Below, piece after piece: positions 1 to 64,000 of a stretch of DNA of 64,000 nt. Positions within the stretch are counted from its first letter, which is position 1. Each line of letters opens with the position of its first letter. The notes beneath the pieces were generated by a model, which ran no database searches, was not told the DNA's origin, and was given only the letters and a program-made list of their open reading frames with translations. Source of the DNA: a virus. The translations under genes were made by a program, and so were the position numbers. The stretch lies in the IMG/VR virus record IMGVR_UViG_3300006056_000038, positions 1-64,000 of that record; one strand, written 5' to 3'.

Positions 1-675
1 TATTTCCCCACGCAGGATGTCATCCACCCAGAATTCGACCGAATCCTGACCTATCACGATGAGATAGTGGTTCACATCGTTCGGGTTCGGCGTATATATG
101 TTGGCCACTTGTATCTCAGTGCCATTGTTGTTCATTACACCATTTACCTGACCTCCTGAAACACGGAAGAACACTCCATCGGTAGGAGCGGTCGTAGTGG
201 TGGCGTAACCAAGACCGAACTCTATAACGCTGCTCGCTTGAAGTGTATTGGAGAACTTCAATTGCATGTCCACATAAAGCGGATACGTGTTGAATATGGA
301 AAAGGTTCTGAACGTCTGTATCCTTGACACAGCACCTGATGCGACCGATCCGCCTGCATTCATCTTCAGGAACCCGCCCGCCAATGTGACCGTCTGCGTA
401 GATGTCACGCCAACGTATTTCGATGTATTCAATACGGTGTGATTGAATGTATCCTGCCATAGGATCTTATCCATTCCGACCCTCGTACGATAGTCCTGCG
501 AAGCATCCGATTGACGCTGCAACCTGACCCCGGTAACATTACCCGCATCGACCTCAGATACGATGGATACATATCCTGCGCCCGACAGTATGGTCGGAAG
601 GTTCACCTTCAAATTACCGTCCTGATCGACATCAGCAAGCGTGTTGGACGTTGCTCCCCTGATTATTACGCTCAT
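1..675 (-). CDS. Partial ORF (at least 225 codons, continues beyond window start), probable virion structural protein (tail fibre or baseplate associated)
   Basis: Manual translation of the minus strand from the ATG at 675-673 gives an uninterrupted 225-codon frame (MSVIIRGATSNTLADVDQDGNLKVNLPTILSGAGY...) that is not in the supplied ORF track because it runs off the edge. It is preceded by a CTATTTATCC motif (688-697) and lies directly downstream of the tail-fibre-like gene. Confidence 0.5.
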   Translation of the reverse strand, partial: MSVIIRGATSNTLADVDQDGNLKVNLPTILSGAGYVSIVSEVDAGNVTGVRLQRQSDASQDYRTRVGMDKILWQDTFNHTVLNTSKYVGVTSTQTVTLAGGFLKMNAGGSVASGAVSRIQTFRTFSIFNTYPLYVDMQLKFSNTLQASSVIEFGLGYATTTTAPTDGVFFRVSGGQVNGVMNNNGTEIQVANIYTPNPNDVNHYLIVIGQDSVEFWVDDILRGEI

Positions 676-699
676 GCTGTTGTTTTGGGATAAATAGAT

Positions 700-2052
700 T
701 CAGTTGATGATTCTATAGACTATGTTGTACTGACCCCAAGTGCCTCTTTCGGCGTATCCGTTTATGGTAAAACTCGCCCCATCGACAATATCGCTATTCG
801 CGAAAGAAACCTCGTCCAAAAGCGCCTCGCCGACCTCGGGATGATCATTTGAAGCAACAATCCCGATCAATATGATCGAATTGGTCCTTACACTGGAATT
901 ACTGACGGTGGTGGATGTAAAGTCGCCCTCTCCTCCTGAAGAAAAACCAAAATCCACGATAGTTGTTCCAGTGGTCGGGTTCAACAGGAAAATTGAGGAT
1001 ATATCCGCCGAACCGGAAAATATTGTTGATGCGGAAAGGGATGAAGCCGATAGCGACGCGAACGAAGGCGAAACAACAACATCCACCGTTTGCGCCCCGA
1101 AGGTTCCGCCCGTCACAAGATTGCTCCCCGGAATTATCCTCGTTCTCGATTGCTGAATGATCGTCGATAAGTCCGTTCCGCCCGAAAGAATCAGACCTCC
1201 GTTGATCGTTTGCGATCCGAGGCTCGTTGCGTTGACGGTTCCAACGAGCAACGAAGAAGCGGTCACGTCGGTAAACGTGGGATCCGCCACTACGTCCACC
1301 GTGGGACGGGTTATCGTTCCTCCGGTCGTTGTGTTGGTTCCGTTCTGGACGTAGGTCGGGGCGATGAACTCCTCCGCCTGATCGCCCACGTAGAGGTGTT
1401 TCTTTACGGTGAGATTATCGACGGAGATTTTTGTGGCCTCGATTTCGTTGAACGCCCCAACGTTGGCCCCGATATATTCCGCTTCGATCTGCGGGGAGGA
1501 GAGCAGCGTTAAGGCCTTCAATGTGTTCACGTTCACATCAACGAACGTCGGGTTATCGACGACGTTCACCGATGGGCGTGACGGCGTTCCTCCTGTGAAC
1601 GTGTTGCTTCCGTTTTGGACGTAGGTCGGCGTTCCTCCGGTCATATATCTGGACAAATCGGTCCCCGCGCTATAGAACGTGGTGGCGGAAACAGCCACAG
1701 CGAACATCGAAGCGAAGGAAGGCGACAACACGATGTTGATCGTTGGTCGTGATGGCGTCCCACCTGTGAACGTGTTGTTTCCATCTTGTACAAACGTAGA
1801 TGTTCCGCCCATGAGCAAGCTCAAATCGGTGGACCCGCTGTAGAACGTGGTGGCAGACACCGCGCTACCTCCCGAATAGAGCGCCCGTAGGAAATCGTAC
1901 TGCAAGGGACCAACGTGGTAGTACACCTGCTCCTCGCCGCCCAATAACGATGTCAATCCACTATGTGAGGGCGATGGTCGAAGATAGATGGACATGCTTG
2001 CTTTTGGCGCAGAACGGAGAAAATCAGCGCCTCCGCAATAAATAGAATACAA
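700..2052 (-). CDS. Tail-fibre-like repeat protein; the probable true start is the ATG at 1995 (the track start at 2052 is TTG)
   Basis: Three tandem ~50-aa repeats (YVQ[ND]G[NST]NTFTGGTPSRP[TS][IV]N[IV]V ... FYS[GA][GS]TDLS). Gly/Thr/Ser-rich beta-type composition typical of fibre or receptor-binding proteins. Position is next to the tail tube gene. Confidence 0.55.
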   Translation of the reverse strand: MYSIYCGGADFLRSAPKASMSIYLRPSPSHSGLTSLLGGEEQVYYHVGPLQYDFLRALYSGGSAVSATTFYSGSTDLSLLMGGTSTFVQDGNNTFTGGTPSRPTINIVLSPSFASMFAVAVSATTFYSAGTDLSRYMTGGTPTYVQNGSNTFTGGTPSRPSVNVVDNPTFVDVNVNTLKALTLLSSPQIEAEYIGANVGAFNEIEATKISVDNLTVKKHLYVGDQAEEFIAPTYVQNGTNTTTGGTITRPTVDVVADPTFTDVTASSLLVGTVNATSLGSQTINGGLILSGGTDLSTIIQQSRTRIIPGSNLVTGGTFGAQTVDVVVSPSFASLSASSLSASTIFSGSADISSIFLLNPTTGTTIVDFGFSSGGEGDFTSTTVSNSSVRTNSIILIGIVASNDHPEVGEALLDEVSFANSDIVDGASFTINGYAERGTWGQYNIVYRIIN

Positions 2053-2087
2053 ACGGGCCCGGAAAAATATTCCACCGCTTATTTATG
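2036..2087. promoter_or_regulatory. Divergent regulatory region carrying two copies of the CTATTTATGG-family motif, one per orientation
   Basis: CAATAAATAG (2036-2045; reads CTATTTATTG on the minus strand) and CTTATTTATG (2078-2087), between the divergent genes 700-1995(-) and 2111(+). Confidence 0.5.
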
Positions 2088-2110
2088 AGAAATCTAACAA
2101 ACAGAAACAC

Positions 2111-2599
2111 ATGGCAGATATGTTCCGTCCCGTGCCGATCGATCAGGAGCCGCTCCTCCAGAACAGGTTCGCACTTGAATTCCCGACCGAACTGGGCATC
2201 GACCAGTTCATTGTTCAGACGGCCAAGAAGCCGAGCTTGAACATCAACGCCGTTGAGATCCCTTACATGAACGGGATGAACTTCGTAGCTGGCCGCGCTG
2301 TGTGGCAGCCGATGGAGATCAGCTTCATCGACGTGATCGGCCCCTCCACCACCCAGAAGGTCATGGAATGGGTGAACCTTCACTACGAAAGCTCCACGGG
2401 CCGTGCAGGCTATGCCGTTGGTTACAAGAAGAACCTTGTACTGAAGGCTCTTGACGGCCCGGGCGTAGAGGTGCAGAAATGGACTTTGATCGGTTGCCAG
2501 ATCGTCACCGCCGATTGGGGCGACTTCGATTACGGCGCGGACGAGGTGGTTCGTATCAACCTCACCATCCAGCCCGATCGTTGCATCCTGAGCAACTAA
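2111..2599 (+). CDS. gp19: Tail tube protein, T4 gp19-like
   Basis: 162 aa. The segment IPYMNGMNFVAGRAVWQP...D matches the T4 gp19 pattern IPVGFMNRKINVAGDRTFDDW...D, with a similar C-terminal D/W/Y-rich end. T4 gp19 is 163 aa. Confidence 0.6.
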   Translation: MADMFRPVPIDQEPLLQNRFALEFPTELGIDQFIVQTAKKPSLNINAVEIPYMNGMNFVAGRAVWQPMEISFIDVIGPSTTQKVMEWVNLHYESSTGRAGYAVGYKKNLVLKALDGPGVEVQKWTLIGCQIVTADWGDFDYGADEVVRINLTIQPDRCILSN

Positions 2600-2612
2600 A
2601 CGTTCTCCTTCC

Positions 2613-3035
2613 ATGGCGAACCTGTTGCGCGTCTATCGGAGGTTCTATCGCATCAGCATCGCTGACGACCTGACCTCATCGTATACGCTCATCGACCCAT
2701 ACTTCCTGACGGCCACCGTAAGGAATGTATCGCAAGGGAACGTCATCGTTGAGGCATCGGCTACCACGGTGAACACATTGGTCGGCATTTATTATGCCGA
2801 CCTTTCTGTTTCCCTCTACAACACCGATGACGAATACGAGATCGATTGGCAGGTCAGCTACTCCGCGCTCTCCCCGATAAAACATCTGCACACGCAGTTC
2901 CGCTTCCCCGACCGCGCTGTATCCACCGGTAATGTCATCCGGGAGCTCGACGTGGAACTTGTGAACCAACCGTCACTGGACGTTGCCGTCGAAAAACATA
3001 CGTTCAACTATTCCATCGAACCCAACAATCCCTGA
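2613..3035 (+). CDS. Hypothetical protein
   Basis: 140-aa ORF packed directly after the tube gene; no recognisable motif. Confidence 0.4.
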   Translation: MANLLRVYRRFYRISIADDLTSSYTLIDPYFLTATVRNVSQGNVIVEASATTVNTLVGIYYADLSVSLYNTDDEYEIDWQVSYSALSPIKHLHTQFRFPDRAVSTGNVIRELDVELVNQPSLDVAVEKHTFNYSIEPNNP

Positions 3036-3039
3036 ACCC

Positions 3040-3399
3040 ATGCCATTGACCAAACGTGATTTCGCCATGAAGAGGAACGATACGCTCCCCTCCTTGCGGT
3101 TGAACGTATTGGACCGTGGATGTTTGGGCCAGAGCGAACGCTTCGACATGACGGGCGCCACGGGCGTGACCTTCACCATGACGGACTCCTCGGGCAACTA
3201 CAAGATCGCAAAAAAGGACGGCATCATCGTTTCCTCCTCCGGGGGCACCATTCAATATGATTGGGACCAAGAGGACACCAACGAAGAAGGCATCTTCACG
3301 GCCGAGTTCCAGATCAACTACGCGGGCGGCGGGAGGCTCACTGTGCCGCAACAGGGGTTCCTGACCATTGAGATCTATCGGGACATAACGTTCGATTGA
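3040..3399 (+). CDS. Hypothetical protein (start chosen at the internal Met to avoid overlap)
   Basis: ORF 2983-3399; the second Met (MPLTKRDF...) follows the stop of the upstream gene. Confidence 0.4.
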   Translation: MPLTKRDFAMKRNDTLPSLRLNVLDRGCLGQSERFDMTGATGVTFTMTDSSGNYKIAKKDGIIVSSSGGTIQYDWDQEDTNEEGIFTAEFQINYAGGGRLTVPQQGFLTIEIYRDITFD

Positions 3400-4409
3400 T
3401 GCAACATCTGCGGCGCCTTATCCGTACAACCATCTTGGAAATGGCAATGACGGGACCCAAACGTATCGCTCTCCTGCGTCAGATGCAGGACCCTGATGTC
3501 CAGCGCTTCATCGCGATGGTGGACGCGGCGCAGAGTGAAAAGGAACTGCGCACCATCGACCAATACGCAATCATCCCGGGATTGGGACAACGACCCGAAA
3601 TGATCGGAGATGCCCAACTATATTGGGCCGTTAGCGAACTCCATCACGCAAAGGAAGCAGAGCTTCGCCGGGAGGTGAAGGCCCGCGAGCGCGCCGCCAT
3701 CGACGCCCGCAAGGCCGAACGCCAACAGAAGAAGGACACCGTGGTCGCCAAGATCCGTCACGGCCTGAGCAATCCAGTCCTGAAGGCAGCGCTCGATAAG
3801 ATCGGCGACGGATTCCATGCCCAACTCAAGGCGCGGATTGTCGAGCGGGAGACCTCCATGGTCGAACGCTACTTCACCGATGGCGTGTTCAATCTCGTTG
3901 ACCCGGATCCATACGGTATGAAGGGGAGAGACCCTGTGATCAGAGCGGAGAGGGATGAATACCGTAAGGTCCGCCAAATGCTCATGTGGTTCTTCAAAAG
4001 AGACATGAACAACACCTATAGCGAACGGGAAAACAGCAATGTCCTTGTGGACAATTGGAAAGAAGTCATCGACGCGCACGGCCAGCGTTATGCCGACGGC
4101 ATCGTGAACTCGTGGAAGGAGAAGATGTCCCTGAAGCTCGGAGAGGTCATCGACCGCAAGGGCGGAGCGGAAATTGAACTGCAAGGCCAGCTTTGGAGCG
4201 AATACATGACCTTCGCATTCGCGGACGGCTCTTCCTTCGACATGAAGACCCAACAGGTATACGCCAGAAGCAAGTTGGGAACGGACTTCGTTCGCTTCCC
4301 CACCACGTTCCACAACGTACGCTTCGTCGATGGCACCGCCATGGCAAAGCCTTCGTCGAACAAGATGCAGGACGAATTCGGGATATCCGACGCTACAGCA
4401 TCGAAATAG
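3396..4409 (+). CDS. Hypothetical protein with CTS-like N-terminus; internal/packaged protein candidate
   Basis: N-terminus MQHLRRLIRTTILE matches the M-D-I-R-R-x-I-R-x-x-I-x-E N-terminal family described in the findings. 337 aa, charged and helical. Confidence 0.5.
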   Translation: MMQHLRRLIRTTILEMAMTGPKRIALLRQMQDPDVQRFIAMVDAAQSEKELRTIDQYAIIPGLGQRPEMIGDAQLYWAVSELHHAKEAELRREVKARERAAIDARKAERQQKKDTVVAKIRHGLSNPVLKAALDKIGDGFHAQLKARIVERETSMVERYFTDGVFNLVDPDPYGMKGRDPVIRAERDEYRKVRQMLMWFFKRDMNNTYSERENSNVLVDNWKEVIDAHGQRYADGIVNSWKEKMSLKLGEVIDRKGGAEIELQGQLWSEYMTFAFADGSSFDMKTQQVYARSKLGTDFVRFPTTFHNVRFVDGTAMAKPSSNKMQDEFGISDATASK

Positions 4410-4423
4410 TGCTCTATTTATGG
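4405..4423 (+). promoter_or_regulatory. Palindromic CTATTTATGG motif (GAAATAG tg CTCTATTTATGG), 14 nt upstream of the ATG at 4438
   Basis: Inverted repeat AAATAG/CTATTT overlapping the TAG stop of the upstream gene. Confidence 0.5.
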
Positions 4424-4437
4424 GGACAATTTCTCCC

Positions 4438-5028
4438 ATGGATAACACCCTGAACGACCAGCGCCGCGAACAACTCATTGAACGCGCCCTCCAGTTGCAC
4501 GAACAACAAAAGGACCTCGAACAGGAGTTTTCCCCAGAGGAATTGCAGGAACTTTGGAGCGGCCTGAAGCACCTCGCCTCACGCGGAGCTGAAGCTTTAG
4601 GGGGAGCCATGCAAAGGGTCGGAAACAATGTGGCGAACAAGATAGATTCGGCCGCCAATGCCGTCGGGAACGCCGTATACGACAACACCATCGGGGTCGC
4701 CAAGAATGCCGCATCGGCCGTCAAAGGAGCCGTAGGAAATGCAGCAACTGCCACCAAACAAGCTGCTCAAGGGGTTCAGAACAAAGTGGTGGACACCTAC
4801 CGTCAAGGCGAGATCAATGGCATCGTACAGCGGATCCATGACCTGAACAACAAGTACAAGGAACTCACCGGGAAGAGCTTCGTACGCCAATTCAGCGCCG
4901 CCTCCGCTCCCACTCCGAACGCCCAGAAACGCGCAGCCTCGCAGTCTGCGACCCAAGCCAAGATGGCAATGGCGGAATGTCAGCGCATGCAGAAGCTCGC
5001 AGGCTTGATTACCGAGTCGGAGGATTGA
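4438..5028 (+). CDS. Hypothetical protein
   Basis: 196-aa ORF starting MDNTLNDQRREQLIE; Ala/Gly/Asn-rich middle. Track ORF 4330-5028 trimmed to the ATG after the motif. Confidence 0.45.
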   Translation: MDNTLNDQRREQLIERALQLHEQQKDLEQEFSPEELQELWSGLKHLASRGAEALGGAMQRVGNNVANKIDSAANAVGNAVYDNTIGVAKNAASAVKGAVGNAATATKQAAQGVQNKVVDTYRQGEINGIVQRIHDLNNKYKELTGKSFVRQFSAASAPTPNAQKRAASQSATQAKMAMAECQRMQKLAGLITESED

Positions 5029-5274
5029 TCACCTCGCGCTTTCGTAGAAACGGAAGATTGCTATTCCCACGAAGGCCACTCCAAAGAGCGCCAAGCAGAA
5101 CTTCTGAACGAAGGTCGCCATGGGCGCTGGGTCCCATTGCAGGATGACAGGGTCCGGGCCGATCTGAACGAATACCGACATAAGCACCAATAGGAACAAG
5201 GCGCCGAAGACGGCCCATCCGTGCTTGAAGAAGATGTATATCCAGTTCATGGTTTTTGGGTTTAGCGGTTTCAC
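5029..5274 (-). CDS. Small membrane protein (two predicted TM helices)
   Basis: 81 aa; hydrophobic stretches WAVFGALFLLVLMSVFVQI and FCLALFGVAFVGIAIF. Confidence 0.45.
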   Translation of the reverse strand: MKPLNPKTMNWIYIFFKHGWAVFGALFLLVLMSVFVQIGPDPVILQWDPAPMATFVQKFCLALFGVAFVGIAIFRFYESAR

Positions 5275-5741
5275 TTAGCGGGACCCCAACGCGGCCCATG
5301 GTAAGGACACGGATCGCAATTGCATGCGGCTCCGGCTTGCGGAACCTGCTTATTGCGTTGATGGCGGCGCGATTTCTGCACCTCACTGATGCCGATGGCC
5401 ACGGCCGTGGTGCCAACCAGCGCAGGGACCGGGGACTTGGCGGCCGCTCCCTGCACGCCACCTACCACCTCGCCGAGCACTTGAGGCTTGACGGTGGATT
5501 GATAGACGGCCTTTGAGGTGCCTACGATACCGGCGTTCCAGATGTCATCCCACACTGATGTGGACTTCTGGTAGGGACAATAGCAGCCGTGCTTTTCCTG
5601 TTGCCGACGGACCTTACGCGAGGGGCGATGGGCCTCATGGTTCTCGGCGGCGGGAGGGACCGAATCCGGGTCGTAATAGTCGGATTGGGCAAATGAGGTA
5701 ATGGATGCAAGCAACGAAAGGGCTAGAATGAGATGCTTCAT
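5271..5741 (-). CDS. Secreted Cys-rich protein with N-terminal signal peptide
   Basis: From MKHLILALSLLASITSFAQ^SDYY...: a classical signal peptide with an ...SFAQ cleavage region of the kind common in Bacteroidota. Eight Cys residues in the mature part. Confidence 0.45.
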   Translation of the reverse strand: MKHLILALSLLASITSFAQSDYYDPDSVPPAAENHEAHRPSRKVRRQQEKHGCYCPYQKSTSVWDDIWNAGIVGTSKAVYQSTVKPQVLGEVVGGVQGAAAKSPVPALVGTTAVAIGISEVQKSRRHQRNKQVPQAGAACNCDPCPYHGPRWGPAK

Positions 5742-5764
5742 GTTCCTTTTTACGAAAGGTAACG

Positions 5765-7606
5765 TCATTTTGTTGCAGGCGTCCACGAGAAGCGCATATT
5801 ACCGCAATCCCAGATGCGGTCCATGCCGAGGAGTTGGGCGAGTTCCCATTCCTTCATGGAAAGCGCGTCCTCTATACTCATCAACTGGGCTTCCGCGACT
5901 TTTTTGGCAACGACATCTTTTCGATATTGGAATCGATGATGACGATTCCAATAGTTGCCTTTTTTGAAATACCAATAGTTGGGCTTACTGAAGCCTTCGA
6001 ATTTGAACCCGTTCTTGACATATACGGTTCTATCTGGATCGTTGCCGCTCCATCCTATGTCAGCGAACGTGGCTATTTCCTTTGGATTATGTTCAGTGAT
6101 GAAATACGACAGCAATTTCGAAAAAGCTCCCACCACATTATATCCGATTAGGCTGGAAAAACGTATCAACTCAAAAACTCCCTCCTTATCCTCCTTGGTA
6201 CCCAGCGCTCTTCGCCTTCCCCCGAAAGACATTGCCGATACGATCTCATTCTCGTACATGAGACCAAATGTAATTCTTGATGGGGCATCACCTTGTATGT
6301 GGTTTTTTTCGAAGAAGTCGCGCTTATCGACGAATTCCAATGGTACCACCCTGCATTTTCTGGCGCCCAATTTGACTTCACATATACCGATGGACGACAA
6401 TATTCTTGAGATTACCACATCCGGACGGTCCACTATTTCATCTTCGAATACATGGATCAATCTTAATCCACTCTCTTGCGCCATCTTGGTCTTCATCAAG
6501 TGGTATTCCTTTGTTTTACCTCCTCCACGTTCTGCATGATAGTAATTTCCGTTGAATTCTATCGCTATCCCATGGTCTTCCAACACAAAATCCAATTCAT
6601 ATTTCTTGATGTGTCTTCTGGAATTCTCTACGAATTTTATCTCTCTCTCAATCAATGCTTTTCTCAATGCGTTATGCGTCATTGGACTTGTTGGAGAAGG
6701 GAAGCATTTTCTACATATGGGAATGGTTGGACTACAGAATTTTCTCTTGAATTCATTGCTACAGACTAAGCATCGAAATTCATACTCTTTATATCCAATG
6801 CTATCTCTGAATCCAGTGAATTCACCCATGAGCTCTATGTCGTTCGCATTCAGTTGCTGTATCAATGCATACTGCTTTGTACTTTCTATTTTTGAGAACC
6901 ATGCTTCCGTCACCTTTGCTTTATATTCAGATGTTTGAGAATAATACTCCACACCATATCTCTCCTTCGATGTTTTTTTTGCCCTATCCAATATTTCTTC
7001 GCTCTTAAGCGGAACATCAACACCATAATTATTCATCAGGGTTTCCTTGGCTTTCTCCTGAAAATCCAACCGCTTCATTGCATGCGTCTCGCCATAAAGA
7101 TCCATCATTGTCTCTGCGGCCTTCTCTCTATTATTGTAGTTCTCATCCCCATGCACCTCTGATTTTGTTTCACGATTCTGGGGCATGTTGTTGTAATTCT
7201 CGTCCCCGTACTTCTCCAATTTCGTTGCCTTGATCTTTGCTGTTCTTTCATCTCCATGTTCATTCAGCGTATTACGCATGGCTTCCGCAGCCTTCTCTTG
7301 GATCTCCTTCACCATGAACGCGCTCTCCACTCCGTACTTCTCCAAGACCGCCTCCTTGGTTCGTTCCATGCGCGCGGCGATGTTCTCCGGACGTCCCTGC
7401 CAGTCCAAGCGGCATGGTTCGGAACAGAACCTGCGCTCGCGTTTGATGCGTTCTTCGAATTGGGTCGAACACACAGGGCACGTCCGGGTCTCGTAGGTCT
7501 TCCCTCGTTTTATTACGTTCGAGCATTCGCGTGAGCAGGTCTCGCTCTTCGGGAATTTCTTCGTTCCGCCGCATACGGCGCATCCATTTGTTATTTCATT
7601 TGACAT
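5765..7606 (-). CDS. Multidomain protein: N-terminal zinc ribbons, six tandem ~24-aa YG[VD]E..EK.KET repeats, and a Vsr/DUF559-like (PD-(D/E)xK) endonuclease-type domain; homing-endonuclease-like
   Basis: CAVCGG...CSRECSN and CPVCST...CSEPC zinc ribbons. Repeats KYGVESAFMVKEIQEKAAE / KYGDENYNNMPQNRETKSE / VHGDENYNNREKAAET / LYGETHAMKRLDFQEKAKET / NYGVDVPLKSEEILDRAKKT / RYGVEYYSQTSEYKAKVTE. YELDFVLEDHGIAIEFNGNYYH resembles the Vsr-like endonuclease core. Confidence 0.5.
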   Translation of the reverse strand: MSNEITNGCAVCGGTKKFPKSETCSRECSNVIKRGKTYETRTCPVCSTQFEERIKRERRFCSEPCRLDWQGRPENIAARMERTKEAVLEKYGVESAFMVKEIQEKAAEAMRNTLNEHGDERTAKIKATKLEKYGDENYNNMPQNRETKSEVHGDENYNNREKAAETMMDLYGETHAMKRLDFQEKAKETLMNNYGVDVPLKSEEILDRAKKTSKERYGVEYYSQTSEYKAKVTEAWFSKIESTKQYALIQQLNANDIELMGEFTGFRDSIGYKEYEFRCLVCSNEFKRKFCSPTIPICRKCFPSPTSPMTHNALRKALIEREIKFVENSRRHIKKYELDFVLEDHGIAIEFNGNYYHAERGGGKTKEYHLMKTKMAQESGLRLIHVFEDEIVDRPDVVISRILSSIGICEVKLGARKCRVVPLEFVDKRDFFEKNHIQGDAPSRITFGLMYENEIVSAMSFGGRRRALGTKEDKEGVFELIRFSSLIGYNVVGAFSKLLSYFITEHNPKEIATFADIGWSGNDPDRTVYVKNGFKFEGFSKPNYWYFKKGNYWNRHHRFQYRKDVVAKKVAEAQLMSIEDALSMKEWELAQLLGMDRIWDCGNMRFSWTPATK

Positions 7607-7665
7607 TGTACCTACAAGTATTGCTGTTTATAAGTACAAATATATGAAATATTACTTAATAATAG

Positions 7666-7700
7666 AAAAGGCGTCTGACATCAGACGCCTTTTCTATTTA
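7666..7700. terminator. Bidirectional intrinsic terminator downstream of the sheath gene
   Basis: Perfect 13-bp stem AAAAGGCGTCTGA/TCAGACGCCTTTT with a 2-nt loop, flanked by a T-run on both strands (TTTTCTATTT on plus; TTTTCTATTATT on minus). Confidence 0.7.
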
Positions 7701-7712
7701 ATTGACTGGTTA

Positions 7713-10121
7713 TCAGAACTCTTCGAAGTTCGCGCCAGTGGGCAGGATTTGGTATGAGATGTCAATGAATTCTGCCACTCTTGTCGGCTTGATCTGGATC
7801 TTACCGATCAACATGTTCCGGTCGATCGTATCGGCGGTGTTGTTGCTCGCATCCATCGTTACCTTGAAGCCCACCAGACCTCTTTGGTTCTGGATCTGGA
7901 GCAACAGCGGCTCGACCTTTGCAAGGAACTGATCGCGCAGGGTCTGGTCGTTCTGTTCGAACACCAAGGTGATAGCGGCTGCGGACACCAAGCGCTCGAT
8001 GGTCAAGAGCAATCTGCGAACGTTGATACGGTCCAGAGCGCTCTCCTTCACCTGCAAGGTCTTCTGACCCCAGATCAACACACCGTTCTGGGTGCTGTCC
8101 ATGATCGGATTGATACGTCCGGCATACAACACGTCACGTTGAGTCTTGGACAGGCGCACATCGGCGCGGATCACGTTGCTCGGCATTTCACCACGGTTGG
8201 TACCAGCAACACCGTTCCAGCTCTTGTACTTGTTGTCGGTGTAAGCGATGGCGCGGGCCACGGCGAAGCTCGGTGGCAGATAGATCTGACGGCTACTGCT
8301 GACGTCCGATACTTGCACCCAAGGCCAGTAAGTGGCGCCGTAGGTGGTGTCGATACCGGTGAGATCAAGCGCTTCCACGGCCTCGTCAGGAGTTCCCTTG
8401 GTCTGACCAACGGTCAGGCGTGGGGAGTCGATGACGTAGAACAGATCGGCGCGTTCCTCGACCATTTCCAAGGCATACTTCACCAGTTCTTCGTTGTTCT
8501 GGTAATCGATACCCGATGTGCTCAGGACGTTCACGTCCACGCTGGCATCGCTGGCGAAGCAGTCGATCGCATCCTTGTAGGCCTGCACGTTCGACAGTTC
8601 ACCTTCAGCGAATTCTTCGTATGCATTGTCGTACTTCTTGTACTTGTCCCATCCATCGAAACCACCGTAAGGCACAACGGTGAACTTGAGCTTCGCGCGG
8701 TCCAGAGCACCTGCGGAGTTGGTGTAAGCCGTCAAGGAATTCTTGTTGCCGGATGCGAATTCAGTAGGCAACACGGTGTTCTCCATGTGGAAACCGAGCG
8801 TGGTGGTCTTACCGGTGGTGATGGCGCCTTGGAATTGGAACAGGTCATGCTCCACGTTCTGAGCGGCGTTGCGCACACCCACGGCGGAAGAGGTCAGCGC
8901 GGTGTAGCCCAGCTCGGAAACGCCCAAGTAGGTCTTTGGCACAGAGTCCCCCGAGAAGTATGTGGTCTTGTAATAGATGTTCGGACGGATCGTCGCGGTG
9001 TCAGCCCCCACGGAAGTCGTGGTGGAACGAAGCTCGTAACCACGGAAACCGGCAGGAACGGTATCGACAGGGAAACTGTCGGCCATTTCGATCTCGATGA
9101 AGTTTGACTTGCGCACGTACGGCTCATCACCAACGGTACCGATCATGCGGGCGATGAAGCGCGAGTTGTCGACATCCAATGAGAGACGATTGTGGCGCTC
9201 AACGATCGTGAAGGACGTGGCGTCGCTACTATCGTAGTAACGTACAACGATGTCGAACAACTTGTTGTTGAGGTCGATGTTGGCGATGGAGATCTTGACC
9301 TCCCTGTTGGAGGCGTCACCATCGCTGCGGGTGTGGACACGGAACAGGTTCTTCACCGCTCCGCCGATCACGCGCGATACGATCCAAGGCGTCACCGCAT
9401 TGGTGTATCCTGTAGCGTAGTTGGCAAAGTCAGGATTGGTGTCCGGTACGTAGATGAGCGAGGCATTGATGCCGACGATCTCACCACGAGCGGAGGCTTC
9501 TCTCACGAAGTGTGGGAAGATACTCTCGACATACAGGTTAGTGGTATCGGGAATGATCTTCGGGCTCTTGCCGATGGCCTTCGCCAAGTAGTCCGTACGG
9601 GTCTCATCCAACGAAACGCTGAGCGTATTGGCGCTCATCAGGCCGGTGGTACCGCACAGGACGAATGACGAAAGGGCCGAACCTGTGACCGACTGCCAGT
9701 TGCCGAGGACCACATCGGTGGAAGCGCTGAAATACGGAACACCCGAGGCGTCCTTCTTTGAGCGAATGACGGCGAGGGTGGTACCGGACTTCGAACCGCC
9801 CCCTGTGGTACCCGTGAGATTCGCCACCAACAGCCATGCGGGCGAGTTGGTGAAACCCACCTTACCGAGGACCCGGCTGACGAACAACTCGCTCGACTGG
9901 GTCAGGAAGGCATCGGTGGTGTAAGTAGCCGGGAACTCGTAGTTCGTCCCACCGAAACGCAGTACGTTCTCATCTGCGGTGGAGATCTTGATGGCCTCAA
10001 AGGCCGGACCCTTGGGGAATTTACCAACGACCGCGAGCTTGGTGATACCAATTCGCGAGGCGAAGGCGGTGAAGTCCTGTTCGGTTGTGTACACACCGGG
10101 GGAGACGAATACTGTTGCCAT
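7713..10121 (-). CDS. gp18: Tail sheath protein, T4 gp18-like
   Basis: 802 aa. The C-terminal region LDRINVRRLLLTIERL...ADTIDRNMLIGKIQIKPTRVAEFIDISYQILPTGANFEEF aligns with T4 gp18 FDRINVRRLFNMLKTNIG...PSVIDRNEFVATFYIQPARSINYITLNFVATATGADFDEL. Confidence 0.8.
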   Translation of the reverse strand: MATVFVSPGVYTTEQDFTAFASRIGITKLAVVGKFPKGPAFEAIKISTADENVLRFGGTNYEFPATYTTDAFLTQSSELFVSRVLGKVGFTNSPAWLLVANLTGTTGGGSKSGTTLAVIRSKKDASGVPYFSASTDVVLGNWQSVTGSALSSFVLCGTTGLMSANTLSVSLDETRTDYLAKAIGKSPKIIPDTTNLYVESIFPHFVREASARGEIVGINASLIYVPDTNPDFANYATGYTNAVTPWIVSRVIGGAVKNLFRVHTRSDGDASNREVKISIANIDLNNKLFDIVVRYYDSSDATSFTIVERHNRLSLDVDNSRFIARMIGTVGDEPYVRKSNFIEIEMADSFPVDTVPAGFRGYELRSTTTSVGADTATIRPNIYYKTTYFSGDSVPKTYLGVSELGYTALTSSAVGVRNAAQNVEHDLFQFQGAITTGKTTTLGFHMENTVLPTEFASGNKNSLTAYTNSAGALDRAKLKFTVVPYGGFDGWDKYKKYDNAYEEFAEGELSNVQAYKDAIDCFASDASVDVNVLSTSGIDYQNNEELVKYALEMVEERADLFYVIDSPRLTVGQTKGTPDEAVEALDLTGIDTTYGATYWPWVQVSDVSSSRQIYLPPSFAVARAIAYTDNKYKSWNGVAGTNRGEMPSNVIRADVRLSKTQRDVLYAGRINPIMDSTQNGVLIWGQKTLQVKESALDRINVRRLLLTIERLVSAAAITLVFEQNDQTLRDQFLAKVEPLLLQIQNQRGLVGFKVTMDASNNTADTIDRNMLIGKIQIKPTRVAEFIDISYQILPTGANFEEF

Positions 10122-10185
10122 ATCTGTTCTGGTTTTCTTGGGTTGTGGGTTCTATCCTCGGAACGACCGCTCAGGTCGCATTGAA

Positions 10186-10195
10186 CATAAATAGG
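10186..10195 (-). promoter_or_regulatory. CTATTTATG motif upstream of the sheath gene
   Basis: CATAAATAGG on plus (reads CCTATTTATG on the minus strand), between the terminator at 10221-10260 and the sheath ATG at 10121. Confidence 0.45.
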
Positions 10196-10220
10196 CTTGT
10201 TTTTCTCGGAACATCACGGA

Positions 10221-10260
10221 AGAGAAAAAAAGAAAGCGGAACCTTGTTCGTTCCGCTTTC
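10221..10260 (-). terminator. Intrinsic terminator (minus strand) after the 102-aa gene
   Basis: Minus strand reads GAAAGCGGAAC-gaacaag-GTTCCGCTTTC followed by TTTTTTTCTCTT. Confidence 0.7.
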
Positions 10261-10283
10261 TTTGCCTTTCATGCTATTGTGGA

Positions 10284-10592
10284 TCAGTTGTATTTGATCT
10301 CGAAACGCCCTTTGACTTGCTTGGTCTCGGAGATCCCTTTGCGGTGATCGCTCGAAGCAGTAGCCACCGATAGGCCATCCTTGTAGGGATTGGTGATGTT
10401 GGTGGTGGTGGCGCTCATGGACACCGGCTTGGCGGTGAAATTGCTGATGGTCATCACGTTCTTCACCGCGTTGATATCAACGAGCCCAGCGACGTTCAAA
10501 CTCTCGAACGGCTTGAGCTTCACTTTTTGCATCTTGCCTCCCACCTTGTAGTGGAATGTGGTCGACTTGGCTCTGTTGTTGGTGACTTTCAT
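10284..10592 (-). CDS. Hypothetical small protein (structural module)
   Basis: 102 aa; preceded by CTATTTATGG (10615-10624 on plus as CCATAAATAG) about 22 nt upstream. Confidence 0.45.
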   Translation of the reverse strand: MKVTNNRAKSTTFHYKVGGKMQKVKLKPFESLNVAGLVDINAVKNVMTISNFTAKPVSMSATTTNITNPYKDGLSVATASSDHRKGISETKQVKGRFEIKYN

Positions 10593-10638
10593 AGGGTTGG
10601 TTTTATGGTTGTCCCCATAAATAGCAGGGCAATGATGG

Positions 10639-11350
10639 TCAGTCGCGGTTTTCGGAGATTTTTATCGAAACACGCGTCACGGCGTTCACTTTCTCGAACT
10701 GCTTGGGGTCAACGAGCTTCCCGAACACCGTGATGGGGATGGCGATCTGGAATATCCGCTCGTCGTTCACTTCGATCTTATTGTCCTCCGAAGGGTCCTG
10801 CATGGTGCTGCGAATCTGGTACCCGTTGATGTTCATGTAGGCCTGACCGCTGGTGTAGTGGTCGCGCATCACGATCTCGTAGAACTTGTTGACGTCCTCC
10901 ATGTAGGAGGAAACGAAGCGGAGTTCGTACTCCACATCGACATAACTGGGTTGAGGAATTTTGTACAAGTCGTATTCCTTGGTGGATCCATTGAATTTGG
11001 GCACCTTCCGGAACACGAACTTGCGCTTCACTGGAATGGTGCGCTTGAGCGGGGACGTTCCCTGCTTCACGCCTCGTCGTGCAATGGCGATGAAGGGACG
11101 GGAGATCTCCTCCCCCTGTTCATTGGTCATGATGTGCCAATGCTGTTTGCGCTCGGCCCAAAGCTCCTGACCCACCCAGATGACAGGTACGGTGCGCATG
11201 TTGTTCCCGTTATCCAACGCGAAGCCCGCAGCATTGAACAGCTCGAACAAACCGTGATCGAAATCCTCTATCTCCAACTTCTGCGGGAGATATCCGGCAT
11301 TCTCGAAGCTCTTGTCCAATTGCGATCCAATATTGTCGGATATGCTCATG
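10639..11350 (-). CDS. Hypothetical structural-module protein (the track start at 11364 is TTG; an ATG lies 4-5 codons in)
   Basis: About 237 aa; CTATTTACC motif 3 nt upstream of the ATG. Note: hand-counted coordinates near 11341 disagree with the track by 1 nt. Confidence 0.45.
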
Positions 11351-11848
11351 CAGGTAAATAGCAAGGCGCATGGAACGATGCGGCATCATTCAAAACCACT
11401 TCCCCTCTTTCCTTCCGAATGAAAGGATTTCCATATCAATCCGGCATTCAAGGCGGATCATCAATTATTTTCTTCCTAGAACTTGACTTTGTCAAAAGAG
11501 AACGTATCTTTGCCTCGCTTTTGCCGCCCTATAAAGCTGTTTCTTTTTGAGGGGATTTGATCAGATGGGCGGACTTTGTACTGCAAGCGCAAGTTGCGAG
11601 CAGGGCAAAATTCAAACCAACCAACTCACGTAAAAAATCGTGGGGAGGAAAGGAGGGGGTTTGAATTTTGGAACTCTTCGAGTTCTTTTCCCTGACTTCG
11701 CAAGATCTCCCTTCTGGAATTCTTCTACTACAGAATATCATCCAGAAAAGAGAGAGAAATTTAATACTTGATGTAGAAGAATTCTACATCATAACAAGGG
11801 AAAAAATCGATGTTAGAGTTGCTCTCCATGCAGAAGGAAAATTCCCTC

Positions 11849-12409
11849 TCACCTTGCCTTGAAGACATCCTCGTCGACCTCGTTCGCTTTTATCGTAATG
11901 GCAAATCTTCTGTCCCCTCCGTACGAGAACTCATTGTTCAATTGGGAGAACCCATCATCGACGATCTTGAAGTACTGACCTTTGAACATGATGAAGTCCC
12001 CAACCTTCAGGTCCAACTGCACATGTTGTCCATCCCGTTTGATGAGAAGACCCAATTCCACCAGATGTTCGAGATACACATGGGCCGTCATTGCGCCCGG
12101 ACCGCGTTTCATGATGCCTCCCGCTGTTTGCTGGCTTACGGGATTTGATTCGATGTCCAATCTTCCGTAAACCTCCACGTGTTCCTTGTAGACCTTGCGT
12201 TTGCTCTCCCCGTAGAAATTGGGAACGGTCTTCTTCAGATCGACGCGGTACAAGAGAAAGCTCTCCTTGAGCCAACTTTCGGAGAGTTCTCGACCAACGG
12301 ATGACAGGAAGGCAACATCCTCCTCTCCCAAGAACAGCTCAATGCCCTTGGGCTTGTGTTCATGAGCATCTTGCTCTTGTGGTTGCCCTTGTATCTCGTT
12401 GATGTCCAT
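11849..12409 (-). CDS. Hypothetical protein (tail/baseplate module)
   Basis: 186 aa; translationally coupled to the upstream 389-aa gene (12410). Confidence 0.45.
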   Translation of the reverse strand: MDINEIQGQPQEQDAHEHKPKGIELFLGEEDVAFLSSVGRELSESWLKESFLLYRVDLKKTVPNFYGESKRKVYKEHVEVYGRLDIESNPVSQQTAGGIMKRGPGAMTAHVYLEHLVELGLLIKRDGQHVQLDLKVGDFIMFKGQYFKIVDDGFSQLNNEFSYGGDRRFAITIKANEVDEDVFKAR

Positions 12410-13579
12410 TTAGTCGACGTATATGCCCATTGGAGTGAATCCAAGCGTCTTGCTGATGGATTCCTGCACCGAGGCGCGGTTCTCCATGATCTTCTGATAG
12501 GAGAGTTCCGAAAGGTCATCTTCTAGCTTCTTGAACAGCCGATCCCGTTCCTCGTTGAAGAAGGAACGAAGAGCCTCGGCGTTGAGAGTAACCTTGTCGC
12601 CCGGAATGGGTACTTCGCTGAACTTGCCGCGCACGAACGACAGAATGATGGCGCAACGGGCGAGGGCGTAATTGAATACCCAGTTCTGGGCCACGGAGTT
12701 CATCTGGGCGTAGGAGATGGTGCGAAGCTGCGCGTCGGCGGGGCTGGATACCAATCCGTTCCCGAATTCCGTACTTCCGGTGTATCCGGGGTTGGCGGAA
12801 GTTCCCGAGAAGAGCGGGTTCCCATAATAGCCCGCTCGGTCGTAGTAGTAATAGAACACCGTACCGGGCGTGCTGGCGCCTCCTCCGATGCCGAAGGATG
12901 CAGCGGCCAGCCCGTTGTTGCTCCGTGGCACGGGATACACACGAAGCTTGCGTTGTCCGTCCGGACCGCCATGAAGGGAGTAAGAATATTCCGACCCCCT
13001 TACGCGGTTGCGCAATTCAGCCGCTTGGGCCGTCAGGATCGTATCGAACACCGGCATGACGTGATAGAGCGAATGTCCGGCGAAGGATGCCCCGAACTCC
13101 GAGAAGGCGATATTGGTGTTGGCGTGTGGGTCCATGCCGAACAGGTTGATGAAGGACGGGGTATGCCAGAGCACCTCGTTCACTTCCCTTCCGGCCGGAA
13201 TGAGATAATCCTGCGTGCCTCCCGAAAGGAGAATGGACCCGAGCTTCAGTTCACGTTGTGAATTGGCGCCCAACCCGACCTGTTCGGCAAGGTGGGTGGA
13301 GAAGCTCTGTTCGAAGTACAGCGAGTTGGAGACGTACTTCATGGTGAAGTCGATCTCGCTGGGCAACCCTAGCATCTCCCCGAGCTTGTTGCGCAGGAAC
13401 CAATCGTTGATGAAGGTGGAATACTCCGAAATTGACGTGCATAGAGCGGACTCGATCTGCTGGTCATCCAGTTCGACCTTCACTACGGGAGCGCCGAAGA
13501 ACAGCCTCACCTTGTTGATGATGGCGCTCTTCTGGGATTCCGTTACCCCTGAGAGGCATCCTTCGATCTGGCAGCTCAT
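12410..13579 (-). CDS. Hypothetical structural protein (tail/baseplate module)
   Basis: 389 aa; the Gly/Tyr-rich segment GIGGGASTPGTVFYYYYDRAGYYGNPLFSGTSANPGYTGSTEFGNG is typical of fibre or baseplate proteins. Same strand and operon as the sheath. Confidence 0.45.
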   Translation of the reverse strand: MSCQIEGCLSGVTESQKSAIINKVRLFFGAPVVKVELDDQQIESALCTSISEYSTFINDWFLRNKLGEMLGLPSEIDFTMKYVSNSLYFEQSFSTHLAEQVGLGANSQRELKLGSILLSGGTQDYLIPAGREVNEVLWHTPSFINLFGMDPHANTNIAFSEFGASFAGHSLYHVMPVFDTILTAQAAELRNRVRGSEYSYSLHGGPDGQRKLRVYPVPRSNNGLAAASFGIGGGASTPGTVFYYYYDRAGYYGNPLFSGTSANPGYTGSTEFGNGLVSSPADAQLRTISYAQMNSVAQNWVFNYALARCAIILSFVRGKFSEVPIPGDKVTLNAEALRSFFNEERDRLFKKLEDDLSELSYQKIMENRASVQESISKTLGFTPMGIYVD

Positions 13580-13583
13580 GGGA

Positions 13584-13859
13584 TCAGTTTGACTTTATTT
13601 GGGTCAGTGCGCCCATGTTGTTGGGCGAGAAGCCACAGAAAGTACCACTGCTGACGTTGATGCCGGAACAGAGTAGTTCAATGCTTTGTCCGGCCGTCAA
13701 CGATACGGTAAGCGATCCACCTCCGATGGCGGTCACCGTGACGCTCCCTGCGGTCATGCAGAACACCTCATGAACGATCGGGCGTGTAGCCGTTCCGAAG
13801 GGTCCATTGGTGCCACCGGAAAGGGAGACGATCTTGTAGTTGGAGTTCGCTGTGGCCAT
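13584..13859 (-). CDS. Hypothetical small beta-rich protein
   Basis: 91 aa, Gly/Ser/Thr-rich. Confidence 0.4.
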   Translation of the reverse strand: MATANSNYKIVSLSGGTNGPFGTATRPIVHEVFCMTAGSVTVTAIGGGSLTVSLTAGQSIELLCSGINVSSGTFCGFSPNNMGALTQIKSN

Positions 13860-13870
13860 GTTCGTTTTTG

Positions 13871-13889
13871 CTATTTGAACCTAAATAGG
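13871..13889. promoter_or_regulatory. Divergent motif pair CTATTTGAAC / CTAAATAGG between 13859(-) and 13932(+)
   Basis: Inverted repeat CTATTT-gaacc-TAAATAG, a variant of the CTATTTATGG family. Confidence 0.4.
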
Positions 13890-13931
13890 ATGGGGTTCGT
13901 TCCTCATCGGCCCTTTCAAATCGAAAACAAC

Positions 13932-14333
13932 ATGAAAAAGAGCAAATTCTCCAAATTGTTGAACGGCGAGGGAAAACACATCCTGTTCTTCGATGGCGAC
14001 GTCTCACGTATCGGCCGCGTGGTGGAAGCGGCCGATACGGATACCGTAGTGGTGCAGATCGATGAGCGAGAGAAGAAGAAGGTCAAGCGTCCCGATGTGA
14101 TCGGGAAGGTGAAGCGTTATAGTTGGTTCCCCATGGACCGCATGCCTCCGGAGAACAAGCAGCTCCTATTGGAGCATAAGGACGGGAGCATCCGCATGGG
14201 AAAACTCCTTGGTCCGGACGCGGCGGAGTTCTACGAAGTGGACCGGACCCATTTCCACGACCCGTATTGGCATCGGCCGTTCCCGATGAGCGACTTCACC
14301 CATTGGTGCTTGGTTCAGGGTCGAAAGCCTTGA
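13932..14333 (+). CDS. Hypothetical protein
   Basis: 134 aa from MKKSKFSKLLNGEG... Confidence 0.4.
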   Translation: MKKSKFSKLLNGEGKHILFFDGDVSRIGRVVEAADTDTVVVQIDEREKKKVKRPDVIGKVKRYSWFPMDRMPPENKQLLLEHKDGSIRMGKLLGPDAAEFYEVDRTHFHDPYWHRPFPMSDFTHWCLVQGRKP

Positions 14334-14377
14334 AATTCGGCTTCTGAGCCATTATCATTCCAAAAACAACTAGAACC

Positions 14378-14623
14378 ATGCAAGAACAAACAATAGGCGA
14401 ACAGAGAGTGCGTACGGCGTTCAATCCGAGCTTGGAGGGCATCGTCGACCAGATCAAGCAGAAGTCGGCAGAGTTGATCAACATGTGCGAAAGTTTGAAA
14501 GAGCCGTATTCCGGGGTCCCAAGCGAAAAGAACCGTCTTTGTGCCATTGCGCAAACGGAATATGAATCGGCGTGCATGTGGGCGGTCAAGGCGGCAACAA
14601 CTCAATTACCGCCAAAGTCATAA
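14378..14623 (+). CDS. Hypothetical small protein
   Basis: 81-aa ORF, charged and helical. Confidence 0.3.
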   Translation: MQEQTIGEQRVRTAFNPSLEGIVDQIKQKSAELINMCESLKEPYSGVPSEKNRLCAIAQTEYESACMWAVKAATTQLPPKS

Positions 14624-14627
14624 GCGC

Positions 14628-14930
14628 ATGTTCGTCGAACTATTCGTCCACGGTCCGTTGACCGATGCCGACAAACGCTACGAAGTATTCGGCCGTCCCG
14701 TCCCATACATGGCGCCCGACACTGCCAGTGGGTTCCGGGAGGACTCCCCGGTGGACGGCGTTGATTATCCTTTATTGGTGACCGAGCCATCCTCGATGGT
14801 ACACGGCGGGACCGTTATAATCCATCAAGACGAACTTCGCCTGCTTGAGGAGTACGGGCTCAGGAGCCATCTTCCTCGGGAAGTCGTGCTCATGAGCAGC
14901 AAGAGAGCGTGGGCGATGCTTCGGCGTTGA
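14628..14930 (+). CDS. Hypothetical small protein
   Basis: 100 aa from MFVELFVHGPLTDADKRYEV...; start trimmed from track ORF 14541-14930. Confidence 0.3.
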   Translation: MFVELFVHGPLTDADKRYEVFGRPVPYMAPDTASGFREDSPVDGVDYPLLVTEPSSMVHGGTVIIHQDELRLLEEYGLRSHLPREVVLMSSKRAWAMLRR

Positions 14931-14933
14931 TGA

Positions 14934-15452
14934 TCAAAGATCGCTCCCCGGCATTTCCCTTCCCGGGTTCTTCACGACCTTCATGGTCACTTGAGGCGCC
15001 GTCCTGTCGTGGGTCCCGTCGATGTTCGCGACATATCCGGCATCATGCGCCATGGCTTGGGCGTGGATGATGAAATCACGGTCCACCAAGATCGTGAACT
15101 TCGTGTTTCCGAGCGCGCCCTTGAAGTGGACCTTGTCGCCCAATGCGTCGGCGAACATGTTCTCGGCCGCCGACAACGGTCCGGGCTTTTGGTAATGGGC
15201 CAAGAAATCGTACATCACGGTTTCCTCGTCCCCGCTCAGCGGTTCGTTGAATCGCTTCTCGTAGGCCGCCAAGGCGTAACGATAAACGGCCATCTTGTCG
15301 CTTCCATGTTCCAGCGAGAACTGATAGGTCCCCGCATCCTGCTGGGCGAACAAAATGAGCCCGTGCGCCTGAGGCGTCAATGCGCCGGTCGGGAATCGCA
15401 TGTTGCCGAGCTCTTCCGAGATGACGGTACGAATAAGAGAACGGACATCCAT
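14934..15452 (-). CDS. CTS-family protein (putative packaged/internal protein); paralogue of 16444-16956
   Basis: N-terminus MDVRSLIRTVISEE. The C-terminal part (EETVMYDFLAHYQK...) is similar to 16444-16956 (EEAVFYDFAAHYDK...). Confidence 0.5.
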   Translation of the reverse strand: MDVRSLIRTVISEELGNMRFPTGALTPQAHGLILFAQQDAGTYQFSLEHGSDKMAVYRYALAAYEKRFNEPLSGDEETVMYDFLAHYQKPGPLSAAENMFADALGDKVHFKGALGNTKFTILVDRDFIIHAQAMAHDAGYVANIDGTHDRTAPQVTMKVVKNPGREMPGSDL

Positions 15453-15456
15453 TGGT

Positions 15457-15479
15457 CATAAATAGCTCTCTATTTATGG
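15457..15479. promoter_or_regulatory. Palindromic motif CATAAATAG-ctct-CTATTTATGG in the divergent region
   Basis: Serves the start of 15452(-) (about 4 nt) and 15496(+) (16 nt). Confidence 0.5.
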
Positions 15480-15495
15480 CGAGACATCCACGCCC

Positions 15496-16443
15496 ATGAG
15501 CTTCATCATCACCGCCCGGAACCCCGCAGGAGAAATCTATTTCTATCCCGCCAGCGGACGATGGACTAAGGAATCCGACAAAGCCGCCATCTATGATGAC
15601 AAGGCGGAGGTGGACCGGGTCAGCGCGCAACTCCAACATCAATGGAAGGGTCTTACGTTGAAGGTCGAACCGTCCGCCAAGGTCCCGGGCGTGCAACTCA
15701 AACTTTCCGCCCTCTCCGAAGGTCTCCGCCAAGAGGTGAAAAAGCACATGAAGGAAGGGAAAGCGAAACTTTCCGCCATGCCCACAGACCTCAAAGAGCG
15801 CATCTTGAAGGAAACCGGCGAATGGGACAACAGCGATGAGGGTATGGTGGCTTGGAAAGAACAATTAAGGACCGACATCCTCGACATCATCGACGCCGTT
15901 GGGACCAGAATGGAGCTTGTCTCGGTCCATGGATTTGACGTCTATCAAGGACCGTACGCGTGGGTGAAGATCGACGGAAAGCCATACAAGGTATGGACGC
16001 AAGATGGGGACCTATGGATCGAGAAATACAAGGTCGACAACACGTCGATGCACGATAAGCTTCCCGGGTTCCAAGGGACGCCCGATGAGATCGCCCACAT
16101 GCTGTCGACCGATCACATGATGTCGAGCGAGTTCGGGCTCAATGAATTGCGTAATGAGATAAGCGGCGCAATAAAAGAGGGATTGGGAGGAACGATGCCA
16201 GCGGAGACGAAATCGCTATGGGCGGTCTTGGGGATCAAGGACATGAAGGAACTTCCTCAATCGCCAGCTCTACCGGAGATCATGCAAATGTTGCATGATA
16301 ACGGAATCACCGGACCCTTCAAGTACGGCAGGTTCGGTACCGACGGCTTGATTTACATAATGGGCAATGGCGGCAAGATCGGCATTGGATTGCATAATGG
16401 AAAACTCGAAGCCTTGTCCGCTGGTATGCTTTGGGACCTTTGA
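15496..16443 (+). CDS. Hypothetical protein carrying one copy of the KLSALSEGLRQEVKKHMKEGKAKLSAMP module
   Basis: 315 aa; the module is shared with 18069-19611. Confidence 0.5.
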   Translation: MSFIITARNPAGEIYFYPASGRWTKESDKAAIYDDKAEVDRVSAQLQHQWKGLTLKVEPSAKVPGVQLKLSALSEGLRQEVKKHMKEGKAKLSAMPTDLKERILKETGEWDNSDEGMVAWKEQLRTDILDIIDAVGTRMELVSVHGFDVYQGPYAWVKIDGKPYKVWTQDGDLWIEKYKVDNTSMHDKLPGFQGTPDEIAHMLSTDHMMSSEFGLNELRNEISGAIKEGLGGTMPAETKSLWAVLGIKDMKELPQSPALPEIMQMLHDNGITGPFKYGRFGTDGLIYIMGNGGKIGIGLHNGKLEALSAGMLWDL

Positions 16444-16956
16444 TCAGCGCATCTCCAGCTCCACCGGGGACACCACAAGGGCAATAGCGCCCAAGCTCTC
16501 CATGCGTTCGCCCGCGCGGCACCACCATCCGAATTGACGGACGCAATCCTTGGCTTGTTGCAATTGGTCGTCCTTCACCGAGACGATCATGAAGCGTTCG
16601 TAACAGGTCGGGTTGGCATCGACGCCGCCGTCGTAACCCCATAGGTCTCCGAATATCTTCTCGCCCATCCTCTTCCAATAACCATTGCCCTTGTCATAGT
16701 GGGCGGCGAAGTCATAAAAGACCGCTTCTTCGTCCTCTTGGTTGTCCGCAAGAGGGCTTCTTCCTTGATGGCGGAAGATGTCCAAGATCATGTCGAACAG
16801 CGCGCGTAGGTCGCCCTTCGTGTCGGACATCTTCTGGTCGCACGTGAACCTCGCGCCTTTGGCCCAATCGAGCATCTCGCGCGCCGTGCGCGTCTTTGCG
16901 CGGGAAGCCGTAAGGACAGCTTCCGTTATCATGGAGCGGATGAGGCGATGGAAGTT
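16444..16956 (-). CDS. CTS-family protein (start at the internal Met MNFHRLIRSMITE)
   Basis: Track ORF 16444-17133 overlaps the upstream gene. A Met at residue 60 gives an N-terminus matching the family and removes the overlap. Confidence 0.45.
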   Translation of the reverse strand, partial: NFHRLIRSMITEAVLTASRAKTRTAREMLDWAKGARFTCDQKMSDTKGDLRALFDMILDIFRHQGRSPLADNQEDEEAVFYDFAAHYDKGNGYWKRMGEKIFGDLWGYDGGVDANPTCYERFMIVSVKDDQLQQAKDCVRQFGWWCRAGERMESLGAIALVVSPVELEMR

Positions 16957-16970
16957 CATTCTAAGGCGGG

Positions 16971-18030
16971 TCAAGCCACGTAATGGGTCAACTCGAATGA
17001 GTTGTTCATGCCGTACACTTGAATATTGAGCGTCTTGTTCGCGGGCTTTCCATTGAAGGTCAGTCCAATGGCTGTCGAGAATGTATCCCCAACGGCAGGC
17101 TTTCCGGGTCCTGTCGTTATCTGGTTGAACCAATCCTGCTCGTCCACCACGAACCCCTTCTTCTCCGCCGTGTCCTTGGCGTGCTGAACGGCTGCGCTGA
17201 AGGTGGGAAAGTAGATGTTGGCGTTGTGCTTTGCGGAGTAAGCCTCTGCGTACACTTTTGTTGCCAAACCATCGAGGTCGGGTTTGCCCAATCTCGCCGG
17301 GTCATAGATGCCGCACTTGTAGCCTTCATGGTCATACACCGTGATCACCGATGTCCCATCGCGGACCTCGACCGCCCGGAACGTCAATGGTTCACCGTCT
17401 TCATCTTCATATCTCGACTTGTCCGTCAATAGTTGGGCCAGTTTGTTGGCATAATCGGTCGGAAGATGGATGGACAACTCCCGTACAGCATCCGAATTCT
17501 CCTCCATTACAGGCTCGGCCTCCAGTCCGTTATCGGCGTTCTGTTCGTCGCTCTTCAAGGCCGATACCATGCTCTTGGTCAACGCCCCATGGACCTCCGG
17601 CCCGAAGCGCTCCATAACACCGTTCCGCTCGCGCATGTCGAACAATTCGCCTCCGCACAGAAAGGCAAGGACGTTATCGAGCTTGAAGTTCCTGAAGCTT
17701 CCTTTGGCGGCCAAAGCCGCGTCCCCGGACTCCCTCTTGAGCTTGATGAAGACATTGGTGTCGTAGGCCGTCATCAGGTTGTTGTTCTGCAACTTGTTGG
17801 CTTGGGCGTCGGTCTTCTCGACGTCGCTGCGGATGTAAGCGGTCAAGCTCCTGCGGAAGGCCATGTGGCGCACCGTTCCGTCCTTCTTGACGAAGGCCAC
17901 GCTGATGGTGATGTTGCGCCTGTAGTAGTCCTTCACCTTCTGGGGCAGGTCGTCGAAGGTGAGGGCCGATCCTGAAATGCCTTCATAGGCTTCTTGGACC
18001 AATTTTCGGATGATGCGGCGGATATCCATG
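16971..18030 (-). CDS. CTS-family protein
   Basis: From MDIRRIIRKLVQEAYE (trimmed from the track start at 18059); 353 aa. Confidence 0.5.
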
Positions 18031-18034
18031 AACG

Positions 18035-18055
18035 TAAATAGAGCACTATTTATGT
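18035..18055. promoter_or_regulatory. Palindromic motif GTAAATAG-agca-CTATTTATG in the divergent region
   Basis: 3 nt upstream of the ATG of 18030(-) and 14 nt upstream of 18069(+). Confidence 0.5.
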
Positions 18056-18068
18056 TCAAACCTCATTC

Positions 18069-19611
18069 CATGTCGAAGCGCACCATCAAACTCTCCTCCC
18101 TCTCCGAGGGCCTCCGCAAAGAAGTCAAGAAGCACCTCAAGGAGGGAAGGACCAAGTTGGGTCAGATGCCTACTCGTCTGAGAAAACTTATTGAATCAGA
18201 GGCTTTCTATGGCACTGACTCTGACGAGTACAGACCGGATATGGAAAGTTCTTCCCGAGCCATCCCTAAGTTCACGCTGAAACCACGCAAAAATGCAGGC
18301 GAGTTTGAGGGGGAGAGCGGGCCATGGAAGGTGTGGATTTATACATATAACGATGGTAAGAAGTTCGGATGGACGCTACTCCATCGAGGCGAGTCTCTCG
18401 TTGGGGGAGAAGGGCATAGCTCGCTAAAGGCCGCTTGTAAGGCTGCGGAGAAAGAGGCGACACTAGATCGTTACCAGCACCTCAAGGAGGGCAGGACGAA
18501 GATGAGCCAGATGCCGCCGAAGCTGAAGCGGTTGATAGAGAATGAGACTGTAGGCAAAAAAGAATTCATTAAGAATTTAGGAAATGCTGGTGTTTATGGA
18601 AAGCCAGATATGTATTATGATCATTCTAAAAATATGGCTATAGCTGTTAATGTGTATGATAGGACAGGTCAAAAAACTGAAGATACATCGCCTCGATATC
18701 CATATCCATTACCTCAAGTCGCAGGCGTGACGCACCAAATCGATAAAGAAAACAGAGAGAAGTTTATGGATAAAAGATGCGAATGGTGTGTTTATAGCTC
18801 CGCACATTCCGAGTTAATTCACGAAATTGGAGTGCTACAAAACAACGGTCCATCAGCAACCAACGCTATGAATGCTAGAGCAAGCGATGATGAAGGTGGA
18901 TATTTTGAAGAACAAAAAACCATCAACCTCTCATCCCTCTCCGAGGGTCTCCGCAAGGAAGTCAAGAAGCACCTCAAGGAGGGCAGGACGAAGATGTCCA
19001 TGCTGCCATCTAAGTTGGCAAACAAGATCTTGATTGAGATGGAACATGACAGTTCAGGAAACCCCATTGCTCCTTGGGATAGAAAAGGACCCAAATCGCC
19101 TCATGGAAGTGATTTGCCGTATGTCCCTCATTCGCGCATCAACGCAGGAACCTATGATATAGATGGCGAATTTAGTAGCAGCGACGATATTGGCGATGAT
19201 GACAATTTCAATGTCAATGTCGATGATACTGAACTACTGAGCGCAATGGAGGATGCAAAAATGCAAAGCGAAAACGGATATGTCGTCCATGTGAACAAGT
19301 CACCAAAAGGCGACTACGAATTGAGCGACTGGTATGACGACGAATCGACTGTTGCAAGCTATGAAAATGGAAGAAAGCTCAACGAAAACAAACGTGCCAG
19401 CATGAAAAACAAGCAGATCAAACTCTCCTCCCTCTCCGAGGGCCTACGCAAGGAAGTGAAGAAGCACCTCAAGGAGGGCAGGACCAAATTGGGACAGATG
19501 CCGCCGAAGTTGGCAAACGAGATCTTGAGCGAAATGAATGACATGGGGTCACAATTTGATAGCTCAGGAAATCCCATTCTTCCTTGGGGAAGCAATGGTT
19601 CTAGCAAATAG
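18069..19611 (+). CDS. Modular repeat protein with four or more copies of KLSSLSEGLRKEVKKHLKEGRTK[LM][GS]QMP.KL
   Basis: Start MSKRTIKLSSL after the motif. Protein-level repeats at about residues 1, 140, 300 and 470. The underlying DNA repeats (about 18087, 18474, 18912, 19410) are roughly 85% identical. A second repeat, SSGNPI[AL]PW, is also present. Confidence 0.55.
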
Positions 19612-19713
19612 TTCCGTCGTTCATTGCTTTTTATGACAAAGAGCGACATTATTTTCCTTCTTCATGGACGGCACCGTTAGCGTGTTTGATGATATGGTGG
19701 ATGTTCTGGGTGA

Positions 19714-20013
19714 TCATACGCGCTGGCTCAGCGCGCCACGGATTATCGAGCGGAGGAACCGCTCGTTCACCACAGGGGTTCCCATCCGCTTTTGAACGGC
19801 GGCATCGTATTGTTGCTTGATGTTGTCGGAGGACATCTCGTATTGTTCGTCAGTCAATTTATGTCCACTCTCCGCCGTCTTCAACGCATACTGAAGTCGT
19901 ATGATAAAGGAACCTGCCCGTTCTGTACGACTCCAAAATGATCGATCGTACGAGGCGGCGTAATTCCATTGGCCATAAATATGGCCATATTTAGCTTTGA
20001 TGGACATTCGACG
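19714..20013 (-). CDS. Doubtful small ORF (would contain the 19973-19994 motif inside its coding sequence)
   Basis: Track ORF 19714-20073; low-complexity, W/Y-rich. Confidence 0.2.
   Translation of the reverse strand, partial: RRMSIKAKYGHIYGQWNYAASYDRSFWSRTERAGSFIIRLQYALKTAESGHKLTDEQYEMSSDNIKQQYDAAVQKRMGTPVVNERFLRSIIRGALSQRV
19973..19994. promoter_or_regulatory. Palindromic motif CCATAAATATGG-CCATATTTAG
   Basis: Perfect inverted repeat ending 5 nt before the ATG of 20000(+). Confidence 0.5.
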
Positions 20014-20632
20014 TATGATCAGGAACATCCTCTTGGAGGAAGCGTCCGGCATCGCCTTCGAAACGCAACACACGGCCAGCTATCACGGCCAGAGCAATTT
20101 CACGCTTCGTCTTCTGGCGAACGGAAGAGAGGTTGCGCATTTGGATTACACCATCTTTCAAGGCGAGACGCAGATCGCCATGGTGGAGGTCCCGCGTCCG
20201 GAGGACAAGCGAAAGGGATACGGCCGCATGCTGGTGGACCGCTTGGCGCAGGAGCGCGGCGGATACGATAAGATCCAATGGGGCTCCATGACCCCCGATG
20301 GCGCGGCGCTGCAACAGGCCATGGACCGCGAAAAGAACTTCGACCGGGAGGAGCACGAGAACCTGCATTATCGGCAAGAGGACATGATCGCTCTCATCTC
20401 GAAGAAAGGCAAGAACGCGGCCGGGTTCTTTCGGGACACATGCGCAATAGGATACGAGGCGGCATGGCAGAAATGGGCCGCCAACATCAAGGATTCCCAC
20501 ATTGACGGGATCGATCAGAGCGACCTCAGCGACCTAGCCGAATGGACGCGTGGATCGGTCGAGAACCATCATCCCAAGGATTGGGAACCTCAGGATTGGG
20601 TGCAGCGGTTCGTGGCGGAGTTGAGGGCTTGA
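20000..20632 (+). CDS. GNAT-family N-acetyltransferase with CTS-like N-terminus
   Basis: N-terminus MDIRRMIRNILLEE. Motif-A-like segment QIAMVEVPRPEDKRKGYGRMLVDRLAQERG (R-x-x-G-x-G). Confidence 0.55.
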   Translation: MDIRRMIRNILLEEASGIAFETQHTASYHGQSNFTLRLLANGREVAHLDYTIFQGETQIAMVEVPRPEDKRKGYGRMLVDRLAQERGGYDKIQWGSMTPDGAALQQAMDREKNFDREEHENLHYRQEDMIALISKKGKNAAGFFRDTCAIGYEAAWQKWAANIKDSHIDGIDQSDLSDLAEWTRGSVENHHPKDWEPQDWVQRFVAELRA

Positions 20633-20683
20633 TCGAGATCAAACCATTCCGGTTTGGATGGCATTATCGCCATATTTATGTAC

Positions 20684-21604
20684 ATGGATATCAAGAAGTT
20701 GATCAAGAACATGATAGCAGAGGTAGCGGGCGTGCAATTGAACGTAAAACGCCTGTCCGAGATAATGGCGGACGTGACCATTGACCATATTATATCAACC
20801 GCCCAAAAGAGAAAGGACATATTGGACGGGGAACATTGGAATGTTCCATTTGGATATGAACCACCAGCCATGATATCAGGAGACACATGGATAAGGACGG
20901 TCGAAGTGTCGGTCGAATTCTGCAACTCACCAAGGGAAGAGCCGACAGGGTCATTCCAATCCAGCAAGACCAAGAAGCACAGCAAGCCGGAGTCCTCCTA
21001 TTCCATATCCATAGGACTTGTTGTTCATGTTCCAATAGCGGAATTGAAGAACGAAAGAACAGCACTGCGATCGATATTCGCCCACGAGCTCAACCACGCC
21101 TTCGTGTTCATCCACGACGTGAACAAAAAGTCGGCCGTCTTGAACGCCAAAAACAGGCGCATTGGCGCAGCCTACAGCGAGGACCCCGGAGTCCAATTGT
21201 TGAATAAGGCCATCTACCTCTCCAACCCCATGGAGATACAAGCAAGAATTCAAGACATCGGCGGTCTGGTGGACGACTTGATGAGCACCACCGCAGAGGA
21301 CGCTCTTTCTGAGCTTCTATTGTACCAGCCGATGCGAGAGTTGTCAGAACTGAACAACATGGACTTCAGAAAGATCGAGCGCACGCAGGCCGTTCAGGAC
21401 TTCGCGCGCAAAATGGGCGGAGATGACGTTATGCAATTCATTTCGGACCTCAACAGAAAGCGCAAGACATCGGCATTCCAAGCCTTGAAGAAAGTCTATC
21501 GCCTCGTCTCGGACCGATACAGCGTCAACGAGGAGTTCTGGATCGATGCCGAAGCGTATAGCATCATCCATGAGAGCGATTGGCCGCCGAGGGAACTCCT
21601 ATGA
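20684..21604 (+). CDS. HExxH zinc-metallopeptidase-like protein with CTS-like N-terminus
   Basis: N-terminus MDIKKLIKNMIAE. HExxH motif in IFAHELNHAFVFIHD. CATATTTATG motif (20671-20680) 3 nt upstream. Confidence 0.5.
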   Translation: MDIKKLIKNMIAEVAGVQLNVKRLSEIMADVTIDHIISTAQKRKDILDGEHWNVPFGYEPPAMISGDTWIRTVEVSVEFCNSPREEPTGSFQSSKTKKHSKPESSYSISIGLVVHVPIAELKNERTALRSIFAHELNHAFVFIHDVNKKSAVLNAKNRRIGAAYSEDPGVQLLNKAIYLSNPMEIQARIQDIGGLVDDLMSTTAEDALSELLLYQPMRELSELNNMDFRKIERTQAVQDFARKMGGDDVMQFISDLNRKRKTSAFQALKKVYRLVSDRYSVNEEFWIDAEAYSIIHESDWPPRELL

Positions 21605-23008
21605 GGACTTTTCCTTCTTTTCGCCAAGCAATTTGTCCAGCACGGCCCTGCCCTCATCCGTTGAGGCCATGCCCGTCAGCATACCGGCGATGTCGACGCC
21701 TCCGCCCGGATTGAACATCCCCATAATGCCCTTCACGCTGCCGGGGATGTTCCCGCCGCTCCCCACGATCTTGATATCGGCTTTCTCCAGCGCTACCGCC
21801 ATTGCCTTTCCTACAACTTCGTTGGCCTCTACCTGACGGTTGTCGATCAAGTATTTCTGGTATTCTGGAGATCCAGCGATCTTCTCGGCCAACTTGATCT
21901 GAGCGTCCACTGGAGCCATCAGCTTCGCCTTCTCGGCCTCTCCCTCCGCCTTGCCTTTAGCGGCAATGCCCTCGGCGTTCTTGAGCGAAGCGAACAGCAT
22001 GCCTTCGGCCAACGTCTGAGTGGCGGCCTTTTCGCCGTCCGCCTTTACCGTCATCACCTCCTTCTCTTGTTGGGCGTTCACCACCGCAACGTTCTTGTTT
22101 TGTTCCGCCAACACTTCAGCGGCCTTCTTGCTGATCTCCGCCTTGCGGACGGTGTTGATGGATAGCACCTCCATCTCCTTTACCGTCGTGATGGCCGTCT
22201 GTTCCTGCACGGACTGTGTGGCCTTTTCCTTTGCGATGCCTATCTCCCGCACCCGCTCAGCCTCACGAATACCAACAGCTTGTAATGCCTGTTGGTCTTG
22301 AATGTCGATCTCGCGTTTGGCCGATATCTCCGCAAGCTTTGCGATACGACCGTGATCGGCCACCTGAACGCGGCTTTCTTGATCGATGCGCGCCTGTTCC
22401 TTGGCCATGATGTTATGGATGACGTTCGACTTCTGTTCCGTAGAATCCCGCAGGTCCATGAACTCGATCATCTTGACGGTCTGAACGCCCCACTCCTTGA
22501 TGTTGTCGTCTACTTCGTCGGTGAACTGCTTCCCCAAGGTGGAACGTTGATGCATGATCTCCTCCAATTGATTGGTAGCGAGGATCCGGCGGACGGCACC
22601 TTGCAACACGGAATGCAATTGCGTTTCCAATTCCCTGAAAGATGCCACCCGCTGCGCGGCGGTATCGGAATTCGCTATCCTGAAGAATGCGGATACATCC
22701 ACCACGAACGGAAGTCTGGCCGAATCGTAAGCTTCATAATTCGCAAGGCTGACCTGAAAGACACTTTCAGGCATCTCAACTTTGGTCACACCAATAATGG
22801 GGAACCACGTAGGCCATTCATAATAGACGTTCCCGCTATCCCTTCCTCGTCCATACGAGGTGGTCTTTTTGCCCGTCTGCACGATGTGGACCGTGTTGGT
22901 CGGGACCACGCGGCGCAAAAAGAGAGCGGAAAAGAGCCCGATGGCGAGGGCGATAACGCCGATCACAATGAGGATGGTCGGCCAATTGGAGAATAGGTTC
23001 TGTATCAT
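21599..23008 (-). CDS. SPFH/band-7 (flotillin/prohibitin-like) membrane protein
   Basis: N-terminal TM helix (WPTILIVIGVIALAIGLFSALFL), then SPFH-type core and a long Ala/Glu/Lys coiled-coil tail (AEISKKAAEVLAEQNKNVAVVNAQQEKE...). Confidence 0.65.
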   Translation of the reverse strand: MIQNLFSNWPTILIVIGVIALAIGLFSALFLRRVVPTNTVHIVQTGKKTTSYGRGRDSGNVYYEWPTWFPIIGVTKVEMPESVFQVSLANYEAYDSARLPFVVDVSAFFRIANSDTAAQRVASFRELETQLHSVLQGAVRRILATNQLEEIMHQRSTLGKQFTDEVDDNIKEWGVQTVKMIEFMDLRDSTEQKSNVIHNIMAKEQARIDQESRVQVADHGRIAKLAEISAKREIDIQDQQALQAVGIREAERVREIGIAKEKATQSVQEQTAITTVKEMEVLSINTVRKAEISKKAAEVLAEQNKNVAVVNAQQEKEVMTVKADGEKAATQTLAEGMLFASLKNAEGIAAKGKAEGEAEKAKLMAPVDAQIKLAEKIAGSPEYQKYLIDNRQVEANEVVGKAMAVALEKADIKIVGSGGNIPGSVKGIMGMFNPGGGVDIAGMLTGMASTDEGRAVLDKLLGEKKEKSS

Positions 23009-23048
23009 GGCGCCAAAGATAACAAAAGAAATGTCAACTTGTAGCGGG

Positions 23049-23065
23049 CCCGATATTATCGGCGT
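23049..23065. promoter_or_regulatory. Palindrome GCCGATAATATCGGC next to a TTGACA and a TATCTTTG (TAnnTTTG-like) element upstream of the SPFH gene
   Basis: The minus strand reads ...GCCGATAATATCGGGCCCGCTACAAGTTGACATTTCTTTTGTTATCTTTGGCGCCATG. Confidence 0.35.
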
Positions 23066-23081
23066 CCGTAATGTGAAACGG

Positions 23082-25880
23082 TCATTGGTTGGAAGTTTGT
23101 TTATTGCATGTGATCAATGCCTGTCTTTTTTCCTGACCTCCACTACGCATGTAATGCGACTTCTTCACACCATAGTACTCTGTTGAAACAATGGTGAACC
23201 CTGCGTTCAACAGGCAATGAGAAAGTTCAACGACATACTTCTCGTTCATATCCAGAACCATCTTTCCGCTCGTCTTCAGATAGGCATGACAGTTTACAAG
23301 GACGGGGAGTAATTCCTTTGCGAACCATGTCTGGGTGTCCAAACCTTTTGGAGTTTCGCTATACGAATACAGTTCATCGTAATAGAAAGGAGGAGATGTG
23401 AAGATGAAATCCACCCTCCCCTTCAAACTCTCTTGGTACACCTTGGAGTCACCGAATGTCACCGTGCAATTCTTCAGGTCCTTTTCCTTGATGATGCGTT
23501 CATATCCATCCTTAAGATGGAGGTTTATGTCATTGCCGACGTAATGTGCTCCTCGTTCGCAGCAAGCGAGCATGCGGCTGCCCCAGCCAGCATATGGGTC
23601 ATACACCACATCGTCGTATTGCACATTGTTCTGATATACGCCCCTTGCTTGCTCGATAGGGAATACCCCCACGTTGTACACGGTTCTCACCGCAATACCG
23701 CGATACAACTGCATGATGGAGACATCGAACAGCTCCTTCTTCTTGTTCAGCCCCAGACGGTACTTCACCACTTCCCTTAAAACACCCTTGTCTTGAAATA
23801 TGTCAAATAACCCCTTCTCTCTCTTATGAGAACGATAATAGGAATCGGCGAACACGCCTTTCAACCACGATACTGTAGTGGGTCTCTTCGATAGATCGAT
23901 ACAATCCTTTATGTACTTCTCCGGAGGGTAGAACGTGGTCCAGAATTCCAGAAGAGTGTCAACTAGATCTTCATTCTTCAGCATCTCATCTCTGCCTCTT
24001 TCGCAATACTCCTTGCTGAATATTATGTCATGCTCTTTAAGGCGCAACAGCGGATGGTCTTGAAGATTGATTTCGTATCTATCCAAGAATGTGATCAAGT
24101 CATTCTCTGAATTGAATTTTTGTGGCGCATGCTGCTTCACGTCTTTCTCACGAATGCGGTAAAGGCGATAGCCGCTTTCTTTTGCTACTTCGTCTTTCTT
24201 GACGTCACGGACGAAATTCAATATCTGCTTGAAATGATATCCTCCCTTGCTGACATATCCGTGCCAGTAATCCCCATCCAATTCTATCAATATCTTCCTG
24301 TCTTCCAAGCACCAATCGAACATGAACTTACCAACAGATTTCTGCTTCCGTATTCCTTGAAGTTCGCAAGTGGCTTCACGGAATGCTCGTTCCAGTTTGT
24401 TCTCCTTATATGTCTGCTTGGTTTTGTTGTACAATATGGCGGTATCTGACATTTTCTTCGATGTCGTACTGTTGAATATGCCCTTAGCTCCATACTTCTC
24501 TTTGTACATCGTATGGTCCATACCATGGACTGCCAAATGTGTTTGGGTTATGGCTCTCAATTTCTCTCCACAAACACCACACTCTACCCAATTTTGAGGA
24601 TTGACCTGCATGTCGATTGCGTTCGCCTTTTTCTGTTCGATACGCTCAAGCTCTGTTTTGAATAGCAGGCTTTCTTCTTCATGAATTTTCACGTGTTCCT
24701 CTACTGTAAGGTTATGCACACTTACAATGTGTGTGGTATACCATCCGCTGGCATTTGAGAGATCATTGGTGGTCCAATCGCAGTACGCGCATTTCCTCTT
24801 TTCTTGTACAACATTATCTACTTCATTGAAATCGAAATGTTCGTAGTACCACGGCTTTCCTGTGGTCTTGAAAAACTCGCGCTTCTTTGTGTTGGTCTCA
24901 TGCTCCATATCGGGCATTATCCTCTCAAGGTGCCTCGTTATGATGCCGGATGCATTCAAGTAATCAGGAAAACGTTCTCCGGTCTGCCTACAAATCGCCA
25001 CATAATTCTTCCCTTCTTCGAAGAAGGATGGCATCCCCTTCTTGTCGAAACGGATGTTCTGCTTGGCTTTTTCTGACCTCAAACGTTTGTACTCCTCAAG
25101 GCGCTCATGTTTGTTGGGCCAATCCTCCAACGGAGGGAATGGAACGAACATGTTCCACTCCATAAGCACGCGATGAATGAGACTTGAGCTCATACCGACC
25201 GCTTCTTCCAGCGCGCGCATGGAAAGGCCGTCCTCCAAATATCCTTTCTTGATGACCGTGAACTGCGCTTCGGTGATCTCCGCGCGTGGCTGATACTGAT
25301 ATGTGCGCGCCTCCTTTGGCTGCGGTTGGATGAATTCGAAGTGGTCCACGAACCATGGTCGCCCTTGTTCGGTTTGGAACTTCTTCTTTTTGAAGTCGCT
25401 CTGGTCCGCCATGGGGACCCTCAGTTTTCTCAAATGTGCCGTAAGGGCCCCGGATGCGTTACGGAAGTCATCAAACTCCTTTCCTGTGGCCTTACATACG
25501 GCCACATACTCGACGCCCGGTTTGAAGAACGGTGCGGGCACGGTAATGAGAGGGTTACCGTGATTCCATTTCCTGTCGCGCTCTTCATCGGAACCATCGG
25601 CGCCAACATATAACCCAACCTCTTGAAGTGTTTTCGTACACCACATGAGGCTTCGCCCCATTTCGGTCGCCATCCGACTCAATGGTAATTTGTCTTTCAG
25701 ATGTAAACGGGCCAGATTCAGGATGTCCTCCGATGTGGCTTCTACTTTTTTGATGCTTCCTCCCATGCAACAAAGGTAGTACATCAATTCATATATTCCA
25801 AATTTGCCGAATGACTTTACTCCATCTAAAGGAATTATGACGATCTTTCTTGAAATATAACAAAAGAGAAAGGCGACCAT
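23082..25880 (-). CDS. Fusion protein: triplicated Cys-motif DNA-binding repeats + Vsr/DUF559-like endonuclease domain + C-terminal DNA (N6-adenine/N4-cytosine-type) methyltransferase
   Basis: Three repeats of C..TG..F.D..NASG..T.HL (VCKATGKEFDDFRNASGALTAHL, ICRQTGERFPDYLNASGIITRHL, CAYCDWTTNDLSNASGWYTTHI). RKILIELDGDYWHGY matches the Vsr-like PD-(D/E)xK core. The MTase segment has motif I VVYDPYAGWGSR and motif IV FIFTSPPFYYDEL. Confidence 0.65.
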   Translation of the reverse strand: MVAFLFCYISRKIVIIPLDGVKSFGKFGIYELMYYLCCMGGSIKKVEATSEDILNLARLHLKDKLPLSRMATEMGRSLMWCTKTLQEVGLYVGADGSDEERDRKWNHGNPLITVPAPFFKPGVEYVAVCKATGKEFDDFRNASGALTAHLRKLRVPMADQSDFKKKKFQTEQGRPWFVDHFEFIQPQPKEARTYQYQPRAEITEAQFTVIKKGYLEDGLSMRALEEAVGMSSSLIHRVLMEWNMFVPFPPLEDWPNKHERLEEYKRLRSEKAKQNIRFDKKGMPSFFEEGKNYVAICRQTGERFPDYLNASGIITRHLERIMPDMEHETNTKKREFFKTTGKPWYYEHFDFNEVDNVVQEKRKCAYCDWTTNDLSNASGWYTTHIVSVHNLTVEEHVKIHEEESLLFKTELERIEQKKANAIDMQVNPQNWVECGVCGEKLRAITQTHLAVHGMDHTMYKEKYGAKGIFNSTTSKKMSDTAILYNKTKQTYKENKLERAFREATCELQGIRKQKSVGKFMFDWCLEDRKILIELDGDYWHGYVSKGGYHFKQILNFVRDVKKDEVAKESGYRLYRIREKDVKQHAPQKFNSENDLITFLDRYEINLQDHPLLRLKEHDIIFSKEYCERGRDEMLKNEDLVDTLLEFWTTFYPPEKYIKDCIDLSKRPTTVSWLKGVFADSYYRSHKREKGLFDIFQDKGVLREVVKYRLGLNKKKELFDVSIMQLYRGIAVRTVYNVGVFPIEQARGVYQNNVQYDDVVYDPYAGWGSRMLACCERGAHYVGNDINLHLKDGYERIIKEKDLKNCTVTFGDSKVYQESLKGRVDFIFTSPPFYYDELYSYSETPKGLDTQTWFAKELLPVLVNCHAYLKTSGKMVLDMNEKYVVELSHCLLNAGFTIVSTEYYGVKKSHYMRSGGQEKRQALITCNKQTSNQ

Positions 25881-25895
25881 TTCTGATCGCCTTTC
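25868..25895 (-). terminator. Intrinsic terminator after the capsid gene; its hairpin loop contains the ATG of the MTase fusion gene
   Basis: GAAAGGCGA-ccatttctga-TCGCCTTTC; on the minus strand it is followed by TCTTTTGTTATATTTC. The start codon at 25878-25880 sits in the loop. Confidence 0.55.
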
Positions 25896-25924
25896 TTTCT
25901 GCGGAAACCTGCGTCGCTCTAGGC

Positions 25925-27565
25925 TTAGTAGGTGTTGATGTTGTCGATGTACACTACACCGTAGAAGCGGTTGTTGACCATCTTCTTAGCATACCTTGTC
26001 ATGATCCCCTTACGCGGAGTAAAGTCATTCGGATCATAGATCGTCTGCGTCAATTGCAGCGGGATGTATGGGGCGTAGATGTAACCAGCCTCCAAGAAGG
26101 TGTTACCCTTGTGACCCAACAGCACGATCTGCGCAGGCAGGTACGGATCCTTGTAGACCACGTAACGGCTACCCAACTGACCGATCTTCTCGATACCGAG
26201 GTTGTACTTCTCCGACTCAGGGGAAGCACTGCCATCGACGTGGAAGTATTCCAGATCATCGAAGATCGCACCGGCCTCAGCCGAGCACACGATCCAGTTC
26301 GCACCACCTCTCAAGGTTGCCTTGTGGATCTGGGCGCTGAGCTCGTTCACACGGGTGATCAGCGTTTGGTTCCAGTCCTTTTGGGTACCGAAGAAGTTCG
26401 CGTTGTTCTGGAGACCTTGGTAGTCCCAACGAGCACGGAAAGGTGCGCCGTTGATGAGGTCCGTCAGGATCTCGCGGTCGATCTCAGCAGCAACGTGCTC
26501 GGAGAGAAGAGCGGTCAGCTCAGCCTCGGCATCAATGCTGTGGTAGGCCTCAAGATCTTGGGCCAATTCAGGGGTCCAGTGAGCGCGGAGCTTACGGGTC
26601 ACGGTGTTCACGGTCACGCTGGAGAAGCGGATCGAGATCTCGGACATTTCACCCTTCGCTTCCAAGTCGTTGTAGACCTCGAATGCAGGAGTGACGGTCA
26701 GGGCGAACTGAGTACCGAAGTTGGTACCGTTGTTCAACATCGCGGAGTTGAAGTCCGAACCGTAAACGCTCGGTGGACGAAGGTCCAACACGATGTTCGA
26801 GGTGGAACCTTGGAACTGGTCGGTTCCCCATGCTTGCACGTTCGCGAACACAGGAACGCTTCCGCCAGCGGCAACGAGCAGGATGTTGCTCGATCCAGCG
26901 CTGTAGTAGATAGCGGTGGTCGAGGAGTACCTCAAGGAAGCAGAAGACTGCTGCTTGGAGGTGTCGAAGCCCGTGAGGGTGAAAGCACCCGGATCGTACA
27001 AACCATTGCTGAAGCTGTCAGCGGAGAAGGTCTTGGAAACGCCAAGAGCCGTTTCGCCCGTACCGAAGGACAGATCGAAACCACGGTTGTTGTAGAAACG
27101 CTCGTAGGCAGAGGTGTCCGCGAACACAGGGCCACCTTGACCGTTCGCGGTATTCTTGGGGTTCACCTTGTTCATGCGTGCGATTTCCTGAGCACGCGTG
27201 ATCGACGTGTCGAAGGTGTTGTCACTACCGTTGAACGATACACGCGCGTCCATGTAGAACAACAGACCGGTAGGGAGCGCCAAAGGCTGCACCGAAACCA
27301 GTTCATTGGCCAACAGACGCGAGAATACGCGACGAACGATAGGGAACGCCACCGTATCGAAACGTCCAGCGGACGCGTCGAGGGTTACCTCGTTCAGCAT
27401 CGAAGCAGCCTGCGACTCCAGCAACTGCGCGATGTTGGAACGCTTGGGTCCCTTCAGGCCTTTGAGCAGGCCAGACTCCTCCCAGTTCGCAACGATAGCG
27501 TTGCGCTGTTCTGCGAGGTTCTTCAAAGTGGTAAGGCCGACCTTACCGGTTCTGAGTAATTCCAT
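25925..27565 (-). CDS. gp23: Major capsid protein, T4 gp23-like
   Basis: 546 aa. RRVFSRLLANELVSVQPLALPTGLLFYMD aligns with T4 RRAIPNLIAFDICGVQPMNSPTGQVFALR. ELAQDLEAYHSIDAEAELTALLSEHVAAEIDREILTDLI aligns with ELAQDLRAVHGMDADAELSGILATEIMLEINREVVDWI. AGYIYAPYIPLQLT aligns with AGIYYAPYVALTPL. Confidence 0.85.
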   Translation of the reverse strand: MELLRTGKVGLTTLKNLAEQRNAIVANWEESGLLKGLKGPKRSNIAQLLESQAASMLNEVTLDASAGRFDTVAFPIVRRVFSRLLANELVSVQPLALPTGLLFYMDARVSFNGSDNTFDTSITRAQEIARMNKVNPKNTANGQGGPVFADTSAYERFYNNRGFDLSFGTGETALGVSKTFSADSFSNGLYDPGAFTLTGFDTSKQQSSASLRYSSTTAIYYSAGSSNILLVAAGGSVPVFANVQAWGTDQFQGSTSNIVLDLRPPSVYGSDFNSAMLNNGTNFGTQFALTVTPAFEVYNDLEAKGEMSEISIRFSSVTVNTVTRKLRAHWTPELAQDLEAYHSIDAEAELTALLSEHVAAEIDREILTDLINGAPFRARWDYQGLQNNANFFGTQKDWNQTLITRVNELSAQIHKATLRGGANWIVCSAEAGAIFDDLEYFHVDGSASPESEKYNLGIEKIGQLGSRYVVYKDPYLPAQIVLLGHKGNTFLEAGYIYAPYIPLQLTQTIYDPNDFTPRKGIMTRYAKKMVNNRFYGVVYIDNINTY

Positions 27566-27593
27566 TTTCTTGTTTGGTTGTTTTTGTTAACGA

Positions 27594-28967
27594 TCAATCT
27601 TGGTCAGGAGCATCGAGACCCGCGAGTACACGGTTCCGTTTTGCTTCAGCACTTTCGTAAATAGGCTGCTTTTTTGGTTGTGCCACTGGAATGGCGGAGG
27701 ATTTGATCACACCCTTGTCTTTTGGCATGCTCTTTTCGCTGATGATCTCTTTGTAGATGCGCTCAGCTTCCTCTGCACTCGTTGCGGCTTCGAAGCGTTC
27801 GGAGATCCGAACCTTCTCCTTTTCCGTCAAGCCCCCATTGGATACCACGCGGTATGCAAGCGCCAACTTCTTGTTGAACGTCTGCACCTCGTTGTAGTGC
27901 TCCCGGAGTTCGATGAAGGCGCTTTTGAATTCGCCTATCTGACCCTTCAAACTTTTGTTTTCCTTCTTTAGCTCGGCGATGATCGCCTCATGGTGAGCTT
28001 CTTCTTTCTTGGTATTCTCGTTCACTGCACCCGTGCGGGTACGGTTGTCAACGGCCACCTTGGGCGCGGTGTGCGGTCCTGCGGTGCGGTTGACGGTATG
28101 CGATTGACCCATGGCCTTTACTTCGTCCACGAGCGCTTCGTCCTCTTCCATTTCGAGTTCGATGAGATCATCGTCCTCGTCCAGCTCGATCATTTCCTCC
28201 ATGGCAGGGGCCATTTCAGGGGCGGGCGCTGGAGCTTCTGCGGCAGGAGCAACAGCTCCGGCCTCGTCGTCCACGATGTCCACTTCGTCACCATCGCTGG
28301 TGGGAGCGGCGCCGGTCTGTTGGGCGATCATCTTCTTGATGACGTCCGCCAACTGGGCGGTGAGATCTTCTTGGGGAGCAGCTTCTGGAGCCACCTCAGG
28401 TGCAACCTCTGGGGCTGGAGCTGGGGCGGCTTCTGGAGCGGCGGGTGCGGGTTGTTCCATGTTGGGTTGTGTTTGTTCTTCTTCCGCAGTGATCTGGATC
28501 TCATCCTCATCGGAGGAGAGCTCGATCTGCTCGTCATCGCCCACCGCATCAACAGCGACGGGAGTAGGTGCGACTGACGTAGGCGCCACCGGAGCGGCAG
28601 GAGTGGCATCGACCGGGGTCTGGGTAACGGCGTCGACGGGGGTCTCGGGGACCTCACCGGCTTCGGGTTCCTTGAATTCGTTCTTGATGGAACCATCGTC
28701 GTCGATCGTCACCTTCTGGGTGTCGGTCTCCACCTTGATGGTCTCCGAAACGATCTCAACGGGGACCTTCGTCTCTTCGACGGGCTCCTCGTTGTTCACT
28801 TCATCGATGGCATCTTCGACCAATCGTTGGATCCTCTCTTGGTTCTCCTTGAGAAGATTGTCCTGAGCCAGCTTGACGATGGAGTCGATGTCCACCTTTG
28901 CTTGTTGAAGAATATTCTTTTCCTTGCTCATATCGCTGATCTTCGATTTTGAATAAATAATGCACAA
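27594..28967 (-). CDS. Scaffolding/prohead core protein (gp22-like by position), acidic coiled-coil with a Pro/Ala/Glu low-complexity region
   Basis: Sits between the protease and MCP genes as in T4 (21-22-23). Very acidic, with the AAPEAAPAPAPEVAPEVAPEAAP repeat region and coiled-coil ends. Antisense ORFs here (e.g. 28111-28866+) are repeat artefacts. Confidence 0.55.
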   Translation of the reverse strand: MCIIYSKSKISDMSKEKNILQQAKVDIDSIVKLAQDNLLKENQERIQRLVEDAIDEVNNEEPVEETKVPVEIVSETIKVETDTQKVTIDDDGSIKNEFKEPEAGEVPETPVDAVTQTPVDATPAAPVAPTSVAPTPVAVDAVGDDEQIELSSDEDEIQITAEEEQTQPNMEQPAPAAPEAAPAPAPEVAPEVAPEAAPQEDLTAQLADVIKKMIAQQTGAAPTSDGDEVDIVDDEAGAVAPAAEAPAPAPEMAPAMEEMIELDEDDDLIELEMEEDEALVDEVKAMGQSHTVNRTAGPHTAPKVAVDNRTRTGAVNENTKKEEAHHEAIIAELKKENKSLKGQIGEFKSAFIELREHYNEVQTFNKKLALAYRVVSNGGLTEKEKVRISERFEAATSAEEAERIYKEIISEKSMPKDKGVIKSSAIPVAQPKKQPIYESAEAKRNRVLAGLDAPDQD

Positions 28968-28987
28968 AAACGCATTTTCCGTTTCAG

Positions 28988-30811
28988 TTAGAGCGATTTC
29001 CAGAATTTGTTGTTCTGCATTTCCTTCAAGTCGGAATATTTCCCGCTCTTCGACACCTGTTCGATGCCTCCGATCTTGAGCATTTTCATGCTGCGCGATT
29101 CACGGAAAAGGAATGCTCCGGGGGTCGATGGGGACGATACGAAGTCGAATGCGATGAGTTCGAAGTCCTCTTGGACAACGTCATGGCCGTTCTGCGATTT
29201 CACAGATCCGACGCCACGACTGGAGATGCCCAGTTTGAATCCGGTCTTGAGAAGACCTTTCAATGTGTCGCCCGCTTTTGTTTCGGCGATCTGCACCTTG
29301 CCGTACAGGGTGTCGCCGTCCCACCATAGATCGAGTACCTTGTGGGAGACGTTGGTAAGAGAAATAACTGCGGAGTTTCCGGTCCAGTGCGCCTTGCCAT
29401 TGCGCATGGTGTAGAAATTTCCGTTCTTGACACGTACGCAATACACACGATCATTGTATGCTACCTTTTCGATCTTCATCATTCTCTTGTCGAGATAGAT
29501 GAATTCGGTGGATGAGATGTTGAGGTTGTATTGCAGAACAGAGTTCTCTGCCTTGATGGTCCTCGGGATCATGACCTCCGTTCTTACGAGGCTGAGCGTG
29601 CCATCGCCGTTGTCAACCTCATTGACAACTTCTTTCCATTCATTGATGACCCTATCCTTAGGTTGCCATTCACTGATGTTTCCACAACCGCCTATCTTCA
29701 CAAGTACTTCTTGCAGATCATATATGAGCTGCTTGGACGTGGAGAAGACAGATTGCTTCTCCCACTGCCCATTTGGTCCCTGCTTTACATTGCGCCCGTC
29801 ACCTTTCATGAAGGCGTCGAACATGATCTTCAAAAGACGTGGAGATGCCTTCTTGAGCTCTTCAGGAATGTATTTGTTGTGCGAATTGCCAAGTGGCTTG
29901 AGGTATTCATGCAGTCTGAGGTCGGTGAACCTGAATGACGCTTTGCCATTCTTTTCATACACCGACTTTCGGAATGGGAGCCTTTCTTGCAGCGCACGGA
30001 TCTCTTCCTTGGGTCCGTTTTTCACTTGATGGATGGAAACCGAGTAATTACGCGCAGCTTCATAGTCGTATCCCTCGGATCCGGTAACATGACCCTCAGC
30101 AAGCCACCATCCCATGAATTCAAACCAATCCTCCGCTTTGACTTTGATGTCCTGCTCTTGTTCCTTTATGAAGTAGTCATGGGACTTGCGGTTTGACATA
30201 TCCATGCCGGGAATGGTGAAGAATTCCATTTCCTCCCCGATCCAATCGCCCTTTTTCGGGAGTTTCCACTTATTGTCACGATACTCATAGAGTTCGGCTG
30301 CCGTTTTGTAGAACCGTTTGCCGTTCCTATCTTCAATGAGAAACCTATGGTTTGGTGTGACCATTTGATCGATGTTCTTTCCTGTGAAATGGAACATCTC
30401 TCCCTTGTAGTGCTGGTCAATGCGTTTTTCTATCTTCTGGTATTCGATCTCATTGGTCTCTACGTTCAGTGTGGCGACCACCTCATTATCGGTCACATCC
30501 CTCCATGATTTCCATCCTTGAGATGTGAGTATCATACTCATAAAGTCCTGACAATCAGGGTGGTCTAGCTCCCCTCCGGCCGTATTATCCCTCACAGAAG
30601 CAAGGTATTTCTCCACTTCTCTCTCAAGGATTGCCCTTGGATAAACTCTCCCATTTTTGTTCAGTGCATTCGCCTTTTGCATAATGCCCGACATGATGAT
30701 GGGCTGGTTGGTTTTCTCAGCTTCTATGATCAATTCCCGACTGGTACCGAATTCATAGAATTCACTGATGACCATTCTTTCATCCAACGGGTTCAATGGG
30801 GTAATCTCCAT
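28988..30811 (-). CDS. Prohead protease (T4 gp21-like extein, 91+128 aa) interrupted by a 388-aa Hint/LAGLIDADG intein
   Basis: Extein PIIMSGIMQKANALNKNGRVYPRAILEREVEKYLASVRDNTAGGELDHPD ... SAVISLTNVSHKV...LGISSRGVGS...; spliced size 219 aa (T4 gp21 is 212 aa), positioned before scaffold and MCP. Intein evidence: block A SMILTSQGW, block B TPNH, two LAGLIDADG-like motifs (FMGWWLAEGHV; LKIMFDAFMKGDG), terminal ...HWTGN|S. Confidence 0.6.
   Translation of the reverse strand: MEITPLNPLDERMVISEFYEFGTSRELIIEAEKTNQPIIMSGIMQKANALNKNGRVYPRAILEREVEKYLASVRDNTAGGELDHPDCQDFMSMILTSQGWKSWRDVTDNEVVATLNVETNEIEYQKIEKRIDQHYKGEMFHFTGKNIDQMVTPNHRFLIEDRNGKRFYKTAAELYEYRDNKWKLPKKGDWIGEEMEFFTIPGMDMSNRKSHDYFIKEQEQDIKVKAEDWFEFMGWWLAEGHVTGSEGYDYEAARNYSVSIHQVKNGPKEEIRALQERLPFRKSVYEKNGKASFRFTDLRLHEYLKPLGNSHNKYIPEELKKASPRLLKIMFDAFMKGDGRNVKQGPNGQWEKQSVFSTSKQLIYDLQEVLVKIGGCGNISEWQPKDRVINEWKEVVNEVDNGDGTLSLVRTEVMIPRTIKAENSVLQYNLNISSTEFIYLDKRMMKIEKVAYNDRVYCVRVKNGNFYTMRNGKAHWTGNSAVISLTNVSHKVLDLWWDGDTLYGKVQIAETKAGDTLKGLLKTGFKLGISSRGVGSVKSQNGHDVVQEDFELIAFDFVSSPSTPGAFLFRESRSMKMLKIGGIEQVSKSGKYSDLKEMQNNKFWKSL
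29375..30538 (-). mobile_element. Intein (Hint + double-motif LAGLIDADG homing endonuclease) inside the prohead protease gene
   Basis: Boundaries inferred from alignment with the free-standing paralogue and from the intein blocks: Ser at +1 of the N-junction (DCQDFM|SMILT), C-terminal Asn followed by Ser (HWTGN|SAVIS). In-frame, with no stops. Confidence 0.6.
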
Positions 30812-30830
30812 ATTATCTGAAGTGTTTGCC

Positions 30831-30873
30831 CTATAAATAGAGAAGGGCTCTGCATTTCCGCAGAGCCCTTCTC
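30831..30873. promoter_or_regulatory. CTATTTATAGG motif (30831-30840) plus a perfect 14-bp-stem hairpin (30840-30873) between the HEG and protease genes
   Basis: GAGAAGGGCTCTGC-atttcc-GCAGAGCCCTTCTC; an A7 run follows on plus and a T7 run precedes on minus. Confidence 0.5.
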
Positions 30874-30893
30874 AAAAAAACATCATCACACAC

Positions 30894-32081
30894 TCATTCC
30901 ATGCCGCCTATCCAATGTACCTTGTAATTGTACATCACGCAATAATTCCCCTGTTCTGTCTTGAAGTCATACATCATTCCCTTATGACGCACCTTATCCA
31001 CAGACATCATTCTATTATCCAGATAGATGTACTCCGTAGATGCTACATTGAGATTGAATTGCAGATGAGAATTCTCTGCCTTGATCTCTCTTGTGACTTT
31101 ATTCCTTGTAACGACTTCTACCATTTCACTGCCATTATCCACTTCTTCAACAACATCTTTCCATTCATTGATAACCCTGTCTTTTGGTTGCCATTCGCTA
31201 ATATTTCCTGAACCGCCCATCTTCATTAGTATTTCTTGCATGTCATATACGAGCTGACGTGACGTGGAGAATACTGATTGCTTTTTGTATTGACCCTTGT
31301 CTCCTTGCGTTACATCACGCCCGTCGCCTCTCATGAAAGCATCGAACATGAGTTTCAGCAAATGAATAGGGACTTGTTTCAATTCCTTAGGAACGTATTT
31401 TACATGCGAATGTCCAAGCGGTAACAGATAGCCGTGAAGTCTCGCATCGGTGATAACAAATTGTATTGATCTTCCATCAGAAGTATGCTCACGATATGTT
31501 TCAAATGGCATGGCCATCATGGTATCGCGTATTTCTTGTTTATTATCTCCATCCTTCACCTGTGCAATATGTACTCTATATGCCTTCGTTTTTGATCCTG
31601 CGGTCCCAACTGCGTAACCTTCCGACAAATACCATCCCATGAACCGGAACCATACTTCCGCAGGAATTTCCACATCCTTTGAATAAGCGTCTCTCAAATC
31701 TTCAGGGGCTCGATTTGATATCGTAGCCCCATCCAACTTGAACGTCTCCATCTCCTCTCCGACCCATTTGCATTTCTTCAGCACCTTCCACTTGTTGCTC
31801 CTATACTTCAGCAACTCACCTGACGTGCTATAGAACTGCTTCCCCTGTCGGTTCTCCAGCAAGAACCGATGGTCCGGCGTGGTCAACTGTTCCAAGTTCT
31901 TTCCGTGGAACCGAACGGCATGTCCATCATAATTCTCCTTCTTCACTTCCGTGACGGGATGGTACACAAGAAACCCTTCCCCGTTCAGCGTGGCCAGCTC
32001 ATCGCCAACGTTCACATCCGCGACGTTCCTCCATCCCGACTTCGTCAATACCAACGCTTTTTCTGCTATCATAACAAGCAA
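30894..32081 (-). mobile_element. Free-standing Hint/LAGLIDADG homing-endonuclease gene, a degenerate paralogue of the protease intein
   Basis: 395 aa, collinear with the intein (about half of the residues identical by eye; e.g. QGKQFYSTSGELLKYRSNKWKVLKK.. versus NGKRFYKTAAELYEYRDNKWKLPKK..). It has no exteins, begins M..EK-ALVLT (Ala where an intein would have Ser/Cys) and ends HWIGGME* (Gly where the intein has its terminal Asn). Confidence 0.6.
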
Positions 32082-32120
32082 AAATAAGGAATTACAATAA
32101 GTTCTGCAAATAGAAATTCC

Positions 32121-32651
32121 TCACCGATTGCTCCTTCTCACCTCGAAACCCTTCCGATCTGTCATCAATTCGCTGCTCACAAATGCCTCCGCGACCTTCA
32201 ACGCCGATCCGTACAATGGGCTCTTCACCATCAATGGCACCTTCTCTCGATCCTTGACGTTCGAGGTATGCAGGTACAATTCGAGGTTCACATAGTTGCG
32301 CTTCTCGTTGTAGGCGAAGTTCTCGGGGATGTTGACGATGAAAATGTTGTTCTTACGGTCCGGAAAGGCCGGGTTCGCATCGATGTGCTTTCCCTCCACC
32401 GCTCCATAGCATTCCCCTATCGCATTCTCCAATCGCTTGCGTGCATTGGTGATGTCCCCGATGGGACGCGTCCAGAAGCCCATGGAGATGTAGATCGTGC
32501 TGGGGGACTCCCGGTTTTCCATCGCCCCGATCTGCACGGAAACGTTCTCGTTCGACAATTCGAACGGCTTTACTTTTATCTCTCTTGCGGTTCTGATCAT
32601 TTTTGTTATATTTCTCCCGGAGAATATAAACAAAAACGACTGCCGAACCAA
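32121..32651 (-). CDS. Hypothetical protein
   Basis: 176-aa ORF with good coding character, no motif. Confidence 0.45.
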   Translation of the reverse strand: MVRQSFLFIFSGRNITKMIRTAREIKVKPFELSNENVSVQIGAMENRESPSTIYISMGFWTRPIGDITNARKRLENAIGECYGAVEGKHIDANPAFPDRKNNIFIVNIPENFAYNEKRNYVNLELYLHTSNVKDREKVPLMVKSPLYGSALKVAEAFVSSELMTDRKGFEVRRSNR

Positions 32652-32667
32652 GCGCGCAAGTGCCGGG

Positions 32668-33495
32668 TCAGCGCGCCATCAGCGTGCCCTTGAGCTCGAA
32701 CAGCGAAAGGAGGTATTCATCGCTGGCGGTCTTCTCGACCGGAACCTCCTTTTTCACCTTGCCAAGGAAGGTCTCCAGAATGACGGTGTCCTCTTGGTTG
32801 TCGCTCTTCTTGATGCGTTCGCTCAGCATGGATGAAAGCTCATCGCGAAGCCGCTCGGCCGCCTCTGTCTTTTCCTTCCTGTCCCCGATGAGCGCCTTGA
32901 ACATGGTGCGCTCGTCCTCGCTGAGCGCTTCGTATCGTTCGTTGAAATACCCCAACGCGTTCTTGGTGACATAGCGCCACATCTTGTTGAGCTCCGGACG
33001 CTCCTTCTCTTGGTTCATCTCCTCCACGGGTACCTTGCGGGTCATGTGTTCCACCAGTTCTCCATAAGCCTTCGCATCCTTGTCGAAATGCTTGAAGTTC
33101 TTGTTGAGTTTGGCCTCGATGATCGTGTTGAGGTTCTCGAAGAGCTGCTCATTGTCCTTCGACGCCATGACGGTAGCCTCGTCGGGACCGCCCAGCAGGT
33201 TCTGGCGAAGATGTGCATTGGCGTCCTGTAGCTGAGGCCACGACACCTCGTTCATGAGCTGGAGGTTCTGTTCGATGAAACGCTCGGCCAAACGCGCGCT
33301 CTCAAAGGGCTTGGTGCGCTCGAAGTTCTTGTAGAGCAGGAACTGCTTCTTGAGCACGGGACTTTTCTTCACCGCCTCCATGAAGTCCACGAGGGTCGCG
33401 TTCCGATTGTCCCGCGCCATCTCGATGGCGGCTTTCTTGGTGATCGAGTCCTTGAGCGCCCCGAAGTTCAATGTGGTCTTCATCTCTTGCTTCAT
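32668..33495 (-). CDS. Hypothetical helical protein
   Basis: 275 aa, Lys/Glu-rich; CATAAATAG (33501-33509) 5 nt upstream of the start. Confidence 0.45.
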   Translation of the reverse strand: MKQEMKTTLNFGALKDSITKKAAIEMARDNRNATLVDFMEAVKKSPVLKKQFLLYKNFERTKPFESARLAERFIEQNLQLMNEVSWPQLQDANAHLRQNLLGGPDEATVMASKDNEQLFENLNTIIEAKLNKNFKHFDKDAKAYGELVEHMTRKVPVEEMNQEKERPELNKMWRYVTKNALGYFNERYEALSEDERTMFKALIGDRKEKTEAAERLRDELSSMLSERIKKSDNQEDTVILETFLGKVKKEVPVEKTASDEYLLSLFELKGTLMAR

Positions 33496-33537
33496 TTACA
33501 CATAAATAGCCTCCTTTCCCGAAGGAATTGATTATCT

Positions 33538-35883
33538 TTGCAAGACAAATTACAAACAAACATGTTGAAGGAGAAAGCAAAATTGGACTTAGGGAAATAT
33601 TCCCTCATTCGTGTATCGGCGGCCGGGCCCGCCAAAAAGGAGGATGTCGTCCCGCGCGGCGTCCACCACATCTTCGTGTTGGACTGCTCGGGATCGATGA
33701 CCTACCAACTGGGGCAGATACGGACGGACCTCTACAACAAGGCGTCCACCCTGCTCAAACCGGGGGACTCCCTCACCATCGTATGGTTCTCCTCGAAGGG
33801 GGAGTTCGGCGTCGTTCTGGAGGACTTCCGCCTGAAGTCCGACGTCAGCATGTCCCAGCTTCGCACGGTCATCGAACGGGAACTACGCCCTCGCGGCCTG
33901 ACGGCCTTCAAGGACCCTCTGGTGGAGACCAAGAAGATCATCGCCCGGGTATCGGCGCGAGACGCGGACCTCGCTCATTCGCTGTTCTTCCTCACCGATG
34001 GGCATGACAACCAATATTCGGAGAAGGAGATCGTAGCGGCCATTGGCGAACTGCGTTCCTTGGTGGCATCGGCCGCCATCGTGGAGTACGGCTATTATTG
34101 CAATCGGAAGCTGCTCAGCGAGATGAGCATGGAGGTGGGCGGCGTCCACGTGTTCTCATCGGACTTCCAAGACTACGAACCCTACCTCAAAAAGCAGTTC
34201 GATCAACAGATCCGCTCCGAACGTAAGAAGGTCACCTTCGGAAAGACGCACGGCAACATCGTGTTCGCCAAGAGCGGCGATGACGTTCTCACTTACAAGG
34301 TGGATGATAACGGAGACGCCTTGATTGACGCCGATGGCGGGGACCTGTTCTATCTGGTTCCATCCGCATCGAAGGAAGTTCCGGCTTCCACGGCCGATTT
34401 CTTCGCCGGAATGACAAAAGGGAATGCTTCGAAGGAAGATACGGAAATGGCGCAAGCCGCATATGCGGCCATGTTCGCCTTCTCTCGTAAGAGCGACTAC
34501 GCCACGATCAGCGATATCCTGCGCGCGGTGGGCGACGCCTATTTCATCCGCAAGAAGGCCAACACCTTCGGAACCCAGAAGATCAACGAATTGGAATCGG
34601 AATTCCTAGCGGCCGCCAGCAACAGCGACGCCATGTTCGTGGACGGCTACGATCCTTCGCTTGAACCGCGCGAGGATGCCTACTGCGTCATGGACATGAT
34701 CGATGACCTGATGGAGCATGATGACAACCTATGGTATCCCAACCATCCGGCCTTCTCCTATCAGCGCATCGGCCGCAAGGCCGTCTTGGCGGGCAAGAAA
34801 GCCTCGAAGGACCAGAAGGACGAGCTCAAGTTGCTGATCGAGAACGGCGACACGGCCGAGGCCCTCAAGAAGTTGCAGGAGCTTGCGGAAGAGCCCGCCA
34901 CGCTCAAGTTCGAGATCACGGATAAGGACAAGGGCCAGCCCATCCATAACCTCGTGTGGAACAACTCGCGCGCCAACCTCTCGGTGCAAGTGACCTTTGA
35001 CGGGACGGTGGAACTCCCCGAAAATTCCTTCGCCAAACTGCCCAAGATCTTCCCCACTAAGAAGTTCCGGAACTTCACGATCATCAAGGACGGCATCATC
35101 AACACCTATCGTTTGCCCGTTTCCTTGAACAAGGAAACCTTCGACAAACTGCAAGCGAACGACCTGTTGACGGGCGAGACCTACGAAGCCGGTAAGGTCT
35201 ACGTGCTGGACTTCTCCGCCCTTCCCGTCATCAACCAGAAGATGGTCAAGGAAACTTCCGCGAAGGAACTCTTCGAGAACCAATTCAAGCTTTTGGGCGT
35301 GCAGGCGCGCAACACGGTGTTCAACCACCTGAAGAAGGCCTACTTCGGCAACGTGTCCATCGACTTCGCCGCCCAATACGGGGAGGACGCCGCCGCGTGG
35401 CTCAAAGAGATCGGCATCACGCCCAACGGTTTCGCGCCGAAGGTGACGCTGGAACCCTCCACGGAAGAGGCCGTGGTGAACACCTTGTCGGTGAAGGTCG
35501 ACAAGATGACCGTGCCCACGGCCAAGAAGGACTTCGACGCCATCCTGTCCAAAATGGACAAGGGCATGGGATTGACGCCTCGCGAGAAGCTGCTGGAACG
35601 CCCGATCTTGGAGTTCAAGGCCTTCGAGAAGTTGTCCGATGGTACCAGCGATGATGCCAAGAAAACGCTCATTGAGACGTGGCTCACCGCCCGTAGCAAG
35701 GAGATCCGCAAAGAGAAGTCCAAGCTCATGAACGGCATCTCCCGGACCCAGTTCGTGACGATCGTCGGGAAGAGTTGGTTTACCGATTTGGGAAGCCGCG
35801 ATGAGAAGGAAATGTTGCTGGAGATCGACGGCGAGGAACGCAAGTTCATAATCGAGGATGCGATGGAGACCATCAAGATCTGA
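33538..35883 (+). CDS. von Willebrand factor A (vWA) domain protein, 781 aa
   Basis: N-terminal MIDAS-type motif HIFVLDCSGSMTY ... TIVWFSS ... FFLTDGHDN; long C-terminal region of unknown function. Confidence 0.6.
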   Translation: MQDKLQTNMLKEKAKLDLGKYSLIRVSAAGPAKKEDVVPRGVHHIFVLDCSGSMTYQLGQIRTDLYNKASTLLKPGDSLTIVWFSSKGEFGVVLEDFRLKSDVSMSQLRTVIERELRPRGLTAFKDPLVETKKIIARVSARDADLAHSLFFLTDGHDNQYSEKEIVAAIGELRSLVASAAIVEYGYYCNRKLLSEMSMEVGGVHVFSSDFQDYEPYLKKQFDQQIRSERKKVTFGKTHGNIVFAKSGDDVLTYKVDDNGDALIDADGGDLFYLVPSASKEVPASTADFFAGMTKGNASKEDTEMAQAAYAAMFAFSRKSDYATISDILRAVGDAYFIRKKANTFGTQKINELESEFLAAASNSDAMFVDGYDPSLEPREDAYCVMDMIDDLMEHDDNLWYPNHPAFSYQRIGRKAVLAGKKASKDQKDELKLLIENGDTAEALKKLQELAEEPATLKFEITDKDKGQPIHNLVWNNSRANLSVQVTFDGTVELPENSFAKLPKIFPTKKFRNFTIIKDGIINTYRLPVSLNKETFDKLQANDLLTGETYEAGKVYVLDFSALPVINQKMVKETSAKELFENQFKLLGVQARNTVFNHLKKAYFGNVSIDFAAQYGEDAAAWLKEIGITPNGFAPKVTLEPSTEEAVVNTLSVKVDKMTVPTAKKDFDAILSKMDKGMGLTPREKLLERPILEFKAFEKLSDGTSDDAKKTLIETWLTARSKEIRKEKSKLMNGISRTQFVTIVGKSWFTDLGSRDEKEMLLEIDGEERKFIIEDAMETIKI

Positions 35884-35902
35884 AGTGATCCAAAACGAAA
35901 CA

Positions 35903-35932
35903 AGAAAGGGCGTCCGGATGGACGCCCTTTTC
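35903..35932. terminator. Intrinsic terminator after the vWA gene
   Basis: GAAAGGGCGTCC-ggat-GGACGCCCTTTTC followed by TTTGTTG. Confidence 0.7.
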
Positions 35933-35998
35933 TTTGTTGACGTGTCTTTCCGGTTGTCCAGAAAGCGCATGTCCGGATGTGTCCGGATGATGTCCGGT

Positions 35999-36151
35999 TC
36001 AGATCAAGATCTCCTTCCCGTCCTCGGTGAACGTCTTCTTGTCGTTGCGTTCAACGATGTCGTTCTTCTTCTTTACGACCTTCTTGGGGTCGATCGAATC
36101 CGGCGTGGACTGGTCCAGTTTATTCGGGTCGATGAGTTTCTCTTGGCTCAT
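35999..36151 (-). CDS. Small hypothetical protein (50 aa)
   Basis: MSQEKLIDPNKLDQ...; CGCTATTTATGG motif 14 nt upstream (36166-36175 on plus). Confidence 0.3.
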   Translation of the reverse strand: MSQEKLIDPNKLDQSTPDSIDPKKVVKKKNDIVERNDKKTFTEDGKEILI

Positions 36152-36198
36152 GGTGCTTGTGTTTTCCATAAATAGCGCGGATCTCCCAAAATGGGAAA

Positions 36199-36990
36199 TC
36201 ATGCCTTTTGTTCCTTGCGGTAACGCTTCATCAGGTCGATGAGTATCTCGCTTCTCACGATGTCATCTTCAGTGAATTCGAAGAATCCTACGCCCTTTAC
36301 GCCTTTGAAACGGTTAAATGCATCGGCCAGACCATGGATCTCATTGCTGCGAAGCATGAGGTCCGTCTGGTCGGTGTCCCCGATGATGATCATCTTGGAG
36401 GTCTCCCCTATCCTCGATACAAAAAGCTTCATTGCGATCGGCGTGGTGTTCTGGGCCTCATCCAAGATCGATACTGATCTTCTGAATGTATTTCCACGTA
36501 TGAACGACAACGGCATTGCTTCGATAACGCCTGCGGCGATAAGGTTCCTTGTGGCCTCCTTCCCGATAAGCTCTTTTATGTTATCTTCGAAAGACTTCAT
36601 ATAAGGTTGCGTCTTCTCGTCTGCATCACCCGGAAGGAATCCGATCGATTCCCCCGCCTCCACGATGGGCTTAGTGAGGGTTATTTTGTTGATGTTGTTC
36701 CCCGTGTCCTGAAGCACTTCAATTGCCGCTTTTAACGCCATTAGCGTTTTTCCTGTGCCCGCCGATCCCTTGATGAACACGATCTGGTTCTCATGGATCA
36801 GCTTCACCAGATCCTTCTGTTTTGCGTTCTTGTATTTGATTGACTTGTTGATGGTGGCCTTGCGGATCATCTCGCTCTTTTGCTCATCCTCCCGCTGTTC
36901 GGTGGTCCTGACGATCGAGTCCAACTGCTCTTCCTCGTACTGCTGCTTGGCGGAACGTTTGTCCCTGCCCTTCCCGTTATATTTCTTCAT
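36199..36990 (-). CDS. phoH: PhoH-like ATPase
   Basis: Walker A FIKGSAGTGKTLMAL and LDEAQNTTPIAMKLFVSRIGETSKMIIIGDTDQTDL, as in PhoH. Start taken at MKKYNGKG, after the CATATTTAG motif (37008-37018). Confidence 0.75.
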   Translation of the reverse strand: MKKYNGKGRDKRSAKQQYEEEQLDSIVRTTEQREDEQKSEMIRKATINKSIKYKNAKQKDLVKLIHENQIVFIKGSAGTGKTLMALKAAIEVLQDTGNNINKITLTKPIVEAGESIGFLPGDADEKTQPYMKSFEDNIKELIGKEATRNLIAAGVIEAMPLSFIRGNTFRRSVSILDEAQNTTPIAMKLFVSRIGETSKMIIIGDTDQTDLMLRSNEIHGLADAFNRFKGVKGVGFFEFTEDDIVRSEILIDLMKRYRKEQKA

Positions 36991-37007
36991 GATGGTTTCG
37001 TCCACAA

Positions 37008-37047
37008 CTAAATATGGGTGACTTCTCCGCAAAACCATCTATTTATG
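37008..37047. promoter_or_regulatory. Divergent motif pair CTAAATATGGG (for phoH) and CTATTTATGAG (for 37060+)
   Basis: Two motif copies, one per orientation, in a roughly 70-bp divergent intergenic region. Confidence 0.45.
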
Positions 37048-37059
37048 AGAAAGAAACCG

Positions 37060-37986
37060 ATGAAAGTGAGCGACGAACAGTTGGGGACGATAATCGCCAA
37101 CAAGATCAAGGAGAGCGGTCTCAACGGCGTTTTCGATCCTTCGGTATTGGAGTCCATTAAGCAAAAGGTGAAGGCCGAATACAAAAAGCTTCGCGCCATT
37201 CCGCTCCCCGAGGGGGAATATCGCCCATCGGGCGACACCTTCCCTTACGGGGAGGATCCCGTAGAAACGGCCGCTCCTTCGGTTCCGCTCGACGTCGCTC
37301 CGGCCATGGAAGCCGGGTCCGAACCAACCGATCAACCCTATGCTCCCACGGTGTACACACCTGATCTCCCCGAGGTACTTCGTAATGTGGAACCCGCCAA
37401 GTTGGTGGTGTTGGAACTCAATGACATCATCGAGAACGGGGAGAACCTCGCAAACAAACCACTGCGCACCATGGACAATCTCGATTGCACCAAGAGCATG
37501 CAGATGCTCTGGAGCTCCGACGGGGTCACCAAGGCGGAGGTATTCCAGATCAAGTTCGAACGCATCGGCGAGATGACCTTCGACTATGCCAGCGGAACGG
37601 CGATGTTCACGGAAACGCCCGCTCCCATGGAGGTCGGTACCGCTGAGCCTTTTCGCGACAATCCATATAAGGAAGCGCCCGTCGTGGATGGCATCGCTGC
37701 TTCGCCCAGCGCGCAGGACATCGAAACCTACGTGAAGACATCCGTCAATGTGGAGGACATCATCAAGAAGGTCGCCATCGATCTTATGGCCAAGGCCTAT
37801 GAGGAAAAAGCCGGAATTGATGCCAAGGAGCACATGGGGCTGGGTCCCGCTTTGGTGCCTACGGAGATATACGAATCGTATCAACTCGGAAATGCCGTTC
37901 CCGGAGTTGAATTCCTCGGTTCCCAGAATGGGTCGAGCATCTATGCATTCAAAGGCAGGACGTACATCATGGGCAAAACGGCTTGA
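37060..37986 (+). CDS. Hypothetical protein
   Basis: 309 aa from MKVSDEQLGTIIANKIKE; Pro/Glu-rich middle. Confidence 0.45.
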   Translation: MKVSDEQLGTIIANKIKESGLNGVFDPSVLESIKQKVKAEYKKLRAIPLPEGEYRPSGDTFPYGEDPVETAAPSVPLDVAPAMEAGSEPTDQPYAPTVYTPDLPEVLRNVEPAKLVVLELNDIIENGENLANKPLRTMDNLDCTKSMQMLWSSDGVTKAEVFQIKFERIGEMTFDYASGTAMFTETPAPMEVGTAEPFRDNPYKEAPVVDGIAASPSAQDIETYVKTSVNVEDIIKKVAIDLMAKAYEEKAGIDAKEHMGLGPALVPTEIYESYQLGNAVPGVEFLGSQNGSSIYAFKGRTYIMGKTA

Positions 37987-38027
37987 ATTATCCAATCAAC
38001 AAACACTAAAATTGAACATGAGCAATT

Positions 38028-38305
38028 ACTGGAAGATCTCCAATACACAATCGGTGCCCACCAAGGTGGCCATCGCCACGGCGAGCAACGGGTCCATCGG
38101 GCTTATCCTTCAGCCGAACCAATTCTGCCTCTCTCTTGACCAGATGACCAAGATGGTCGATGCGCAGGAGAAGCGCGGCTTCATCGCCGTCGACCGTGCA
38201 TACGCCAACGAGTACAACTTGGAGACAGGATTGGTGTTCGACGAGGGATATGTTCCCGAAGGTCACGCCAAGACGAAAGTGAACGAGTATAAGGCGGCGA
38301 ACTGA
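38028..38305 (+). CDS. Hypothetical small protein
   Basis: 92 aa from MSNYWKISNTQ; followed by a terminator. Confidence 0.35.
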
Positions 38306-38326
38306 GAAAACTCTCTTCATGACAAC

Positions 38327-38360
38327 GTCGGGCCTTTCGGGGCCCGATTTGTTTTTGTTG
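38327..38360 (+). terminator. Intrinsic terminator
   Basis: TCGGGCC-tttcgg-GGCCCGA followed by TTTGTTTTTGTTGTTG. Confidence 0.65.
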
Positions 38361-38371
38361 TTGCCGGAACT

Positions 38372-39679
38372 ATGTTGTTCCATATGAGCAACAAAATAAA
38401 GATATTGGTGTGCCCCTCGGATCGACAAGGTGTAGGATTCTGGAGATCCATATGGCCAACTCAACATTTGAAGCGTACGCACTCTGATGAGGTCGACATT
38501 CATTTGGATCTCAGCCCAAACACGGCAGACATCGATTATCTCTCCAAGTTCGACATCATCCATTTCCACCGAGCGCTCGGACCATACGATGGTTCTGAAG
38601 TATTGTTCTCAGAGCTGAGAAGACGTGGCGTGAAATTGGTGATGGACATCGATGACTATTGGATGCCGCCGCCAACACACCATCTGTATGCCATCATCAT
38701 CGCCGACAAGATGGATAAACAGATCGAGAACAATCTACGTCTCGTGGATTGTGTCACCACGACGACCGACATCTTTGCCGAGGAGATCCGGAAGTTCAAC
38801 CCCAATGTCGTGGTTCTGCCCAACGCCATCAATCGGGAAGAGTCAATGTGGGCATCCCAAACGGTTCCAGACCCATTGGGAAGAGTAAGGGTTGGATGGG
38901 CAGGAGGAAGTTCGCACAGTCATGACCTTATCAAACTCAAGGATTCCATGGCTCTTCTTTCGAATGATAACGGAATCCATGACAAGTTCCAATTCGTGAT
39001 GTCTGGTTTTGATGTTCGAGGGTCCATCACCGAGATCAATGGGAGCGAACGTAGAGTGCGACCCATCCATAAGCATGAGACCATCTGGCTTGAATTCGAG
39101 AAGATCTTCACCAATGACTACGCGTTGATCGATGATCCGGAGTACAAGAAATGGCTCCTGAAGATCGAGAACAAGGATTATCCGAACATGTACGAGAAGA
39201 ACTACGTGCGACGCTGGACGCTTCCCCTATCCCAATACGCCAAGCACTACGACTACTGCGACATCTGCTTGGCCCCGCTCGCGGAGACCTATGAGCATCG
39301 CGGACCTACGAATCCAAAGACCGGAGCTCCGGGGCCCATGTCCTATCGGGAACACACCTTCAATAAGGTAAAGAGCGAGATAAAGATCGTAGAGGCCGGA
39401 ATGAAGAAAAAGACCCTCATTGCGCAGGATTTCGGCATCTACAGCGAGCTGATAGAGGACGGAGTGAACGGTATCCTCGTCAACAAGTCCGATGACAAGA
39501 AAGGTTGGTACAAGGCCATCAAGCGCCTGATCAACGACCCGGAGCTGCGCCAGAGCATGGCCGAAAACCTACATGAGATGGTCAAGGACCGCTATGACAT
39601 CAATACGGTCAACGTCGCTCGCCTTGACTTCTACCGCTCGCTCGTAGGCGCCCACAAGGAAGCCGTCGCGCACGAATGA
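38372..39679 (+). CDS. Glycosyltransferase, GT-B fold (GT4/group-1-like)
   Basis: C-terminal E-x7-E-type motif KSEIKIVEAGMKKKTLIAQDFGIYSELIEDGVNGILV; 435 aa; first gene of the glycan cluster. Confidence 0.6.
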   Translation: MLFHMSNKIKILVCPSDRQGVGFWRSIWPTQHLKRTHSDEVDIHLDLSPNTADIDYLSKFDIIHFHRALGPYDGSEVLFSELRRRGVKLVMDIDDYWMPPPTHHLYAIIIADKMDKQIENNLRLVDCVTTTTDIFAEEIRKFNPNVVVLPNAINREESMWASQTVPDPLGRVRVGWAGGSSHSHDLIKLKDSMALLSNDNGIHDKFQFVMSGFDVRGSITEINGSERRVRPIHKHETIWLEFEKIFTNDYALIDDPEYKKWLLKIENKDYPNMYEKNYVRRWTLPLSQYAKHYDYCDICLAPLAETYEHRGPTNPKTGAPGPMSYREHTFNKVKSEIKIVEAGMKKKTLIAQDFGIYSELIEDGVNGILVNKSDDKKGWYKAIKRLINDPELRQSMAENLHEMVKDRYDINTVNVARLDFYRSLVGAHKEAVAHE

Positions 39680-39692
39680 ACATCCCCAAAAC

Positions 39693-39724
39693 AAAGAAGG
39701 GCGCTCAATTGAGCGCCCTTCTTT
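39693..39724. terminator. Bidirectional intrinsic terminator
   Basis: AAAGAAGGGCGCTC-aatt-GAGCGCCCTTCTTT with T-runs on both sides. Confidence 0.7.
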
Positions 39725-39742
39725 GTTTTGGGATTGCGGAAC

Positions 39743-40444
39743 TTAGATCCCGGACAACCGGGCCATTCTGCTGAGCTCCTTGGACAGGAGCGGGTTTGCT
39801 TTCTTGCCGAGACGATCCACACCTTCGTTCACCAAGGCGGTGCCACGAACGCTATGTTGTTCTCCTGCCTCATCGACAGCGACCTCATCGATCTCGATCT
39901 CGTCTTCTTCCTTTTCTTCTTCCGGAGCATCTTCGGTGGCTGCGTCTTCAGCAGGAGCCTCTTCGGTCTCCGCGTCATCACCCAGTTCGATAGCAGGCTC
40001 GTCCGTCACGTCATCGGTAACTTCCATGTCGTCCATTCCGGCGCCCACGGCTCCGTCCAGCTTCATGTCCAGTTCACGTCCAATGGCGGCCATCTTGGCT
40101 TCGAAGGTCTCAGGAGCCATTTCGGCATCCAAACCACCTTCCAAGTCAGCGTCCATGTCGCCATCCAGCTCAACGGTGTCATCCGATGGGAATTCGTCGG
40201 TCATCGGGTCCTCTTCCTTCAGGTGGGTTCCCTTCTTTTCGAACTTGGCGACCGGGGTACCTTTCTCGTACCACTCCTCGCCGGAGGCTGTTCCGCCCAC
40301 TTCGACTTCGTCGAGTTTGGCCAGTTCCTCGTTCACAGCGGCCAAGCGCGCCTTGATCTGGTCGATCTTGCGGATCTTGGCGATCTCTTCATTGATCATC
40401 CTGTCGATATCCGCGACCTTGATCTTGTTGGTTTTGTTCGTCAT
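39743..40444 (-). CDS. Highly acidic protein (possible prohead core/internal protein)
   Basis: 233 aa, more than 35% Asp/Glu (DDAETEEAPAEDAATEDAPEEEKEEDEIEIDE); N-terminal coiled-coil with EELAKLDEV, similar to TELAALNEV in the next gene. Confidence 0.45.
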   Translation of the reverse strand: MTNKTNKIKVADIDRMINEEIAKIRKIDQIKARLAAVNEELAKLDEVEVGGTASGEEWYEKGTPVAKFEKKGTHLKEEDPMTDEFPSDDTVELDGDMDADLEGGLDAEMAPETFEAKMAAIGRELDMKLDGAVGAGMDDMEVTDDVTDEPAIELGDDAETEEAPAEDAATEDAPEEEKEEDEIEIDEVAVDEAGEQHSVRGTALVNEGVDRLGKKANPLLSKELSRMARLSGI

Positions 40445-40454
40445 GGGTGTTGGT

Positions 40455-40811
40455 TTAGATGGTAGGGTTCAATTGGGTCTTCAACTTTTCCAGCTCAAGA
40501 CGAAGGGTTTCGTTCTCCTCCTTCAAGGCTTTCGCTTCGTCCAATGCGTCCACGACGGGCTCCTCCTTGAGGTCGTCCATGAGGCGTTTCACGTTCGAGA
40601 GGGCTTGTGGTTCCACAAAACCTGTCTTGGTGATGTTGCTGACGTCGTTCGGGGTTGCGAATCCGAATGAACCGACCATGCCTACCTCGTTCAGGGCGGC
40701 CAGTTCGGTATCGAATTTCTTCAGTTCCTCGAAGATCTCTCGTTTGCGCTTGATCGCCTTCGCTTCAGCGATGATGGCTTCCTGCACAAGGCTTGGGCTG
40801 ATTTTCTTCAT
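40455..40811 (-). CDS. Small coiled-coil protein
   Basis: 118 aa; TTATTTATGG motif (40849-40858 on plus) upstream. Confidence 0.45.
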   Translation of the reverse strand: MKKISPSLVQEAIIAEAKAIKRKREIFEELKKFDTELAALNEVGMVGSFGFATPNDVSNITKTGFVEPQALSNVKRLMDDLKEEPVVDALDEAKALKEENETLRLELEKLKTQLNPTI

Positions 40812-40945
40812 GATGGGTTACTTTCTTGGGTGCGCTCTTTACGCACATCCATAAATAACAGGAAAAACCAGAAATGCCTTTTTGATCCTATCGGGAAGAA
40901 AAAATATCTTCCGTCGTTGGATGTGATTTCTCTTGGTTTAGCTTT

Positions 40946-41308
40946 GTGCGAGCATATTTATTGTTCTACGCACCCTTCATGGACAACATCTTCACCGGCA
41001 CGTTGGACAACTTCAAGGAGCTGGTAGGTACGCAGGACAAGGTCATTATAGTGGATTTCTATGCCGAATGGTGCGGACCGTGCCGTGGACTGAGCGTCGC
41101 GATAGATGCGGTGGCCGAGAAATACGGGGAGATCATGGTGATCAAGGTGGACGTCGATAAGAACGGGGAGCTCGGCCGGTCCGCTCCTTACAACGTAAAG
41201 GGTATTCCCCAGATGTTCTTCATCAAGAACGGGGAGGTCATGGAAAAGACCGTGGGCCTGCAATCCATCGAGCGGATCAGCTCATTGATCGATCCGTTGC
41301 TGAACTGA
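40946..41308 (+). CDS. trx: Thioredoxin (probable start at MDNIFTG, about 40979)
   Basis: DFYAEWCGPCRGLS with the WCGPC active site, and the overall thioredoxin-fold order. Confidence 0.75.
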   Translation: MRAYLLFYAPFMDNIFTGTLDNFKELVGTQDKVIIVDFYAEWCGPCRGLSVAIDAVAEKYGEIMVIKVDVDKNGELGRSAPYNVKGIPQMFFIKNGEVMEKTVGLQSIERISSLIDPLLN

Positions 41309-41357
41309 TTGGATTCTATTTCTTCTTTTTCCTATCTTTGCGTCCTGACGGACCCGA

Positions 41358-42836
41358 ATGATAAGGCATATCCTTTTCTCTTCCAACGAAGCGTTCAAGC
41401 TCAATGAATTCGTTCTACGCGCCGAACGTTATATGCCCGCACCATTCGACCTGATCATCGATTGCAAGGGCAATGATGTATCGGAGGCGGCGTACGACAA
41501 GGTCATTTCGGAGTTGTACCTCGAAGATCGTTTCGGTTCCATCCAGAAAATGGACGGTGGATCGATAGCTGACGCGGTGAACGACGTCATGGAGGGATAC
41601 GACCCGGAAGACATCGTATGTCTCATCACAACCGATGAGATGCTTGTGGATGTCGTGGATGAAAACGCCATCGAGGAGGCGTTCAAGGAGAAGATGCTTA
41701 TGGCGTTCTCCCTACGGTTGGGAAAGAACATCACCAAGAACAGCATGGTCGGAATGGCCAATTTGGTGGTTCCTGTCCGGGAAGACGACACCATCATGGT
41801 GTGGGATTGGGACAAGCACTACGTGGACTTCTCCGGACCGTTGTCGGTCCATGGTCATTACTTCCGGGTCAAGGAGATCGCTCGAATGATCAAAAGGGCG
41901 GGCGGAAGTTCCTACGACGAACTGGAGGAGAACCTTCAGGTGTTCATGAACTTCCCCAAGAAACTCATGGCGTCCTTTGTCCAGAACAAGGCCTATTCGA
42001 TCGATCCACTCCTGCATGGGACCCATCGTGAAGATGTGAGCCGAGCGGCCGAGAAGCGCCTTCTGGACAACAATCCCGTTGCCATCGAGGTATCGGGCGA
42101 ACACAACGAAATCCATTTCAATCCATTCTTGGAGCTCATGTCGGAACTATATGCATGGCAACGAAGTCCCATTTTGTTCAAATTCCCCGCTCGTGGTCGT
42201 CGAGATAAGCTTTTGACGACCCTCAAGGCTTACCATGAACATCTGATCAACAAAGAGGATTTTCAATTCCTCATCAGCATCGATGAGGACGACTTGGAAC
42301 TCAACAACGACGAGACAAGGGCGGCGCTGGAGGCCAACAAGAACACAAAGGTCGTGGTGGGACCATCCATCGGAAAGATCGGAGCGGTGAACCGCGATAT
42401 GGACCAAGCTGCACCGTGGGATATCGTGGTGCTCCTGAGCGACGACATGATCCCGAAGATCAAAGGCTTCGACATGCTCATCCGCAAGGACATGCACAAG
42501 GCGTTCCCGGACGGTGACGGTGTATTGTGGTACAACGACGGGCATCAGGGAGACAAACTCAATACGTTGTGCATCCTCGGGAAGAAGTACTACGACCGCT
42601 TCGGCTGGATCTACTATCCCGGATATAAGAGCCTCTTTTCGGATAATGAATTCATGGAGACCTCCCAGCGTCTGGGGCGGGTGAAGTACAACTCGCTCTG
42701 CATCATCGAGCATCAACATTGGGTCTGGGGATACGGCGCCATGGACGACCTGTATATCGAGAACGAGAAGTACTTCAAAGAGGATAGCGAGCTGTTCCAA
42801 AAGCGCATGGCGGAAAACTTTGGACTTACAGCATGA
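41358..42836 (+). CDS. Two-domain putative glycosyltransferase (GT-A-like)
   Basis: 492 aa; the C-terminal half has D-rich motifs (ISIDEDDLE, LLSDDMIP) and a GT-A-like beta/alpha pattern. Assignment by pattern only. Confidence 0.4.
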   Translation: MIRHILFSSNEAFKLNEFVLRAERYMPAPFDLIIDCKGNDVSEAAYDKVISELYLEDRFGSIQKMDGGSIADAVNDVMEGYDPEDIVCLITTDEMLVDVVDENAIEEAFKEKMLMAFSLRLGKNITKNSMVGMANLVVPVREDDTIMVWDWDKHYVDFSGPLSVHGHYFRVKEIARMIKRAGGSSYDELEENLQVFMNFPKKLMASFVQNKAYSIDPLLHGTHREDVSRAAEKRLLDNNPVAIEVSGEHNEIHFNPFLELMSELYAWQRSPILFKFPARGRRDKLLTTLKAYHEHLINKEDFQFLISIDEDDLELNNDETRAALEANKNTKVVVGPSIGKIGAVNRDMDQAAPWDIVVLLSDDMIPKIKGFDMLIRKDMHKAFPDGDGVLWYNDGHQGDKLNTLCILGKKYYDRFGWIYYPGYKSLFSDNEFMETSQRLGRVKYNSLCIIEHQHWVWGYGAMDDLYIENEKYFKEDSELFQKRMAENFGLTA

Positions 42837-43561
42837 ACATGTGGCCGCCATTTTTTGTCGACCCCTATCAAGATGATATGACTCCGGATACGCCGCAGAA
42901 CAATATTCGAAATACAGTGAAAATGGAAAAGCTTGATGTATCAAAGGTCTTCGTGACCCATTGGGATGCGCTCACCGAAAGAAGAGCGTTCATGGAGGGC
43001 CAACTCCAAAAGAGCGGCATAAAGGACGTGGAATGGGTGACCTCCTTCCCGGTCCCGGAACTGGACAATGAGGAGTTGATCGCGAAGTACCCTGTTGTCT
43101 TCGCCCGAGGAAAGATGGACGCCCGCCTGAGTCCTCCTGTGACCTCTCTTCTTCTCAAGCATTGTTATGTCATCGAGGAGATGGTAAAGCACCAATATGA
43201 GTCCGCGCTCATCTTGGAGGACGACGCCATCCTCGCCAGCAACTTCGCCTCCAAGTTCAACCTCTATAAAAGCCAGCTTCCGGAGGAGTGGGACCTTTTG
43301 TGGGTGGGCACCTGTTGCAATATACATGCGCCCTATCAGCGAGGTAGCAACATCTATGAAGGAGATAGGTCGAGGTGTACCCATTGCTTTTTGATAAGCC
43401 TCAAGTGCGCCCAGAAAATACATGATGACATGTATTCCATCGATATGCCAATCGATTGGTATTATAATGCAATGATCAAGAGGCATTCTCTTCGGAACTA
43501 TTGGGCCGAGCCTCCATTGTCGATGCAGAGCAAGTCATTCAAAACCACCCTGCAACTATGA
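42833..43561 (+). CDS. Glycosyltransferase family 25-like (LPS glycosyltransferase type)
   Basis: THWDALTERRAFMEGQLQKSGIKDVEWV and the overall length fit the GT25 signature (..RR..M..QL...GI....F.A.DG). Confidence 0.45.
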   Translation: MNMWPPFFVDPYQDDMTPDTPQNNIRNTVKMEKLDVSKVFVTHWDALTERRAFMEGQLQKSGIKDVEWVTSFPVPELDNEELIAKYPVVFARGKMDARLSPPVTSLLLKHCYVIEEMVKHQYESALILEDDAILASNFASKFNLYKSQLPEEWDLLWVGTCCNIHAPYQRGSNIYEGDRSRCTHCFLISLKCAQKIHDDMYSIDMPIDWYYNAMIKRHSLRNYWAEPPLSMQSKSFKTTLQL

Positions 43562-44445
43562 GCATCAAGATAGCCTTCTTGGACTTCTGGGGCGACTTCG
43601 ATCCTCACAACAATTTCTTCAAAGACCTGTTGGCATCCATATCGGATGTTGAGGTAACGGATCCGCATGCCTGCGACGTGCTTTTCTTCTCGTGTTTCGG
43701 TCAACAAAATCTGGCCTATCGTAACAAGAAGCGCATCTACTTTACGGGCGAGAACCTTCGTCCGAGCTACGACGTTGATCGGGTGGACCACCGTGGATTC
43801 CGCTCGGACAAATGCGATTATTCCCTCTCCTTCGACTTCAGCGAAGACCCACGCAACATCCGTCTTCCGTTGTGGATGCTCCAGATCGACTGGTTCAACA
43901 AGAAGGGTTACGTCAATCCGAAATTCGTGATGCCGTACGATCAGCTCCACGACAATCTTCTGATGCGGAGGGAGCGTACGGAATTCTGCTCCTTCGTCTA
44001 CAACAATGACGCTCCGCATCGCAAGGAGATCGTACAGGAGCTGTCCCGCTACAAGAAAGTGGATTGCTTCGGGAAGCCGCACGGCAATTGGTTCTACGGC
44101 GAAGACAACAAGCTTGCCACTTTGTCGAGGTACAAGTTCAACATCTGTTTCGAGAACTCCATCCATCCGGGCTATTACACCGAGAAGCCGATCCATGCGA
44201 AGTACGCCGGGTGCGTTCCGGTCTATTGGTCCGACGCCGACATGGGCATCGACTTCAATGCTGCGGCATACTTGAACCTGAACGACTTTGCTGGCATTAA
44301 GGAGCTATGCGAACGGATTGTCGAGTTGGACCAAGACGACCAGCAATACGAAGCGCTGCGTTCCCGACCGATGTTCACGCTGCAACAGGACCCCAAGCAT
44401 TTGCTTGATGCAATTGTCGATCAACTAAAGCCCATTCTGACATGA
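43558..44445 (+). CDS. Glycosyltransferase family 10-like (alpha-1,3-fucosyltransferase motif)
   Basis: [34 protein letters not shown] matches the GT10 signature (F/Y)xLAFENS...(D/G)YxTEK...AL..G.VPV. Start taken at MSIKIAF, overlapping the previous stop. Confidence 0.6.
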
Positions 44446-45533
44446 AGACGGCATTGATCACAGGTTCAGCGGGGCTCATTGGCTCCCAAGCGTGTCGTTT
44501 CTTCCACGATAGGGGCTATCGCATCATCGGTATCGACAACAACATGCGTGCCTACTTCTTCGGAGAGGAAGCATCCACCATGGCCTCGCGCAACGGATTG
44601 GAGGCCTCCCTGTCGAACTACCAACACTACGTCACCGACATCCGCGACCACGCTTCCTTGGAACGATTGTTCCGGGCGTATTCCTCGGACATCGACATCA
44701 TCATCCATACCGCCGCGCAGCCATCGCACGACTGGGCCGCCAAGGAACCATTGACGGACTTCAGCGTCAACGCCACAGGCACCATGAACCTGTTGGAGTT
44801 GACCCGACTGCACTGCCCCAAGGCCACCTTCATCTTCACCTCCACCAACAAGGTGTACGGCGATCGACCGAACTATCTGGAGCTAGTAGAAATGGAGAAA
44901 CGCTGGGAGCTTGACCATGAGCTCCACGAGTTGTCATCGCATCTGGAGGGCGCCAGCATCAATGGCATCGATGAGCGCATGTCCATTGACCGCATCACCC
45001 ACTCGGTGTTCGGGGCCTCCAAGGTGGCCGCTGACATCATGTGCCAAGAGTACGGGAGGTACTTCGGGATGAACGTTGGCGTGTTCCGGGGCGGATGCCT
45101 CACGGGCCCCAACCATGCCGGAACGGAGCTTCACGGCTTCCTGTCGTATTTGGTGAAATGCATCGTCCACGACAAGCCGTACACGATATTCGGGTACAAG
45201 GGCAAGCAGGTTCGCGATAACATCCACAGCGCCGATCTGATCGCCATGTTTTGGGAGTTCCACAAGAACCCGAGGCCGGGCGCCGTATACAATGCTGGAG
45301 GCGGAAGGGAGAATTCCACGTCCATTCTGGAGGCCATCGATTCGATCAATGAAATCGCCGGAACACAGTGGAGCAACTACACGGTCTCGAAGGACAACCG
45401 TATCGGAGATCACATCTGGTACATCAGCGACCTGACGCGCTTCAAGCTGGACTACCCGAAGTGGAGAATGAACATCAACCTGAAGGAGACCATCAAGCAA
45501 ATGGTGGAAGTTGAAAAAATAAGTACGAGATGA
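44442..45533 (+). CDS. NAD-dependent nucleotide-sugar epimerase/dehydratase (extended SDR); the catalytic YxxxK reads FGASK
   Basis: GSAGLIGS Rossmann motif; [10 protein letters not shown]; ...[13 protein letters not shown] aligns with PYGASKAAAD of CDP-paratose-epimerase / UDP-Glc-4-epimerase-type enzymes, but with Phe at the Tyr position. Confidence 0.65.
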
Positions 45534-46174
45534 TATATCCAAGACAAACCGACCTTCCATACCCGCAGCCTTGGGAGTTTGTTTATGAGAACTTCTTCAA
45601 AGACAAAAAAGATTTGTTTTATGTCGATGTTGGCGCGAATGACGGACTTTTGGTCTCAAATACAGCTTTTTTCGAACTTGACATGAACTGGATAGGCATA
45701 TGTATAGAGCCTCATCCTCTTGCATTTTCAAAGCTGGAGACCAATAGAAAGTGTGTAAAATACAACTGTTGCATTAGCGATGAATCAACCACCTTGGAGT
45801 ATAACAAGGTTTCTGGATATGCCGAAATGCTGAGCGGCATAAGATCCGTTCAGGACGATCAACACATGAGAAGGATAATGAGCGAAATACAAAAGCATGG
45901 TGGCACTCTTGAAGTGATCAATGTTGAGTCAAAGAGATTGGATGCCATCTTGAATGAAAACAACATACAACATGTCGACTACCTGTCGATAGACACAGAA
46001 GGCGCAGAAATGAAGGTGCTTTCAAGTTTGGACCTGACTGCTTTTGATATAAAAGTTATAAGTGCAGAGAATTCAGATACGAATGCAACTGTACGGGATT
46101 TCCTGAACTCAAAGGGGTATGACTTTATCACCAAAGTTTGTTCAGATGAAATCTTTGTAAAGCGAAATCCATGA
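45530..46174 (+). CDS. FkbM-family SAM-dependent methyltransferase
   Basis: [19 protein letters not shown]...IEPHP...[12 protein letters not shown] matches the FkbM domain pattern. First gene of the AT-rich island; its start overlaps the stop of the upstream gene (ATGA). Confidence 0.55.
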
Positions 46175-47118
46175 AAATAGCATTCCACGATAACTCGATC
46201 AGTTTGAGAGGCACGACCGTTGCTGTTTTTGACTATGCCTATTGGACTAGGAAAATACTAGGCAATGAGTCCATAATATTGTACAACAAGAACCATTCAG
46301 CCAATTCACCTGATGTGTACAACAAGTTTGCAAAGGAATTCGACATATTTTCCTATGATAACGCGTCTGAAATAGACAGCATCCTTTCAAAGAATGGCTG
46401 TGATGTCTTTTTCATGGAAAAAGCAGGCAAACAAGATGGTGTGATATCGAATGTTTGTGAAAATTGGGTTCACGCCATCGGCATATGCAACAAAGGCAAT
46501 ATACATGGAGACAAGTTCGCCTTAGGTTCAAGGTGGCTTTCAAAAATTGTCAACTTTGACATACCGTATGTGCCATATATGGTCTCTCTTCCGGATCACG
46601 ACGAGAACATGAGAGCGGAATTGAACATACCGGGTGACGCATTTGTATTTGGTAGGAATGGTGGTATTGAGACGTTTGATATTCCTTGGGTCAAACAGAT
46701 GATAATTGAATCCCTAAGATTAAGGAATGATGTCTGGTATGTTTTTCAATTCACCGAACAGTTCGTTCAACATGAGCGGGTCATCCATCTGAATGGCAGT
46801 TCGGACCTGAACGCAAAAACCAAGTTTATCAATACGTGTGACGCCATGTTGCATGCCCGATCGGTTGGTGAATCCTTCGGCCTTTCTTGTGCAGAGTTCT
46901 CAATAAGAAACAAGCCAGTTGTAACTTGGCATGGCTCGCCAGAAAGGAGTCACATCGACATTCTTGGAGATACCGGGATATACTATAATGGCCAGAACGA
47001 TTTGCTTGATATTCTCTTAAGCATGAAGAAAGAAGATGTGGCCAACAAGGATTGGAACTGCTATAAGGACTACTCACCTGAAATAGTGATTGAAAAATTC
47101 AAACAAGTTTACCTATGA
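46171..47118 (+). CDS. Glycosyltransferase, GT-B fold (C-terminal GT4-like motif)
   Basis: VGESFGLSCAEFSIRNKPVVTW, i.e. the E-x-FG...E...G-PVV motif. Confidence 0.45.
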   Translation: MKIAFHDNSISLRGTTVAVFDYAYWTRKILGNESIILYNKNHSANSPDVYNKFAKEFDIFSYDNASEIDSILSKNGCDVFFMEKAGKQDGVISNVCENWVHAIGICNKGNIHGDKFALGSRWLSKIVNFDIPYVPYMVSLPDHDENMRAELNIPGDAFVFGRNGGIETFDIPWVKQMIIESLRLRNDVWYVFQFTEQFVQHERVIHLNGSSDLNAKTKFINTCDAMLHARSVGESFGLSCAEFSIRNKPVVTWHGSPERSHIDILGDTGIYYNGQNDLLDILLSMKKEDVANKDWNCYKDYSPEIVIEKFKQVYL

Positions 47119-47753
47119 CGATAGAACATTATTTGCTTACAATGAGAAACAATGGATATGTTCCAAATTCTATTTTGGACATTGGGGCCAATGTTGGGCA
47201 TCTTTCCATGTTCTGCAAAGGTTTGTGGCCAACGGCCAAAATCCTGATGATGGAAGGCAATGAAAATTGTGAACCAGATCTGCTGCAAACAGGGCTGGAC
47301 TACAAAATATGTCTATTGGGAGATTCCAATAAGGAAGTTGAATTCTTTATGAACAAGAAGAACCCAAAATGCACTGGAGGGTCTTACTACAAGGAGGTGA
47401 CACGACACTATTCAGACAGCGTTGTTATCACAAAACAACTTTCAAAACTCGATGATCTGGTCGATGACGGTTATGACATCATAAAAATAGACACTCAAGG
47501 ATCTGAATTGGACATAATGAAGGGCGGCCCAAGAACCATATCAAATTCTCAATTTGTCATACTTGAGGTCGCAACAAAACAGTACAATCAAGGGTCGCCA
47601 ATGTATGACGAGGTGGTATCATACATGACAAGTATCGGGTTTGACAATAGAGAAGAGATAGAGCGACACTATTGGATGGATGACGACTACGAAAACTTTA
47701 AGAAGGGAGACATTTTTCAAGTGGACATTGTCTTCAGCAGAAACAAAGCATGA
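47115..47753 (+). CDS. FkbM-family SAM-dependent methyltransferase (second copy)
   Basis: ILDIGANVGHLS ... IIKIDTQGSELDIMKG. Confidence 0.55.
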   Translation: MTIEHYLLTMRNNGYVPNSILDIGANVGHLSMFCKGLWPTAKILMMEGNENCEPDLLQTGLDYKICLLGDSNKEVEFFMNKKNPKCTGGSYYKEVTRHYSDSVVITKQLSKLDDLVDDGYDIIKIDTQGSELDIMKGGPRTISNSQFVILEVATKQYNQGSPMYDEVVSYMTSIGFDNREEIERHYWMDDDYENFKKGDIFQVDIVFSRNKA

Positions 47754-48505
47754 AAGTCGCAGTTTGTTTATACGGCTATCCCAGACATGCTCAAATCGGA
47801 GCCAGATCTCTTGGGCACTTTTTTGATGGGATCGAACATGACTTCTTCATACATGCTTGGTACGATCCGAACGAATCAATTGCTTCACTTGATTCTACCC
47901 AAAATGAAATAAGCGGCCTATTCAAGCCAGTGGAATTTGTACTCCAAAAGCAATTGGAGTTCAAGAAGACATTTGATTTCCCGCATGACCTTAGCTGCCT
48001 AAAACCGGAACTGGTCAACCAGAACATTGGTGTTTCCACGTTTTTGTCCATGCTATATTCCATGAAGCAAGTCGGTGAGCTTCTTCAAAGATCACCCAAT
48101 GACTATGAGCTTGTTGTACTGACGAGAACTGATGTTTTCTCTCATAATCAACTTAAAAATTACACCTTCAATTCGTATGATGAAATATACTCATCTTTTT
48201 GTCATGGCGGCATTTGGGATCTTAACAACGGAGGCGAGGCAATAGACACTAAAATGATATCATCAAATAGAAAGAATATGGAGTCACTGATGAACATTTA
48301 TGAGTTCGTCGAAGACTACATAGCTTTTGATAAGATCAAAGTGTGCCATCATAGAATTCTTGCGCATCATCTGAAAAAAATGAATCAAAAGTTTCATATG
48401 ATGTTTCCCGAAAGTGGAAATTGGTTTTACTTAAGAAGCAATGGTCTGTTACATGGAGAAAAATATGATTCTGACATATCGAATTATGCGAACGTCTTCA
48501 AATGA
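47750..48505 (+). CDS. Hypothetical protein, paralogue A (similar to 49233-50027)
   Basis: MKVAVCLYGYPRHAQ... versus MRIALCVSGQMRTFD...: shared N-terminus and similar length. Possibly a glycosyltransferase-like fold; not assignable. Confidence 0.45.
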   Translation: MKVAVCLYGYPRHAQIGARSLGHFFDGIEHDFFIHAWYDPNESIASLDSTQNEISGLFKPVEFVLQKQLEFKKTFDFPHDLSCLKPELVNQNIGVSTFLSMLYSMKQVGELLQRSPNDYELVVLTRTDVFSHNQLKNYTFNSYDEIYSSFCHGGIWDLNNGGEAIDTKMISSNRKNMESLMNIYEFVEDYIAFDKIKVCHHRILAHHLKKMNQKFHMMFPESGNWFYLRSNGLLHGEKYDSDISNYANVFK

Positions 48506-49236
48506 ACATTTTATTTCCAATAGCAGGGGAGGGCAAAAGGTTTCAAAACCAATCCCACATCCCAAAGCCATTGATTGAGATCAATGGAAAGCCAATGTTG
48601 TGGTGGGCGATAAAGACGCTCAACTTGGAAGGCAACTATATTTTCGTTATCCTCAACTATCATGATGACTCTTTCAACGAAAAGATGTCACTTATCCTGA
48701 GTGAAGTCAAAAATGCCAAAATCATAAAGGTAGATCGACCAACAAAAGGTTCGGCCTTCACTTGTCTCTTAGCTGAAGAATACATAGACAATGATGACTC
48801 ATTACTGGTGACGAATTGTGATCAATATCTGAATTGGAAATCAAAAGAGTTTCTTGAGTTCGTCAGCCAAGAGCATTTGGATGCATGCGTTTCCATATAT
48901 GACCATGGAGACATAACAGTAGGAGAAAAAAGCCCTTACTGCTTCGTGGATATCGATGCAGATGGCAAAATAACGAAGTTCTGCGAGAAGCTCGCCATCT
49001 CGAAGCATTCGATGAATGGCATACATTACTGGCGGAAAGGAAAGGATTTTGTTGCTGGTTGTAAGAAAATGATCGAAGACAAGGTGACGGTGAATGGAGA
49101 ATTCTACTTCTCCAGCAGCTTCAATTATTTGATTGAGGACAAGAAGAAAATACTACCTTTCTTTATGAGAAGACATGAGTACATATCACTCGGCACACCG
49201 GAAGACGTTCAAAATAACATTCAAAAGATAAGATGA
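48502..49236 (+). CDS. Sugar-phosphate nucleotidyl(cytidylyl)transferase, IspD/TarI-like
   Basis: MNILFPIAGEGKRFQNQSHIPKPLIEINGKPMLWWAIKTL matches the IspD/TarI N-terminal signature (P-A-G-x-G-x-R ... PKQ(F/Y)L.I.GKP(I/M)L.H). Confidence 0.6.
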   Translation: MNILFPIAGEGKRFQNQSHIPKPLIEINGKPMLWWAIKTLNLEGNYIFVILNYHDDSFNEKMSLILSEVKNAKIIKVDRPTKGSAFTCLLAEEYIDNDDSLLVTNCDQYLNWKSKEFLEFVSQEHLDACVSIYDHGDITVGEKSPYCFVDIDADGKITKFCEKLAISKHSMNGIHYWRKGKDFVAGCKKMIEDKVTVNGEFYFSSSFNYLIEDKKKILPFFMRRHEYISLGTPEDVQNNIQKIR

Positions 49237-50027
49237 GAATAGCTTTATGTGTTTCCGGGCAAATGAGAACTTTTGACAATCCGGGGATAATCGATTTGAA
49301 CAGAAAACTGGTGAAACAATTTTCATGTGATGTTTTTATATCCACATGGAGCAATAGAGGCGTATCATTGTGGAGTCAAGTGGCGTTGCCAAATTTGAAG
49401 AATTTACATGACGTTTCGTTGATTGACCCAATCACAGAGAACATGATACTCAATTCATTTGACAATGTTAAATCTATTGAGATTGAAAATTATGACGATT
49501 TTACCAACCAAATTGAAAGTGTTCGCGTCAAAAACTTGCTGAATGGTGACACAAAATCAATGTTCAATAGCAAGGTGACAAGTTATCCTGAAATGTACAA
49601 AGTATACAAGGCAAATCGTTTGAAAAAAAACCATGAGGATGTTGGACAATTCAAGTATGATGTTGTAATAAGAACTCGACCGGATGTGGCGCACATCAAC
49701 ACCGACATCGATGTTCACTTTCATGATTTGAATGACTCCATATATCACATGAATACCGACTTGACTTTCTTCCAATTGCCAAGGATATACTCTATTTTCT
49801 TTTTTGGGAACTCAAAAACCATGGATGTCATCTCTGATTCCTACAGCGTTTTTCTTGAATTGGCTGACATGGATTCATGCAATCACCTGACTCAATTTGA
49901 TTCGCCCAGATTGTTCTATAATCAATGCACAAAAAATGGCATAGTCGTAAAGACAATACAGAAAACCGTTGGAGATGTGTTCAGAATGGAAGAAGATTTG
50001 GATGAGTATGTTTCAAGATTCAAATGA
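49233..50027 (+). CDS. Hypothetical protein, paralogue B (similar to 47750-48505)
   Basis: See paralogue A. Confidence 0.45.
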   Translation: MRIALCVSGQMRTFDNPGIIDLNRKLVKQFSCDVFISTWSNRGVSLWSQVALPNLKNLHDVSLIDPITENMILNSFDNVKSIEIENYDDFTNQIESVRVKNLLNGDTKSMFNSKVTSYPEMYKVYKANRLKKNHEDVGQFKYDVVIRTRPDVAHINTDIDVHFHDLNDSIYHMNTDLTFFQLPRIYSIFFFGNSKTMDVISDSYSVFLELADMDSCNHLTQFDSPRLFYNQCTKNGIVVKTIQKTVGDVFRMEEDLDEYVSRFK

Positions 50028-50037
50028 CTCAGTCACC

Positions 50038-50736
50038 ATGAGAAAGTTGTTCATGTCCTTTGCGGATTATCGCTATCAATCAAAGCAGGCGGATCTATCA
50101 AGGTCGGCGCAGGCCTATTTTCATACTGTTTATTCTTTTGGCCCGAATGACATTGATCCTGATTTCTTTGAAGAGAACAAGTCAATTCTTATCCATCCAA
50201 AAGGGGCTGGGTACTGGGTGTGGAAGCCTTATTTCTTGCTCAAATGCTTTGAAAGCATGAGTGATGGAGACGTTCTATTCTATGCAGATGCTGGCAATAC
50301 CATAGTTAATGACTTCCGTCCACTTTTCGATCTATTGGAAAGTACGCCCACAAAAACGCTGCTGTTCTTTAATCGCGGCGAAAATGACAAGGCATTTACC
50401 AATAGGTGGTATACCAAATACGACTGCTTTCATTTAATGGATTGTTTAGGCGAAGAGTTCTTTGATGGTGATCATGCGGATGCCGCCTATCAAGTTTATG
50501 AAAAGAACGAGTTCAATAAGAACTTCTTGGAGGAATACTTGAAGTACTGCCTGAATTGGCAAATAATATCAGATTCAAAGAGCATACATGGACAAGAATT
50601 CCAAGACTATCGTGATCATAGGCATGACCAGTCAGTTTTATCCAATCTTGCAATAAAGTACAAAATTCACTTACACCCTCAGCCTGATCAATACGGCATT
50701 AAGGATTACCTGAACGTTTTTGACCACCATAGATAA
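50038..50736 (+). CDS. Hypothetical protein (possible nucleotide-sugar-dependent transferase)
   Basis: Start MRKLFMSF, 11 nt after the upstream stop. Conserved-looking block ILIHPKGAGYWVWKPYFLLKCF...VLFYADAGN. Confidence 0.4.
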   Translation: MRKLFMSFADYRYQSKQADLSRSAQAYFHTVYSFGPNDIDPDFFEENKSILIHPKGAGYWVWKPYFLLKCFESMSDGDVLFYADAGNTIVNDFRPLFDLLESTPTKTLLFFNRGENDKAFTNRWYTKYDCFHLMDCLGEEFFDGDHADAAYQVYEKNEFNKNFLEEYLKYCLNWQIISDSKSIHGQEFQDYRDHRHDQSVLSNLAIKYKIHLHPQPDQYGIKDYLNVFDHHR

Positions 50737-50749
50737 AATACACTGAAGC

Positions 50750-51859
50750 ATGAATACAAGAACAACTTGCGTCATATGCCAGCACGATATATTGCGCGAA
50801 TTCCATAAGCTGAATTCAATGCCAGTTTTCATGGGAACTGTACCCAGTGAGATGGAATACAAGTTTCAAGAAATGTCCTTTGTCGAATGTCTTTCTTGTG
50901 GAGAAATTCAACTTGGATCATATCCCAGCATATCTGACCTCTACCTAAGAAACCACAATGTTGATGTGGTTGGACAGCTATGGAATTCACACTTCGACTC
51001 ATTCGCGAACTTTATCGGAAACGTTGAGAACAAAAGGGTTCTGGAAATAAGCGACCCCAGCGCTAAGGTTGCCAAAAAATGCAGCAAGTTCAAAAAGTGG
51101 ACCATAGTAGAGATGAACCCATTTTTTGAAACCACCGACAACATAGATGTGATAAAGGGCTATTTCTCGTATGATCTCTCAATCGACATTGATGTCGATA
51201 TAATAGTCCATTCGCACTTTTTCGAGCACTCGCTTGATCCCAACCGCGACCTTAAGAAGATGTGGGAAACCCTTCCTGAGGATGGTGAAATGTTTTTTTC
51301 GATACCAGACATCCCATCTTTGATCGAACATTCCAATTCGCCAACCGCTTTGAACTTTGAACACACCTACTACTATGATCTGGAACTGTTATCCTTCCTT
51401 CTTGAAAGGAATGGATTTCAAGTGGTCAGAGTAGATGGTTTTAAGAGCCATTCCATATTCATACATGTAAAAAAACTGCCACATCCCATGCCGCAAACAA
51501 GCATTGGTTACAGGGATAGGAAAAAAATATTCATAGATTGCTTTGTATTTCACAAAAATAGTATAACTTGCATTAACAATGCTTTAGAGAAACAAGAAAA
51601 CACGTTCATATACGGGTCACACGTAACAAGCCAGTTTTACATGTTCAATGGACTGAACATAAGTCTTGTCGGAGTTCTGGATAGGTCAAACTCAAAAAAC
51701 AGCGAACTTCTATACGGCACAAATCTGAGAACGTTTTATCCAGAAGAATTGCGAAACCACAATGAACCCAATGTCATAGTTTCTCATTCAAGCATCTACA
51801 AAAATGAGATCATAGACGACATAAGGTCCTTCGCTGGCGATAAGGTCAAATTCTTCTAA
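50750..51859 (+). CDS. SAM-dependent C-methyltransferase-type enzyme with N-terminal zinc ribbon (TylCIII/NDP-hexose C-methyltransferase-like architecture)
   Basis: CVICQHDIL...CLSCGEIQL Cys4 ribbon, followed by a methyltransferase-like core (LEISDPSAK; HSHFFEHSLDP) and a C-terminal domain. Confidence 0.5.
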   Translation: MNTRTTCVICQHDILREFHKLNSMPVFMGTVPSEMEYKFQEMSFVECLSCGEIQLGSYPSISDLYLRNHNVDVVGQLWNSHFDSFANFIGNVENKRVLEISDPSAKVAKKCSKFKKWTIVEMNPFFETTDNIDVIKGYFSYDLSIDIDVDIIVHSHFFEHSLDPNRDLKKMWETLPEDGEMFFSIPDIPSLIEHSNSPTALNFEHTYYYDLELLSFLLERNGFQVVRVDGFKSHSIFIHVKKLPHPMPQTSIGYRDRKKIFIDCFVFHKNSITCINNALEKQENTFIYGSHVTSQFYMFNGLNISLVGVLDRSNSKNSELLYGTNLRTFYPEELRNHNEPNVIVSHSSIYKNEIIDDIRSFAGDKVKFF

Positions 51860-51869
51860 CAAAAACAAA

Positions 51870-52484
51870 GTGAAAATGAACAAAGTAGACCAAGTAATAC
51901 AAGACATTAAAAATGGCAAACCCGTCATCATAGTTGATGATTATGACCGAGAGTTTGAAGGGGACATCATGCTCGCAGCAGAGATGGCAGATAAGTACAA
52001 TCTCATTTTCTCTATGAGGCACGCCAAAGGCCTTATGTGTCTCCCTTGCTTGCAGGAGCGTTGTGATCGATTGGATATCCCCATGATGAGAACAAACAAC
52101 AATGACAAATTTGGTACGCCATTTACAGTATCAATTGATGCCATTGAAGATACGACCACGGGTATGTCTGTTTTTGACAGACTGAAGACCATATCTGTTT
52201 TTCTTGATGAAAGCTCAAGCCCGAAACAGCTTGCTCAGCCCGGACACTTATTTCCACTTCGAGCAAGACCCGGACTCCTGAAAGAGAGAAGGGGACATAC
52301 GGAAGGCTCAATTGAATTGTGCCTGCTATCCGGGCTAAAACCTGTAGCGGTCATAATCGAGATTATGAACGAAGATGGAACCATGATCAAAGGCGAGCAG
52401 CTTGAGGACTTCTCCAAGATATACAACTTGAGCATAATCTCAATAGAAGAGATCCATAATGCAGTTTATAACAAGGGCCTATAA
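51870..52484 (+). CDS. ribB: 3,4-dihydroxy-2-butanone-4-phosphate synthase (RibB)-like enzyme
   Basis: Collinear with E. coli RibB: IIVDDYDREFEGDIMLAAE (VLDDEDRENEGDMIFPAE), MRHAKGLMCLPC (IRHGSGIVCLCI), FGTPFTVSIDA (YGTGFTVTIEA), PGHLFPLRARPGLLKERRGHTEGSIEL ([27 protein letters not shown]), MNEDGTM (TNDDGTM). Confidence 0.75.
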   Translation: MKMNKVDQVIQDIKNGKPVIIVDDYDREFEGDIMLAAEMADKYNLIFSMRHAKGLMCLPCLQERCDRLDIPMMRTNNNDKFGTPFTVSIDAIEDTTTGMSVFDRLKTISVFLDESSSPKQLAQPGHLFPLRARPGLLKERRGHTEGSIELCLLSGLKPVAVIIEIMNEDGTMIKGEQLEDFSKIYNLSIISIEEIHNAVYNKGL

Positions 52485-53418
52485 CAGCTTTGAAATTGAT
52501 AGCTCCAACCTATCAGTTGTCATCAAGAGGTCAAAGGAAACCAGACTCCTTGAGGAAATAGGCTATTATGATAACTTGCCAAAAGAGTTGGCCCCATTCT
52601 TCCCAAGGCATTTCCATTCGGATAAAATCGGGCCAGAGTTTCGCCTTGGCTTAGAATATTATGCATATCAAAATGTTGGCAACAAAATGATATCGCATGA
52701 ATATGATGATGAGTTCTGGAATTCATTTTTCAACATCATAGGGAAGTATTTCAAAGCTTACAAGTCCATTACTGAGTCGCCCAAAAATGAGAATGATTGC
52801 AGGATGATGTTCATTGATAAGACCGAAAAAGAATACCAGTCCTTGGTAGACAATTTCATGTTCTTCGGCGAATTGACCTCTCATGACACCATCAATCTAA
52901 ATGGCAGAAAGCTGCGATCATTTTCTCATGTCTGGCCCAAGGTAAGGTCATACATCGATGGGAGTTGTCTTTCGGAAAAAACGTACTTGATACATGGAGA
53001 CCTTTGCTTCAGCAACATTCTATTTGGACAGAACCCAATAAACAATGATGTGATAATCAAGCTTATTGACCCAAGGGGCTCCTTCGGCGGTTCAATGCTG
53101 GGGGATATGTACTATGACCTTGCAAAGCTTTCACACTCTTCCAGCGGTGGTTATGAATACTTCATAAACGATAGTTTTGAAGTAAAAAGCGACGGGAACA
53201 AGTGTACTTTGTCTTATGATAACGACAACAAAGACAGAGTGAACGACCTGTTCATCAAATTTGTGGAAGACAATGAGTTTGACATGAAAAAGATCAAGAC
53301 CCTAGAGGGGGCTATTTTTATTGGAATGTGCGCCAGACATTATGATTCACCAGAAAGACAGAAAGCAATGTTTTTGACTGGCCTGAGAATTCTAAATGAT
53401 ATCTATGAAACAGTTTAG
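52459..53418 (+). CDS. Protein-kinase-like-fold phosphotransferase (APH/choline-kinase/sugar-kinase family)
   Basis: Brenner motif YLIHGDLCFSNILF (H-x-D-x4-N), followed by IKLIDPRGSFGG (the IDxxG segment that, with the Brenner motif, defines this kinase family). Confidence 0.5.
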   Translation: MQFITRAYNSFEIDSSNLSVVIKRSKETRLLEEIGYYDNLPKELAPFFPRHFHSDKIGPEFRLGLEYYAYQNVGNKMISHEYDDEFWNSFFNIIGKYFKAYKSITESPKNENDCRMMFIDKTEKEYQSLVDNFMFFGELTSHDTINLNGRKLRSFSHVWPKVRSYIDGSCLSEKTYLIHGDLCFSNILFGQNPINNDVIIKLIDPRGSFGGSMLGDMYYDLAKLSHSSSGGYEYFINDSFEVKSDGNKCTLSYDNDNKDRVNDLFIKFVEDNEFDMKKIKTLEGAIFIGMCARHYDSPERQKAMFLTGLRILNDIYETV

Positions 53419-53776
53419 GTATTGCTTCGATCTGGATGGTACAATATGCGAAACCAAATCACTTGGACAAAGCTATGCAGATGTCAACCCTCTTCCCGGC
53501 GCAGTAGAAACACTGAAAAAACTAAGAACCCAAGGGCACTACATAATAATTCTCACCGCGAGGAACATGTCAACCTATGACAATAATTTGGGAAAAGTCA
53601 TTGCAAATCAGGCGCCAATTGTCCTAGATTGGCTGAGAAAATACGAAATCCCATATGATGAGTTGTTGTTCGGAAAGCCGAATGCGGACTTCTTCATTGA
53701 TGATAAAGGGGTTCAATTCACCAACTGGAATGAGCTAAACCAAAAACTGCTTATAGATGAGAAAATTTCTAATTGA
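53396..53776 (+). CDS. HAD-superfamily phosphatase
   Basis: Motif I FDLDGTI, motif II IILTAR, motif III K....FFIDD; 126 aa. Confidence 0.6.
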   Translation: MISMKQFRYCFDLDGTICETKSLGQSYADVNPLPGAVETLKKLRTQGHYIIILTARNMSTYDNNLGKVIANQAPIVLDWLRKYEIPYDELLFGKPNADFFIDDKGVQFTNWNELNQKLLIDEKISN

Positions 53777-54563
53777 TACAGCCAATCAGGACTACATACG
53801 AAACCTTTGGAAATCCTTAAACGGCACCGTTGATAACAAGCTTGTTCAAGGAATAACAACCAATCCAAATGCGTTTTTCAAAACGAACGAATTGCACCTG
53901 AAGGACTGGGAGAAATCTCTCCCGAAGCTTTGTGAAATTGTATCAGAGATAAGACAGGACGACGCTGGATATGTGCATATTCAAGCTCCGAATTCATCCA
54001 TGAATGGAGATGCTATGTTGAGATATGCCGAGCATGTCCATAAACTAACCGATGGAAATACCAAGATCGCCATAAAAATTCCACCATTTGTTCGAGCGCT
54101 GAAAGCGGTAGACCAACTAAGGGAAATGGTCAAGATCAACGTCACTGGAATAGCAGACTGCTCAACTGCTTTGAAATGCATCACGTATGGTGTTGACTTT
54201 GTCAGTATCATACCCGGAAGAATGGAGGAGGTCGGGATAGATGCCAAAAAGCAGATATCCTTCATCCTGCAATCATGCAGGAAGAATTCTGAAATAATCA
54301 CAGGGTCTATGAGAACAATAGACGGATTGATATGGGTTTTTCAGTATGATACCATACCCACGATTGGGGAGAAGGTTTGGAATATTCTACTGGAAAACAA
54401 CAACCTTCAAAAAGTCATTGACATTGACTATAGCATGGCGCACGATGATAGTGAATTTTCTCCAGAGATCAATGAGTTGAATTCCAACCTGTCAAATTCC
54501 TTTTTCCAACAAATGGATGAATGTGGGAGAACGTGTTTTGAAGACTGGAAAAAATCATCATAA
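53757..54563 (+). CDS. Transaldolase/fructose-6-phosphate-aldolase (TalC/Fsa) family enzyme
   Basis: FLIDTANQDYI...GITTNPNAF matches the L(Y/F)LDT..(L/V)..I...G(V/I)TTNP signature. KIAIKIPPFVRALKAV aligns with the Schiff-base lysine region (VVKVPVTAEGLAAIKML of E. coli Fsa). Confidence 0.6.
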   Translation: MRKFLIDTANQDYIRNLWKSLNGTVDNKLVQGITTNPNAFFKTNELHLKDWEKSLPKLCEIVSEIRQDDAGYVHIQAPNSSMNGDAMLRYAEHVHKLTDGNTKIAIKIPPFVRALKAVDQLREMVKINVTGIADCSTALKCITYGVDFVSIIPGRMEEVGIDAKKQISFILQSCRKNSEIITGSMRTIDGLIWVFQYDTIPTIGEKVWNILLENNNLQKVIDIDYSMAHDDSEFSPEINELNSNLSNSFFQQMDECGRTCFEDWKKSS

Positions 54564-54575
54564 AGCTCATTTAAC

Positions 54576-55394
54576 ATGTTGGGCGTACAAGCAGGCAATG
54601 AAGCCATAAAGAACCTGATCCGGTCAGGAAAGCCATTCCTCGTGAACCGCATGCGGTCCGAGGTGGATGTCATTTTCAAATCCATCAAAGGTCTCCCTCT
54701 GAACAAGGAGAACCACGATGACCTGTACATCAAATGCGGCGTATACCCCTATGGGGACATGGAGCAAATTGGGCCCTTCATCCGGGAGACCATCACCTCG
54801 ATGAACTTGGCCGACGCATGGGGCTATTGCACATTCTACTGCCCCTATCAGGACTGGCTCATCAAGAACGTATCCCGGACCCAATGCGTGTTCGACTTCG
54901 TTGCCCTTGAGCCGATCTACCATGAAGTACCATGGACCCTTGAGCTTGCAGGTAAGAAAGTGCTCATCGTCCATCCTTATGTGGATACAATGAAACGGCA
55001 GGAATCGAAGCTTCTGGAGATCGCAGGCGGCAAGGAACAGTTCAGGGACGTGGAGTTCAAGTACATCAAGGCGGTGCAGTCGATGACCGGAAATGCCCCG
55101 CACGGGTCGTGGAGCGAATCCTACCAAACAATGAAGGATGAGATCGCCGACGCAGACTTCGACGTGGCCCTTCTGGGGTGCGGCGGATACGGCATGCCAC
55201 TGAGCGGATACATCAAGTCCATCGGCAAGAGCGCTGTGTACATCGGAGGCGGGCTTCAATTGATCTTCGGCATCAAAGGGAAGCGATGGGACGACTCGGA
55301 CATGTCCAAACATTACAACGAACACTGGGTGCGCCCCTCCGTGGAAGAAACCCCGGAGAACTACATGCTCCACGAAAACGGAGCGTATTTTTGA
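54576..55394 (+). CDS. Hypothetical protein (possible glycosyltransferase-like)
   Basis: 272 aa; GC content returns to the backbone level here; conserved-looking block FDVALLGCGGYGMPLSGYIK. Confidence 0.4.
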   Translation: MLGVQAGNEAIKNLIRSGKPFLVNRMRSEVDVIFKSIKGLPLNKENHDDLYIKCGVYPYGDMEQIGPFIRETITSMNLADAWGYCTFYCPYQDWLIKNVSRTQCVFDFVALEPIYHEVPWTLELAGKKVLIVHPYVDTMKRQESKLLEIAGGKEQFRDVEFKYIKAVQSMTGNAPHGSWSESYQTMKDEIADADFDVALLGCGGYGMPLSGYIKSIGKSAVYIGGGLQLIFGIKGKRWDDSDMSKHYNEHWVRPSVEETPENYMLHENGAYF

Positions 55395-56050
55395 TGAAGC
55401 TCCTCTGCTATTTCACCCCGTCCCACAAGGACATGTTCGAGGGCTTCCTCAAACGAAGCTGCGACCTATTTGGGGAGCATGAGATTATCGCCTTCATGGA
55501 CCAAGAGCAGTTGTCCGACGACGGCTCATTCTACAGCAAGGGATTCCACGAGACGGTGGTCAAGAAGATGGATTTCATTCTTGGTTCCAACGCGTGGGAT
55601 GACACGGAGCATTTCATCTTTTCGGATGCTGACGTCATTTTCACGGCGCCCACCCAAGAGTACTTTCTGGAGCAGATCGCCGAGCATGACATCGTGTTCC
55701 AAAGCGACCAGACCACTTACAACAGCGGGCTGTACGTGTTCCGCAATAACTCCAAGGTCAAGGCGATGTTCGAAGAGGCGGTCCGCGTAAAGGACCAACA
55801 CTTCGGGGACCAGTTGTGCATCGATGCTGCCCTGCGCGCCGTTCCGCTCAAGTGCAAGGCGTTTGACAAGACCATCTTCAACATCTCCTTCTACATGGGA
55901 GGAAGTCTTTGGGACAACGCCAGCACCATTCATTTCCCCAAGCACATGCGAGCCTACCATGCCAACTTCATCGTCGGTGTGGACAACAAGATAAAAGCGC
56001 TGACCCAAGCCCATGACCGATTCGTTGCGCCCAAGCTCAGCCACGCATAA
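55394..56050 (+). CDS. Putative GT-A nucleotide-diphospho-sugar transferase (DxD type)
   Basis: Start MKLLCYFTP (trimmed from track ORF 55178-56050). FIFSDADVIF (DxD), ...DQTTYNSGLYVFR. Confidence 0.45.
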   Translation: MKLLCYFTPSHKDMFEGFLKRSCDLFGEHEIIAFMDQEQLSDDGSFYSKGFHETVVKKMDFILGSNAWDDTEHFIFSDADVIFTAPTQEYFLEQIAEHDIVFQSDQTTYNSGLYVFRNNSKVKAMFEEAVRVKDQHFGDQLCIDAALRAVPLKCKAFDKTIFNISFYMGGSLWDNASTIHFPKHMRAYHANFIVGVDNKIKALTQAHDRFVAPKLSHA

Positions 56051-56849
56051 GTACCCGTTCTACCACGAGGGGCTTTACTTGGAGGAATACTTCCACCGCC
56101 ATCGGAAGCGCCATGACGGGCGGCAATACATCGATGCGTTCTGGACCAACATCTACTCCAACCGCTCCTTTGCTGGCATCCATAGCGTGGATGTGCAATC
56201 GGAGCTCGACAAGCTGGACCCGAACGGGCGATATTTCACCGTATGCCAGAACGACGACGGGGTCTTGGAACGCCTGCCAAAGGACACGCTGAAGTTCTGC
56301 GCCGGAGGCAACAACGTCGATGATGCCACCATCCCCATTCCTCTATTGGCGTCGCCCATTCCCGGCATTGACCTTTCCCGGGAGAAGGACCTGCTGGCGA
56401 GCTTCGTCGGAAGCAACACCCATCCTTTGCGTGCTGAGATGCACAAGACACTTCGTGGTCGTCCGGGATTTTCGGTACAGATGAAGAATTGGTCCCTTGA
56501 ACTTCCGGACGCTTCCGCAAGGCAGTTCATGGACCTGTCATCTCGCTCGAAGTTCATGCTCGCCCCGAGAGGATATGGAAGGACGAGTTTTCGTCTCTAC
56601 GAGGCCTTCCAGTTCGATTGCATTCCCGTGTATATCAGCGATTCGATGTTCCTTCCTTATTCTGATGTCATAAATTGGAATGATTTTACTATATTGATAA
56701 CTCCCGATAGAATCGGGGACATAGAGAATATCCTTAATGCTTCATTGACGAATGGTGAATATGACAGGATATTGAACAACGTCAAACAAAACAAACATCT
56801 GTTTACCATGGAGTACATGGTCGAATATATCGAAAGCAAAACAACATGA
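56013..56849 (+). CDS. Exostosin-like glycosyltransferase (GT47-type C-terminal domain)
   Basis: SRSKFMLAPRGYGRTSFRLYEAFQFDCIPVYISDSMFLPYSDVINWNDFTILI matches the exostosin/GT47 signature (S.F.L.P.G...S.R..EA...GCIPVI.SD...LPF.D..DW..FS). Confidence 0.5.
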   Translation: MTDSLRPSSATHKYPFYHEGLYLEEYFHRHRKRHDGRQYIDAFWTNIYSNRSFAGIHSVDVQSELDKLDPNGRYFTVCQNDDGVLERLPKDTLKFCAGGNNVDDATIPIPLLASPIPGIDLSREKDLLASFVGSNTHPLRAEMHKTLRGRPGFSVQMKNWSLELPDASARQFMDLSSRSKFMLAPRGYGRTSFRLYEAFQFDCIPVYISDSMFLPYSDVINWNDFTILITPDRIGDIENILNASLTNGEYDRILNNVKQNKHLFTMEYMVEYIESKTT

Positions 56850-57616
56850 GAACATTAGGCATTTCCATCGACGGCGTCATTCGGGACTTCAACTCCCAGT
56901 TCCATAAGACCTACGTCAAGACGTTCATCCATAACGATTCGCTCGTCGCCGCCAATATCCCTTCACATGCCGAAGCGCGCATGAACGGCTTGGGAGATGG
57001 AGACTTCGTGGCACAAGAGACCACCGAAAGTGACGAACTCATGGTGCAGCAGGCTGTTGAGAAAAAGGAAAAGGACCTGATCTCCCTACCCGTCAACAGC
57101 GACGACTTGCTCAACCACTATCGCTTCGAAGAGGGGAAGATGGATTTCATTACCACGGCAGATGGGAAGGAACCCGATAAGATCATCACGCCGAAGGATG
57201 CCTTGAACAAATTCATCTTCGAGGATTATCCGTTCCAGATCTTCGGCATGGCCTCCGAATACGATGGTGCCAATGAAATGGTGAACCGCATCCAAGGCTA
57301 CGGCCGTCAGAAGGAATTCTTCAACGTCGTTCTTCTGTCATCCGCGCAGAAACAGGCCATTCCCGCTACTTACAACTTTTTGGCGCGTTGCCATTCACGC
57401 GCCAAGTCGGTCGTATTCGTGGAGCGTGAAGAAGACAAGTGGGACCACTGCGACGTGCTCATTGATGCGAATCCACGCGCCATCCAAGCGGTGCCAACGG
57501 ACAAGTTCGTCATCCGCATTTTGCGCGACTGGAACCAATATGACGACATCGAGTACACTTATTCCAATCTGAAGGAGGTGCTCAGTTCCGGCGTTCTGGA
57601 CAAGCTGTTCAAGTGA
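56846..57616 (+). CDS. Hypothetical protein
   Basis: 256 aa. The N-terminus ISIDGVIRDF is reminiscent of, but does not satisfy, the HAD DxDGx motif. Confidence 0.4.
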   Translation: MRTLGISIDGVIRDFNSQFHKTYVKTFIHNDSLVAANIPSHAEARMNGLGDGDFVAQETTESDELMVQQAVEKKEKDLISLPVNSDDLLNHYRFEEGKMDFITTADGKEPDKIITPKDALNKFIFEDYPFQIFGMASEYDGANEMVNRIQGYGRQKEFFNVVLLSSAQKQAIPATYNFLARCHSRAKSVVFVEREEDKWDHCDVLIDANPRAIQAVPTDKFVIRILRDWNQYDDIEYTYSNLKEVLSSGVLDKLFK

Positions 57617-57642
57617 GTCGATAACCTCATATCCATTTCTGG

Positions 57643-57668
57643 AATGGGCGACAATATTGTCGCCCATT
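57643..57668 (+). terminator. Intrinsic terminator
   Basis: AATGGGCGACAA-tat-TTGTCGCCCATT followed by TTCTTTTTGC. Confidence 0.65.
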
Positions 57669-57714
57669 TTCTTTTTGCACAAAACTCCCTTTGTTTTCGG
57701 TAGCCTCCCATTCT

Positions 57715-58950
57715 ATGTTTATTCAAAGCGATAATAGCATGGCAGAGAACATGGAAACTACCGAAGCGGTGATGGACGCCCCGACCGGGAATCTATCCCA
57801 CAACGCGTTCATCGATCAGGTGATCGACAAGATCAAGAACAACGATTTCACCGTCCACTTCTATTCCCCGGCGATGAACACGCCAAGTGGTGGCATCGGT
57901 GTATTGCTGCGTCTGGCCCGCGCCCTGAAGGACAATGGACATAGGGTAAAGGTGTGGTATGAGCCACGGTTCGACCAAAAGGCGAGCATGGATGCCTCAA
58001 CAAAGGCCAAGAAGCGCATCGACCTGTTCGACCAGTTCCATCCGAACTGGGTGGACTTCAACATCTCGGACATCGACTTCGTCCCGCTGGGTGATTCGAA
58101 GATCAATTTCGTGAATGGAGAGTCGCAGGAAGCGACGCCGTTGAAAGTGGACACACAGGACATGTTCTTCATCCCTGAGGGTTTCCCCAATATCATGGAA
58201 AAGACGGCGGGTGTGACGTGCAAACGCATTGTGCTGGCCCAAAGCTGGCTCTACGTCCTGTCGGGCATGCAGAACGGTCAGACGTGGCAGAATTTCGGCA
58301 TCAAGGATGTTGTGAGCGTTTCGGACGCCATCACCGAATACTTGGATACGGTAATGCCGGGTCTTTCCATCAAGCAGTTGAAACAAGGGATCAACCGGGA
58401 GATCTTCCATCCCCCCACCAAGCGGTCGGAAAAGTATCCATGTATCGGCTTTGTCAATGGACGTGATTCCATCTCGCAATTGAAGCTGATCAACATGATC
58501 AAGATGTTCTCTTTGGCCTGCCCTCATTTCCGTTGGGTGAAGTTCATCGAGCTATCCAACCTGAGCCGCGAGGAGTTCGCAGAGCGCATCCGTTCCTGCG
58601 CATTCGTGCTCTACGCCGATGACGTGGCTGGCTTCGGCACACTACCTCTTGAGGCCATGGCCTGCGGAACGCACGTGATCGGATGGGCCGCCTTCGGTAG
58701 CAAAGAATACGTACAGAAGGACAATGGCTTCTGGTGCAACAACGGCGACGTGTTCCAGATGGCGGAAATGCTCGGCATTGCGCTGGACAAGTGGTTGAGC
58801 GGTGAGATGGACCTTGAAGACACGCAGGAAACCTATGAGGAAGTCCTCAGCAGGTATACCGTGGAGGGAGAAAAAAGTCGCATTACCGAGATCGTAGAAG
58901 AATATAAAACAGAAAGAACACATGAACTTGAAAGAGCTAAAAAACAGTGA
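57715..58950 (+). CDS. Glycosyltransferase, GT-B fold (GT4-like)
   Basis: Start uncertain (57691/57715/57749). C-terminal E-x7-E-type motif LYADDVAGFGTLPLEAMACGTHVIGWAAFGSKEYV. Confidence 0.55.
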   Translation: MFIQSDNSMAENMETTEAVMDAPTGNLSHNAFIDQVIDKIKNNDFTVHFYSPAMNTPSGGIGVLLRLARALKDNGHRVKVWYEPRFDQKASMDASTKAKKRIDLFDQFHPNWVDFNISDIDFVPLGDSKINFVNGESQEATPLKVDTQDMFFIPEGFPNIMEKTAGVTCKRIVLAQSWLYVLSGMQNGQTWQNFGIKDVVSVSDAITEYLDTVMPGLSIKQLKQGINREIFHPPTKRSEKYPCIGFVNGRDSISQLKLINMIKMFSLACPHFRWVKFIELSNLSREEFAERIRSCAFVLYADDVAGFGTLPLEAMACGTHVIGWAAFGSKEYVQKDNGFWCNNGDVFQMAEMLGIALDKWLSGEMDLEDTQETYEEVLSRYTVEGEKSRITEIVEEYKTERTHELERAKKQ

Positions 58951-59899
58951 CGTTCTGGTGGGCATGTTCGTAAAGAACGTGGTCCACGAAAGCATGCTGC
59001 ACGAATCGCTGTACAGCATTGCCATGCAGCACCTTCCCGTCAATTTGATCATTCTTCATTCGGGTCTTTCCGAAACGGAACTGGACAAATTGAAGGCCAT
59101 CGCCAAAGAGCCTACAGTTCGTATGAAAACGAACAAGAAGATCAAGGTGAAGAACGAGGATGGCACGGAGACCGAACGGGACGAGATCGTCACGGAGAGT
59201 GCAGGTGGTTCATTGAACTACGTCATCCAACAAGTGGAAGTGAACAGCTTCCCGGATGTCTTCAACATCGTATTCCAGACGGCCGTCGAGCATGGGTATA
59301 AGATCATGTCGGTGACCGAACCGGAGGACGTATACTCTCTGCGCTGGTTCGAGCTGGTGGATGAATGGCATAAGGAAAATCCCGAGATTTCCATGTTCCT
59401 TCCGCTGATCAAGCACATGAATTTCGGTACGTTCCAAGGATTCATGAACGAATCGTGCTGGGCCGAGGGCATGGCGGAAGAAGTCGGTAAATACGACAAC
59501 AACCTGTTGTTGAAATTCAACTTCGCCGCACATCCGCTGGGAGCCGCCATGGTCGTCCCAAACATGATGAAGGAAACCGGCGCATACGAACATCGTGGTG
59601 ACCTGACGTATCCGATGAAGAGCAGCATCAAACTGTTCAACTACTACGAGTTCTTCCTGCGATCGGCATACAATGACATCAAGATGATGAACATCCCGAG
59701 GATCGGTTACGAAATGCGGGTCATCGATATCGCCTCATACGATGCGCGGTCCAGCAAGATCCCGACCACACTTCTGAGCTTGCCTTCCGACAAGGGTGGC
59801 ATCACCGCAGGGGAGGCGCAGTTCTGGGCGAAGTATGCGACGGACGCCTACTTCATGGAAGAGGATGATAAAACAGTCACCTATGAACATAGCATCTGA
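58922..59899 (+). CDS. Hypothetical protein (possibly GT-A-like); last gene of the glycan cluster
   Basis: 325 aa; the N-terminus VLVGMFVKN...SLYSIAMQ loosely resembles GT2 N-termini. Weak. Confidence 0.35.
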   Translation: MNLKELKNSDVLVGMFVKNVVHESMLHESLYSIAMQHLPVNLIILHSGLSETELDKLKAIAKEPTVRMKTNKKIKVKNEDGTETERDEIVTESAGGSLNYVIQQVEVNSFPDVFNIVFQTAVEHGYKIMSVTEPEDVYSLRWFELVDEWHKENPEISMFLPLIKHMNFGTFQGFMNESCWAEGMAEEVGKYDNNLLLKFNFAAHPLGAAMVVPNMMKETGAYEHRGDLTYPMKSSIKLFNYYEFFLRSAYNDIKMMNIPRIGYEMRVIDIASYDARSSKIPTTLLSLPSDKGGITAGEAQFWAKYATDAYFMEEDDKTVTYEHSI

Positions 59900-60842
59900 T
59901 GTCTCCACCGGGAATACCATCGTGCCCATCGTGGAGGTCAAAAAGAAGCAAAAGATCTACTGGACTGAGGACACGGAAGCCGCTATAAAGGAGTTCTTGT
60001 CCCTTGACTCGAAACACCTTCAAGGGAAGTATGATGCTTACGTAAAGGCTCAGACCGAATCGGGAACCCATGACCCGACGATCGATGACGGCTATGCCGC
60101 AGAGCTACAGTCGAACATTCGAAAGAGCTCAACGGAAAAGGCCAAACTTCGAAAGGAGGAGATATTCCGTAGCAGGATACGTACGCCGCTCAATTTGTTG
60201 ATCGAGAACATCATCTTCAACTTCAAACTGTTCCGGCACGATGTCGGGGTCAAAACGCTGCACAACGACTGCATGTCACATGTGTACGAGAAGTTCTACA
60301 AGTTCGACCCCGAGAGGAACACCAAGTCGTTCTCTTACTTCGGGACCATTGCCAAACATTATCTTCAGAACCAGAAAAAGGACCTTGATAGCCTGAAGTC
60401 CATCAACCTGAACTATGACGACCATGTGGAAGAGGTTGATTCCTTGGACGGAGACGACGATAATGAAACACAGGCTTCCGATGAAATGCTTGATCTGTTC
60501 AATCACATGATCACGGCGTTCGAAAAGAACATGAGCAACAAGGCTTTGAACGATAACGACAAGAAAGTGTTGGATTCCATTCTGGAGCTCTTCAAGGGCC
60601 ACGGTAGCGGAAGCGACGAAAACCAGAAGGACGGAAAAGGCAAGGTGTTGGCGAACAACTGGAGAAAGAACCACGGAAATGACCTGCTCGACGAAAGCAA
60701 GTACAGCAAAGGGAACATCCTTGACTTCATTGCCGATCGATCCAAGTTGACCAAGGACGAAATGAGCAAAAGCCTCACCAAGTTGCGCAATCTGTACAAG
60801 GAAAAAAGGAAAGACTTCTATAACCGCCCACCGAAACATTGA
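59883..60842 (+). CDS. Late-transcription sigma factor, T4 gp55-like, with a long C-terminal extension
   Basis: Start at MNIASDV (overlaps the upstream stop). KFDPERNTKSFSYFGTIAKHYLQNQKKD aligns with T4 gp55 [32 protein letters not shown]. Upstream, EDTEAAIKEFL aligns with NKELLQAIIDW. 319 aa versus 185 aa in T4. Confidence 0.5.
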   Translation: MNIASDVSTGNTIVPIVEVKKKQKIYWTEDTEAAIKEFLSLDSKHLQGKYDAYVKAQTESGTHDPTIDDGYAAELQSNIRKSSTEKAKLRKEEIFRSRIRTPLNLLIENIIFNFKLFRHDVGVKTLHNDCMSHVYEKFYKFDPERNTKSFSYFGTIAKHYLQNQKKDLDSLKSINLNYDDHVEEVDSLDGDDDNETQASDEMLDLFNHMITAFEKNMSNKALNDNDKKVLDSILELFKGHGSGSDENQKDGKGKVLANNWRKNHGNDLLDESKYSKGNILDFIADRSKLTKDEMSKSLTKLRNLYKEKRKDFYNRPPKH

Positions 60843-61213
60843 CTCTCGAAGAAAAGAAAGAGATCTTCAGGCATCTATTGGGCCTGATATTCTTCGATGA
60901 CTGTCAGGACATCGGGGATGAACGCATCATTAGCTTCTACTTCTATCTTCTCGACAGTCTTGAAACGACGTCAGAGGTCCACATCTCCAAGGAGAACGAC
61001 GACTTCTTCGTGGTGGAATCGGTGGTAAGATTGTTGTCGGATTTCCACAATCTCGACGATTCGGTCCTTCTGCACATCGCCAAGGGGCATGACAATTTCA
61101 AGGAGGCCCTCATGGAGCAGACCGGAATGCCACCGGAGTTCGTGGATGAGGCCATCGAGCGTTTGCTGGGGGATTTCCAAGACATCAAGAACGGCTACCT
61201 CTTCATCGAATAA
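60839..61213 (+). CDS. Hypothetical protein
   Basis: 124-aa acidic ORF, translationally coupled to the upstream gene. Confidence 0.4.
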   Translation: MTLEEKKEIFRHLLGLIFFDDCQDIGDERIISFYFYLLDSLETTSEVHISKENDDFFVVESVVRLLSDFHNLDDSVLLHIAKGHDNFKEALMEQTGMPPEFVDEAIERLLGDFQDIKNGYLFIE

Positions 61214-61221
61214 TGGCCGAT

Positions 61222-61242
61222 CTCTATTTATGGGAAATAGAG
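61222..61242 (+). promoter_or_regulatory. Perfect palindromic motif CTCTATTTATGGGAAATAGAG, 5 nt upstream of the ATG at 61247
   Basis: CTCTATTT-ATGGG-AAATAGAG inverted repeat. Confidence 0.5.
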
Positions 61243-61246
61243 AAAC

Positions 61247-61666
61247 ATGAAAGACGACGCGGATTACAAGAATTCCTTTCCCAAGATCGATGTTGATCAG
61301 GAGGCCATCCTGAAAATGTTGACGAAGGTGGCGGCATTCAAAATGGAAGAGCGGGACCTTGCGTTGGACCGCTTCAAACGTTGTAACGAGGACATGGAGG
61401 ATGACGCCTTCTGGCTGCAAGGCAAAACCGCCATCATGTATCTGGATTCCGCCTCAAAGGCATCCAACTATCTGGGCGACCTAGGACAGAACATGCTCAA
61501 GATGCTACATAAGGATGAACCAACGCCGGAAGCCGGAAGTGGGAACATCGGCCTATCCGATGAAGACAAGAGCAATCTAGCATTGATGGCTGAAAGCCAC
61601 TTGCGTGAAAGAAGACTGAAGGAGAAGGGGTCCCGTTCCAAGAATTCCGACGAATACGACGGCTAA
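61247..61666 (+). CDS. Hypothetical protein
   Basis: 139 aa. Confidence 0.4.
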   Translation: MKDDADYKNSFPKIDVDQEAILKMLTKVAAFKMEERDLALDRFKRCNEDMEDDAFWLQGKTAIMYLDSASKASNYLGDLGQNMLKMLHKDEPTPEAGSGNIGLSDEDKSNLALMAESHLRERRLKEKGSRSKNSDEYDG

Positions 61667-61669
61667 ACA

Positions 61670-62941
61670 ATGTCATTGAAATTACCCACCGAGACGCCTC
61701 TGACCGAATCCCAGAGCGAATTGAATGCCACCATAGGCTCCATCAAGGGTCTGTTGTCGTTCTCGGGCAAGAAGCGTCTCAACATCCCGAAGGGTAACCA
61801 GATATCCACCTATGATTTTTCCAAGAAGCTGCTCAATACATTGGGCTTCAGCCTTGAGCCTTTATTTCTTCTGTTCATTGAAAAGGTGTTCGACCAAGCT
61901 GGCACGTTCTTGGAGCAACAGGTCCTTCGCGGCATGGCGGAATCACTAGCAGCAAAGGGCACGCTTCTGCCGAATACGCAGACCCCGACGGTGGAAATGA
62001 CCCCATTGTTGACCAAACAATACGAGGAAGGCAATCTCGCTTACTTGCTATCGTCCGCTGCTATTCCCGCCAACTTCCTTTCGGTCGCCAAACAACAGAT
62101 AGCGAAAAGTCTTGTTCTGATGATCTTTGGACCCAAGGATGGACCAACGGCCGAATACTTGAACCCGGACCCCGCCGAACGACAACGCTTGATCAGCGAG
62201 GCCGTATGTGGCTCCTTCGCGTTCTCCATGAGCAATGAGCCTATCGTAAGGGACGAGGACCTTGAGTACAACCGTATAGCGCTTGCCAGACAGCTTGAGC
62301 GCGGTAAGGTCATGTTCGAGATTAGTTGTCAGAACGTACATGTCGCCCTGCCGCAGAACCCCGCGATCATATTCGAAGGCGGGGGGCAATACACCATTCC
62401 AAGTCAATCCATCACCCCGGCTCAAAGCTTGAACTTCCTTGTGCAACACGTCGGCAACCAAGTGCAGAACATCAACTCGCAGGCGAACCGGGCATCAGGC
62501 GGCAGAAGCTTCTTTGAGATCATGGTGGAAAAGATGATGGGCTACATGTCATCTCTTGTCCCTCCGTTCCTCAGCCCCGTCATGTCCGCCATCAACGCAA
62601 CGAGCGCCGGGGCGAACTACGTGCAGGGAGACCTTGTTTATTCAACGTGCGACATCCTGAACAGTCCAGAAGACGTCCAAAAGAAGCAATTCGGAAAGAC
62701 GTTGGCGAACTACCTCTACAAGGCGCTTTTGGCGCTCATGCTGTCGACCCTGATAAGGGAGTTCAAGCGCATGGTAGCGAACTATTTCGCCAAGATCGCC
62801 ATTGAGAAACAAAAGCGGAAGCTCGATAGGATCCGTAAACGCTTCAAGCTCTTCGACAAGCTTCCCGAGAAGGCCAAGAAAGCCCAGCGCTATGCGGCCG
62901 CCGTCGCACCTTTGAACACCATATTGACCCAACAGGCCTGA
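61670..62941 (+). CDS. Hypothetical protein (possible baseplate component by position)
   Basis: 423 aa; upstream of the gp5-like gene, same strand. Confidence 0.4.
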   Translation: MSLKLPTETPLTESQSELNATIGSIKGLLSFSGKKRLNIPKGNQISTYDFSKKLLNTLGFSLEPLFLLFIEKVFDQAGTFLEQQVLRGMAESLAAKGTLLPNTQTPTVEMTPLLTKQYEEGNLAYLLSSAAIPANFLSVAKQQIAKSLVLMIFGPKDGPTAEYLNPDPAERQRLISEAVCGSFAFSMSNEPIVRDEDLEYNRIALARQLERGKVMFEISCQNVHVALPQNPAIIFEGGGQYTIPSQSITPAQSLNFLVQHVGNQVQNINSQANRASGGRSFFEIMVEKMMGYMSSLVPPFLSPVMSAINATSAGANYVQGDLVYSTCDILNSPEDVQKKQFGKTLANYLYKALLALMLSTLIREFKRMVANYFAKIAIEKQKRKLDRIRKRFKLFDKLPEKAKKAQRYAAAVAPLNTILTQQA

Positions 62942-63360
62942 TGGCAGCTTTATTCCCCATAGATGATGACAACATGCGGTCCGAAGAGATGGCGGACTTC
63001 CTGTTGTTCCTTCTGAATGAGGACAGGATACCCATTCCTCCGCTCACTCTTCCGCAGATCATTGCGGCGAAGACACGGCCCGGGTTGAGCGCCGATCAGA
63101 TCGCATCCCGGATCATCAGCAGGTTCCCTGAAGCCGGGATACCAGTTGGCCCTTTGAAAGGCGGTACGCAGAACTCCATGGAGCAGCTTATCAAGTTGAT
63201 ATGCGAAGAGTTTGTGGATGCCCTACAGAACGACATGCGCGTAGACATTGCGGTCGACCCCGGAATGATCGGACAAGGTACAGGGGCCAATGCCGCAGGG
63301 CCCGTATTGACCGTTAACACCACCTTGAACCCACACACGGGAACTGGCGTCGCAAGATGA
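62941..63360 (+). CDS. Hypothetical protein
   Basis: 139 aa; ATGA overlap with the upstream gene. Confidence 0.4.
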   Translation: MAALFPIDDDNMRSEEMADFLLFLLNEDRIPIPPLTLPQIIAAKTRPGLSADQIASRIISRFPEAGIPVGPLKGGTQNSMEQLIKLICEEFVDALQNDMRVDIAVDPGMIGQGTGANAAGPVLTVNTTLNPHTGTGVAR

Positions 63361-63554
63361 ACAACAACAGCATTGATCAACTCGAAAGCATCATCGTAGA
63401 AGTGCGCGATATGATCGCCGCCATGTGCGACGATATGGATGCTGCAACTTCCATATTGGAAAAGGAAACGATCAGAGTAGCTATCTTGAAGGAGGAGGAG
63501 CGGTTGCTCGATCTCATCGCACTTCAGAGTCACATGAATACAAAATCCTCCTGA
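63357..63554 (+). CDS. Small hypothetical protein
   Basis: 65 aa, coupled between neighbouring genes. Confidence 0.3.
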   Translation: MNNNSIDQLESIIVEVRDMIAAMCDDMDAATSILEKETIRVAILKEEERLLDLIALQSHMNTKSS

Positions 63555-63557
63555 CCA

Positions 63558-64000
63558 ATGCCGGGATTCGATCATCTATCAAAAGCACTGCACAGGAACA
63601 GCGAGCAGGATAAGACTGCCCAAGAGGGTAGGTCCATTCGTGATAAGTATCCCGCCATCGTCGTTAAGTCCGATGATCCGCTGGACCAAGGCAGGATCAT
63701 TGCACGTATCGTGGATTTCGATGAAACCGGAGCCATAAAAGGCGGGCGTGACCGTGACATACCGGACGACAAACTGCCGTTCGCCGTCCCGTCGTTCCCA
63801 AGCTTTCTTCATGCCCCTCCGCTTGAGGGGGAGATGGTCTACATCTTCTTGGAGAATCCGAACGTCAATACCTCCCCTCGTTATTGGACGGGACCGATCA
63901 TCACCTCGAAGCTGAAGCTGAAGTTCCAATCCATCAATGAGGCCATAAAGGTCTTCAACTACACCCAGTTCGGCCTCAACTCGACGGTCCCCACACGCCC
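63558..64000 (+). CDS. Baseplate hub/spike protein N-terminal OB domain, T4 gp5-like (partial, runs off the window)
   Basis: Manual translation with no stop to the end of the window. PAIVVKSDDPLDQGRIIARIVDFDETG...DIPDDKLPFA is similar to the T4 gp5 N-terminus (VGVVEDVMDPSLIGRVRVRVHGDDPDIPTEDLPWA). Confidence 0.45.
   Translation, partial: MPGFDHLSKALHRNSEQDKTAQEGRSIRDKYPAIVVKSDDPLDQGRIIARIVDFDETGAIKGGRDRDIPDDKLPFAVPSFPSFLHAPPLEGEMVYIFLENPNVNTSPRYWTGPIITSKLKLKFQSINEAIKVFNYTQFGLNSTVPTR

Follow-up and report, generated by a model that had tools for sequence, protein, structure and literature searches.

An N-terminal leader peptide on otherwise unrelated proteins of an uncultured phage as a probable capsid-targeting signal of the T4 internal-protein type

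Why should six phage genes whose products are otherwise dissimilar open with the same short peptide? The question arises from a stretch of viral DNA (the window: 64,000 nt, positions 1 to 64,000 of the IMG/VR record IMGVR_UViG_3300006056_000038), in which a first-pass annotation had listed six open reading frames sharing an N-terminal peptide. All six were recovered and are designated genes A to F (a slash marks the predicted cut):

Gene A, 14934-15452, minus strand: 172 aa; MDVRSLIRTVISE/E; leader encoded at 15414-15452; predicted mature start ELGNMR.
Gene B, 16444-16959, minus strand: 171 aa; MNFHRLIRSMITE/A; leader encoded at 16921-16959; paralogue of A.
Gene C, 16971-18029, minus strand: 352 aa; MDIRRIIRKLVQE/A; leader encoded at 17991-18029; two cargo domains.
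Gene D, 20000-20632, plus strand: 210 aa; MDIRRMIRNILLE/E; leader encoded at 20000-20038; predicted GNAT fold.
Gene E, 20684-21604, plus strand: 306 aa; MDIKKLIKNMIAE/V; leader encoded at 20684-20722; HELNH at residues 134-138.
Gene F, 3399-4409, plus strand: 336 aa; 14-residue leader MQHLRRLIRTTILE/M, encoded at 3399-3440.

The product lengths of A, B, C and D are matched by gene calls on nine independent metagenome contigs, and gene calls of same-locus metagenome contigs place the start of E two codons upstream (MYMDIKK). B starts 11 nt past the stop of C, and co-transcription of the two is therefore probable. The start codon of F overlaps the stop of the preceding neck/tail-module gene (TGATG).

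The six products open with M-(D)-Φ-(R/K)-(R/K)-Φ-I-(R/K)-x-Φ-Φ-x-E, where Φ is a hydrophobic residue, directly downstream of the ATG. The leader has 13 residues in A-E and 14 in F, with conserved basic positions at 4, 5 and 8, hydrophobic positions at 3, 6, 7, 10 and 11, and Glu at 13. The earlier description of the leaders as near-identical is too strong for pairwise identities of 33-58% (12 residues after Met, A-F); it is the residue pattern that is shared. The hydrophobic-x-Glu end is present in all six as claimed, in the forms ISE, ITE, LLE, IAE and ILE, and as VQE in C, where Val occupies P3 in place of the Leu or Ile of the gp21 consensus (L/I)-x-E. A regular expression built post hoc on the six sequences matched only these six in all six frames of the window, each at an N-terminus right behind an ATG. 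Chance matches amount to 0.012 from composition and to a mean of 0.005 in 200 shuffles; because the pattern was derived from the six sequences themselves, these expectations are illustrative and do not amount to a formal test. The leaders are amphipathic (mean hydrophobic moment about 0.66 versus 0.37 in shuffled versions) and basic (net charge 0 to +2), and sequence inspection of A-F shows polar or acidic residues right behind them. A Tat or Sec signal reading of the RR-containing N-termini was rejected, the hydrophobic core of at least 10 residues and the AxA site both being absent.

Different codons are used in 46 of the 77 identical residue pairs of the six leaders, and identity is 0.38 at third codon positions versus 0.62 at positions 1 and 2. 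Conservation is thus at the peptide level and not at the DNA level, the latter being a case that the first-pass annotation had thought unlikely. When A-F were compared without their leaders, a match remained between A and B alone (34% over 59 aa, E = 4e-5) and no relatedness was detected in the other pairs, in agreement with the earlier statement that the downstream domains are unrelated save for two paralogues. D and E are not visibly paralogues, because D has a predicted GNAT fold and the E model is a β-sheet with helices that found no fold match.

The leader similarity might nevertheless be a remnant of ancestry without function, left by diverged tandem paralogues or by a shared recombination or regulatory cassette reaching into the coding region. 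The paralogy of A and B would fit such an origin, as would a palindromic element upstream of four of the leader genes:

Gene G, 15496-16443, plus strand: 315 aa; oriented divergently to A; a single internal H module (about residues 68-105).
Palindrome ATAAATAG-N4-CTATTTAT, 15458-15477, no strand assigned: in the intergenic stretch of the divergent pair A/G.
Gene H, 18070-19611, plus strand: 513 aa; oriented divergently to C; N-terminal 13-mer MSKRTIKLSSLSE/G.

Palindrome-like elements also occur at 18034-18053 (between C and H), 19975-19994 (D) and 20671-20679 (E). The motif CTATTTAT is likely a late-promoter element; A, C, D, E and G have it 11-31 nt upstream of their start codons, and so do the genes for the tail tube, the scaffold and the protease. 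Mobile promoter cassettes occur in T4-type genomes, and the shared palindrome is reminiscent of these. However, the leader residues are kept while their synonymous sites are scrambled, F lies 10 kb from the other leader genes and lacks the palindromic element, and distant AT-rich phages have the same leader class attached to different cargo. We therefore regard descent without function as very improbable.

Judged by sequence, the window holds a T4-type head module with a gp23-like capsid protein, a scaffold candidate and a gp21-family protease:

Prohead protease, T4 gp21 family (Peptidase_S77), 28988-30811, minus strand: E = 8.6e-26.
Acidic protein, putative scaffold, 27594-28931, minus strand: pI 4.3, 99 D+E; in the position of T4 gp22.
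Major capsid protein, gp23-like, 25925-27565, minus strand: PF07068 Gp23.

The protease had been noted in the first-pass annotation, and after removal of a 393-aa intein (residues 87-479) all residues aligned with the conserved His, Ser and Asp motifs of gp21 are present. It is presumed to be the enzyme that removes the leaders. The intein must be spliced out before the protease can act, which counts against targeting. The acidic protein, encoded between the protease and capsid genes, gave no family match in profile searches; from its position and composition it is presumed to be the scaffold or core that the leaders bind. Where it aligns with its counterparts in cultured T4-like phages, the capsid protein shares about 24-34% of its residues with them. 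Its predicted sites AQLLE/S and SMLNE/V align with AKIFE/N and SFLTE/A of T4, the gp23 maturation site FLTE/A corresponding to MLNE/V, and this phage appears to follow the Φ-x-E cleavage rule.

We consider it likely that these N-terminal peptides of 13-14 residues are propeptides for capsid targeting, the functional counterpart of the T4 capsid-targeting sequence (CTS). The mechanism is already known from the T4 "internal protein" system, whereas the leader sequence class is new. The six leader genes would be expressed alongside the late genes, and the basic amphipathic leader helix would tether each protein to the scaffold or core while the prohead assembles. After completion of the shell, the cut behind Glu13 (Glu14 in F) at the Φ-x-E site would be made by the gp21-family protease, and the freed cargo would remain in the head and then probably be ejected with the DNA into the host. 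The sequences establish the leader pattern, its place at the N-terminus, its modularity, the family of the protease and the alignment of the capsid cleavage site; from these we infer that the leader proteins are packaged, cleaved and injected, and that they act against host defences. The capsid-targeting interpretation of the first-pass annotation is supported in that each of its computationally checkable parts (protease, Φ-x-E rule, modularity, paralogues, GNAT) holds.

The T4 CTS, found on IPI, IPII, IPIII and Alt and cut by gp21, is likewise a short N-terminal propeptide on unrelated proteins (10-19 aa in T4, 13-14 here) with a hydrophobic-x-Glu end. Both have hydrophobic residues spaced i, i+3, i+4 ahead of Φ-x-E (Y4, F7 and I8 in T4; I3, L6, I7, Φ10 and I11 here), and both phages encode an S77 protease and a gp23-like capsid protein as well as an acidic protein at the place of the scaffold. 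Compared with the N-termini of the T4 internal proteins (MKTYQEFIAE or MKTFKEF...; NC_000866), the similarity of the leader is limited to the Φ-Φ-x-E end. Unlike the slightly acidic T4 CTS (net charge -1), the leader is basic, and it is longer by one helical turn. T4 internal proteins are small and basic. The cargo here is mostly acidic and enzyme-sized, and the acidity of most cargo counts against targeting. Further differences from T4 are the intein in the protease, a probably non-enterobacterial host, and a system known from sequence alone; the host is probably no enterobacterium because a Shine-Dalgarno-like sequence precedes only one of 39 genes. The low information content of the Φ-x-E motif, the dissimilarity of the leader to the T4 CTS and the Val at P3 in C also weigh against targeting.

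The main evidence for the targeting reading is comparative. Diverging orthologues retain the leader in D (MDLRRLIREAIQE, MDIRRLIRAVLRE, DLRDLIRSIIRE), E (MDIKKIVQQTIAE, MDIKKVVQEIVTE, MNIKDFLRRLIAE) and F (MKQVRSIIRSMLLE, MIHLRNIIREYINE), together with the Φ-x-E site. About 100 metagenome proteins contain the C cargo domain. At least six different classes of leader precede it, and almost all of them end in Φ-x-E a few residues ahead of the domain; it is also found behind internal ΦxE/GG linkers in multi-domain proteins, or without any leader. F-family homologues in other phages carry the T4-type leaders MKTFNQFLKE, MKTFKPFLAE and MKRFTQFLTE, which resemble the experimentally defined CTS of IPIII, MKTYQEFIAE (PMC9026906). 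Among F homologues, those without a leader begin at positions equivalent to residues 17-24 of F, a few positions past the predicted cut. These comparisons show the leader to be a movable module exchanged among phages. Since leaderless homologues of the same cargo exist, C- and F-type cargo domains do not always need packaging, another point against targeting. In the closest relative (L001) an A-like gene with the leader MRLRSIIRRMLAE adjoins the capsid gene, and in other uncultured phages several neighbouring genes in a row carry this class of leader (five in L094, three in L087). Across 80 capsid-related loci, 12 of the 41 matches to the core leader motif lie beside an N-terminal Met, where about one would be estimated if the matches were evenly spread. 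Several leader classes occur within the genome of Flavobacterium phage immuto, so there is no simple one-phage-one-label rule; this mixture, too, speaks against targeting.

The same comparisons bear on a role outside the head, in which the amphipathic helix would serve in membrane or protein localisation, as a degradation or stability tag or as an oligomerisation handle, the terminal Glu being incidental. Many membrane-binding helices are amphipathic and basic like the leader, a membrane-anchored SPFH protein is encoded beside the leader-gene cluster, and leader cleavage is a prediction from sequence. A non-head role would, however, leave unexplained the Φ-x-E end common to the six proteins, their orthologues and unrelated leader classes on homologous cargo. 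It also fits poorly with the T4-type CTS-like leaders that stand in on F-family homologues, with leaderless F homologues beginning just past the predicted cut, and with leaders that have neither a Sec/Tat hydrophobic core nor an AxA site. We find such a role quite unlikely.

What the leaders are attached to bears on the fate of the proteins. One cargo protein has a GNAT fold, one an HExxH motif and one two domains, and the remaining three lack an assigned function; the cargo is acidic in five of the six (pI 5.3-5.8), with pI 8.8 in F. D consists of a predicted GNAT-fold domain (about aa 18-110) and a helical C-terminal domain. In its AlphaFold model (pLDDT 86) the top Foldseek PDB matches are all GNAT enzymes (GCN5, PCAF, RimI, AAC; probability 1.0, E about 2e-3), and G73, Y74, G75 and R76 of the acetyl-CoA loop RKGYGR (loop consensus R/Q-x-x-G-x-G/A) are invariant in 7 homologues. 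The earlier GNAT assignment is thus upheld by the model; the best Pfam hit, FR47, scored 17.8 bits, under the 22.1 cut-off, and neither an NCBIfam match nor a PDB sequence match was found for D. The leader of D is modelled as a separate low-confidence helix (residues 3-15, pLDDT below 50 at residues 11-13) ahead of the well-predicted domain, a point in favour of targeting. In E, the HExxH motif noted before is confirmed by the invariance of H134, E135 and H138 in 6 sequences, including a 21%-identical protein of L087; its model, a β-sheet followed by helices, gave no match in the fold search, and E is a candidate zincin metallopeptidase. Domain 1 of C (about aa 23-170) is a widespread 'FVKKDGTVRHM' domain, and domain 2 begins at LSIHLPTDY, behind a possible internal site AVRE/L. 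The C-terminal domain of F has 543 matches at E <= 0.001 in a metagenome-derived protein library.

The leader proteins could also be targeted to the prohead and processed there as core, scaffold or assembly parts instead of injected enzymes, and be degraded or expelled at maturation or kept as internal structural proteins. G and H have repeated modules with several LxE sites, typical of proteins that are cut small. The first 13 residues of H form a divergent leader, which lies inside an approximately 40-aa module (IKLSSLSEGLRKEVKKHLKEGRTKLxQMPxKLxxxILxE) with two further full copies and one partial copy in the protein, making H a candidate polyprotein substrate. The location of F among neck and tail genes would also suit assembly parts. 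On the other hand, D has a predicted enzyme fold with an intact acetyl-CoA loop, E retains its invariant HExxH, and each protein has a single predicted site, at the N-terminus, like T4's internal proteins and Alt. Moreover, the gene set differs between near-identical phages, which fits accessory cargo better than an essential scaffold. We consider such structural parts unlikely.

Returning to targeted, injected cargo, the leader-gene locus is hypervariable among otherwise near-identical contigs, resembling the internal-protein hotspots of T-even phages (PMC12373910), and as in T4 the leader genes occupy variable accessory loci. An Acb2/Tad1-family gene adjoins the locus. The CTATTTAT element that A, C, D and E have in common with head and tail genes also counts for this reading. 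In two variant contigs, L083 and L085, loss of 1 nt shifts the E leader out of frame with its cargo, an observation against targeting.

Encapsulin cargo-loading peptides are an analogy only: these short tags send unrelated enzymes into an HK97-fold shell, but they mostly sit at the C-terminus, stay on the protein and operate with neither scaffold nor protease. Closer are the CTS-like genes of T-even phages (Repoila et al. 1994, as cited in PMC12373910 and PMC9026906), small and otherwise unrelated ORFs of a hypervariable locus that were recognised by the N-terminal signal they share; their products are interpreted as injected anti-restriction proteins. Those genes carry the T4-type signal in close T4 relatives, whereas the leader described here is of another sequence class in a phage with a distant capsid protein. 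In the giant phages phiKZ, 201phi2-1 and SPN3US, S80 proteases, distant relatives of gp21, cut propeptides at (A/S/G)-x-E; the proteins so processed behind Glu include head-internal and ejection proteins (PMC5694885). Giant-phage propeptides are mostly longer than 100 residues with a small P3 (A, S or G), in contrast to the short leader with hydrophobic P3 and the plain S77 enzyme close to gp21 found here. Their paralogues gp53 and gp54 have an identical N-terminus (PMC5694885).

Six genes of the window (A-F) encode proteins that begin with a shared peptide, the leader, which precedes the remainder of the protein, the cargo. They are listed below with their N-termini, in which a slash marks the predicted cut.

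14934-15452, minus strand: gene A, 172 aa, N-terminus MDVRSLIRTVISE/E
16444-16959, minus strand: gene B, 171 aa, N-terminus MNFHRLIRSMITE/A
16971-18029, minus strand: gene C, 352 aa, N-terminus MDIRRIIRKLVQE/A
20000-20632, plus strand: gene D, 210 aa, N-terminus MDIRRMIRNILLE/E
20684-21604, plus strand: gene E, 306 aa, N-terminus MDIKKLIKNMIAE/V
3399-4409, plus strand: gene F, 336 aa, N-terminus MQHLRRLIRTTILE/M

In the ORF listing of the window, the leaders are 13-14 residues long and follow a strict pattern with basic residues at positions 4, 5 and 8, hydrophobic residues at positions 3, 6, 7, 10 and 11, and Glu at position 13. The first-pass annotation had called these peptides near-identical; the common N-terminal peptide on six ORFs stands, and its near-identity does not (33-58% pairwise identity). 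The proposed hydrophobic-x-Glu end is present in all six (ISE, ITE, VQE, LLE, IAE and ILE across A-F), and the predicted mature N-termini are ELGNMR (A), AVLTASR (B), AYEGISGSALTFDDLPQK (C), EASGIAFETQH... (D), VAGVQLNVK (E), and MAMTGPK (F). In a six-frame translation of the 64 kb, the fitted pattern matched only the A-F sites, each directly 3' of ATG; the chance expectation was 0.012 matches from composition and a mean of 0.005 over 200 shuffles, both illustrative because the pattern was built post hoc from A-F. The same starts were reproduced by gene calls on nine independent metagenome contigs with this locus, with the E start two codons upstream.

With the leader stripped, A and B were the sole related pair among A-F (E = 4e-5), which bears out the earlier view that the downstream domains are unrelated apart from two paralogues. 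Differing codons were found at 46 of the 77 identical leader residue pairs, with a codon identity of 0.38 at third positions versus 0.62 at positions 1 and 2. Since the codons differ while the residues are kept, selection acts on the peptide, and conservation at the peptide rather than the DNA level, as first suggested, is upheld. On the codon evidence, a DNA-level repeat or promoter cassette was rejected as the origin of the leader, and its interpretation as a paralogy or DNA-cassette remnant is very improbable. A Tat or Sec signal was also rejected, the hydrophobic core being absent.

The source of the window is a myovirus of the T4 superfamily, and the window encodes a tail sheath and a tail tube together with the following head genes.

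25925-27565, minus strand: gp23-like capsid protein
28988-30811, minus strand: prohead protease of the gp21 family (Peptidase_S77, E = 8.6e-26)

The position of the scaffold is occupied by a very acidic protein (pI 4.3). The protease, already recognized in the first reading of the sequence, contains a LAGLIDADG-type intein of 393 aa (residues 87-479) whose insertion point lies immediately behind the catalytic-His motif ELDHPD (followed by C), and the spliced protein (residues 1-86 plus 480-607) aligns with T4 gp21 over the conserved His, Ser and Asp motifs. Thus, head maturation would depend on protein splicing. Just upstream of the protease gene, the ORF at 30894-32081 (minus strand) is almost wholly intein-like; it is 51% identical to the protease intein, lacks a terminal Asn, has few residues on either side, and may represent a free-standing or decayed intein copy.

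T4 gp21 cleaves after the Glu of (L/I)-x-E, and the capsid targeting sequence (CTS) of T4 internal proteins is an N-terminal propeptide of 10-19 residues (PMC9026906, PMC5694885). In the capsid protein of the window, SMLNE/V aligns opposite the T4 gp23 maturation site SFLTE/A, and AQLLE/S opposite T4 AKIFE/N, which argues that the cleavage specificity of the protease would be conserved with T4. A megablast search of cultured phages gave no nucleotide match to the locus, and the closest cultured capsid proteins, from Microcystis phage Mel-JY01 and Flavobacterium phage immuto, matched only in part, with 43% over 62% and 45% over 44% of the query, respectively. Relatives in IMG/VR show 63-91% capsid identity on contigs of up to 518 kb. 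A Shine-Dalgarno-like sequence precedes 1 of the 39 gene starts checked in the window, and this scarcity suggests a host independent of such sequences, e.g. one of the Bacteroidota.

Judged from sequence comparison, the leader is probably a propeptide that targets proteins to the capsid and is cut off by the gp21-type protease. It resembles the T4 CTS in its position, its length and its cleavage motif, in the family of the protease, and in its occurrence on unrelated proteins, and differs from it in sequence. The core of the case is comparative evidence, in which the leader behaves as a putative movable and cleavable module. D-family proteins carry the leaders MDLRRLIREAIQE, MDIRRLIRAVLRE, DLRDLIRSIIRE and NLRAIIRSIVLE, and one D-family fusion protein has its own N-terminal leader as well as an internal ...KLNE/INGGG right before the D domain. 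Leaders of the E family are MDIKKIVQQTIAE, MDIKKVVQEIVTE and MNIKDFLRRLIAE, and an HExxH protein of a related uncultured phage (L087), 21% identical to E, begins with MDIRRIIREVLSE. The F family includes leaders of this class (MKQVRSIIRSMLLE and MIHLRNIIREYINE), and the A-like gene adjoining the capsid gene of the closest relative begins with MRLRSIIRRMLAE. Orthologues retain the leader, with a divergence equal to that of the cargo.

On homologues of the C and F cargo in other phages, the leader is exchanged. The first cargo domain of C was found in about 100 metagenome proteins, where it follows leaders of six or more unrelated classes: MDIRxxIRxxxxE; (N)EELxRMKKL(A/S)GL(I/L)xE; MKIxITESQLKRLIxE; MDNFDLKRFLVENKMTRNSRLLNE; MRKIDKKLN..LxE; and MYKNF...KPLNE. 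Nearly all of these leaders have the hydrophobic-x-Glu end a few residues ahead of the domain, which also occurs behind internal ΦxE/GG linkers (Φ, hydrophobic) of multi-domain proteins and without a leader (MLTFDTLPDKVK...). The second domain of C exists as a separate protein behind MNERKRNMKLAGIKE/S. For the F family, a metagenome-derived protein library gave 543 matches at E <= 0.001. Leaderless F homologues (P0116, P0118, P0119, P0122 and P0123) start at F residues 17-24, just beyond the predicted cut, and many distant homologues carry T4-type leaders (MKTFNQFLKE, MKTFKPFLAE, MKRFTQFLTE, MKKFIEFIKE). On a 161-kb contig, an F homologue with a T4-type leader lies beside three further genes starting MK(R/H)F..(F/Y).(L/I).E. 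In T4 itself, IPII and IPIII begin MKTYQEFIAE/A and IPI begins MKTFKEF...ITE/A; thus, on homologous cargo, the leader described here substitutes for leaders very similar to the experimentally defined T4 signal.

The leader class is widespread and occurs in clusters. A degenerate DNA pattern for the leader retrieved 8 IMG/VR loci, about 6 of them with convincing N-termini; among these loci, L094 contains five leader genes (MKGLIRKILKE, MKSLIKKILKE, MKNLIKKILTE, MRKLIKRILSE and MDIRKVIRKVLSE) and L087 three. Across 80 capsid-related loci, the core motif lies beside an N-terminal Met in 12 of 41 matches, with about one estimated for an even spread. A tblastn search of the same number of capsid-related IMG/VR loci with the six cargo proteins gave three weak matches only, so gene order around the capsid gene is not conserved. 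Among cultured phages, C and the F family had only weak partial matches, in Methylophilales phage Melnitz and Microcystis phage Mwe-JY26. Cultured relatives nevertheless bear leaders of this kind: Melnitz has a gene run starting MKKFSEIIE/A, MKNFKNHIAE/E and MQGFKTFLSE/A, and the single genome of immuto (NC_055915) encodes the N-termini MKKSQLRQIIKE, MKKSELVKLIKE, MENFDLKKFLVENKLTTNSKILKE and MKKQILSEQFRRMQKLAGIITE, with gp080, gp094 and gp095 beginning MKKSQLRQIIKE..., MKKSQLREIIRKE... and MKKSELVKLIKE..., respectively. Multiple labels can thus coexist in one phage, which weakens the view that leader classes are lineage-specific. In the literature library searched, no account of a CTS beyond the T-even, giant-phage and P1 systems turned up, nor any proteomics of immuto. 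In L094, a related uncultured phage, the product of 2714-4054 (plus strand) continues after its leader MKNLIKKILTE/ with ...QPTGNSCGPTCLKMVHDF, a segment resembling a papain/C39-type cysteine peptidase motif, and may represent a further type of packaged enzyme.

It is conceivable, if somewhat doubtful, that the leader is one of several interchangeable address labels used throughout a T4-superfamily branch that is very large and for the most part uncultured (for example MDIRRxIRxxIxE, NEELKRMKKLAGLIxE, MKIxITESQLKRIIxE, MxNFDLKxFLVENK...LLxE and T4-type MKTFxxFLxE). If so, the packaged and injected protein arsenal could be read straight from sequence, here a GNAT acetyltransferase, an HExxH protein and the product of gene H, a polyprotein whose repeated label-plus-cleavage modules would yield several pieces of cargo on cleavage within the head. 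Phage proteins carried in the capsid and entering the host with the DNA are known for few model phages, and a label ending in a protease site would make such cargo predictable from metagenomes in a large uncultured T4-like clade, with the GNAT enzyme and the HExxH protein as concrete candidates. These leaders would also offer new targeting peptides with which foreign proteins could be brought into capsids. The mechanism is already known, and the label sequence, phage lineage and cargo are new; the underlying principle is textbook T4 biology, and the finding is an extension rather than a surprise.

The top Foldseek matches of D were all GNAT enzymes, and G, Y, G and R of its RKGYGR loop are invariant among homologues, in agreement with the initial GNAT assignment; its best Pfam match was below threshold. 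AlphaFold (pLDDT 86 for the model of D) places the leader in a separate low-confidence helix preceding the folded domain. Searches of Pfam, PHROGs and NCBIfam with the six proteins gave sub-threshold matches only, except phrog_2267 (annotated as unknown function) for C, and PDB sequence searches with A, C, D, E and F produced no meaningful match; profile searches (A-F) and PDB searches (A, C and F) assigned no function to A, B, C and F. The cargo is acidic in five of the six proteins (pI 5.3-5.8; F, 8.8), and T4 internal proteins are basic. That A-F are packaged core components and not injected effectors is unlikely, and that the leader is a helix with another role is more unlikely still; both readings, and that of a remnant, were graded less supported than a capsid-targeting propeptide. 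In the variant contigs L083 (about 7230-7300, minus strand) and L085, the E homologue keeps the leader MDIKKFIRNIISE, but leader and cargo are in different reading frames owing to a 1-nt deletion just past the leader, in a stretch corresponding to window positions 20684-20730; a pseudogene, a frameshift or an assembly error could account for this.

A module of about 40 aa is common to two neighbouring genes.

15496-16443, plus strand: gene G
18070-19611, plus strand: gene H

The module (IKLSSLSEGLRKEVKKHLKEGRTKLxQMPxKLxxxILxE) contains three LxE sites, and its repeat differs from the leader of A-F. Residues 1-13 of H (MSKRTIKLSSLSE/G), part of the module, have the length, Arg4 and Glu13 of the leader. 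H has four copies (one partial) and G one internal copy, with DNA 63-88% identical to the reference copy, and H could be a polyprotein that is processed to several products. Neither protein nor degenerate DNA pattern searches found the module in IMG/VR. Just after F, 4438-5028 (plus strand) encodes a 196-aa protein starting MDNTLNDQRREQLIE/RALQLHE/Q, with an Ala/Gly/Asn-rich middle and the end ...AECQRMQKLAGLITE/SED, placing at the C-terminus the motif RMxKLAG(I/L)xxE, an N-terminal leader in other phages. The 308-aa product of 37060-37986 (plus strand) starts with MKVSDEQLGTIIANKIKE/S, akin to the leader class MKIxLSEQQLRRIIQE, has CTATTTAT upstream, and may be a further packaged protein with a different label.

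Genes A, C, D, E and G, and those for the tail tube, scaffold and protease, have the element CTATTTAT 11-31 nt upstream. Between the divergent gene pairs, A/G and C/H, the element forms a palindrome with its reverse complement ATAAATAG. It is close to the T4 late promoter TATAAATA, and its sharing suggests that the leader genes would be co-regulated with late genes. Window-wide, it precedes many structural-gene starts by 11-31 nt (e.g. 15458-15477, 18034-18053, 19975-19994, 30826-30833 and 33502-33509), and ATAAATA occurs 19 times over both strands of the window versus about 8 expected.

The leader locus is mosaic among otherwise identical contigs, with the methyltransferase region swapped and, in L083 and L085, an HSP20 gene replacing B and A. 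The slot at 23082-25880 (minus strand) holds a 932-aa ORF with a DNA-methyltransferase C-terminus and DUF559/HNH-like and ROS/MucR-like segments, and is occupied by quite different genes in sister contigs; thus, the stretch separating the capsid gene from the leader-gene cluster is a site of gene exchange. Adjoining A, a leaderless 81-aa gene (14378-14623, plus strand) matches the Acb2/Tad1 hairpin domain (43.1 bits versus a cut-off of 27), a family of sponges for cyclic-oligonucleotide immune signals. Directly adjoining E, 21599-23008 (minus strand) encodes an SPFH/Band 7 (flotillin-like) protein with an N-terminal membrane helix, a gene missing in the L083 and L085 variants.

Follow-up and report, generated by a model that had tools for sequence, protein, structure and literature searches.

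Capsid targeting in T4-type phages

The internal proteins of phage T4 and its Alt protein carry capsid targeting sequences (CTSs), propeptides of 10-20 residues which are cut by gp21 after (L/I)-x-E (PMC5694885, PMC9026906). Cleavage of Alt, for example, occurs at ITE-6 and LTE-619, and several cleavage sites are often present within one propeptide (PMC5694885, PMC9026906). The internal cargo proteins are themselves hypervariable and the CTS alone is conserved (PMC3012670). The DNA considered here, referred to as the window, is the whole 64-kb stretch that was analysed; it represents the structural region of a phage that is a distant member of the T4 type, and contains a short peptide unit that recurs within and between open reading frames (ORFs). 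The unit may be a propeptide or linker, long and portable, that targets proteins to the capsid and is removed by the prohead protease, with multi-unit ORFs encoding fused cargo polyproteins, a reading suggested by sequence comparison and given a probability of about 0.5.

The repeated unit and the proteins that carry it

When the window was searched with a profile of the unit, exactly five copies were found, each of them on the + strand, and the repeats that an earlier sequence-only reading had reported in ORFs 18069-19611 and 15496-16443 are present far beyond chance. The start assigned to the larger ORF was off by one. Its frame has ATG codons at 18010, 18052 and 18070, the last of which was chosen by gene callers in three independent samples and is the first to lie entirely downstream of a promoter-like motif at 18046-18053. 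The resulting protein of 513 aa (18070-19611, + strand; translation, unit profile matches and segment charges) is identical on 6 contigs from at least three samples. Three full copies and one half copy of the unit are found in it, rather than the four copies first counted, the full copies having i-E-values of 3e-21 to 3e-23 (hmmsearch). Copy 1 (18085-18207, +; i-E 3e-23) is an N-terminal leader, MSKRT followed by IKLSSLSEGLRKEVKKHLKEGRTKLGQMPTRLRKLIESE. Copy 2 (18475-18549, +; i-E 1.6e-9; DNA repeat family D2), with the sequence QHLKEGRTKMSQMPPKLKRLIENE, is partial and corresponds to profile positions 16-40; it starts at QHLKEGRTK and lacks the LSSLSEGLRKEV half, which holds the L-S-E part. 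Copy 3 (18922-19044, +; i-E 2.9e-21), the reference copy of DNA repeat D1, and copy 4 (19417-19539, +; i-E 1e-22) are both internal, the latter with a relic start, MKNKQ, just before it.

Along this protein unit 1 is followed by cargo A, half-unit 2 by cargo B, unit 3 by cargo C and unit 4 by the shortened start of a second cargo C. A second repeated element, SSGNPI(A/L)PW, is found as previously described, as SSGNPIAPW at 19051-19077 (+) and SSGNPILPW at 19561-19587 (+) in the translation. It is the start of the cargo domain that comes after the unit, a domain cut short where the ORF ends, and it also follows units in P0002 and P0003. Cargo domain C matches phrog_14154 (E 6.8e-5), and its C-terminal part resembles the C-terminus of gp044 of Agrobacterium phage Atu_ph07, annotated as 'virion structural protein' (tblastn, 50% identity over 42 aa, E 0.01), a likeness that may represent a weak link to the virion. 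The fifth copy, LKLSALSEGLRQEVKKHMKEGKAKLSAMPTDLKERILKE, lies where one had been expected, in ORF 15496-16443 (+, 315 aa; translation and unit profile match), at 15697-15819 (+; i-E 1e-21), behind a 68-aa N-terminal domain and ahead of a C-terminal domain; P0012 and P0021 are orthologues of this ORF. A domain search of the unit ORFs in the window gave no recognised domain.

Alignment shows the conserved stretch to be about 41-45 aa long, extending through MPxxLKKxI(x)xE, and not ~30 aa as originally proposed. L11, E13, R16, V19, E25, G26, K29 and P34 are invariant across 21 units and E44 is nearly so. The L-S-E noted earlier as a (L/I)xE pattern corresponds to L11-S-E13, which is invariant across the 21 units and followed by G, and is absent from the partial copy. 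Similarly, (L/M/I/F/V)-K/N-E25 precedes the invariant G26, and (I/L/V/M)-x-E occurs near position 42-44 in nearly all units. An aliphatic residue is therefore found two positions before each of E13, E25 and E44, and three of the four conserved glutamates fit aliphatic-x-E, with E18 as the exception; on its own this match is weak, because the pattern is common in amphipathic helices. Within the 513-aa protein, 11 of 13 [LI]xE motifs lie inside units, and depletion of (L/I)-x-E was not found in cargo regions (98 observed vs 86 ± 8.5 expected).

At the DNA level, identity between unit copies is 63-83% over 120 nt. An earlier figure of ~85% is fair for the copies within ORF 18070-19611, where a 75-nt core is 89-93% identical among the three full copies; to the copy in ORF 15496-16443 the core identity is 72-73%. 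Values of pS are 0.29-0.35 within ORF 18070-19611 and ~0.73 against the copy in ORF 15496-16443. Since dN/dS is 0-0.1 despite many synonymous differences, selection acts on the unit peptide, and the repeats are held by purifying selection at the protein level. The unit is basic, as had been stated (net charge +4 to +6, pI 9.9-10.4), and the segments between units are neutral to acidic. Structure prediction in full-length context (AlphaFold2) yields a helix-loop-helix with pLDDT 86-96, its predicted helices being 10-13 residues long.

Neighbouring leaders and exchange of cargo

The unit genes are interleaved with genes of a CTS-like family, in agreement with the earlier description, and these neighbours carry a CTS-like N-terminus. 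Across 15 such leaders the Glu at residue 13 is invariant, and the residue two positions earlier is L or I in 14 and V in 1. Leader alignment places one gene with a 13-residue leader at 14934-15452 (-; MDVRSLIRTVISE, then E) and another, of 171 aa, at 16444-16959 (-; MNFHRLIRSMITE, then A), and leader comparison adds a gene of 352 aa at 16971-18029 (-; MDIRRIIRKLVQE, then A). Beyond the multi-unit ORF, the cargo of the gene at 20000-20632 (+; MDIRRMIRNILLE, then E) has a weak GNAT/FR47-like motif and that at 20684-21604 (+; MDIKKLIKNMIAE, then V) contains HELNH, an HExxH motif. A truncated remnant at 19862-19969 (-; MELRRLVRSIILES...) stops after 36 aa and is identical in three samples. Profile-profile comparison did not show homology between the C-terminal half of the unit and the CTS-like leaders (probability 3.6%). 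An SPFH/Band_7 (flotillin-like) gene adjoins the cluster at 21599-23008, and a non-structural gene resembling the counter-defence genes Acb2/Tad1 is present in the same region at 14378-14623.

The unit is rare. A search of 1.84 billion representative proteins matched it in 43 clusters, and cultured phages yielded no match. About half of these clusters carry it at the N-terminal end, starting at residue 1-4, of small variable proteins, and the cargo is unrelated across the 43. The unit is not always N-terminal, as it can also be internal, tandem, C-terminal (P0047) or, as in ORF 15496-16443, behind an N-terminal domain; internal copies often retain a relic MKNKx start just upstream.

The same cargo domains are found behind the CTS-like leader, a type-C leader and the unit, and all three leader types end in (L/I/V)-x-E. 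The cargo domains of the gene at 16971-18029, for example, recur behind the type-C leader of L001 8805-9638 (BLASTP, E 9e-40 and 3e-24) and in the unit-bearing P0014 (BLASTP, E 2e-18). The three leader types are interchangeable, and genes fuse and un-fuse at leader boundaries. A gene with an ART-PolyVal-like domain is separate in L002, where it has the leader MNIRPLIRSVILES, and in L001 is fused right behind a half-unit (...KEGRTK followed by MNIRSLIRRIILES). The ART-PolyVal score is 30.8 bits for L002 11595-12527 (E 6e-7) and 27.8 bits for P0005 (E 5e-6), against a Pfam cut-off of 31.2. The content of the unit gene cluster differs between samples, HSP20 replacing some genes in L010.

Structural genes and promoter-like motifs

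The major capsid protein, of the Gp23 family, is encoded at 25925-27565 (-; phrog_138 E 1e-65, PF07068 in orthologues). Its N-terminal region has a conserved L-L-E followed by S and L-N-E followed by V, ~17-26 residues before the conserved core. A prohead protease of the T4 gp21 family (Peptidase_S77; PF03420 E 8.6e-26, phrog_207) lies at 28988-30811 (-) and its gene is interrupted by a LAGLIDADG intein (PF14890, PF14528). Between the two, at 27594-28931 (-), an acidic scaffold-like protein occupies the position of gp22 in T4, a position conserved in L001, L002 and L006. The same three share the order gp13-like, ..., unit genes, ..., Gp23, scaffold-like, Peptidase_S77, and in four related contigs the unit genes keep their place between the genes for neck and capsid. 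No related phages were found in scans of INPHARED, IMG/VR or GTDB, and the lineage is uncultured.

The motif CTATTTAT was counted 19 times, in nearly all cases a short distance ahead of a start codon. It precedes unit genes, CTS-like genes, the protease gene, the sheath gene and other structural genes, a distribution that would fit co-regulation and favours the propeptide reading. The palindrome TAAATAG-N4-CTATTTA, with 3 matches in the window vs 0 expected, puts this motif upstream of both genes at three divergent pairs: at 15459-15476 between starts 15452(-) and 15496(+), at 18035-18052 between starts 18029(-) and 18070(+), and at 19976-19993 between starts 19969(-) and 20000(+). No Shine-Dalgarno sequence was found at the gene starts of the phage.

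Interpretation of the unit

As a propeptide, the unit would be a basic helix-loop-helix leader or linker of 41-45 residues on small, highly variable late proteins, docking its cargo on the assembling prohead core, probably on the acidic scaffold, as the T4 capsid targeting sequence does. The acidic scaffold-like protein is thus a candidate for the partner to which the basic unit would dock, and the Peptidase_S77 protease is proposed as the candidate processing enzyme. The protease would cut after the glutamate of L-S-E and of (L/M/I)-K-E, each before G, and after (I/L/V)-x-E, producing peptides of about 12-19 residues that would exit the head, while the cargo domains would remain there and be ejected with the DNA. 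Several leader-plus-cargo cassettes would have been fused in frame to form ORF 18070-19611, which would give three or four small head-internal proteins. If the unit docks cargo and is cut out by the gp21-family protease, this ORF would therefore be a natural polyprotein.

Processing of a polyprotein had already been suggested, and the idea fits all tests that were run. The gp21-family protease, the aliphatic-x-E glutamates, the N-terminal unit in about half of the family, the 13-residue (L/I/V)-x-E leaders of the neighbours and the swapping of cargo between leader types are all consistent with it, and we infer from them that unit-bearing proteins are targeted, cleaved, packaged and ejected. 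On the other side, (L/I)-x-E is not depleted in cargo, and the unit is much longer and more strongly conserved than a cleavage or targeting tag requires (the T4 CTS has 10 residues). Its predicted fold would also fit a retained functional domain. Moreover, the unit can be internal or C-terminal, positions in which T4 CTSs are not known, although Alt loses a C-terminal propeptide.

It is rather unlikely that the unit is instead a basic helix-loop-helix domain that is kept on the cargo and binds either the packaged DNA or the surface of the inner capsid or scaffold, in which case multi-unit proteins would be multivalent tethers or charge neutralisers in the head and not polyproteins. Its charge of +4 to +6 against a neutral or acidic cargo, the confident helix-loop-helix prediction, the strong conservation of all 41 residues beyond the x-E sites and the failure of cargo to avoid (L/I)-x-E would suit such a domain, and in T4 the internal proteins are known to lie within the packaged DNA (PMC3012670). 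However, SAP, Rho_N, HeH and other Pfam DNA-binding families all lack a match to the unit, three (near-)invariant acidic residues are unusual in a DNA-binding motif, and the leader position, relic start codons and swap with 13-residue leaders favour a propeptide. A DNA- or membrane-binding repeat domain, offered earlier as an alternative, received no support from family and fold searches.

More doubtful is the possibility that the unit is an adaptor to an intracellular host or phage target, such as a chaperone, the ribosome or RNA polymerase, on a cytoplasmic host-takeover or anti-defence family of non-virion proteins that lies beside the head genes by chance. The Acb2/Tad1-like gene in the region, the enzyme-like cargo (ART-PolyVal just under threshold, GNAT-like, HExxH) and the variable cluster content, with its HSP20 swap, could be accommodated in this way. 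Nevertheless, the neck-to-capsid position is conserved in the four related contigs, the promoter-like motif is common to the protease, sheath and other structural genes, the leaders end in a protease-type motif, and similar T4 enzymes (the Alt ADP-ribosyltransferase, IPI*) do go into the head (PMC3012670, PMC5694885).

There is very little likelihood that the repeat acts mainly as DNA, as a recombination cassette or a set of internal translation starts encoding a peptide without function, by analogy with the modular gene shuffling by promoter-stem-loop cassettes of T4-type phages. Domains are indeed shuffled and fused exactly at unit boundaries, AAGGAGG lies 11 nt before an ATG/TTG at unit position 30 in 12 of 18 copies, and 10 of the 13 Leu codons at that position are TTG, vs 30% genome-wide, although these counts are not independent because the copies share descent. 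The dN/dS of 0-0.1 with many synonymous differences and the gene starts without Shine-Dalgarno sequences argue against it, and a role as DNA would be compatible with the propeptide reading as an addition, not as a replacement. Finally, an apolipoprotein-like amphipathic helix pair binding membrane or lipid, possibly as an anchor near the SPFH/flotillin-like protein encoded beside the cluster or at the inner membrane, the assembly site of T4-type proheads, is highly improbable, as the weak ApoA-I repeat matches (Pfam PF01442, E 0.002-0.05; PDB ApoA-I chains, E about 0.008) are compositional, and the apolipoprotein A1/A4/E repeat was rejected as the identity of the unit, with 13.9-20.8 bits vs a gathering threshold of 90 and helices of 10-13 residues vs 22-mers.

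Comparison with known systems

The scaffolding protein of phage P22 has a helix-loop-helix coat-binding domain that is not known to be cleaved or to serve as a cargo tag. This domain is, like the unit, small, basic and of helix-loop-helix form, and such an element could be docked inside a procapsid by electrostatic contacts; the sequence and fold searches run gave no detectable match between the two, and no family profile or fold match was found to the SAP, HeH or Rho_N helix-extended-helix motifs. Polyvalent proteins, which are found in phages and conjugative elements, are multi-domain effectors delivered with DNA. They resemble the proteins described here in combining unrelated small domains in one ORF of the structural region and in the ART-PolyVal-like domain seen in relatives, just below the Pfam threshold. 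In the present proteins, however, a conserved repeated linker with protease-type motifs separates the domains, and the unit-bearing proteins are much smaller.

Paralogous inner-body or ejection proteins, which form head-internal families, are also known from the giant phages phiKZ, 201phi2-1 and SPN3US; their conserved N-terminal propeptides exceed the T4 CTS in length and have multiple redundant cleavage sites after Glu that are cut by a diverged gp21 homologue (PMC5694885, PMC9026906). Their motifs are S/A/G-x-E and their protease is of the S80 family; in addition, their propeptides have no sequence relationship to the unit and are not known as tandem internal repeats between unrelated cargo domains.

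The likeness to the T4 CTSs of IPI, IPII, IPIII and Alt lies in a conserved leader on hypervariable small proteins, in a phage that encodes a Gp23 capsid protein along with a protease of the gp21 family (Peptidase_S77). Aliphatic-x-Glu stands at the end of the leader, here as a match in sequence, one propeptide contains several cleavage motifs, here predicted, and an ADP-ribosyltransferase-like domain is among the cargo, as in Alt. In contrast to the T4 CTS, the unit has 41-45 residues rather than 10-20, is not strictly N-terminal and shows no sequence similarity to MKTYQEFIAE. The neighbouring 13-residue leaders do have the short, N-terminal form. The unit is further distinguished by its strongly basic character and predicted helix-loop-helix fold, by its internal, repeated and even C-terminal placement, which gives rise to polyprotein-like ORFs, and by its presence alongside two other leader classes in one gene cluster.

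Repeat copies and their reading frame

The repeated unit, a basic module of 41-45 residues with a predicted helix-loop-helix fold, is uncharacterised, rare and strongly constrained. Searching the whole 64-kb window with a unit profile returned exactly five copies, all on the + strand. Three full copies (18085-18207, 18922-19044 and 19417-19539) and a partial one (18475-18549), which starts at QHLKEGRTK and is without L-S-E, lie in the ORF ending at 19611 (+), and one more was found at 15697-15819 inside ORF 15496-16443. The sequence-only reading had counted four L-S-E-containing copies in the former and one in the latter; this tally stands except that one of the four is partial and the L-S-E site belongs to the full copies. 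The start that it had placed at 18069 is out of frame, the in-frame ATGs being at 18010, 18052 and 18070. Initiation at 18070, which gives 513 aa, was chosen by gene callers in three independent samples, and six contigs, drawn from no fewer than three samples, encode the identical 513-aa protein. The units carry a net charge of +4 to +6, in keeping with the basic character first noted, and contain 11 of the 13 [LI]xE motifs of the protein. The second repeated element that had been described, SSGNPI(A/L)PW, is indeed present at 19051-19077 and 19561-19587 (both +), where it marks the onset of a cargo domain behind the unit, the second domain copy being cut off by the stop codon.

The copies form a 120-nt DNA repeat family with 63-83% identity, rising to 89-93% over a 75-nt core among the copies in ORF 18070-19611. 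Differences between the latter are mostly synonymous (pS 0.29-0.35, pN 0-0.035, dN/dS 0-0.1), indicating that the unit peptide is under purifying selection and that the repeats are no product of misassembly and not of very recent origin.

Conservation, structure and distribution of the unit

In an alignment of 21 units, L11, E13, R16, V19, E25, G26, K29 and P34 are invariant and E44 is nearly so, and the three unit glutamates sit in L-S-E|G, (L/M/I)-K-E|G and (I/L/V)-x-E. In the AlphaFold2 prediction a helix at 13-24 is followed by a loop (EGRTK) and a second helix at 35-47, with a pLDDT of 86-96 within the full-length protein and of 76 when the unit is modelled by itself. Outside the units the model is of low confidence (mean pLDDT 57), and the cargo was kept out of fold searches for this reason. 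A word-indexed search recovered 14 unit relatives, and when 1.84 billion representative proteins were searched exhaustively with the profile, only 43 clusters matched. In about half of these, the protein is small, has the unit beginning at residue 1-4 and carries unrelated cargo. Unit profiles found no relatives in IMG/VR viral contigs or GTDB species genomes, a scan of cultured phages yielded no unit-bearing protein, and 50,697 phage records gave no match to near-identical DNA or, by tblastn, to the 513-aa protein. A full-text literature search with unit peptide strings returned no paper.

The sequence 'MKNKx' is often kept 5-6 residues upstream of internal unit copies and looks like the relic start codons of fused cassettes. 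The residue after KEGRTK (unit position 30) is either Met (ATG) or Leu, the latter nearly always TTG, and lies 11 nt behind an AAGGAGG made by the K-E-G codons; sites in the window include 18172-18174, 18499-18501, 19009-19011 and 19504-19506. In the relative P0005, a fused leader that resembles the T4 capsid targeting sequence (CTS) starts with the position-30 Met. Position 30 may be a relic start codon. Its Met or TTG-encoded Leu, together with the coincidence in P0005, is evidence that a short CTS-type leader may have been extended N-terminally past its start codon to give the unit. Alignment of the C-terminal half of the unit with the CTS-like leaders did not show homology (hhalign probability 3.6%).

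Capsid genes and their surroundings

A distant T4-type phage is the source of the window, which represents its structural region: a tail sheath, a Gp23-type major capsid protein and a head protease are all present. The closest relatives of the capsid protein, at 30-43% identity, are from uncultured huge phages, Rhodothermus phage RM378 and Microcystis phage Mel-JY01, and its N-terminal region has conserved L-L-E|S and L-N-E|V motifs shortly before the conserved core, a location that corresponds to the point of propeptide removal in T4 gp23. The head protease belongs to Peptidase_S77 (T4 gp21 family; E 8.6e-26). An intein that contains a LAGLIDADG homing-endonuclease domain interrupts its gene (28988-30811, -) directly behind the conserved 'GGELDHPD' motif (C...HWTGN|S); the orthologues on three related metagenomic contigs (L001, L002 and L006) are intein-free and of 203-237 aa. 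Four related contigs share a common order of gp13-like neck gene, variable cluster with unit genes, Gp23, acidic scaffold-like protein and Peptidase_S77.

Several neighbouring genes are of interest in their own right. The product of 14378-14623 (+; 81 aa, Acb2/Tad1 hairpin domain PF24729, E 4.7e-11) is, judged by its domain, probably an anti-CBASS/Thoeris nucleotide sponge, and the gene also adjoins the leader-gene cluster in L001 (2238-2516) and L006 (15409-15651). Between this cluster and the capsid region lies a gene for an SPFH/Band_7 (flotillin-like) protein with an N-terminal membrane segment (21599-23008, -; 469 aa), unusual in a phage head module and kept in L006 (7216-8604). Beside the capsid gene, a 932-aa mosaic protein (23082-25880, -) combines DNA methyltransferase, DUF559 (endonuclease-like) and ROS/MucR-like pieces, its orthologues measuring 592-750 aa, and a separate HNH/homing-endonuclease-like gene (5765-7606, -; 613 aa) adjoins the sheath gene; mobile nucleases seem to be common in the structural region. 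A same-strand gene block at 46000-54000, with a G+C content of 0.38-0.41 vs about 0.52 elsewhere, may be horizontally acquired.

Leader classes and exchange of cargo

The products of genes interleaved with the unit genes begin with a 13-residue leader, M(D/N)(I/V)Rx(L/I)IRxx(I/L)xE. Between 14.9 and 21.6 kb there are six of these genes, on both strands, bearing out the interleaving with CTS-family genes seen at the outset, and a seventh lies at 3399. Among 15 CTS-like leaders the Glu at residue 13 is invariant, and the residue two before it is L/I in 14 and V in one. Such leaders are essentially absent around the capsid genes of the more distant relatives Mel-JY01 and the uncultured LR756508. 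A third short leader or linker, (K/R)xx(L/M)K(L/I)AG(L/I)xxE, e.g. MNERKRNMKLAGIKES, is present in L001 8805-9641 and in the unit-family proteins P0007, P0011, P0013 and P0014; it occurs at N-termini and at one C-terminus in the window (4984-5025, at the end of ORF 4330-5028; RMQKLAGLITESED).

Cargo is shared between these classes. The cargo of gene 16971-18029, which has a CTS-like leader, recurs behind the third leader MNERKRNMKLAGIKES in L001 (E 9e-40 and 3e-24) and in the unit-bearing P0014 (E 2e-18). An ART-PolyVal-like gene (30.8 bits vs a cut-off of 31.2) stands alone in L002 with the leader MNIRPLIRSVILES, and is joined in frame to the end of a half-unit in L001 (...HLKEGRTK|MNIRSLIRRIILES). 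Gene fusion and fission at leader boundaries thereby emerge as one way in which this region, rich in counter-defence genes, turns over rapidly.

Other leader-bearing genes include one with a weak GNAT/FR47-like acetyltransferase motif (19997-20632, +; E 0.003) and one with a HELNH (HExxH) metalloprotease-like motif (20654-21604, +), both CTS-like, and in relatives those with ART-PolyVal-like and DUF3990-like domains. The CTS-like gene MELRRLVRSIILES... (19862-19969, -) stops after 36 codons and is continued in another frame by a related reading frame, ORF 19714-20073 (-); its sequence is identical in three independent samples, so that it is a genuine truncated or frameshifted remnant and not a sequencing error. 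Cargo domain C, which begins with SSGNPI(A/L)PW, weakly resembles the C-terminus of Atu_ph07 gp044, annotated as 'virion structural protein'.

Upstream motif and gene starts

Unit genes, leader genes and structural genes, among them those for the protease and the sheath, have the motif CTATTTAT close upstream of their start codons. The general form of this motif, (C/A)TATTTA(T/G), is found 4-45 nt upstream of structural and leader genes, and at the three divergent gene pairs of the cluster it is palindromic (3 matches vs 0 expected), as TAAATAG-N4-6-CTATTTA at 15459-15476, 18035-18052 and 19976-19993. There are about 16 single sites besides, e.g. 30840(-), 13888(-), 10624(-) and 37015(-)/37039(+). 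On the coding strand the motif is the complement of the T4 late promoter TATAAATA; this promoter was rejected as an explanation of the palindrome, since every one of the single sites without a palindrome has the opposite orientation, with CTATTTAT on the coding strand, and the motif is called only 'promoter-like' on that account. The CTS-like genes may be transcribed into leaderless mRNAs, as only 4-5 nt separate the end of the motif from the ATG in their case. A Shine-Dalgarno sequence is absent from gene starts in the window and, as AAG, GAG and TTG are also common codons, internal translation starts within the unit (AAGGAGG, 11 nt, ATG/TTG) are unlikely.

Proposed role of the unit

The reading with the best support is that the unit is a long, portable capsid-targeting propeptide or linker that would be excised and fragmented by the prohead protease, ORF 18070-19611 then being a polyprotein of fused leader-cargo cassettes; the probability of this reading is put at roughly 0.5. 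The unit would dock cargo on the very acidic scaffold-like protein, to which its basic charge would suit it, a step that we purely infer, and the protease would then cut it out and break it up. Confidence is limited because a tag would not need the length and the conservation of the unit, because homology of the short leaders to the C-terminal half of the unit could not be demonstrated, and because [LI]xE is not avoided in cargo regions (98 observed vs 86 ± 8.5 expected).

Those limits leave some room for a DNA- or capsid-binding helix-loop-helix domain that is retained, although this seems rather improbable, and Pfam searches with single units (E <= 10) returned neither SAP nor Rho_N, which counts against DNA binding. 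Were the domain retained, the unit would still be a rare, strongly constrained and uncharacterised 41-residue module. A cytoplasmic adaptor unrelated to the virion is slightly less probable again. An apolipoprotein-like membrane binder is very unlikely, as the Apolipoprotein match in the same searches was, like the others, sub-threshold and compositional; a designed repeat protein (8vd6) and ApoA-I were likewise rejected as relatives (PDB sequence profile, E ~0.008, compositional), and PDB folds gave nothing significant for the unit. A DNA-level recombination or internal-start cassette can be given hardly any weight as the sole role of the repeat in view of the low dN/dS.

The capsid-targeting reading can tentatively be taken further, to a self-contained, hitherto undescribed 41-residue helix-loop-helix tag that docks cargo in a T4-type prohead and is then shredded at three built-in protease sites. 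As this tag would work at N-terminal, internal and C-terminal positions, cargo-train polyproteins would be possible, and together with the two other leader classes it could furnish an uncultured phage lineage with a hypervariable arsenal of injected effectors (ART-, GNAT- and HExxH-like).

Comparison with known systems

If the capsid-targeting reading is right, T4-type capsid targeting exceeds a 10-residue N-terminal tag, and one ORF could supply several unrelated proteins for loading by a longer module that works irrespective of its position. Shared aliphatic-x-Glu leaders beside a Peptidase_S77 gene would make it possible to read directly from sequence which proteins uncultured phages inject, and foreign proteins might be packaged into phage heads with the unit as a tag. 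To our knowledge, no such polyprotein arrangement is on record for T4-type phages. A leader that is repeated and independent of position is noteworthy, as are three leader classes that can replace one another, yet the idea builds on established biology and is itself inferential.

The functionally closest known system is the T4 CTS with gp21 processing. Internal proteins and Alt of T4 enter the prohead via CTS propeptides of 10-20 residues, which gp21 removes after (L/I)-x-E, Alt being cut at ITE-6 and LTE-619 (PMC5694885, PMC9026906), and the internal proteins are hypervariable except for the CTS (PMC3012670). Next closest are the long propeptides of the inner-head proteins of phiKZ, 201phi2-1 and SPN3US, giant-phage propeptides being longer and having several redundant sites (PMC5694885, PMC9026906). 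The neighbouring 13-residue leaders fit the definition of the T4 CTS at the sequence level. In contrast, the CTS is short and strictly N-terminal, which the unit is not, and the two have no sequence in common; the unit is therefore not a member of the T4 CTS family but plausibly works like one.

Follow-up and report, generated by a model that had tools for sequence, protein, structure and literature searches.

The open reading frame at positions 28988-30811 (- strand) of the window, by which we mean the whole 64,000-nucleotide stretch of viral DNA analysed, encodes a Peptidase_S77 (T4 gp21-type) prohead protease that is interrupted by an intein with Hint and LAGLIDADG parts. Very probably, this is a full-length mobile intein, Cys87-Asn479, which lies two residues past the catalytic His84, splices itself out, spreads by homing and has an escaped copy in the neighbouring gene. 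The intein allele itself is already labelled automatically in metagenomes; it is sparse among isolates, and no paper on it was found. What is new here is a splice-dead, free-standing paralog of the adjacent intein, ORF 30894-32072 (- strand).

A prohead protease gene interrupted by an intein

A first-pass annotation of this DNA had described a 607-aa ORF upstream of the scaffold and capsid genes as a gp21-like prohead protease carrying a Hint and LAGLIDADG intein. The ORF is real, with the same coordinates on the - strand, and both genes lie downstream of it on that strand (Table 1). The extein alignment, an intein-less sibling allele and a fold search all agree with the identification, and every motif that had been quoted is present: GGELDHPD, TPNH (residues 152-155), FMGWWLAEGH (232-241), IMFDAFMKGDGR (329-340), HWTGN/S (475-480; the slash marks a splice junction here and below) and LGISSRGVGS. 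In Pfam, Peptidase_S77 (PF03420) matches two separated stretches of the ORF well above its cutoff (E 8.6e-26, 91.1 bits against 27), LAGLIDADG_3 scores exactly at its cutoff (22.5 bits), and Intein_splicing (PF14890), at 29.0 bits, stays under its gathering cutoff of 35.8. PF14890 is present in the precomputed annotations of most homologs, and the ORF also matches the PHROG 'head maturation protease' (3.2e-44). Such a set of motifs is far beyond chance. The architecture, a Hint and LAGLIDADG insertion in an S77 protease, is shared by 119 of the 120 top database clusters.

The late-promoter-like motif CTCTATTTAT that precedes the protease gene is present in 11 copies in the window, where 2.5 would be expected, and 0 of 100 shuffles reach this count. 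A hairpin equivalent to the terminator-like one described in Table 1 lies 5' of the protease gene in all siblings.

Table 1. Features of the protease-intein locus (positions in the window; residue numbers refer to the 607-aa precursor)
Feature	Position	Strand	Basis or remark
Capsid gene, Pfam Gp23	25925-27565	-	downstream of protease ORF
Scaffold gene	27594-28967	-	downstream of protease ORF
Precursor ORF, 607 aa: S77 prohead protease split by intein	28988..30811	-	ORF list, Pfam, PHROG
C-extein, residues 480-607 + stop	28988..29374	-	aligns to T4 gp21 (5JBL) residues 119-200
Putative catalytic Ser530	29222-29224	-	conserved in homologs
Diverged patch against sibling L001	29355..31620	-	55-90% identity in 60-nt bins, plus intein; sliding identity comparison
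+1 residue Ser480	29372-29374	-	invariant in homologs
Intein, Cys87-Asn479, 393 aa, 1179 nt	29375..30553	-	sibling empty alleles and invariant junctions
Block G HWTGN	29375-29389	-	T477: 100 T + 12 S; G478 118/119; N479 119/119
Hint C-terminal half, about residues 426-479	29375..29536	-	blocks F and G
Block F Cys458 at F:4	29438-29440	-	C458 in 117/119
LAGLIDADG homing-endonuclease domain, about residues 206-425	29537..30196	-	Pfam LAGLIDADG_3, Foldseek
LAGLIDADG motif 2 IMFDAFMKGDGR, Asp338	29792-29827	-	residues 329-340; D in 116/119
LAGLIDADG motif 1 FMGWWLAEGH, Glu239	30089-30118	-	residues 232-241; E or D in 117/119
Hint N-terminal half, about residues 87-205	30197..30553	-	beta-rich, pLDDT above 90; AceL NrdHF sequence match
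Block B TPNH	30347-30358	-	T152 and H155 in 119/119
Cys1 (Cys87)	30551-30553	-	C87 in 118/119
N-extein, residues 1-86, ends GGELDHPD	30554..30811	-	aligns to T4 gp21 (5JBL) residues 57-106
Putative catalytic His84	30560-30562	-	conserved in 117/119 homologs
CTCTATTTAT motif, late-promoter-like	30833..30842	-	22 nt 5' of protease ATG; kept in all sibling loci
15-bp hairpin, terminator-like	30840..30873	-	between free-standing gene and protease gene; terminator scan
Free-standing intein paralog, 392 aa (MIAEKAL...HWIGGME-stop)	30894..32072	-	BLASTP 51% identity to intein, E 5e-135
MRGDGR, LAGLIDADG motif of free-standing paralog	31317-31334	-	kept
GWYLSEG, LAGLIDADG motif of free-standing paralog	31617-31637	-	kept
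TTCTATTTG promoter-like motif, 5' of free-standing gene	32107..32115	-	sequence reading; function inferred

Intein boundaries and protease exteins

The ends of the intein are fixed by intein-less relatives. Sibling contigs L001 and L002 lack exactly the 1179 nt of the intein and are otherwise collinear; the window gene after splicing and the empty protease gene of these siblings are both 645 nt long, with nucleotides 278-645 identical. Additional empty alleles are present in L006, L016 and L017. Around the insertion point L017 reads DHPDSAIV and L016 DHPENAIV, while L001 and L006 read DHPSDA[IV]V. Across homologs the junctions DHP[DE]/C and W[TS]GN/S are invariant, and Cys87 is constant while residues 88-92 vary in both sequence and length. 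Ser92 as intein residue 1 is ruled out by the invariant Cys87, the variable residues 88-92 and the 1179-nt insertion relative to the empty alleles. The first-pass annotation was thus right about the C-terminal end, HWTGN/S, but its N-terminal end, ...DFM/S at Ser92, has to be moved to DHPD/C at Cys87. Instead of a 388-aa intein between exteins of 91 + 128 = 219 aa, the gene encodes a 393-aa intein between exteins of 86 + 128 = 214 aa.

The insertion had been placed next to the putative catalytic His, and because the intein starts at Cys87, the corrected site is closer still, two residues after His84. In other phages, a second intein lies four residues from this insertion site. Together, these positions make this short stretch an intein hot spot. 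T4 gp21 (PDB 5JBL) can be aligned with both halves of the extein, to the two sides of the His position, and after splicing the HP-to-WW spacing equals that of T4 gp21. In the 5JBL chain, the positions aligned with His84 and Ser530 are both Ala, and we interpret them as mutations of the catalytic residues. Ser480, Ser530 and Ser531 are invariant in homologs.

In the mechanism that we propose, the Hint domain would excise itself post-translationally and join ...GGELDHPD to SAVISL..., leaving a 214-aa protease whose ligated junction peptide would read ...GGELDHPD-SAVISLTNVSHK.... His84 and Ser530 would come together in one continuous fold only in the spliced product. Since the intein sits inside the protease next to the catalytic His, active protease, and hence head maturation, should depend on splicing.

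Hint domain and splicing chemistry

In the structural model, the intein adopts a Hint fold. The AlphaFold (AF2) model has a pLDDT of 83.7, with the intein part mostly above 90, and its top Foldseek matches are endonuclease-bearing inteins of the PDB (E 1.5e-15 to 1e-9), of which TliVMA, PhoVMA, PI-PfuI, PI-SceI and PI-TkoII are the best. By sequence, the intein matches the AceL NrdHF intein 6ZGQ (7.2e-6 to 7.6e-5) over the N-terminal Hint half only.

We counted residue conservation over 119 homologous clusters, down to about 39% identity. Asn479 and the +1 residue Ser480 are present in all 119. The penultimate His (block G:6), which is frequent in inteins and not obligatory, is missing, and Gly478 stands in its place in 118 of the clusters; phage inteins with a penultimate Gly still splice (PMC5050341). 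Position B:12 is Phe157 (107/119), F:4 is Cys458 and G:5 is Thr477 (100/119), giving an F-C-T triplet. When aligned to the KlbA intein 2JMZ, Cys458 falls where KlbA has its block-F Asp (VYC versus IYD), and this replacement of Asp by Cys makes the reaction path uncertain. A W-C-T triplet (Trp B:12, Cys F:4, Thr G:5) marks class 3 inteins, and AceL NrdHF, for which class 3 splicing is proven, carries M-C-T (PMC7891396).

These residues leave the splicing chemistry ambiguous: besides an invariant Cys1, the intein has an equally constant Cys F:4, Thr G:5 and penultimate Gly, which match class 3 AceL NrdHF. Most likely, Cys1 starts the reaction (class 1). Splicing by a class 3 or hybrid route, in which Cys458 would attack the N-terminal junction and a branched thioester would pass to Ser480 while Cys1 is dispensable or auxiliary, seems possible but rather doubtful. 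It would account for Cys458 in 117 clusters, for Thr or Ser at G:5 in 112 and for a penultimate Gly rather than His, and AceL NrdHF was the sole sequence match among inteins of known structure. AceL likewise has a non-Trp B:12 (MCT), Ser at +1 and no penultimate His (PMC7891396), and in class 3 inteins a nucleophile at residue 1 is not required, yet not forbidden (PMC5222942). What such a route leaves unexpected is a Cys1 kept in 118 of 119 clusters if it were dispensable; B:12 is Phe, not Trp, and the similarity to AceL is confined to the N-terminal Hint half. Typical class 3 inteins, moreover, begin with Ala.

Endonuclease domain and probable recent mobility

The endonuclease is predicted to be active, as both acidic LAGLIDADG residues are kept in at least 116 of 119 clusters; Foldseek matches of the nuclease domain include I-DmoI and I-Tsp061I. 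During co-infection, the enzyme would cut intein-less protease alleles, and recombinational repair would copy the intein with flanking sequence, leaving a gene-conversion patch relative to a near-identical sibling. Comparison with L001 reveals a diverged patch of this kind. Its limits are LAGLIDADG motif 1 of the free-standing gene and a point about 20 nt beyond the intein site; the flanks around it are nearly or fully 100% identical, and the C-extein is 100% identical from 20 nt after the junction. Within one phage clade all four occupancy states occur: neither element, the intein only, the stand-alone gene only, and both. The presence and absence of the intein and the sharply bounded patch within near-identical flanks suggest that the intein has been mobile recently. 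Because the empty site of L001 reads HPSDA rather than HPD/SA, it may not be a cleavable target. The conversion event that separates the two genomes compared could be either an intein gain or an intein loss.

An intein so close to the catalytic His might instead have been co-opted as a regulator, for example with Cys1 and Cys458 acting as a redox switch that delays protease activation in head assembly. Beyond its position, the invariant pair of Cys1 and Cys F:4 and the wide spread of the allele would fit such a role, and redox-controlled inteins exist, as PMC6195587 indicates for the mycobacterial DnaB intein. We consider it unlikely: of near-identical genomes, some have the intein and others lack it, empty alleles are common within this clade, and the endonuclease residues are conserved, as expected of a selfish element that is still homing.

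A free-standing, splice-dead paralog of the intein

Directly upstream of the protease gene lies a free-standing paralog of the intein, which the first-pass annotation had not remarked on and which is the less expected part of the locus. All residues of this 392-aa protein align to the intein, with no extra domain. The splice residues are gone: Met replaces Cys1, Asp replaces Cys F:4, Ile replaces Thr G:5 and the terminal Asn is absent. In L001 and L006 the gene is equally long and begins and ends alike, with dN/dS of 0.09-0.15. Taken domain by domain, dN/dS is 0.03-0.15 throughout and, judged by these ratios, the gene is under purifying selection. Relative to L001, codons 1-115 show 0 differences and the nuclease domain has a dS of 1.08. 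The 5' motif TTCTATTTG is similar to the motif preceding the protease gene.

In 96 of 100 bootstraps, the paralog forms an exclusive clade with the gp21 inteins found in its phage lineage. This is consistent with an intein copy that would have moved out of the protease gene, shed the residues needed for splicing and survived as a stand-alone homing endonuclease. At least four T4-like lineages have similar splice-dead, stand-alone copies beside S77 protease genes that lack an intein. In a neighbour-joining tree these copies fall into more than one clade, which would point to repeated escape. Carriers of a stand-alone copy have variant junction residues (SD) at the protease site. No extein remnants were seen beside the stand-alone gene at this locus. 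In L017 and L003, the intergenic site between the 160-aa ORF and the hairpin is empty.

Tentatively, and with somewhat less than even confidence, we read the 392-aa gene as the phage counterpart of yeast WHO/HO: an escaped S77-protease intein that no longer splices, still homes and cuts sensitive alleles of the neighbouring gene. On this reading, the endonuclease would cut sensitive protease alleles and carry along the adjacent resistant part of the gene, resistance would come from junction mutations (HPSD) or from occupation by the intein, and escape from the S77 protease gene would have occurred repeatedly.

The 392-aa ORF lies in frame with an upstream 176-aa ORF (32121-32651). Between the two are one stop codon and a further 16 codons, of which 13 lead up to a TTG at 32081 and three more to the ATG at 32072. 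That the 392-aa ORF is no independent gene, being either an intein remnant in the 176-aa ORF or a dead duplicate, is nonetheless very improbable, given an ATG, length and ...HWIGGME-stop kept in three lineages, the low dN/dS and a promoter-like motif of its own. As for an intein inside the in-frame 176-aa ORF, that arrangement is ruled out: the upstream ORF has the same end, ...EVRRSNR-stop, in relatives without the 392-aa gene.

Distribution and significance

More than 115 independent clusters, drawn from JGI, ENA, NCBI and Logan, show this architecture, as does an isolated phage; Desulfovibrio phage 7757 carries the element. This breadth, the invariant splice residues, the intact frame and an empty-site allele that agrees to the nucleotide leave barely credible the idea that the insertion is a degenerate Hint-like or BIL-like domain unable to splice, or arose by an assembly or frameshift error, and that the protease is non-functional; the sub-cutoff Pfam intein score and the metagenome-assembled sequence could be cited for it.

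With conserved residues in 119 homologous clusters, the element is common in metagenomes, where JGI has already auto-labelled alleles 'intein/homing endonuclease'. In a collection of 50,697 phage records, only 3 of 234 matching records cover the intein-bearing protein, and a megablast search of the locus against that collection gave no match; a scan of IMG/VR with the spliced protease returned distant loci only. In the literature searched, we found no paper on an intein in a prohead protease, gp21 or head maturation protease. The first-pass description of the intein as unusual therefore holds for isolates and the literature but not for metagenomes.

With this intein, a capsid-maturation protease joins the proteins known to host inteins, and maturation of the phage head would depend on protein splicing. 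The invariant Cys1 together with class-3-like Cys F:4, Thr G:5 and Gly G:6 offers a good test case for the relation of the splicing classes. Near-isogenic genomes in all four states, with a sharply delimited conversion tract, provide a snapshot of intein homing of a kind that is, to our knowledge, rare. Also visible at these loci is the change of an intein into a free-standing homing endonuclease, a transition otherwise known to us only for yeast HO/WHO.

Comparison with known systems

The best structural matches, PI-SceI (VDE), PI-PfuI and the Tli and Pho VMA inteins, share with this intein a bipartite Hint domain with an inserted two-motif LAGLIDADG nuclease, Cys1, TxxH, a C-terminal Asn and a +1 nucleophile; homing with co-conversion of flanks would be a further common feature. 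They differ in host, which here is a phage capsid-maturation protease, in sequence (8-14% identity) and in having His and Asp where this intein has the penultimate Gly and Cys F:4. The class 3 split intein AceL NrdHF (6ZGQ; PMC7891396) has in common with it the block B ...DQxV(S/T)PNHR..., Cys F:4, Thr G:5, Ser +1, a non-Trp B:12 and the lack of a penultimate His; however, AceL is split, has no nuclease domain and starts with Ala1, whereas the present intein is contiguous, with a LAGLIDADG domain and an invariant Cys1. The Bethlehem gp51 RDF intein of a mycobacteriophage (PMC5050341) has the same penultimate Gly and splices, but belongs to a different host protein and intein family. With T4 gp21 (Peptidase S77; 5JBL), the exteins share the alignment around the catalytic His and Ser and the gene order protease-scaffold-gp23; the T4 protein has no intein, and sequence similarity is modest.

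For the free-standing gene, the seg and mob homing endonucleases of T-even phages are free-standing enzymes known for intronless, collaborative and trans homing (PMC2988022). They are alike in being stand-alone nuclease genes between conserved phage genes, in the localized gene conversion and marker exclusion to be expected and in the placement of a free-standing nuclease beside a gene with a self-splicing element. The T4 enzymes, however, are GIY-YIG or HNH proteins unrelated to inteins, whereas the stand-alone gene of this phage is paralogous to the intein in the gene next to it. Yeast WHO/HO (PMC7282813; bioRxiv 10.64898/2026.08.13.744650) is, like the 392-aa gene, an intein-derived LAGLIDADG protein without exteins or splicing, encoded by a separate gene that adjoins an essential gene, and there as here allelic diversity is high across the nuclease gene and the neighbouring part of the next gene. 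The phage gene belongs to another intein family, mostly lies upstream of its presumed target and has no C-terminal zinc-finger domain; because it lacks that domain, we regard it, by this comparison, as an analogue of WHO/HO and not a member.

The protease gene and the limits of its intein

The 607-aa open reading frame (ORF) that the first-pass annotation had interpreted as an intein-bearing prohead protease lies exactly where it had been placed, and every sequence motif quoted from it is present. In Pfam, the ORF gave a Peptidase_S77 match of 91 bits (cutoff 27) that is split into two separate stretches. Pfam gave a divided answer on the proposed Hint and LAGLIDADG domains: LAGLIDADG_3 scored exactly at its cutoff (22.5 bits), but Intein_splicing reached 29.0 bits, under its cutoff of 35.8. 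The proposed kinship of the exteins with T4 gp21 held for both parts, as the gp21 structure 5JBL aligns with precursor residues 38-86 and 492-569, on either side of the insertion. The 5JBL chain has Ala where the precursor has His84 and Ser530; these Ala residues presumably replace the catalytic His and Ser in a construct that was inactivated for crystallization.

An intein start after ...CQDFM, as originally suggested, is ruled out by three results that put the junction five residues upstream, at DHPD/C. Of 119 homologous clusters that were aligned, 118 have Cys87, and residues 88-92 vary in sequence and length. Two metagenomic contigs near-identical to the window (L001 and L002) have a protease gene without the intein, with a gap of exactly 1179 nt, or 393 codons. 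Finally, a free-standing paralog of the intein starts with Met where the intein has Cys87. Because of these results we place the intein at Cys87-Asn479 and take Ser480 as the +1 residue; the junction at its C-terminal end, W[TS]GN/S, is invariant in the alignment. Without 29375-30553, the window gene measures 645 nt, the length of the L001/L002 gene, and nt 278-645 of this spliced gene are 100% identical to the intein-less sibling gene. The exteins comprise 86 + 128 = 214 aa, and the insertion point is two residues past the catalytic His.

Coordinates of the features discussed (window positions unless a contig is named; slashes mark splice junctions)
Feature	Position	Strand	Remarks
613-aa ORF, GC 0.45	5765-7606	-	DUF7487 + DUF559; adjoins tail sheath gene (7713-10121)
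932-aa ORF, GC 0.46	23082-25880	-	directly downstream of capsid gene; ROS/MucR, DUF559 (Vsr-like nuclease) and DNA-methylase matches
Gp23-family major capsid gene	25925-27565	-	Pfam E 3.1e-72; downstream of protease ORF
Scaffold-like gene, 457 aa	27594-28967	-	acidic, Ala/Pro-rich; downstream of protease ORF
607-aa protease-intein ORF	28988-30811	-	
Free-standing intein paralog, 392 aa	30894-32072	-	aligns end to end with intein; 51% identity, E 5e-135
NAD-dependent epimerase gene, GC 0.56	44442-45533	+	
12 co-oriented genes, GC ~0.40 (~0.55 elsewhere)	45530-54563	+	directly after epimerase gene
(T/C)TCTATTTAT sites, among others	30833-30842, 10617-10626, 15468-15477, 41314-41323		
Splice-dead stand-alone copy	L032 3729-4850		immediately upstream of intein-less S77 protease gene (also L033)
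Splice-dead stand-alone copy	L034 4001-5104		immediately upstream of intein-less S77 protease gene
Splice-dead stand-alone copy	L030 681-1832		immediately downstream of intein-less S77 protease gene
Intein-bearing locus, Desulfovibrio phage 7757 (isolate)	L028, OR395405.1, 2962-4710		NHPS/C...TGN/S
Intein-bearing locus, 484-kb uncultured phage	L029, LR756508.1, 2989-4716		DHPD/C...TGN/S

Conserved residues, fold and splicing chemistry

Across the 119 clusters, whose identity reaches down to ~39%, Thr152 and His155 of the block B TxxH, the C-terminal Asn479 and Ser480 are all invariant. Nearly so are the penultimate Gly478 (118 clusters), Cys458 at block F:4 (117) and Trp476 in block G (116). 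The acidic residue of LAGLIDADG motif 1 (position 239, E or D) is kept in 117 clusters and that of motif 2 (Asp338) in 116, consistent with an intein that is still homing. The whole precursor was modeled with AlphaFold2 from an alignment of 59 sequences; mean pLDDT was 83.7, and most of the intein exceeded 90. Run with this model against the PDB, Foldseek ranked endonuclease-bearing inteins first (TliVMA, E 1.5e-15, then PhoVMA, PI-PfuI, PI-SceI and PI-TkoII); I-Tsp061I and I-DmoI, two LAGLIDADG enzymes, came next, together with the AceL NrdHF intein. We conclude that this phage prohead protease harbors a genuine mobile intein that is probably active.

The combination of Cys1, TxxH, Asn and Ser+1 is as expected for canonical class 1 splicing, the route that we regard as most likely. 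A class-3-like or relay mechanism seems rather unlikely, though several features favor it: block F:4 is Cys (placed by alignment with the KlbA intein) and not Asp, G:5 is Thr, Gly stands in place of the penultimate His, and AceL NrdHF was the only intein of known structure found by sequence search (E 7e-6 to 8e-5). AceL NrdHF, experimentally proven to be class 3 with an atypical M-C-T triplet, has Ser at +1 and lacks the penultimate His (PMC7891396), and thus shares Cys F:4, Thr G:5, Ser+1 and the missing His with the window intein. Class 3 inteins do not need a nucleophile at residue 1 (PMC5222942), and the strict conservation of Cys1 argues for its use in splicing. A penultimate Gly is known to permit splicing in a mycobacteriophage intein (PMC5050341).

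A free-standing paralog and a diverged patch

The first-pass annotation recognized the intein at this locus but overlooked the free-standing paralog upstream of it. The splice residues of the paralog are gone, with Met for Cys1, Asp for Cys F:4, Ile for Thr G:5 and an end, HWIGGME*, that lacks the terminal Asn; TxxH is retained, as are the acidic residues of the two LAGLIDADG motifs. The gene follows the stop codon of an upstream 176-aa ORF and precedes a hairpin and CTATTTAT motif that all relatives have ahead of the protease gene; a similar motif stands upstream of the paralog gene itself. It also occurs in L001/L002 (87% identity) and in the related contig L006 (83%), adjoining intein-less protease genes. 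Judged by substitution rates, the paralog is under purifying selection (dN/dS 0.09-0.15 overall; 0.03-0.12 in each of Hint-N, nuclease and Hint-C). In a neighbour-joining tree the three paralog copies are monophyletic (100/100 bootstraps) and group with the gp21 inteins from the same phage lineage to the exclusion of all others (96/100), which indicates that an intein gave rise to the free-standing gene.

All four occupancy states are present within one phage clade: neither element (L016 and L017, with protease junctions DHPEN and DHPDS, respectively), intein only (L003-L005 and L007-L009, junction occupied), free-standing copy only (L001, L002 and L006, junction DHPSD) and, in the window, both (junction occupied, DHPD/S). 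A comparison of the window with L001 in bins of 60 nt gave 100% identity between ~33000 and 31621, except for a few bins of 93-97% around 32520-32221, and identity resumes from ~29300 onward for several kilobases. The patch between these flanks is only 55-90% identical and contains the intein in the window only. Its left edge (~31620) coincides exactly with LAGLIDADG motif 1 of the stand-alone gene, and its right edge (~29355) adjoins the insertion site, ~20 nt beyond it; the intergenic region and the N-extein fall inside the patch. The three carriers of the stand-alone gene have three equally diverged patch alleles, with nuclease-domain dS >1. We read the patch as the signature of gene conversion initiated by a double-strand break, with asymmetric co-conversion; the two genomes fit intein gain or loss alike.

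Distribution of the intein

All but one of the best 120 matches in a collection of 5.8 billion proteins were S77 proteases of 468-999 aa with this intein, on contigs of up to 349 kb; some homologs carry the JGI labels 'intein/homing endonuclease' or 'Prohead core protein serine protease/Intein splicing domain'. The intein alone matched 609 clusters (50% identity level) at E <= 1e-30, most of the top ones agreeing with S77 proteases in size and intein position and others being far larger proteins. The protein matched 234 of 50,697 phage records, only three of which cover the intein-bearing form, one from a 484-kb uncultured phage and two from Desulfovibrio/Nitratidesulfovibrio phage 7757, all lacking annotation. 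In both phages the intein occupies the site used in the window. The claim that a prohead protease is an unusual location stands in part: we found no description of an intein in a gp21/S77 prohead protease in the full-text literature searched, so host protein and insertion site are new to the literature, but the kind of element is not, and it is common in uncultured phages.

In several homologs a second intein lies just four residues further upstream (GE/CVPAGT...WTHN/CDHPD/C...). The proteases flagged for this site are P0011, P0012, P0017, P0018, P0021, P0024, P0052 and P0077, the last with the upstream intein alone. Some proteins with a single intein have GECDHPDC here, a sequence suggestive of former occupation of the upstream site. 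The locus gains interest from the ambiguity of the splicing class, from the hot spot of two inteins at the catalytic His, and from the intein-derived stand-alone endonuclease neighbor with the four-state polymorphism.

Other features of the window

The motif (T/C)TCTATTTAT, a candidate late promoter, has 11 copies in the window (2.5 expected), several just upstream of gene starts, and follows the terminator hairpin ahead of the protease gene in all siblings. No obvious Shine-Dalgarno sequence was seen at start codons of this region, and ARAGORN found no tRNA genes in the window (1-64000). In every sibling contig the counterpart of the 932-aa ORF has a different size (611-894 aa) and different domains; the ORF is probably one more mobile nuclease/methylase gene. 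The 613-aa ORF is possibly another selfish nuclease. The epimerase gene and the low-GC genes after it, which include two FkbM methyltransferases, a nucleotidyl transferase, another methyltransferase, an APH-like kinase and a transaldolase, look like a horizontally acquired sugar/glycan modification cluster (44442-54563).

Stand-alone copies and known endonuclease systems

Five other stand-alone homologs (P0197, P0211, P0228, P0235 and P0257) are splice-dead, with a degenerate TxxH and neither Cys F:4 nor a terminal Asn, and keep their LAGLIDADG residues intact. Those with available context directly adjoin intein-less S77 protease genes, on unrelated T4-like contigs (L030, L032 and L034). Because these further copies form no single clade in a neighbour-joining tree (without support values), several independent origins are suggested.

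The closest analogue of the 392-aa paralog is yeast WHO/HO, intein-derived LAGLIDADG endonucleases whose genes adjoin the essential FBA1; sensitive FBA1 alleles are cut and part of the gene is swapped for a resistant version (PMC7282813; bioRxiv 10.64898/2026.08.13.744650). The paralog and the protease gene, its putative target, may tentatively be seen as a WHO-like unit, a reading we hold to be possible rather than probable. Consistent with it, the stand-alone gene persistently lies beside the protease gene, the junction residues are altered (SD) in carriers, and the paralog nuclease domain and the protease 5' part co-vary as one diverged patch. Unlike the WHO family, the paralog lacks a zinc finger and is therefore not a member of it. 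Among phages, its analogue is the seg/mob genes, with their intronless or collaborative homing (PMC2988022).
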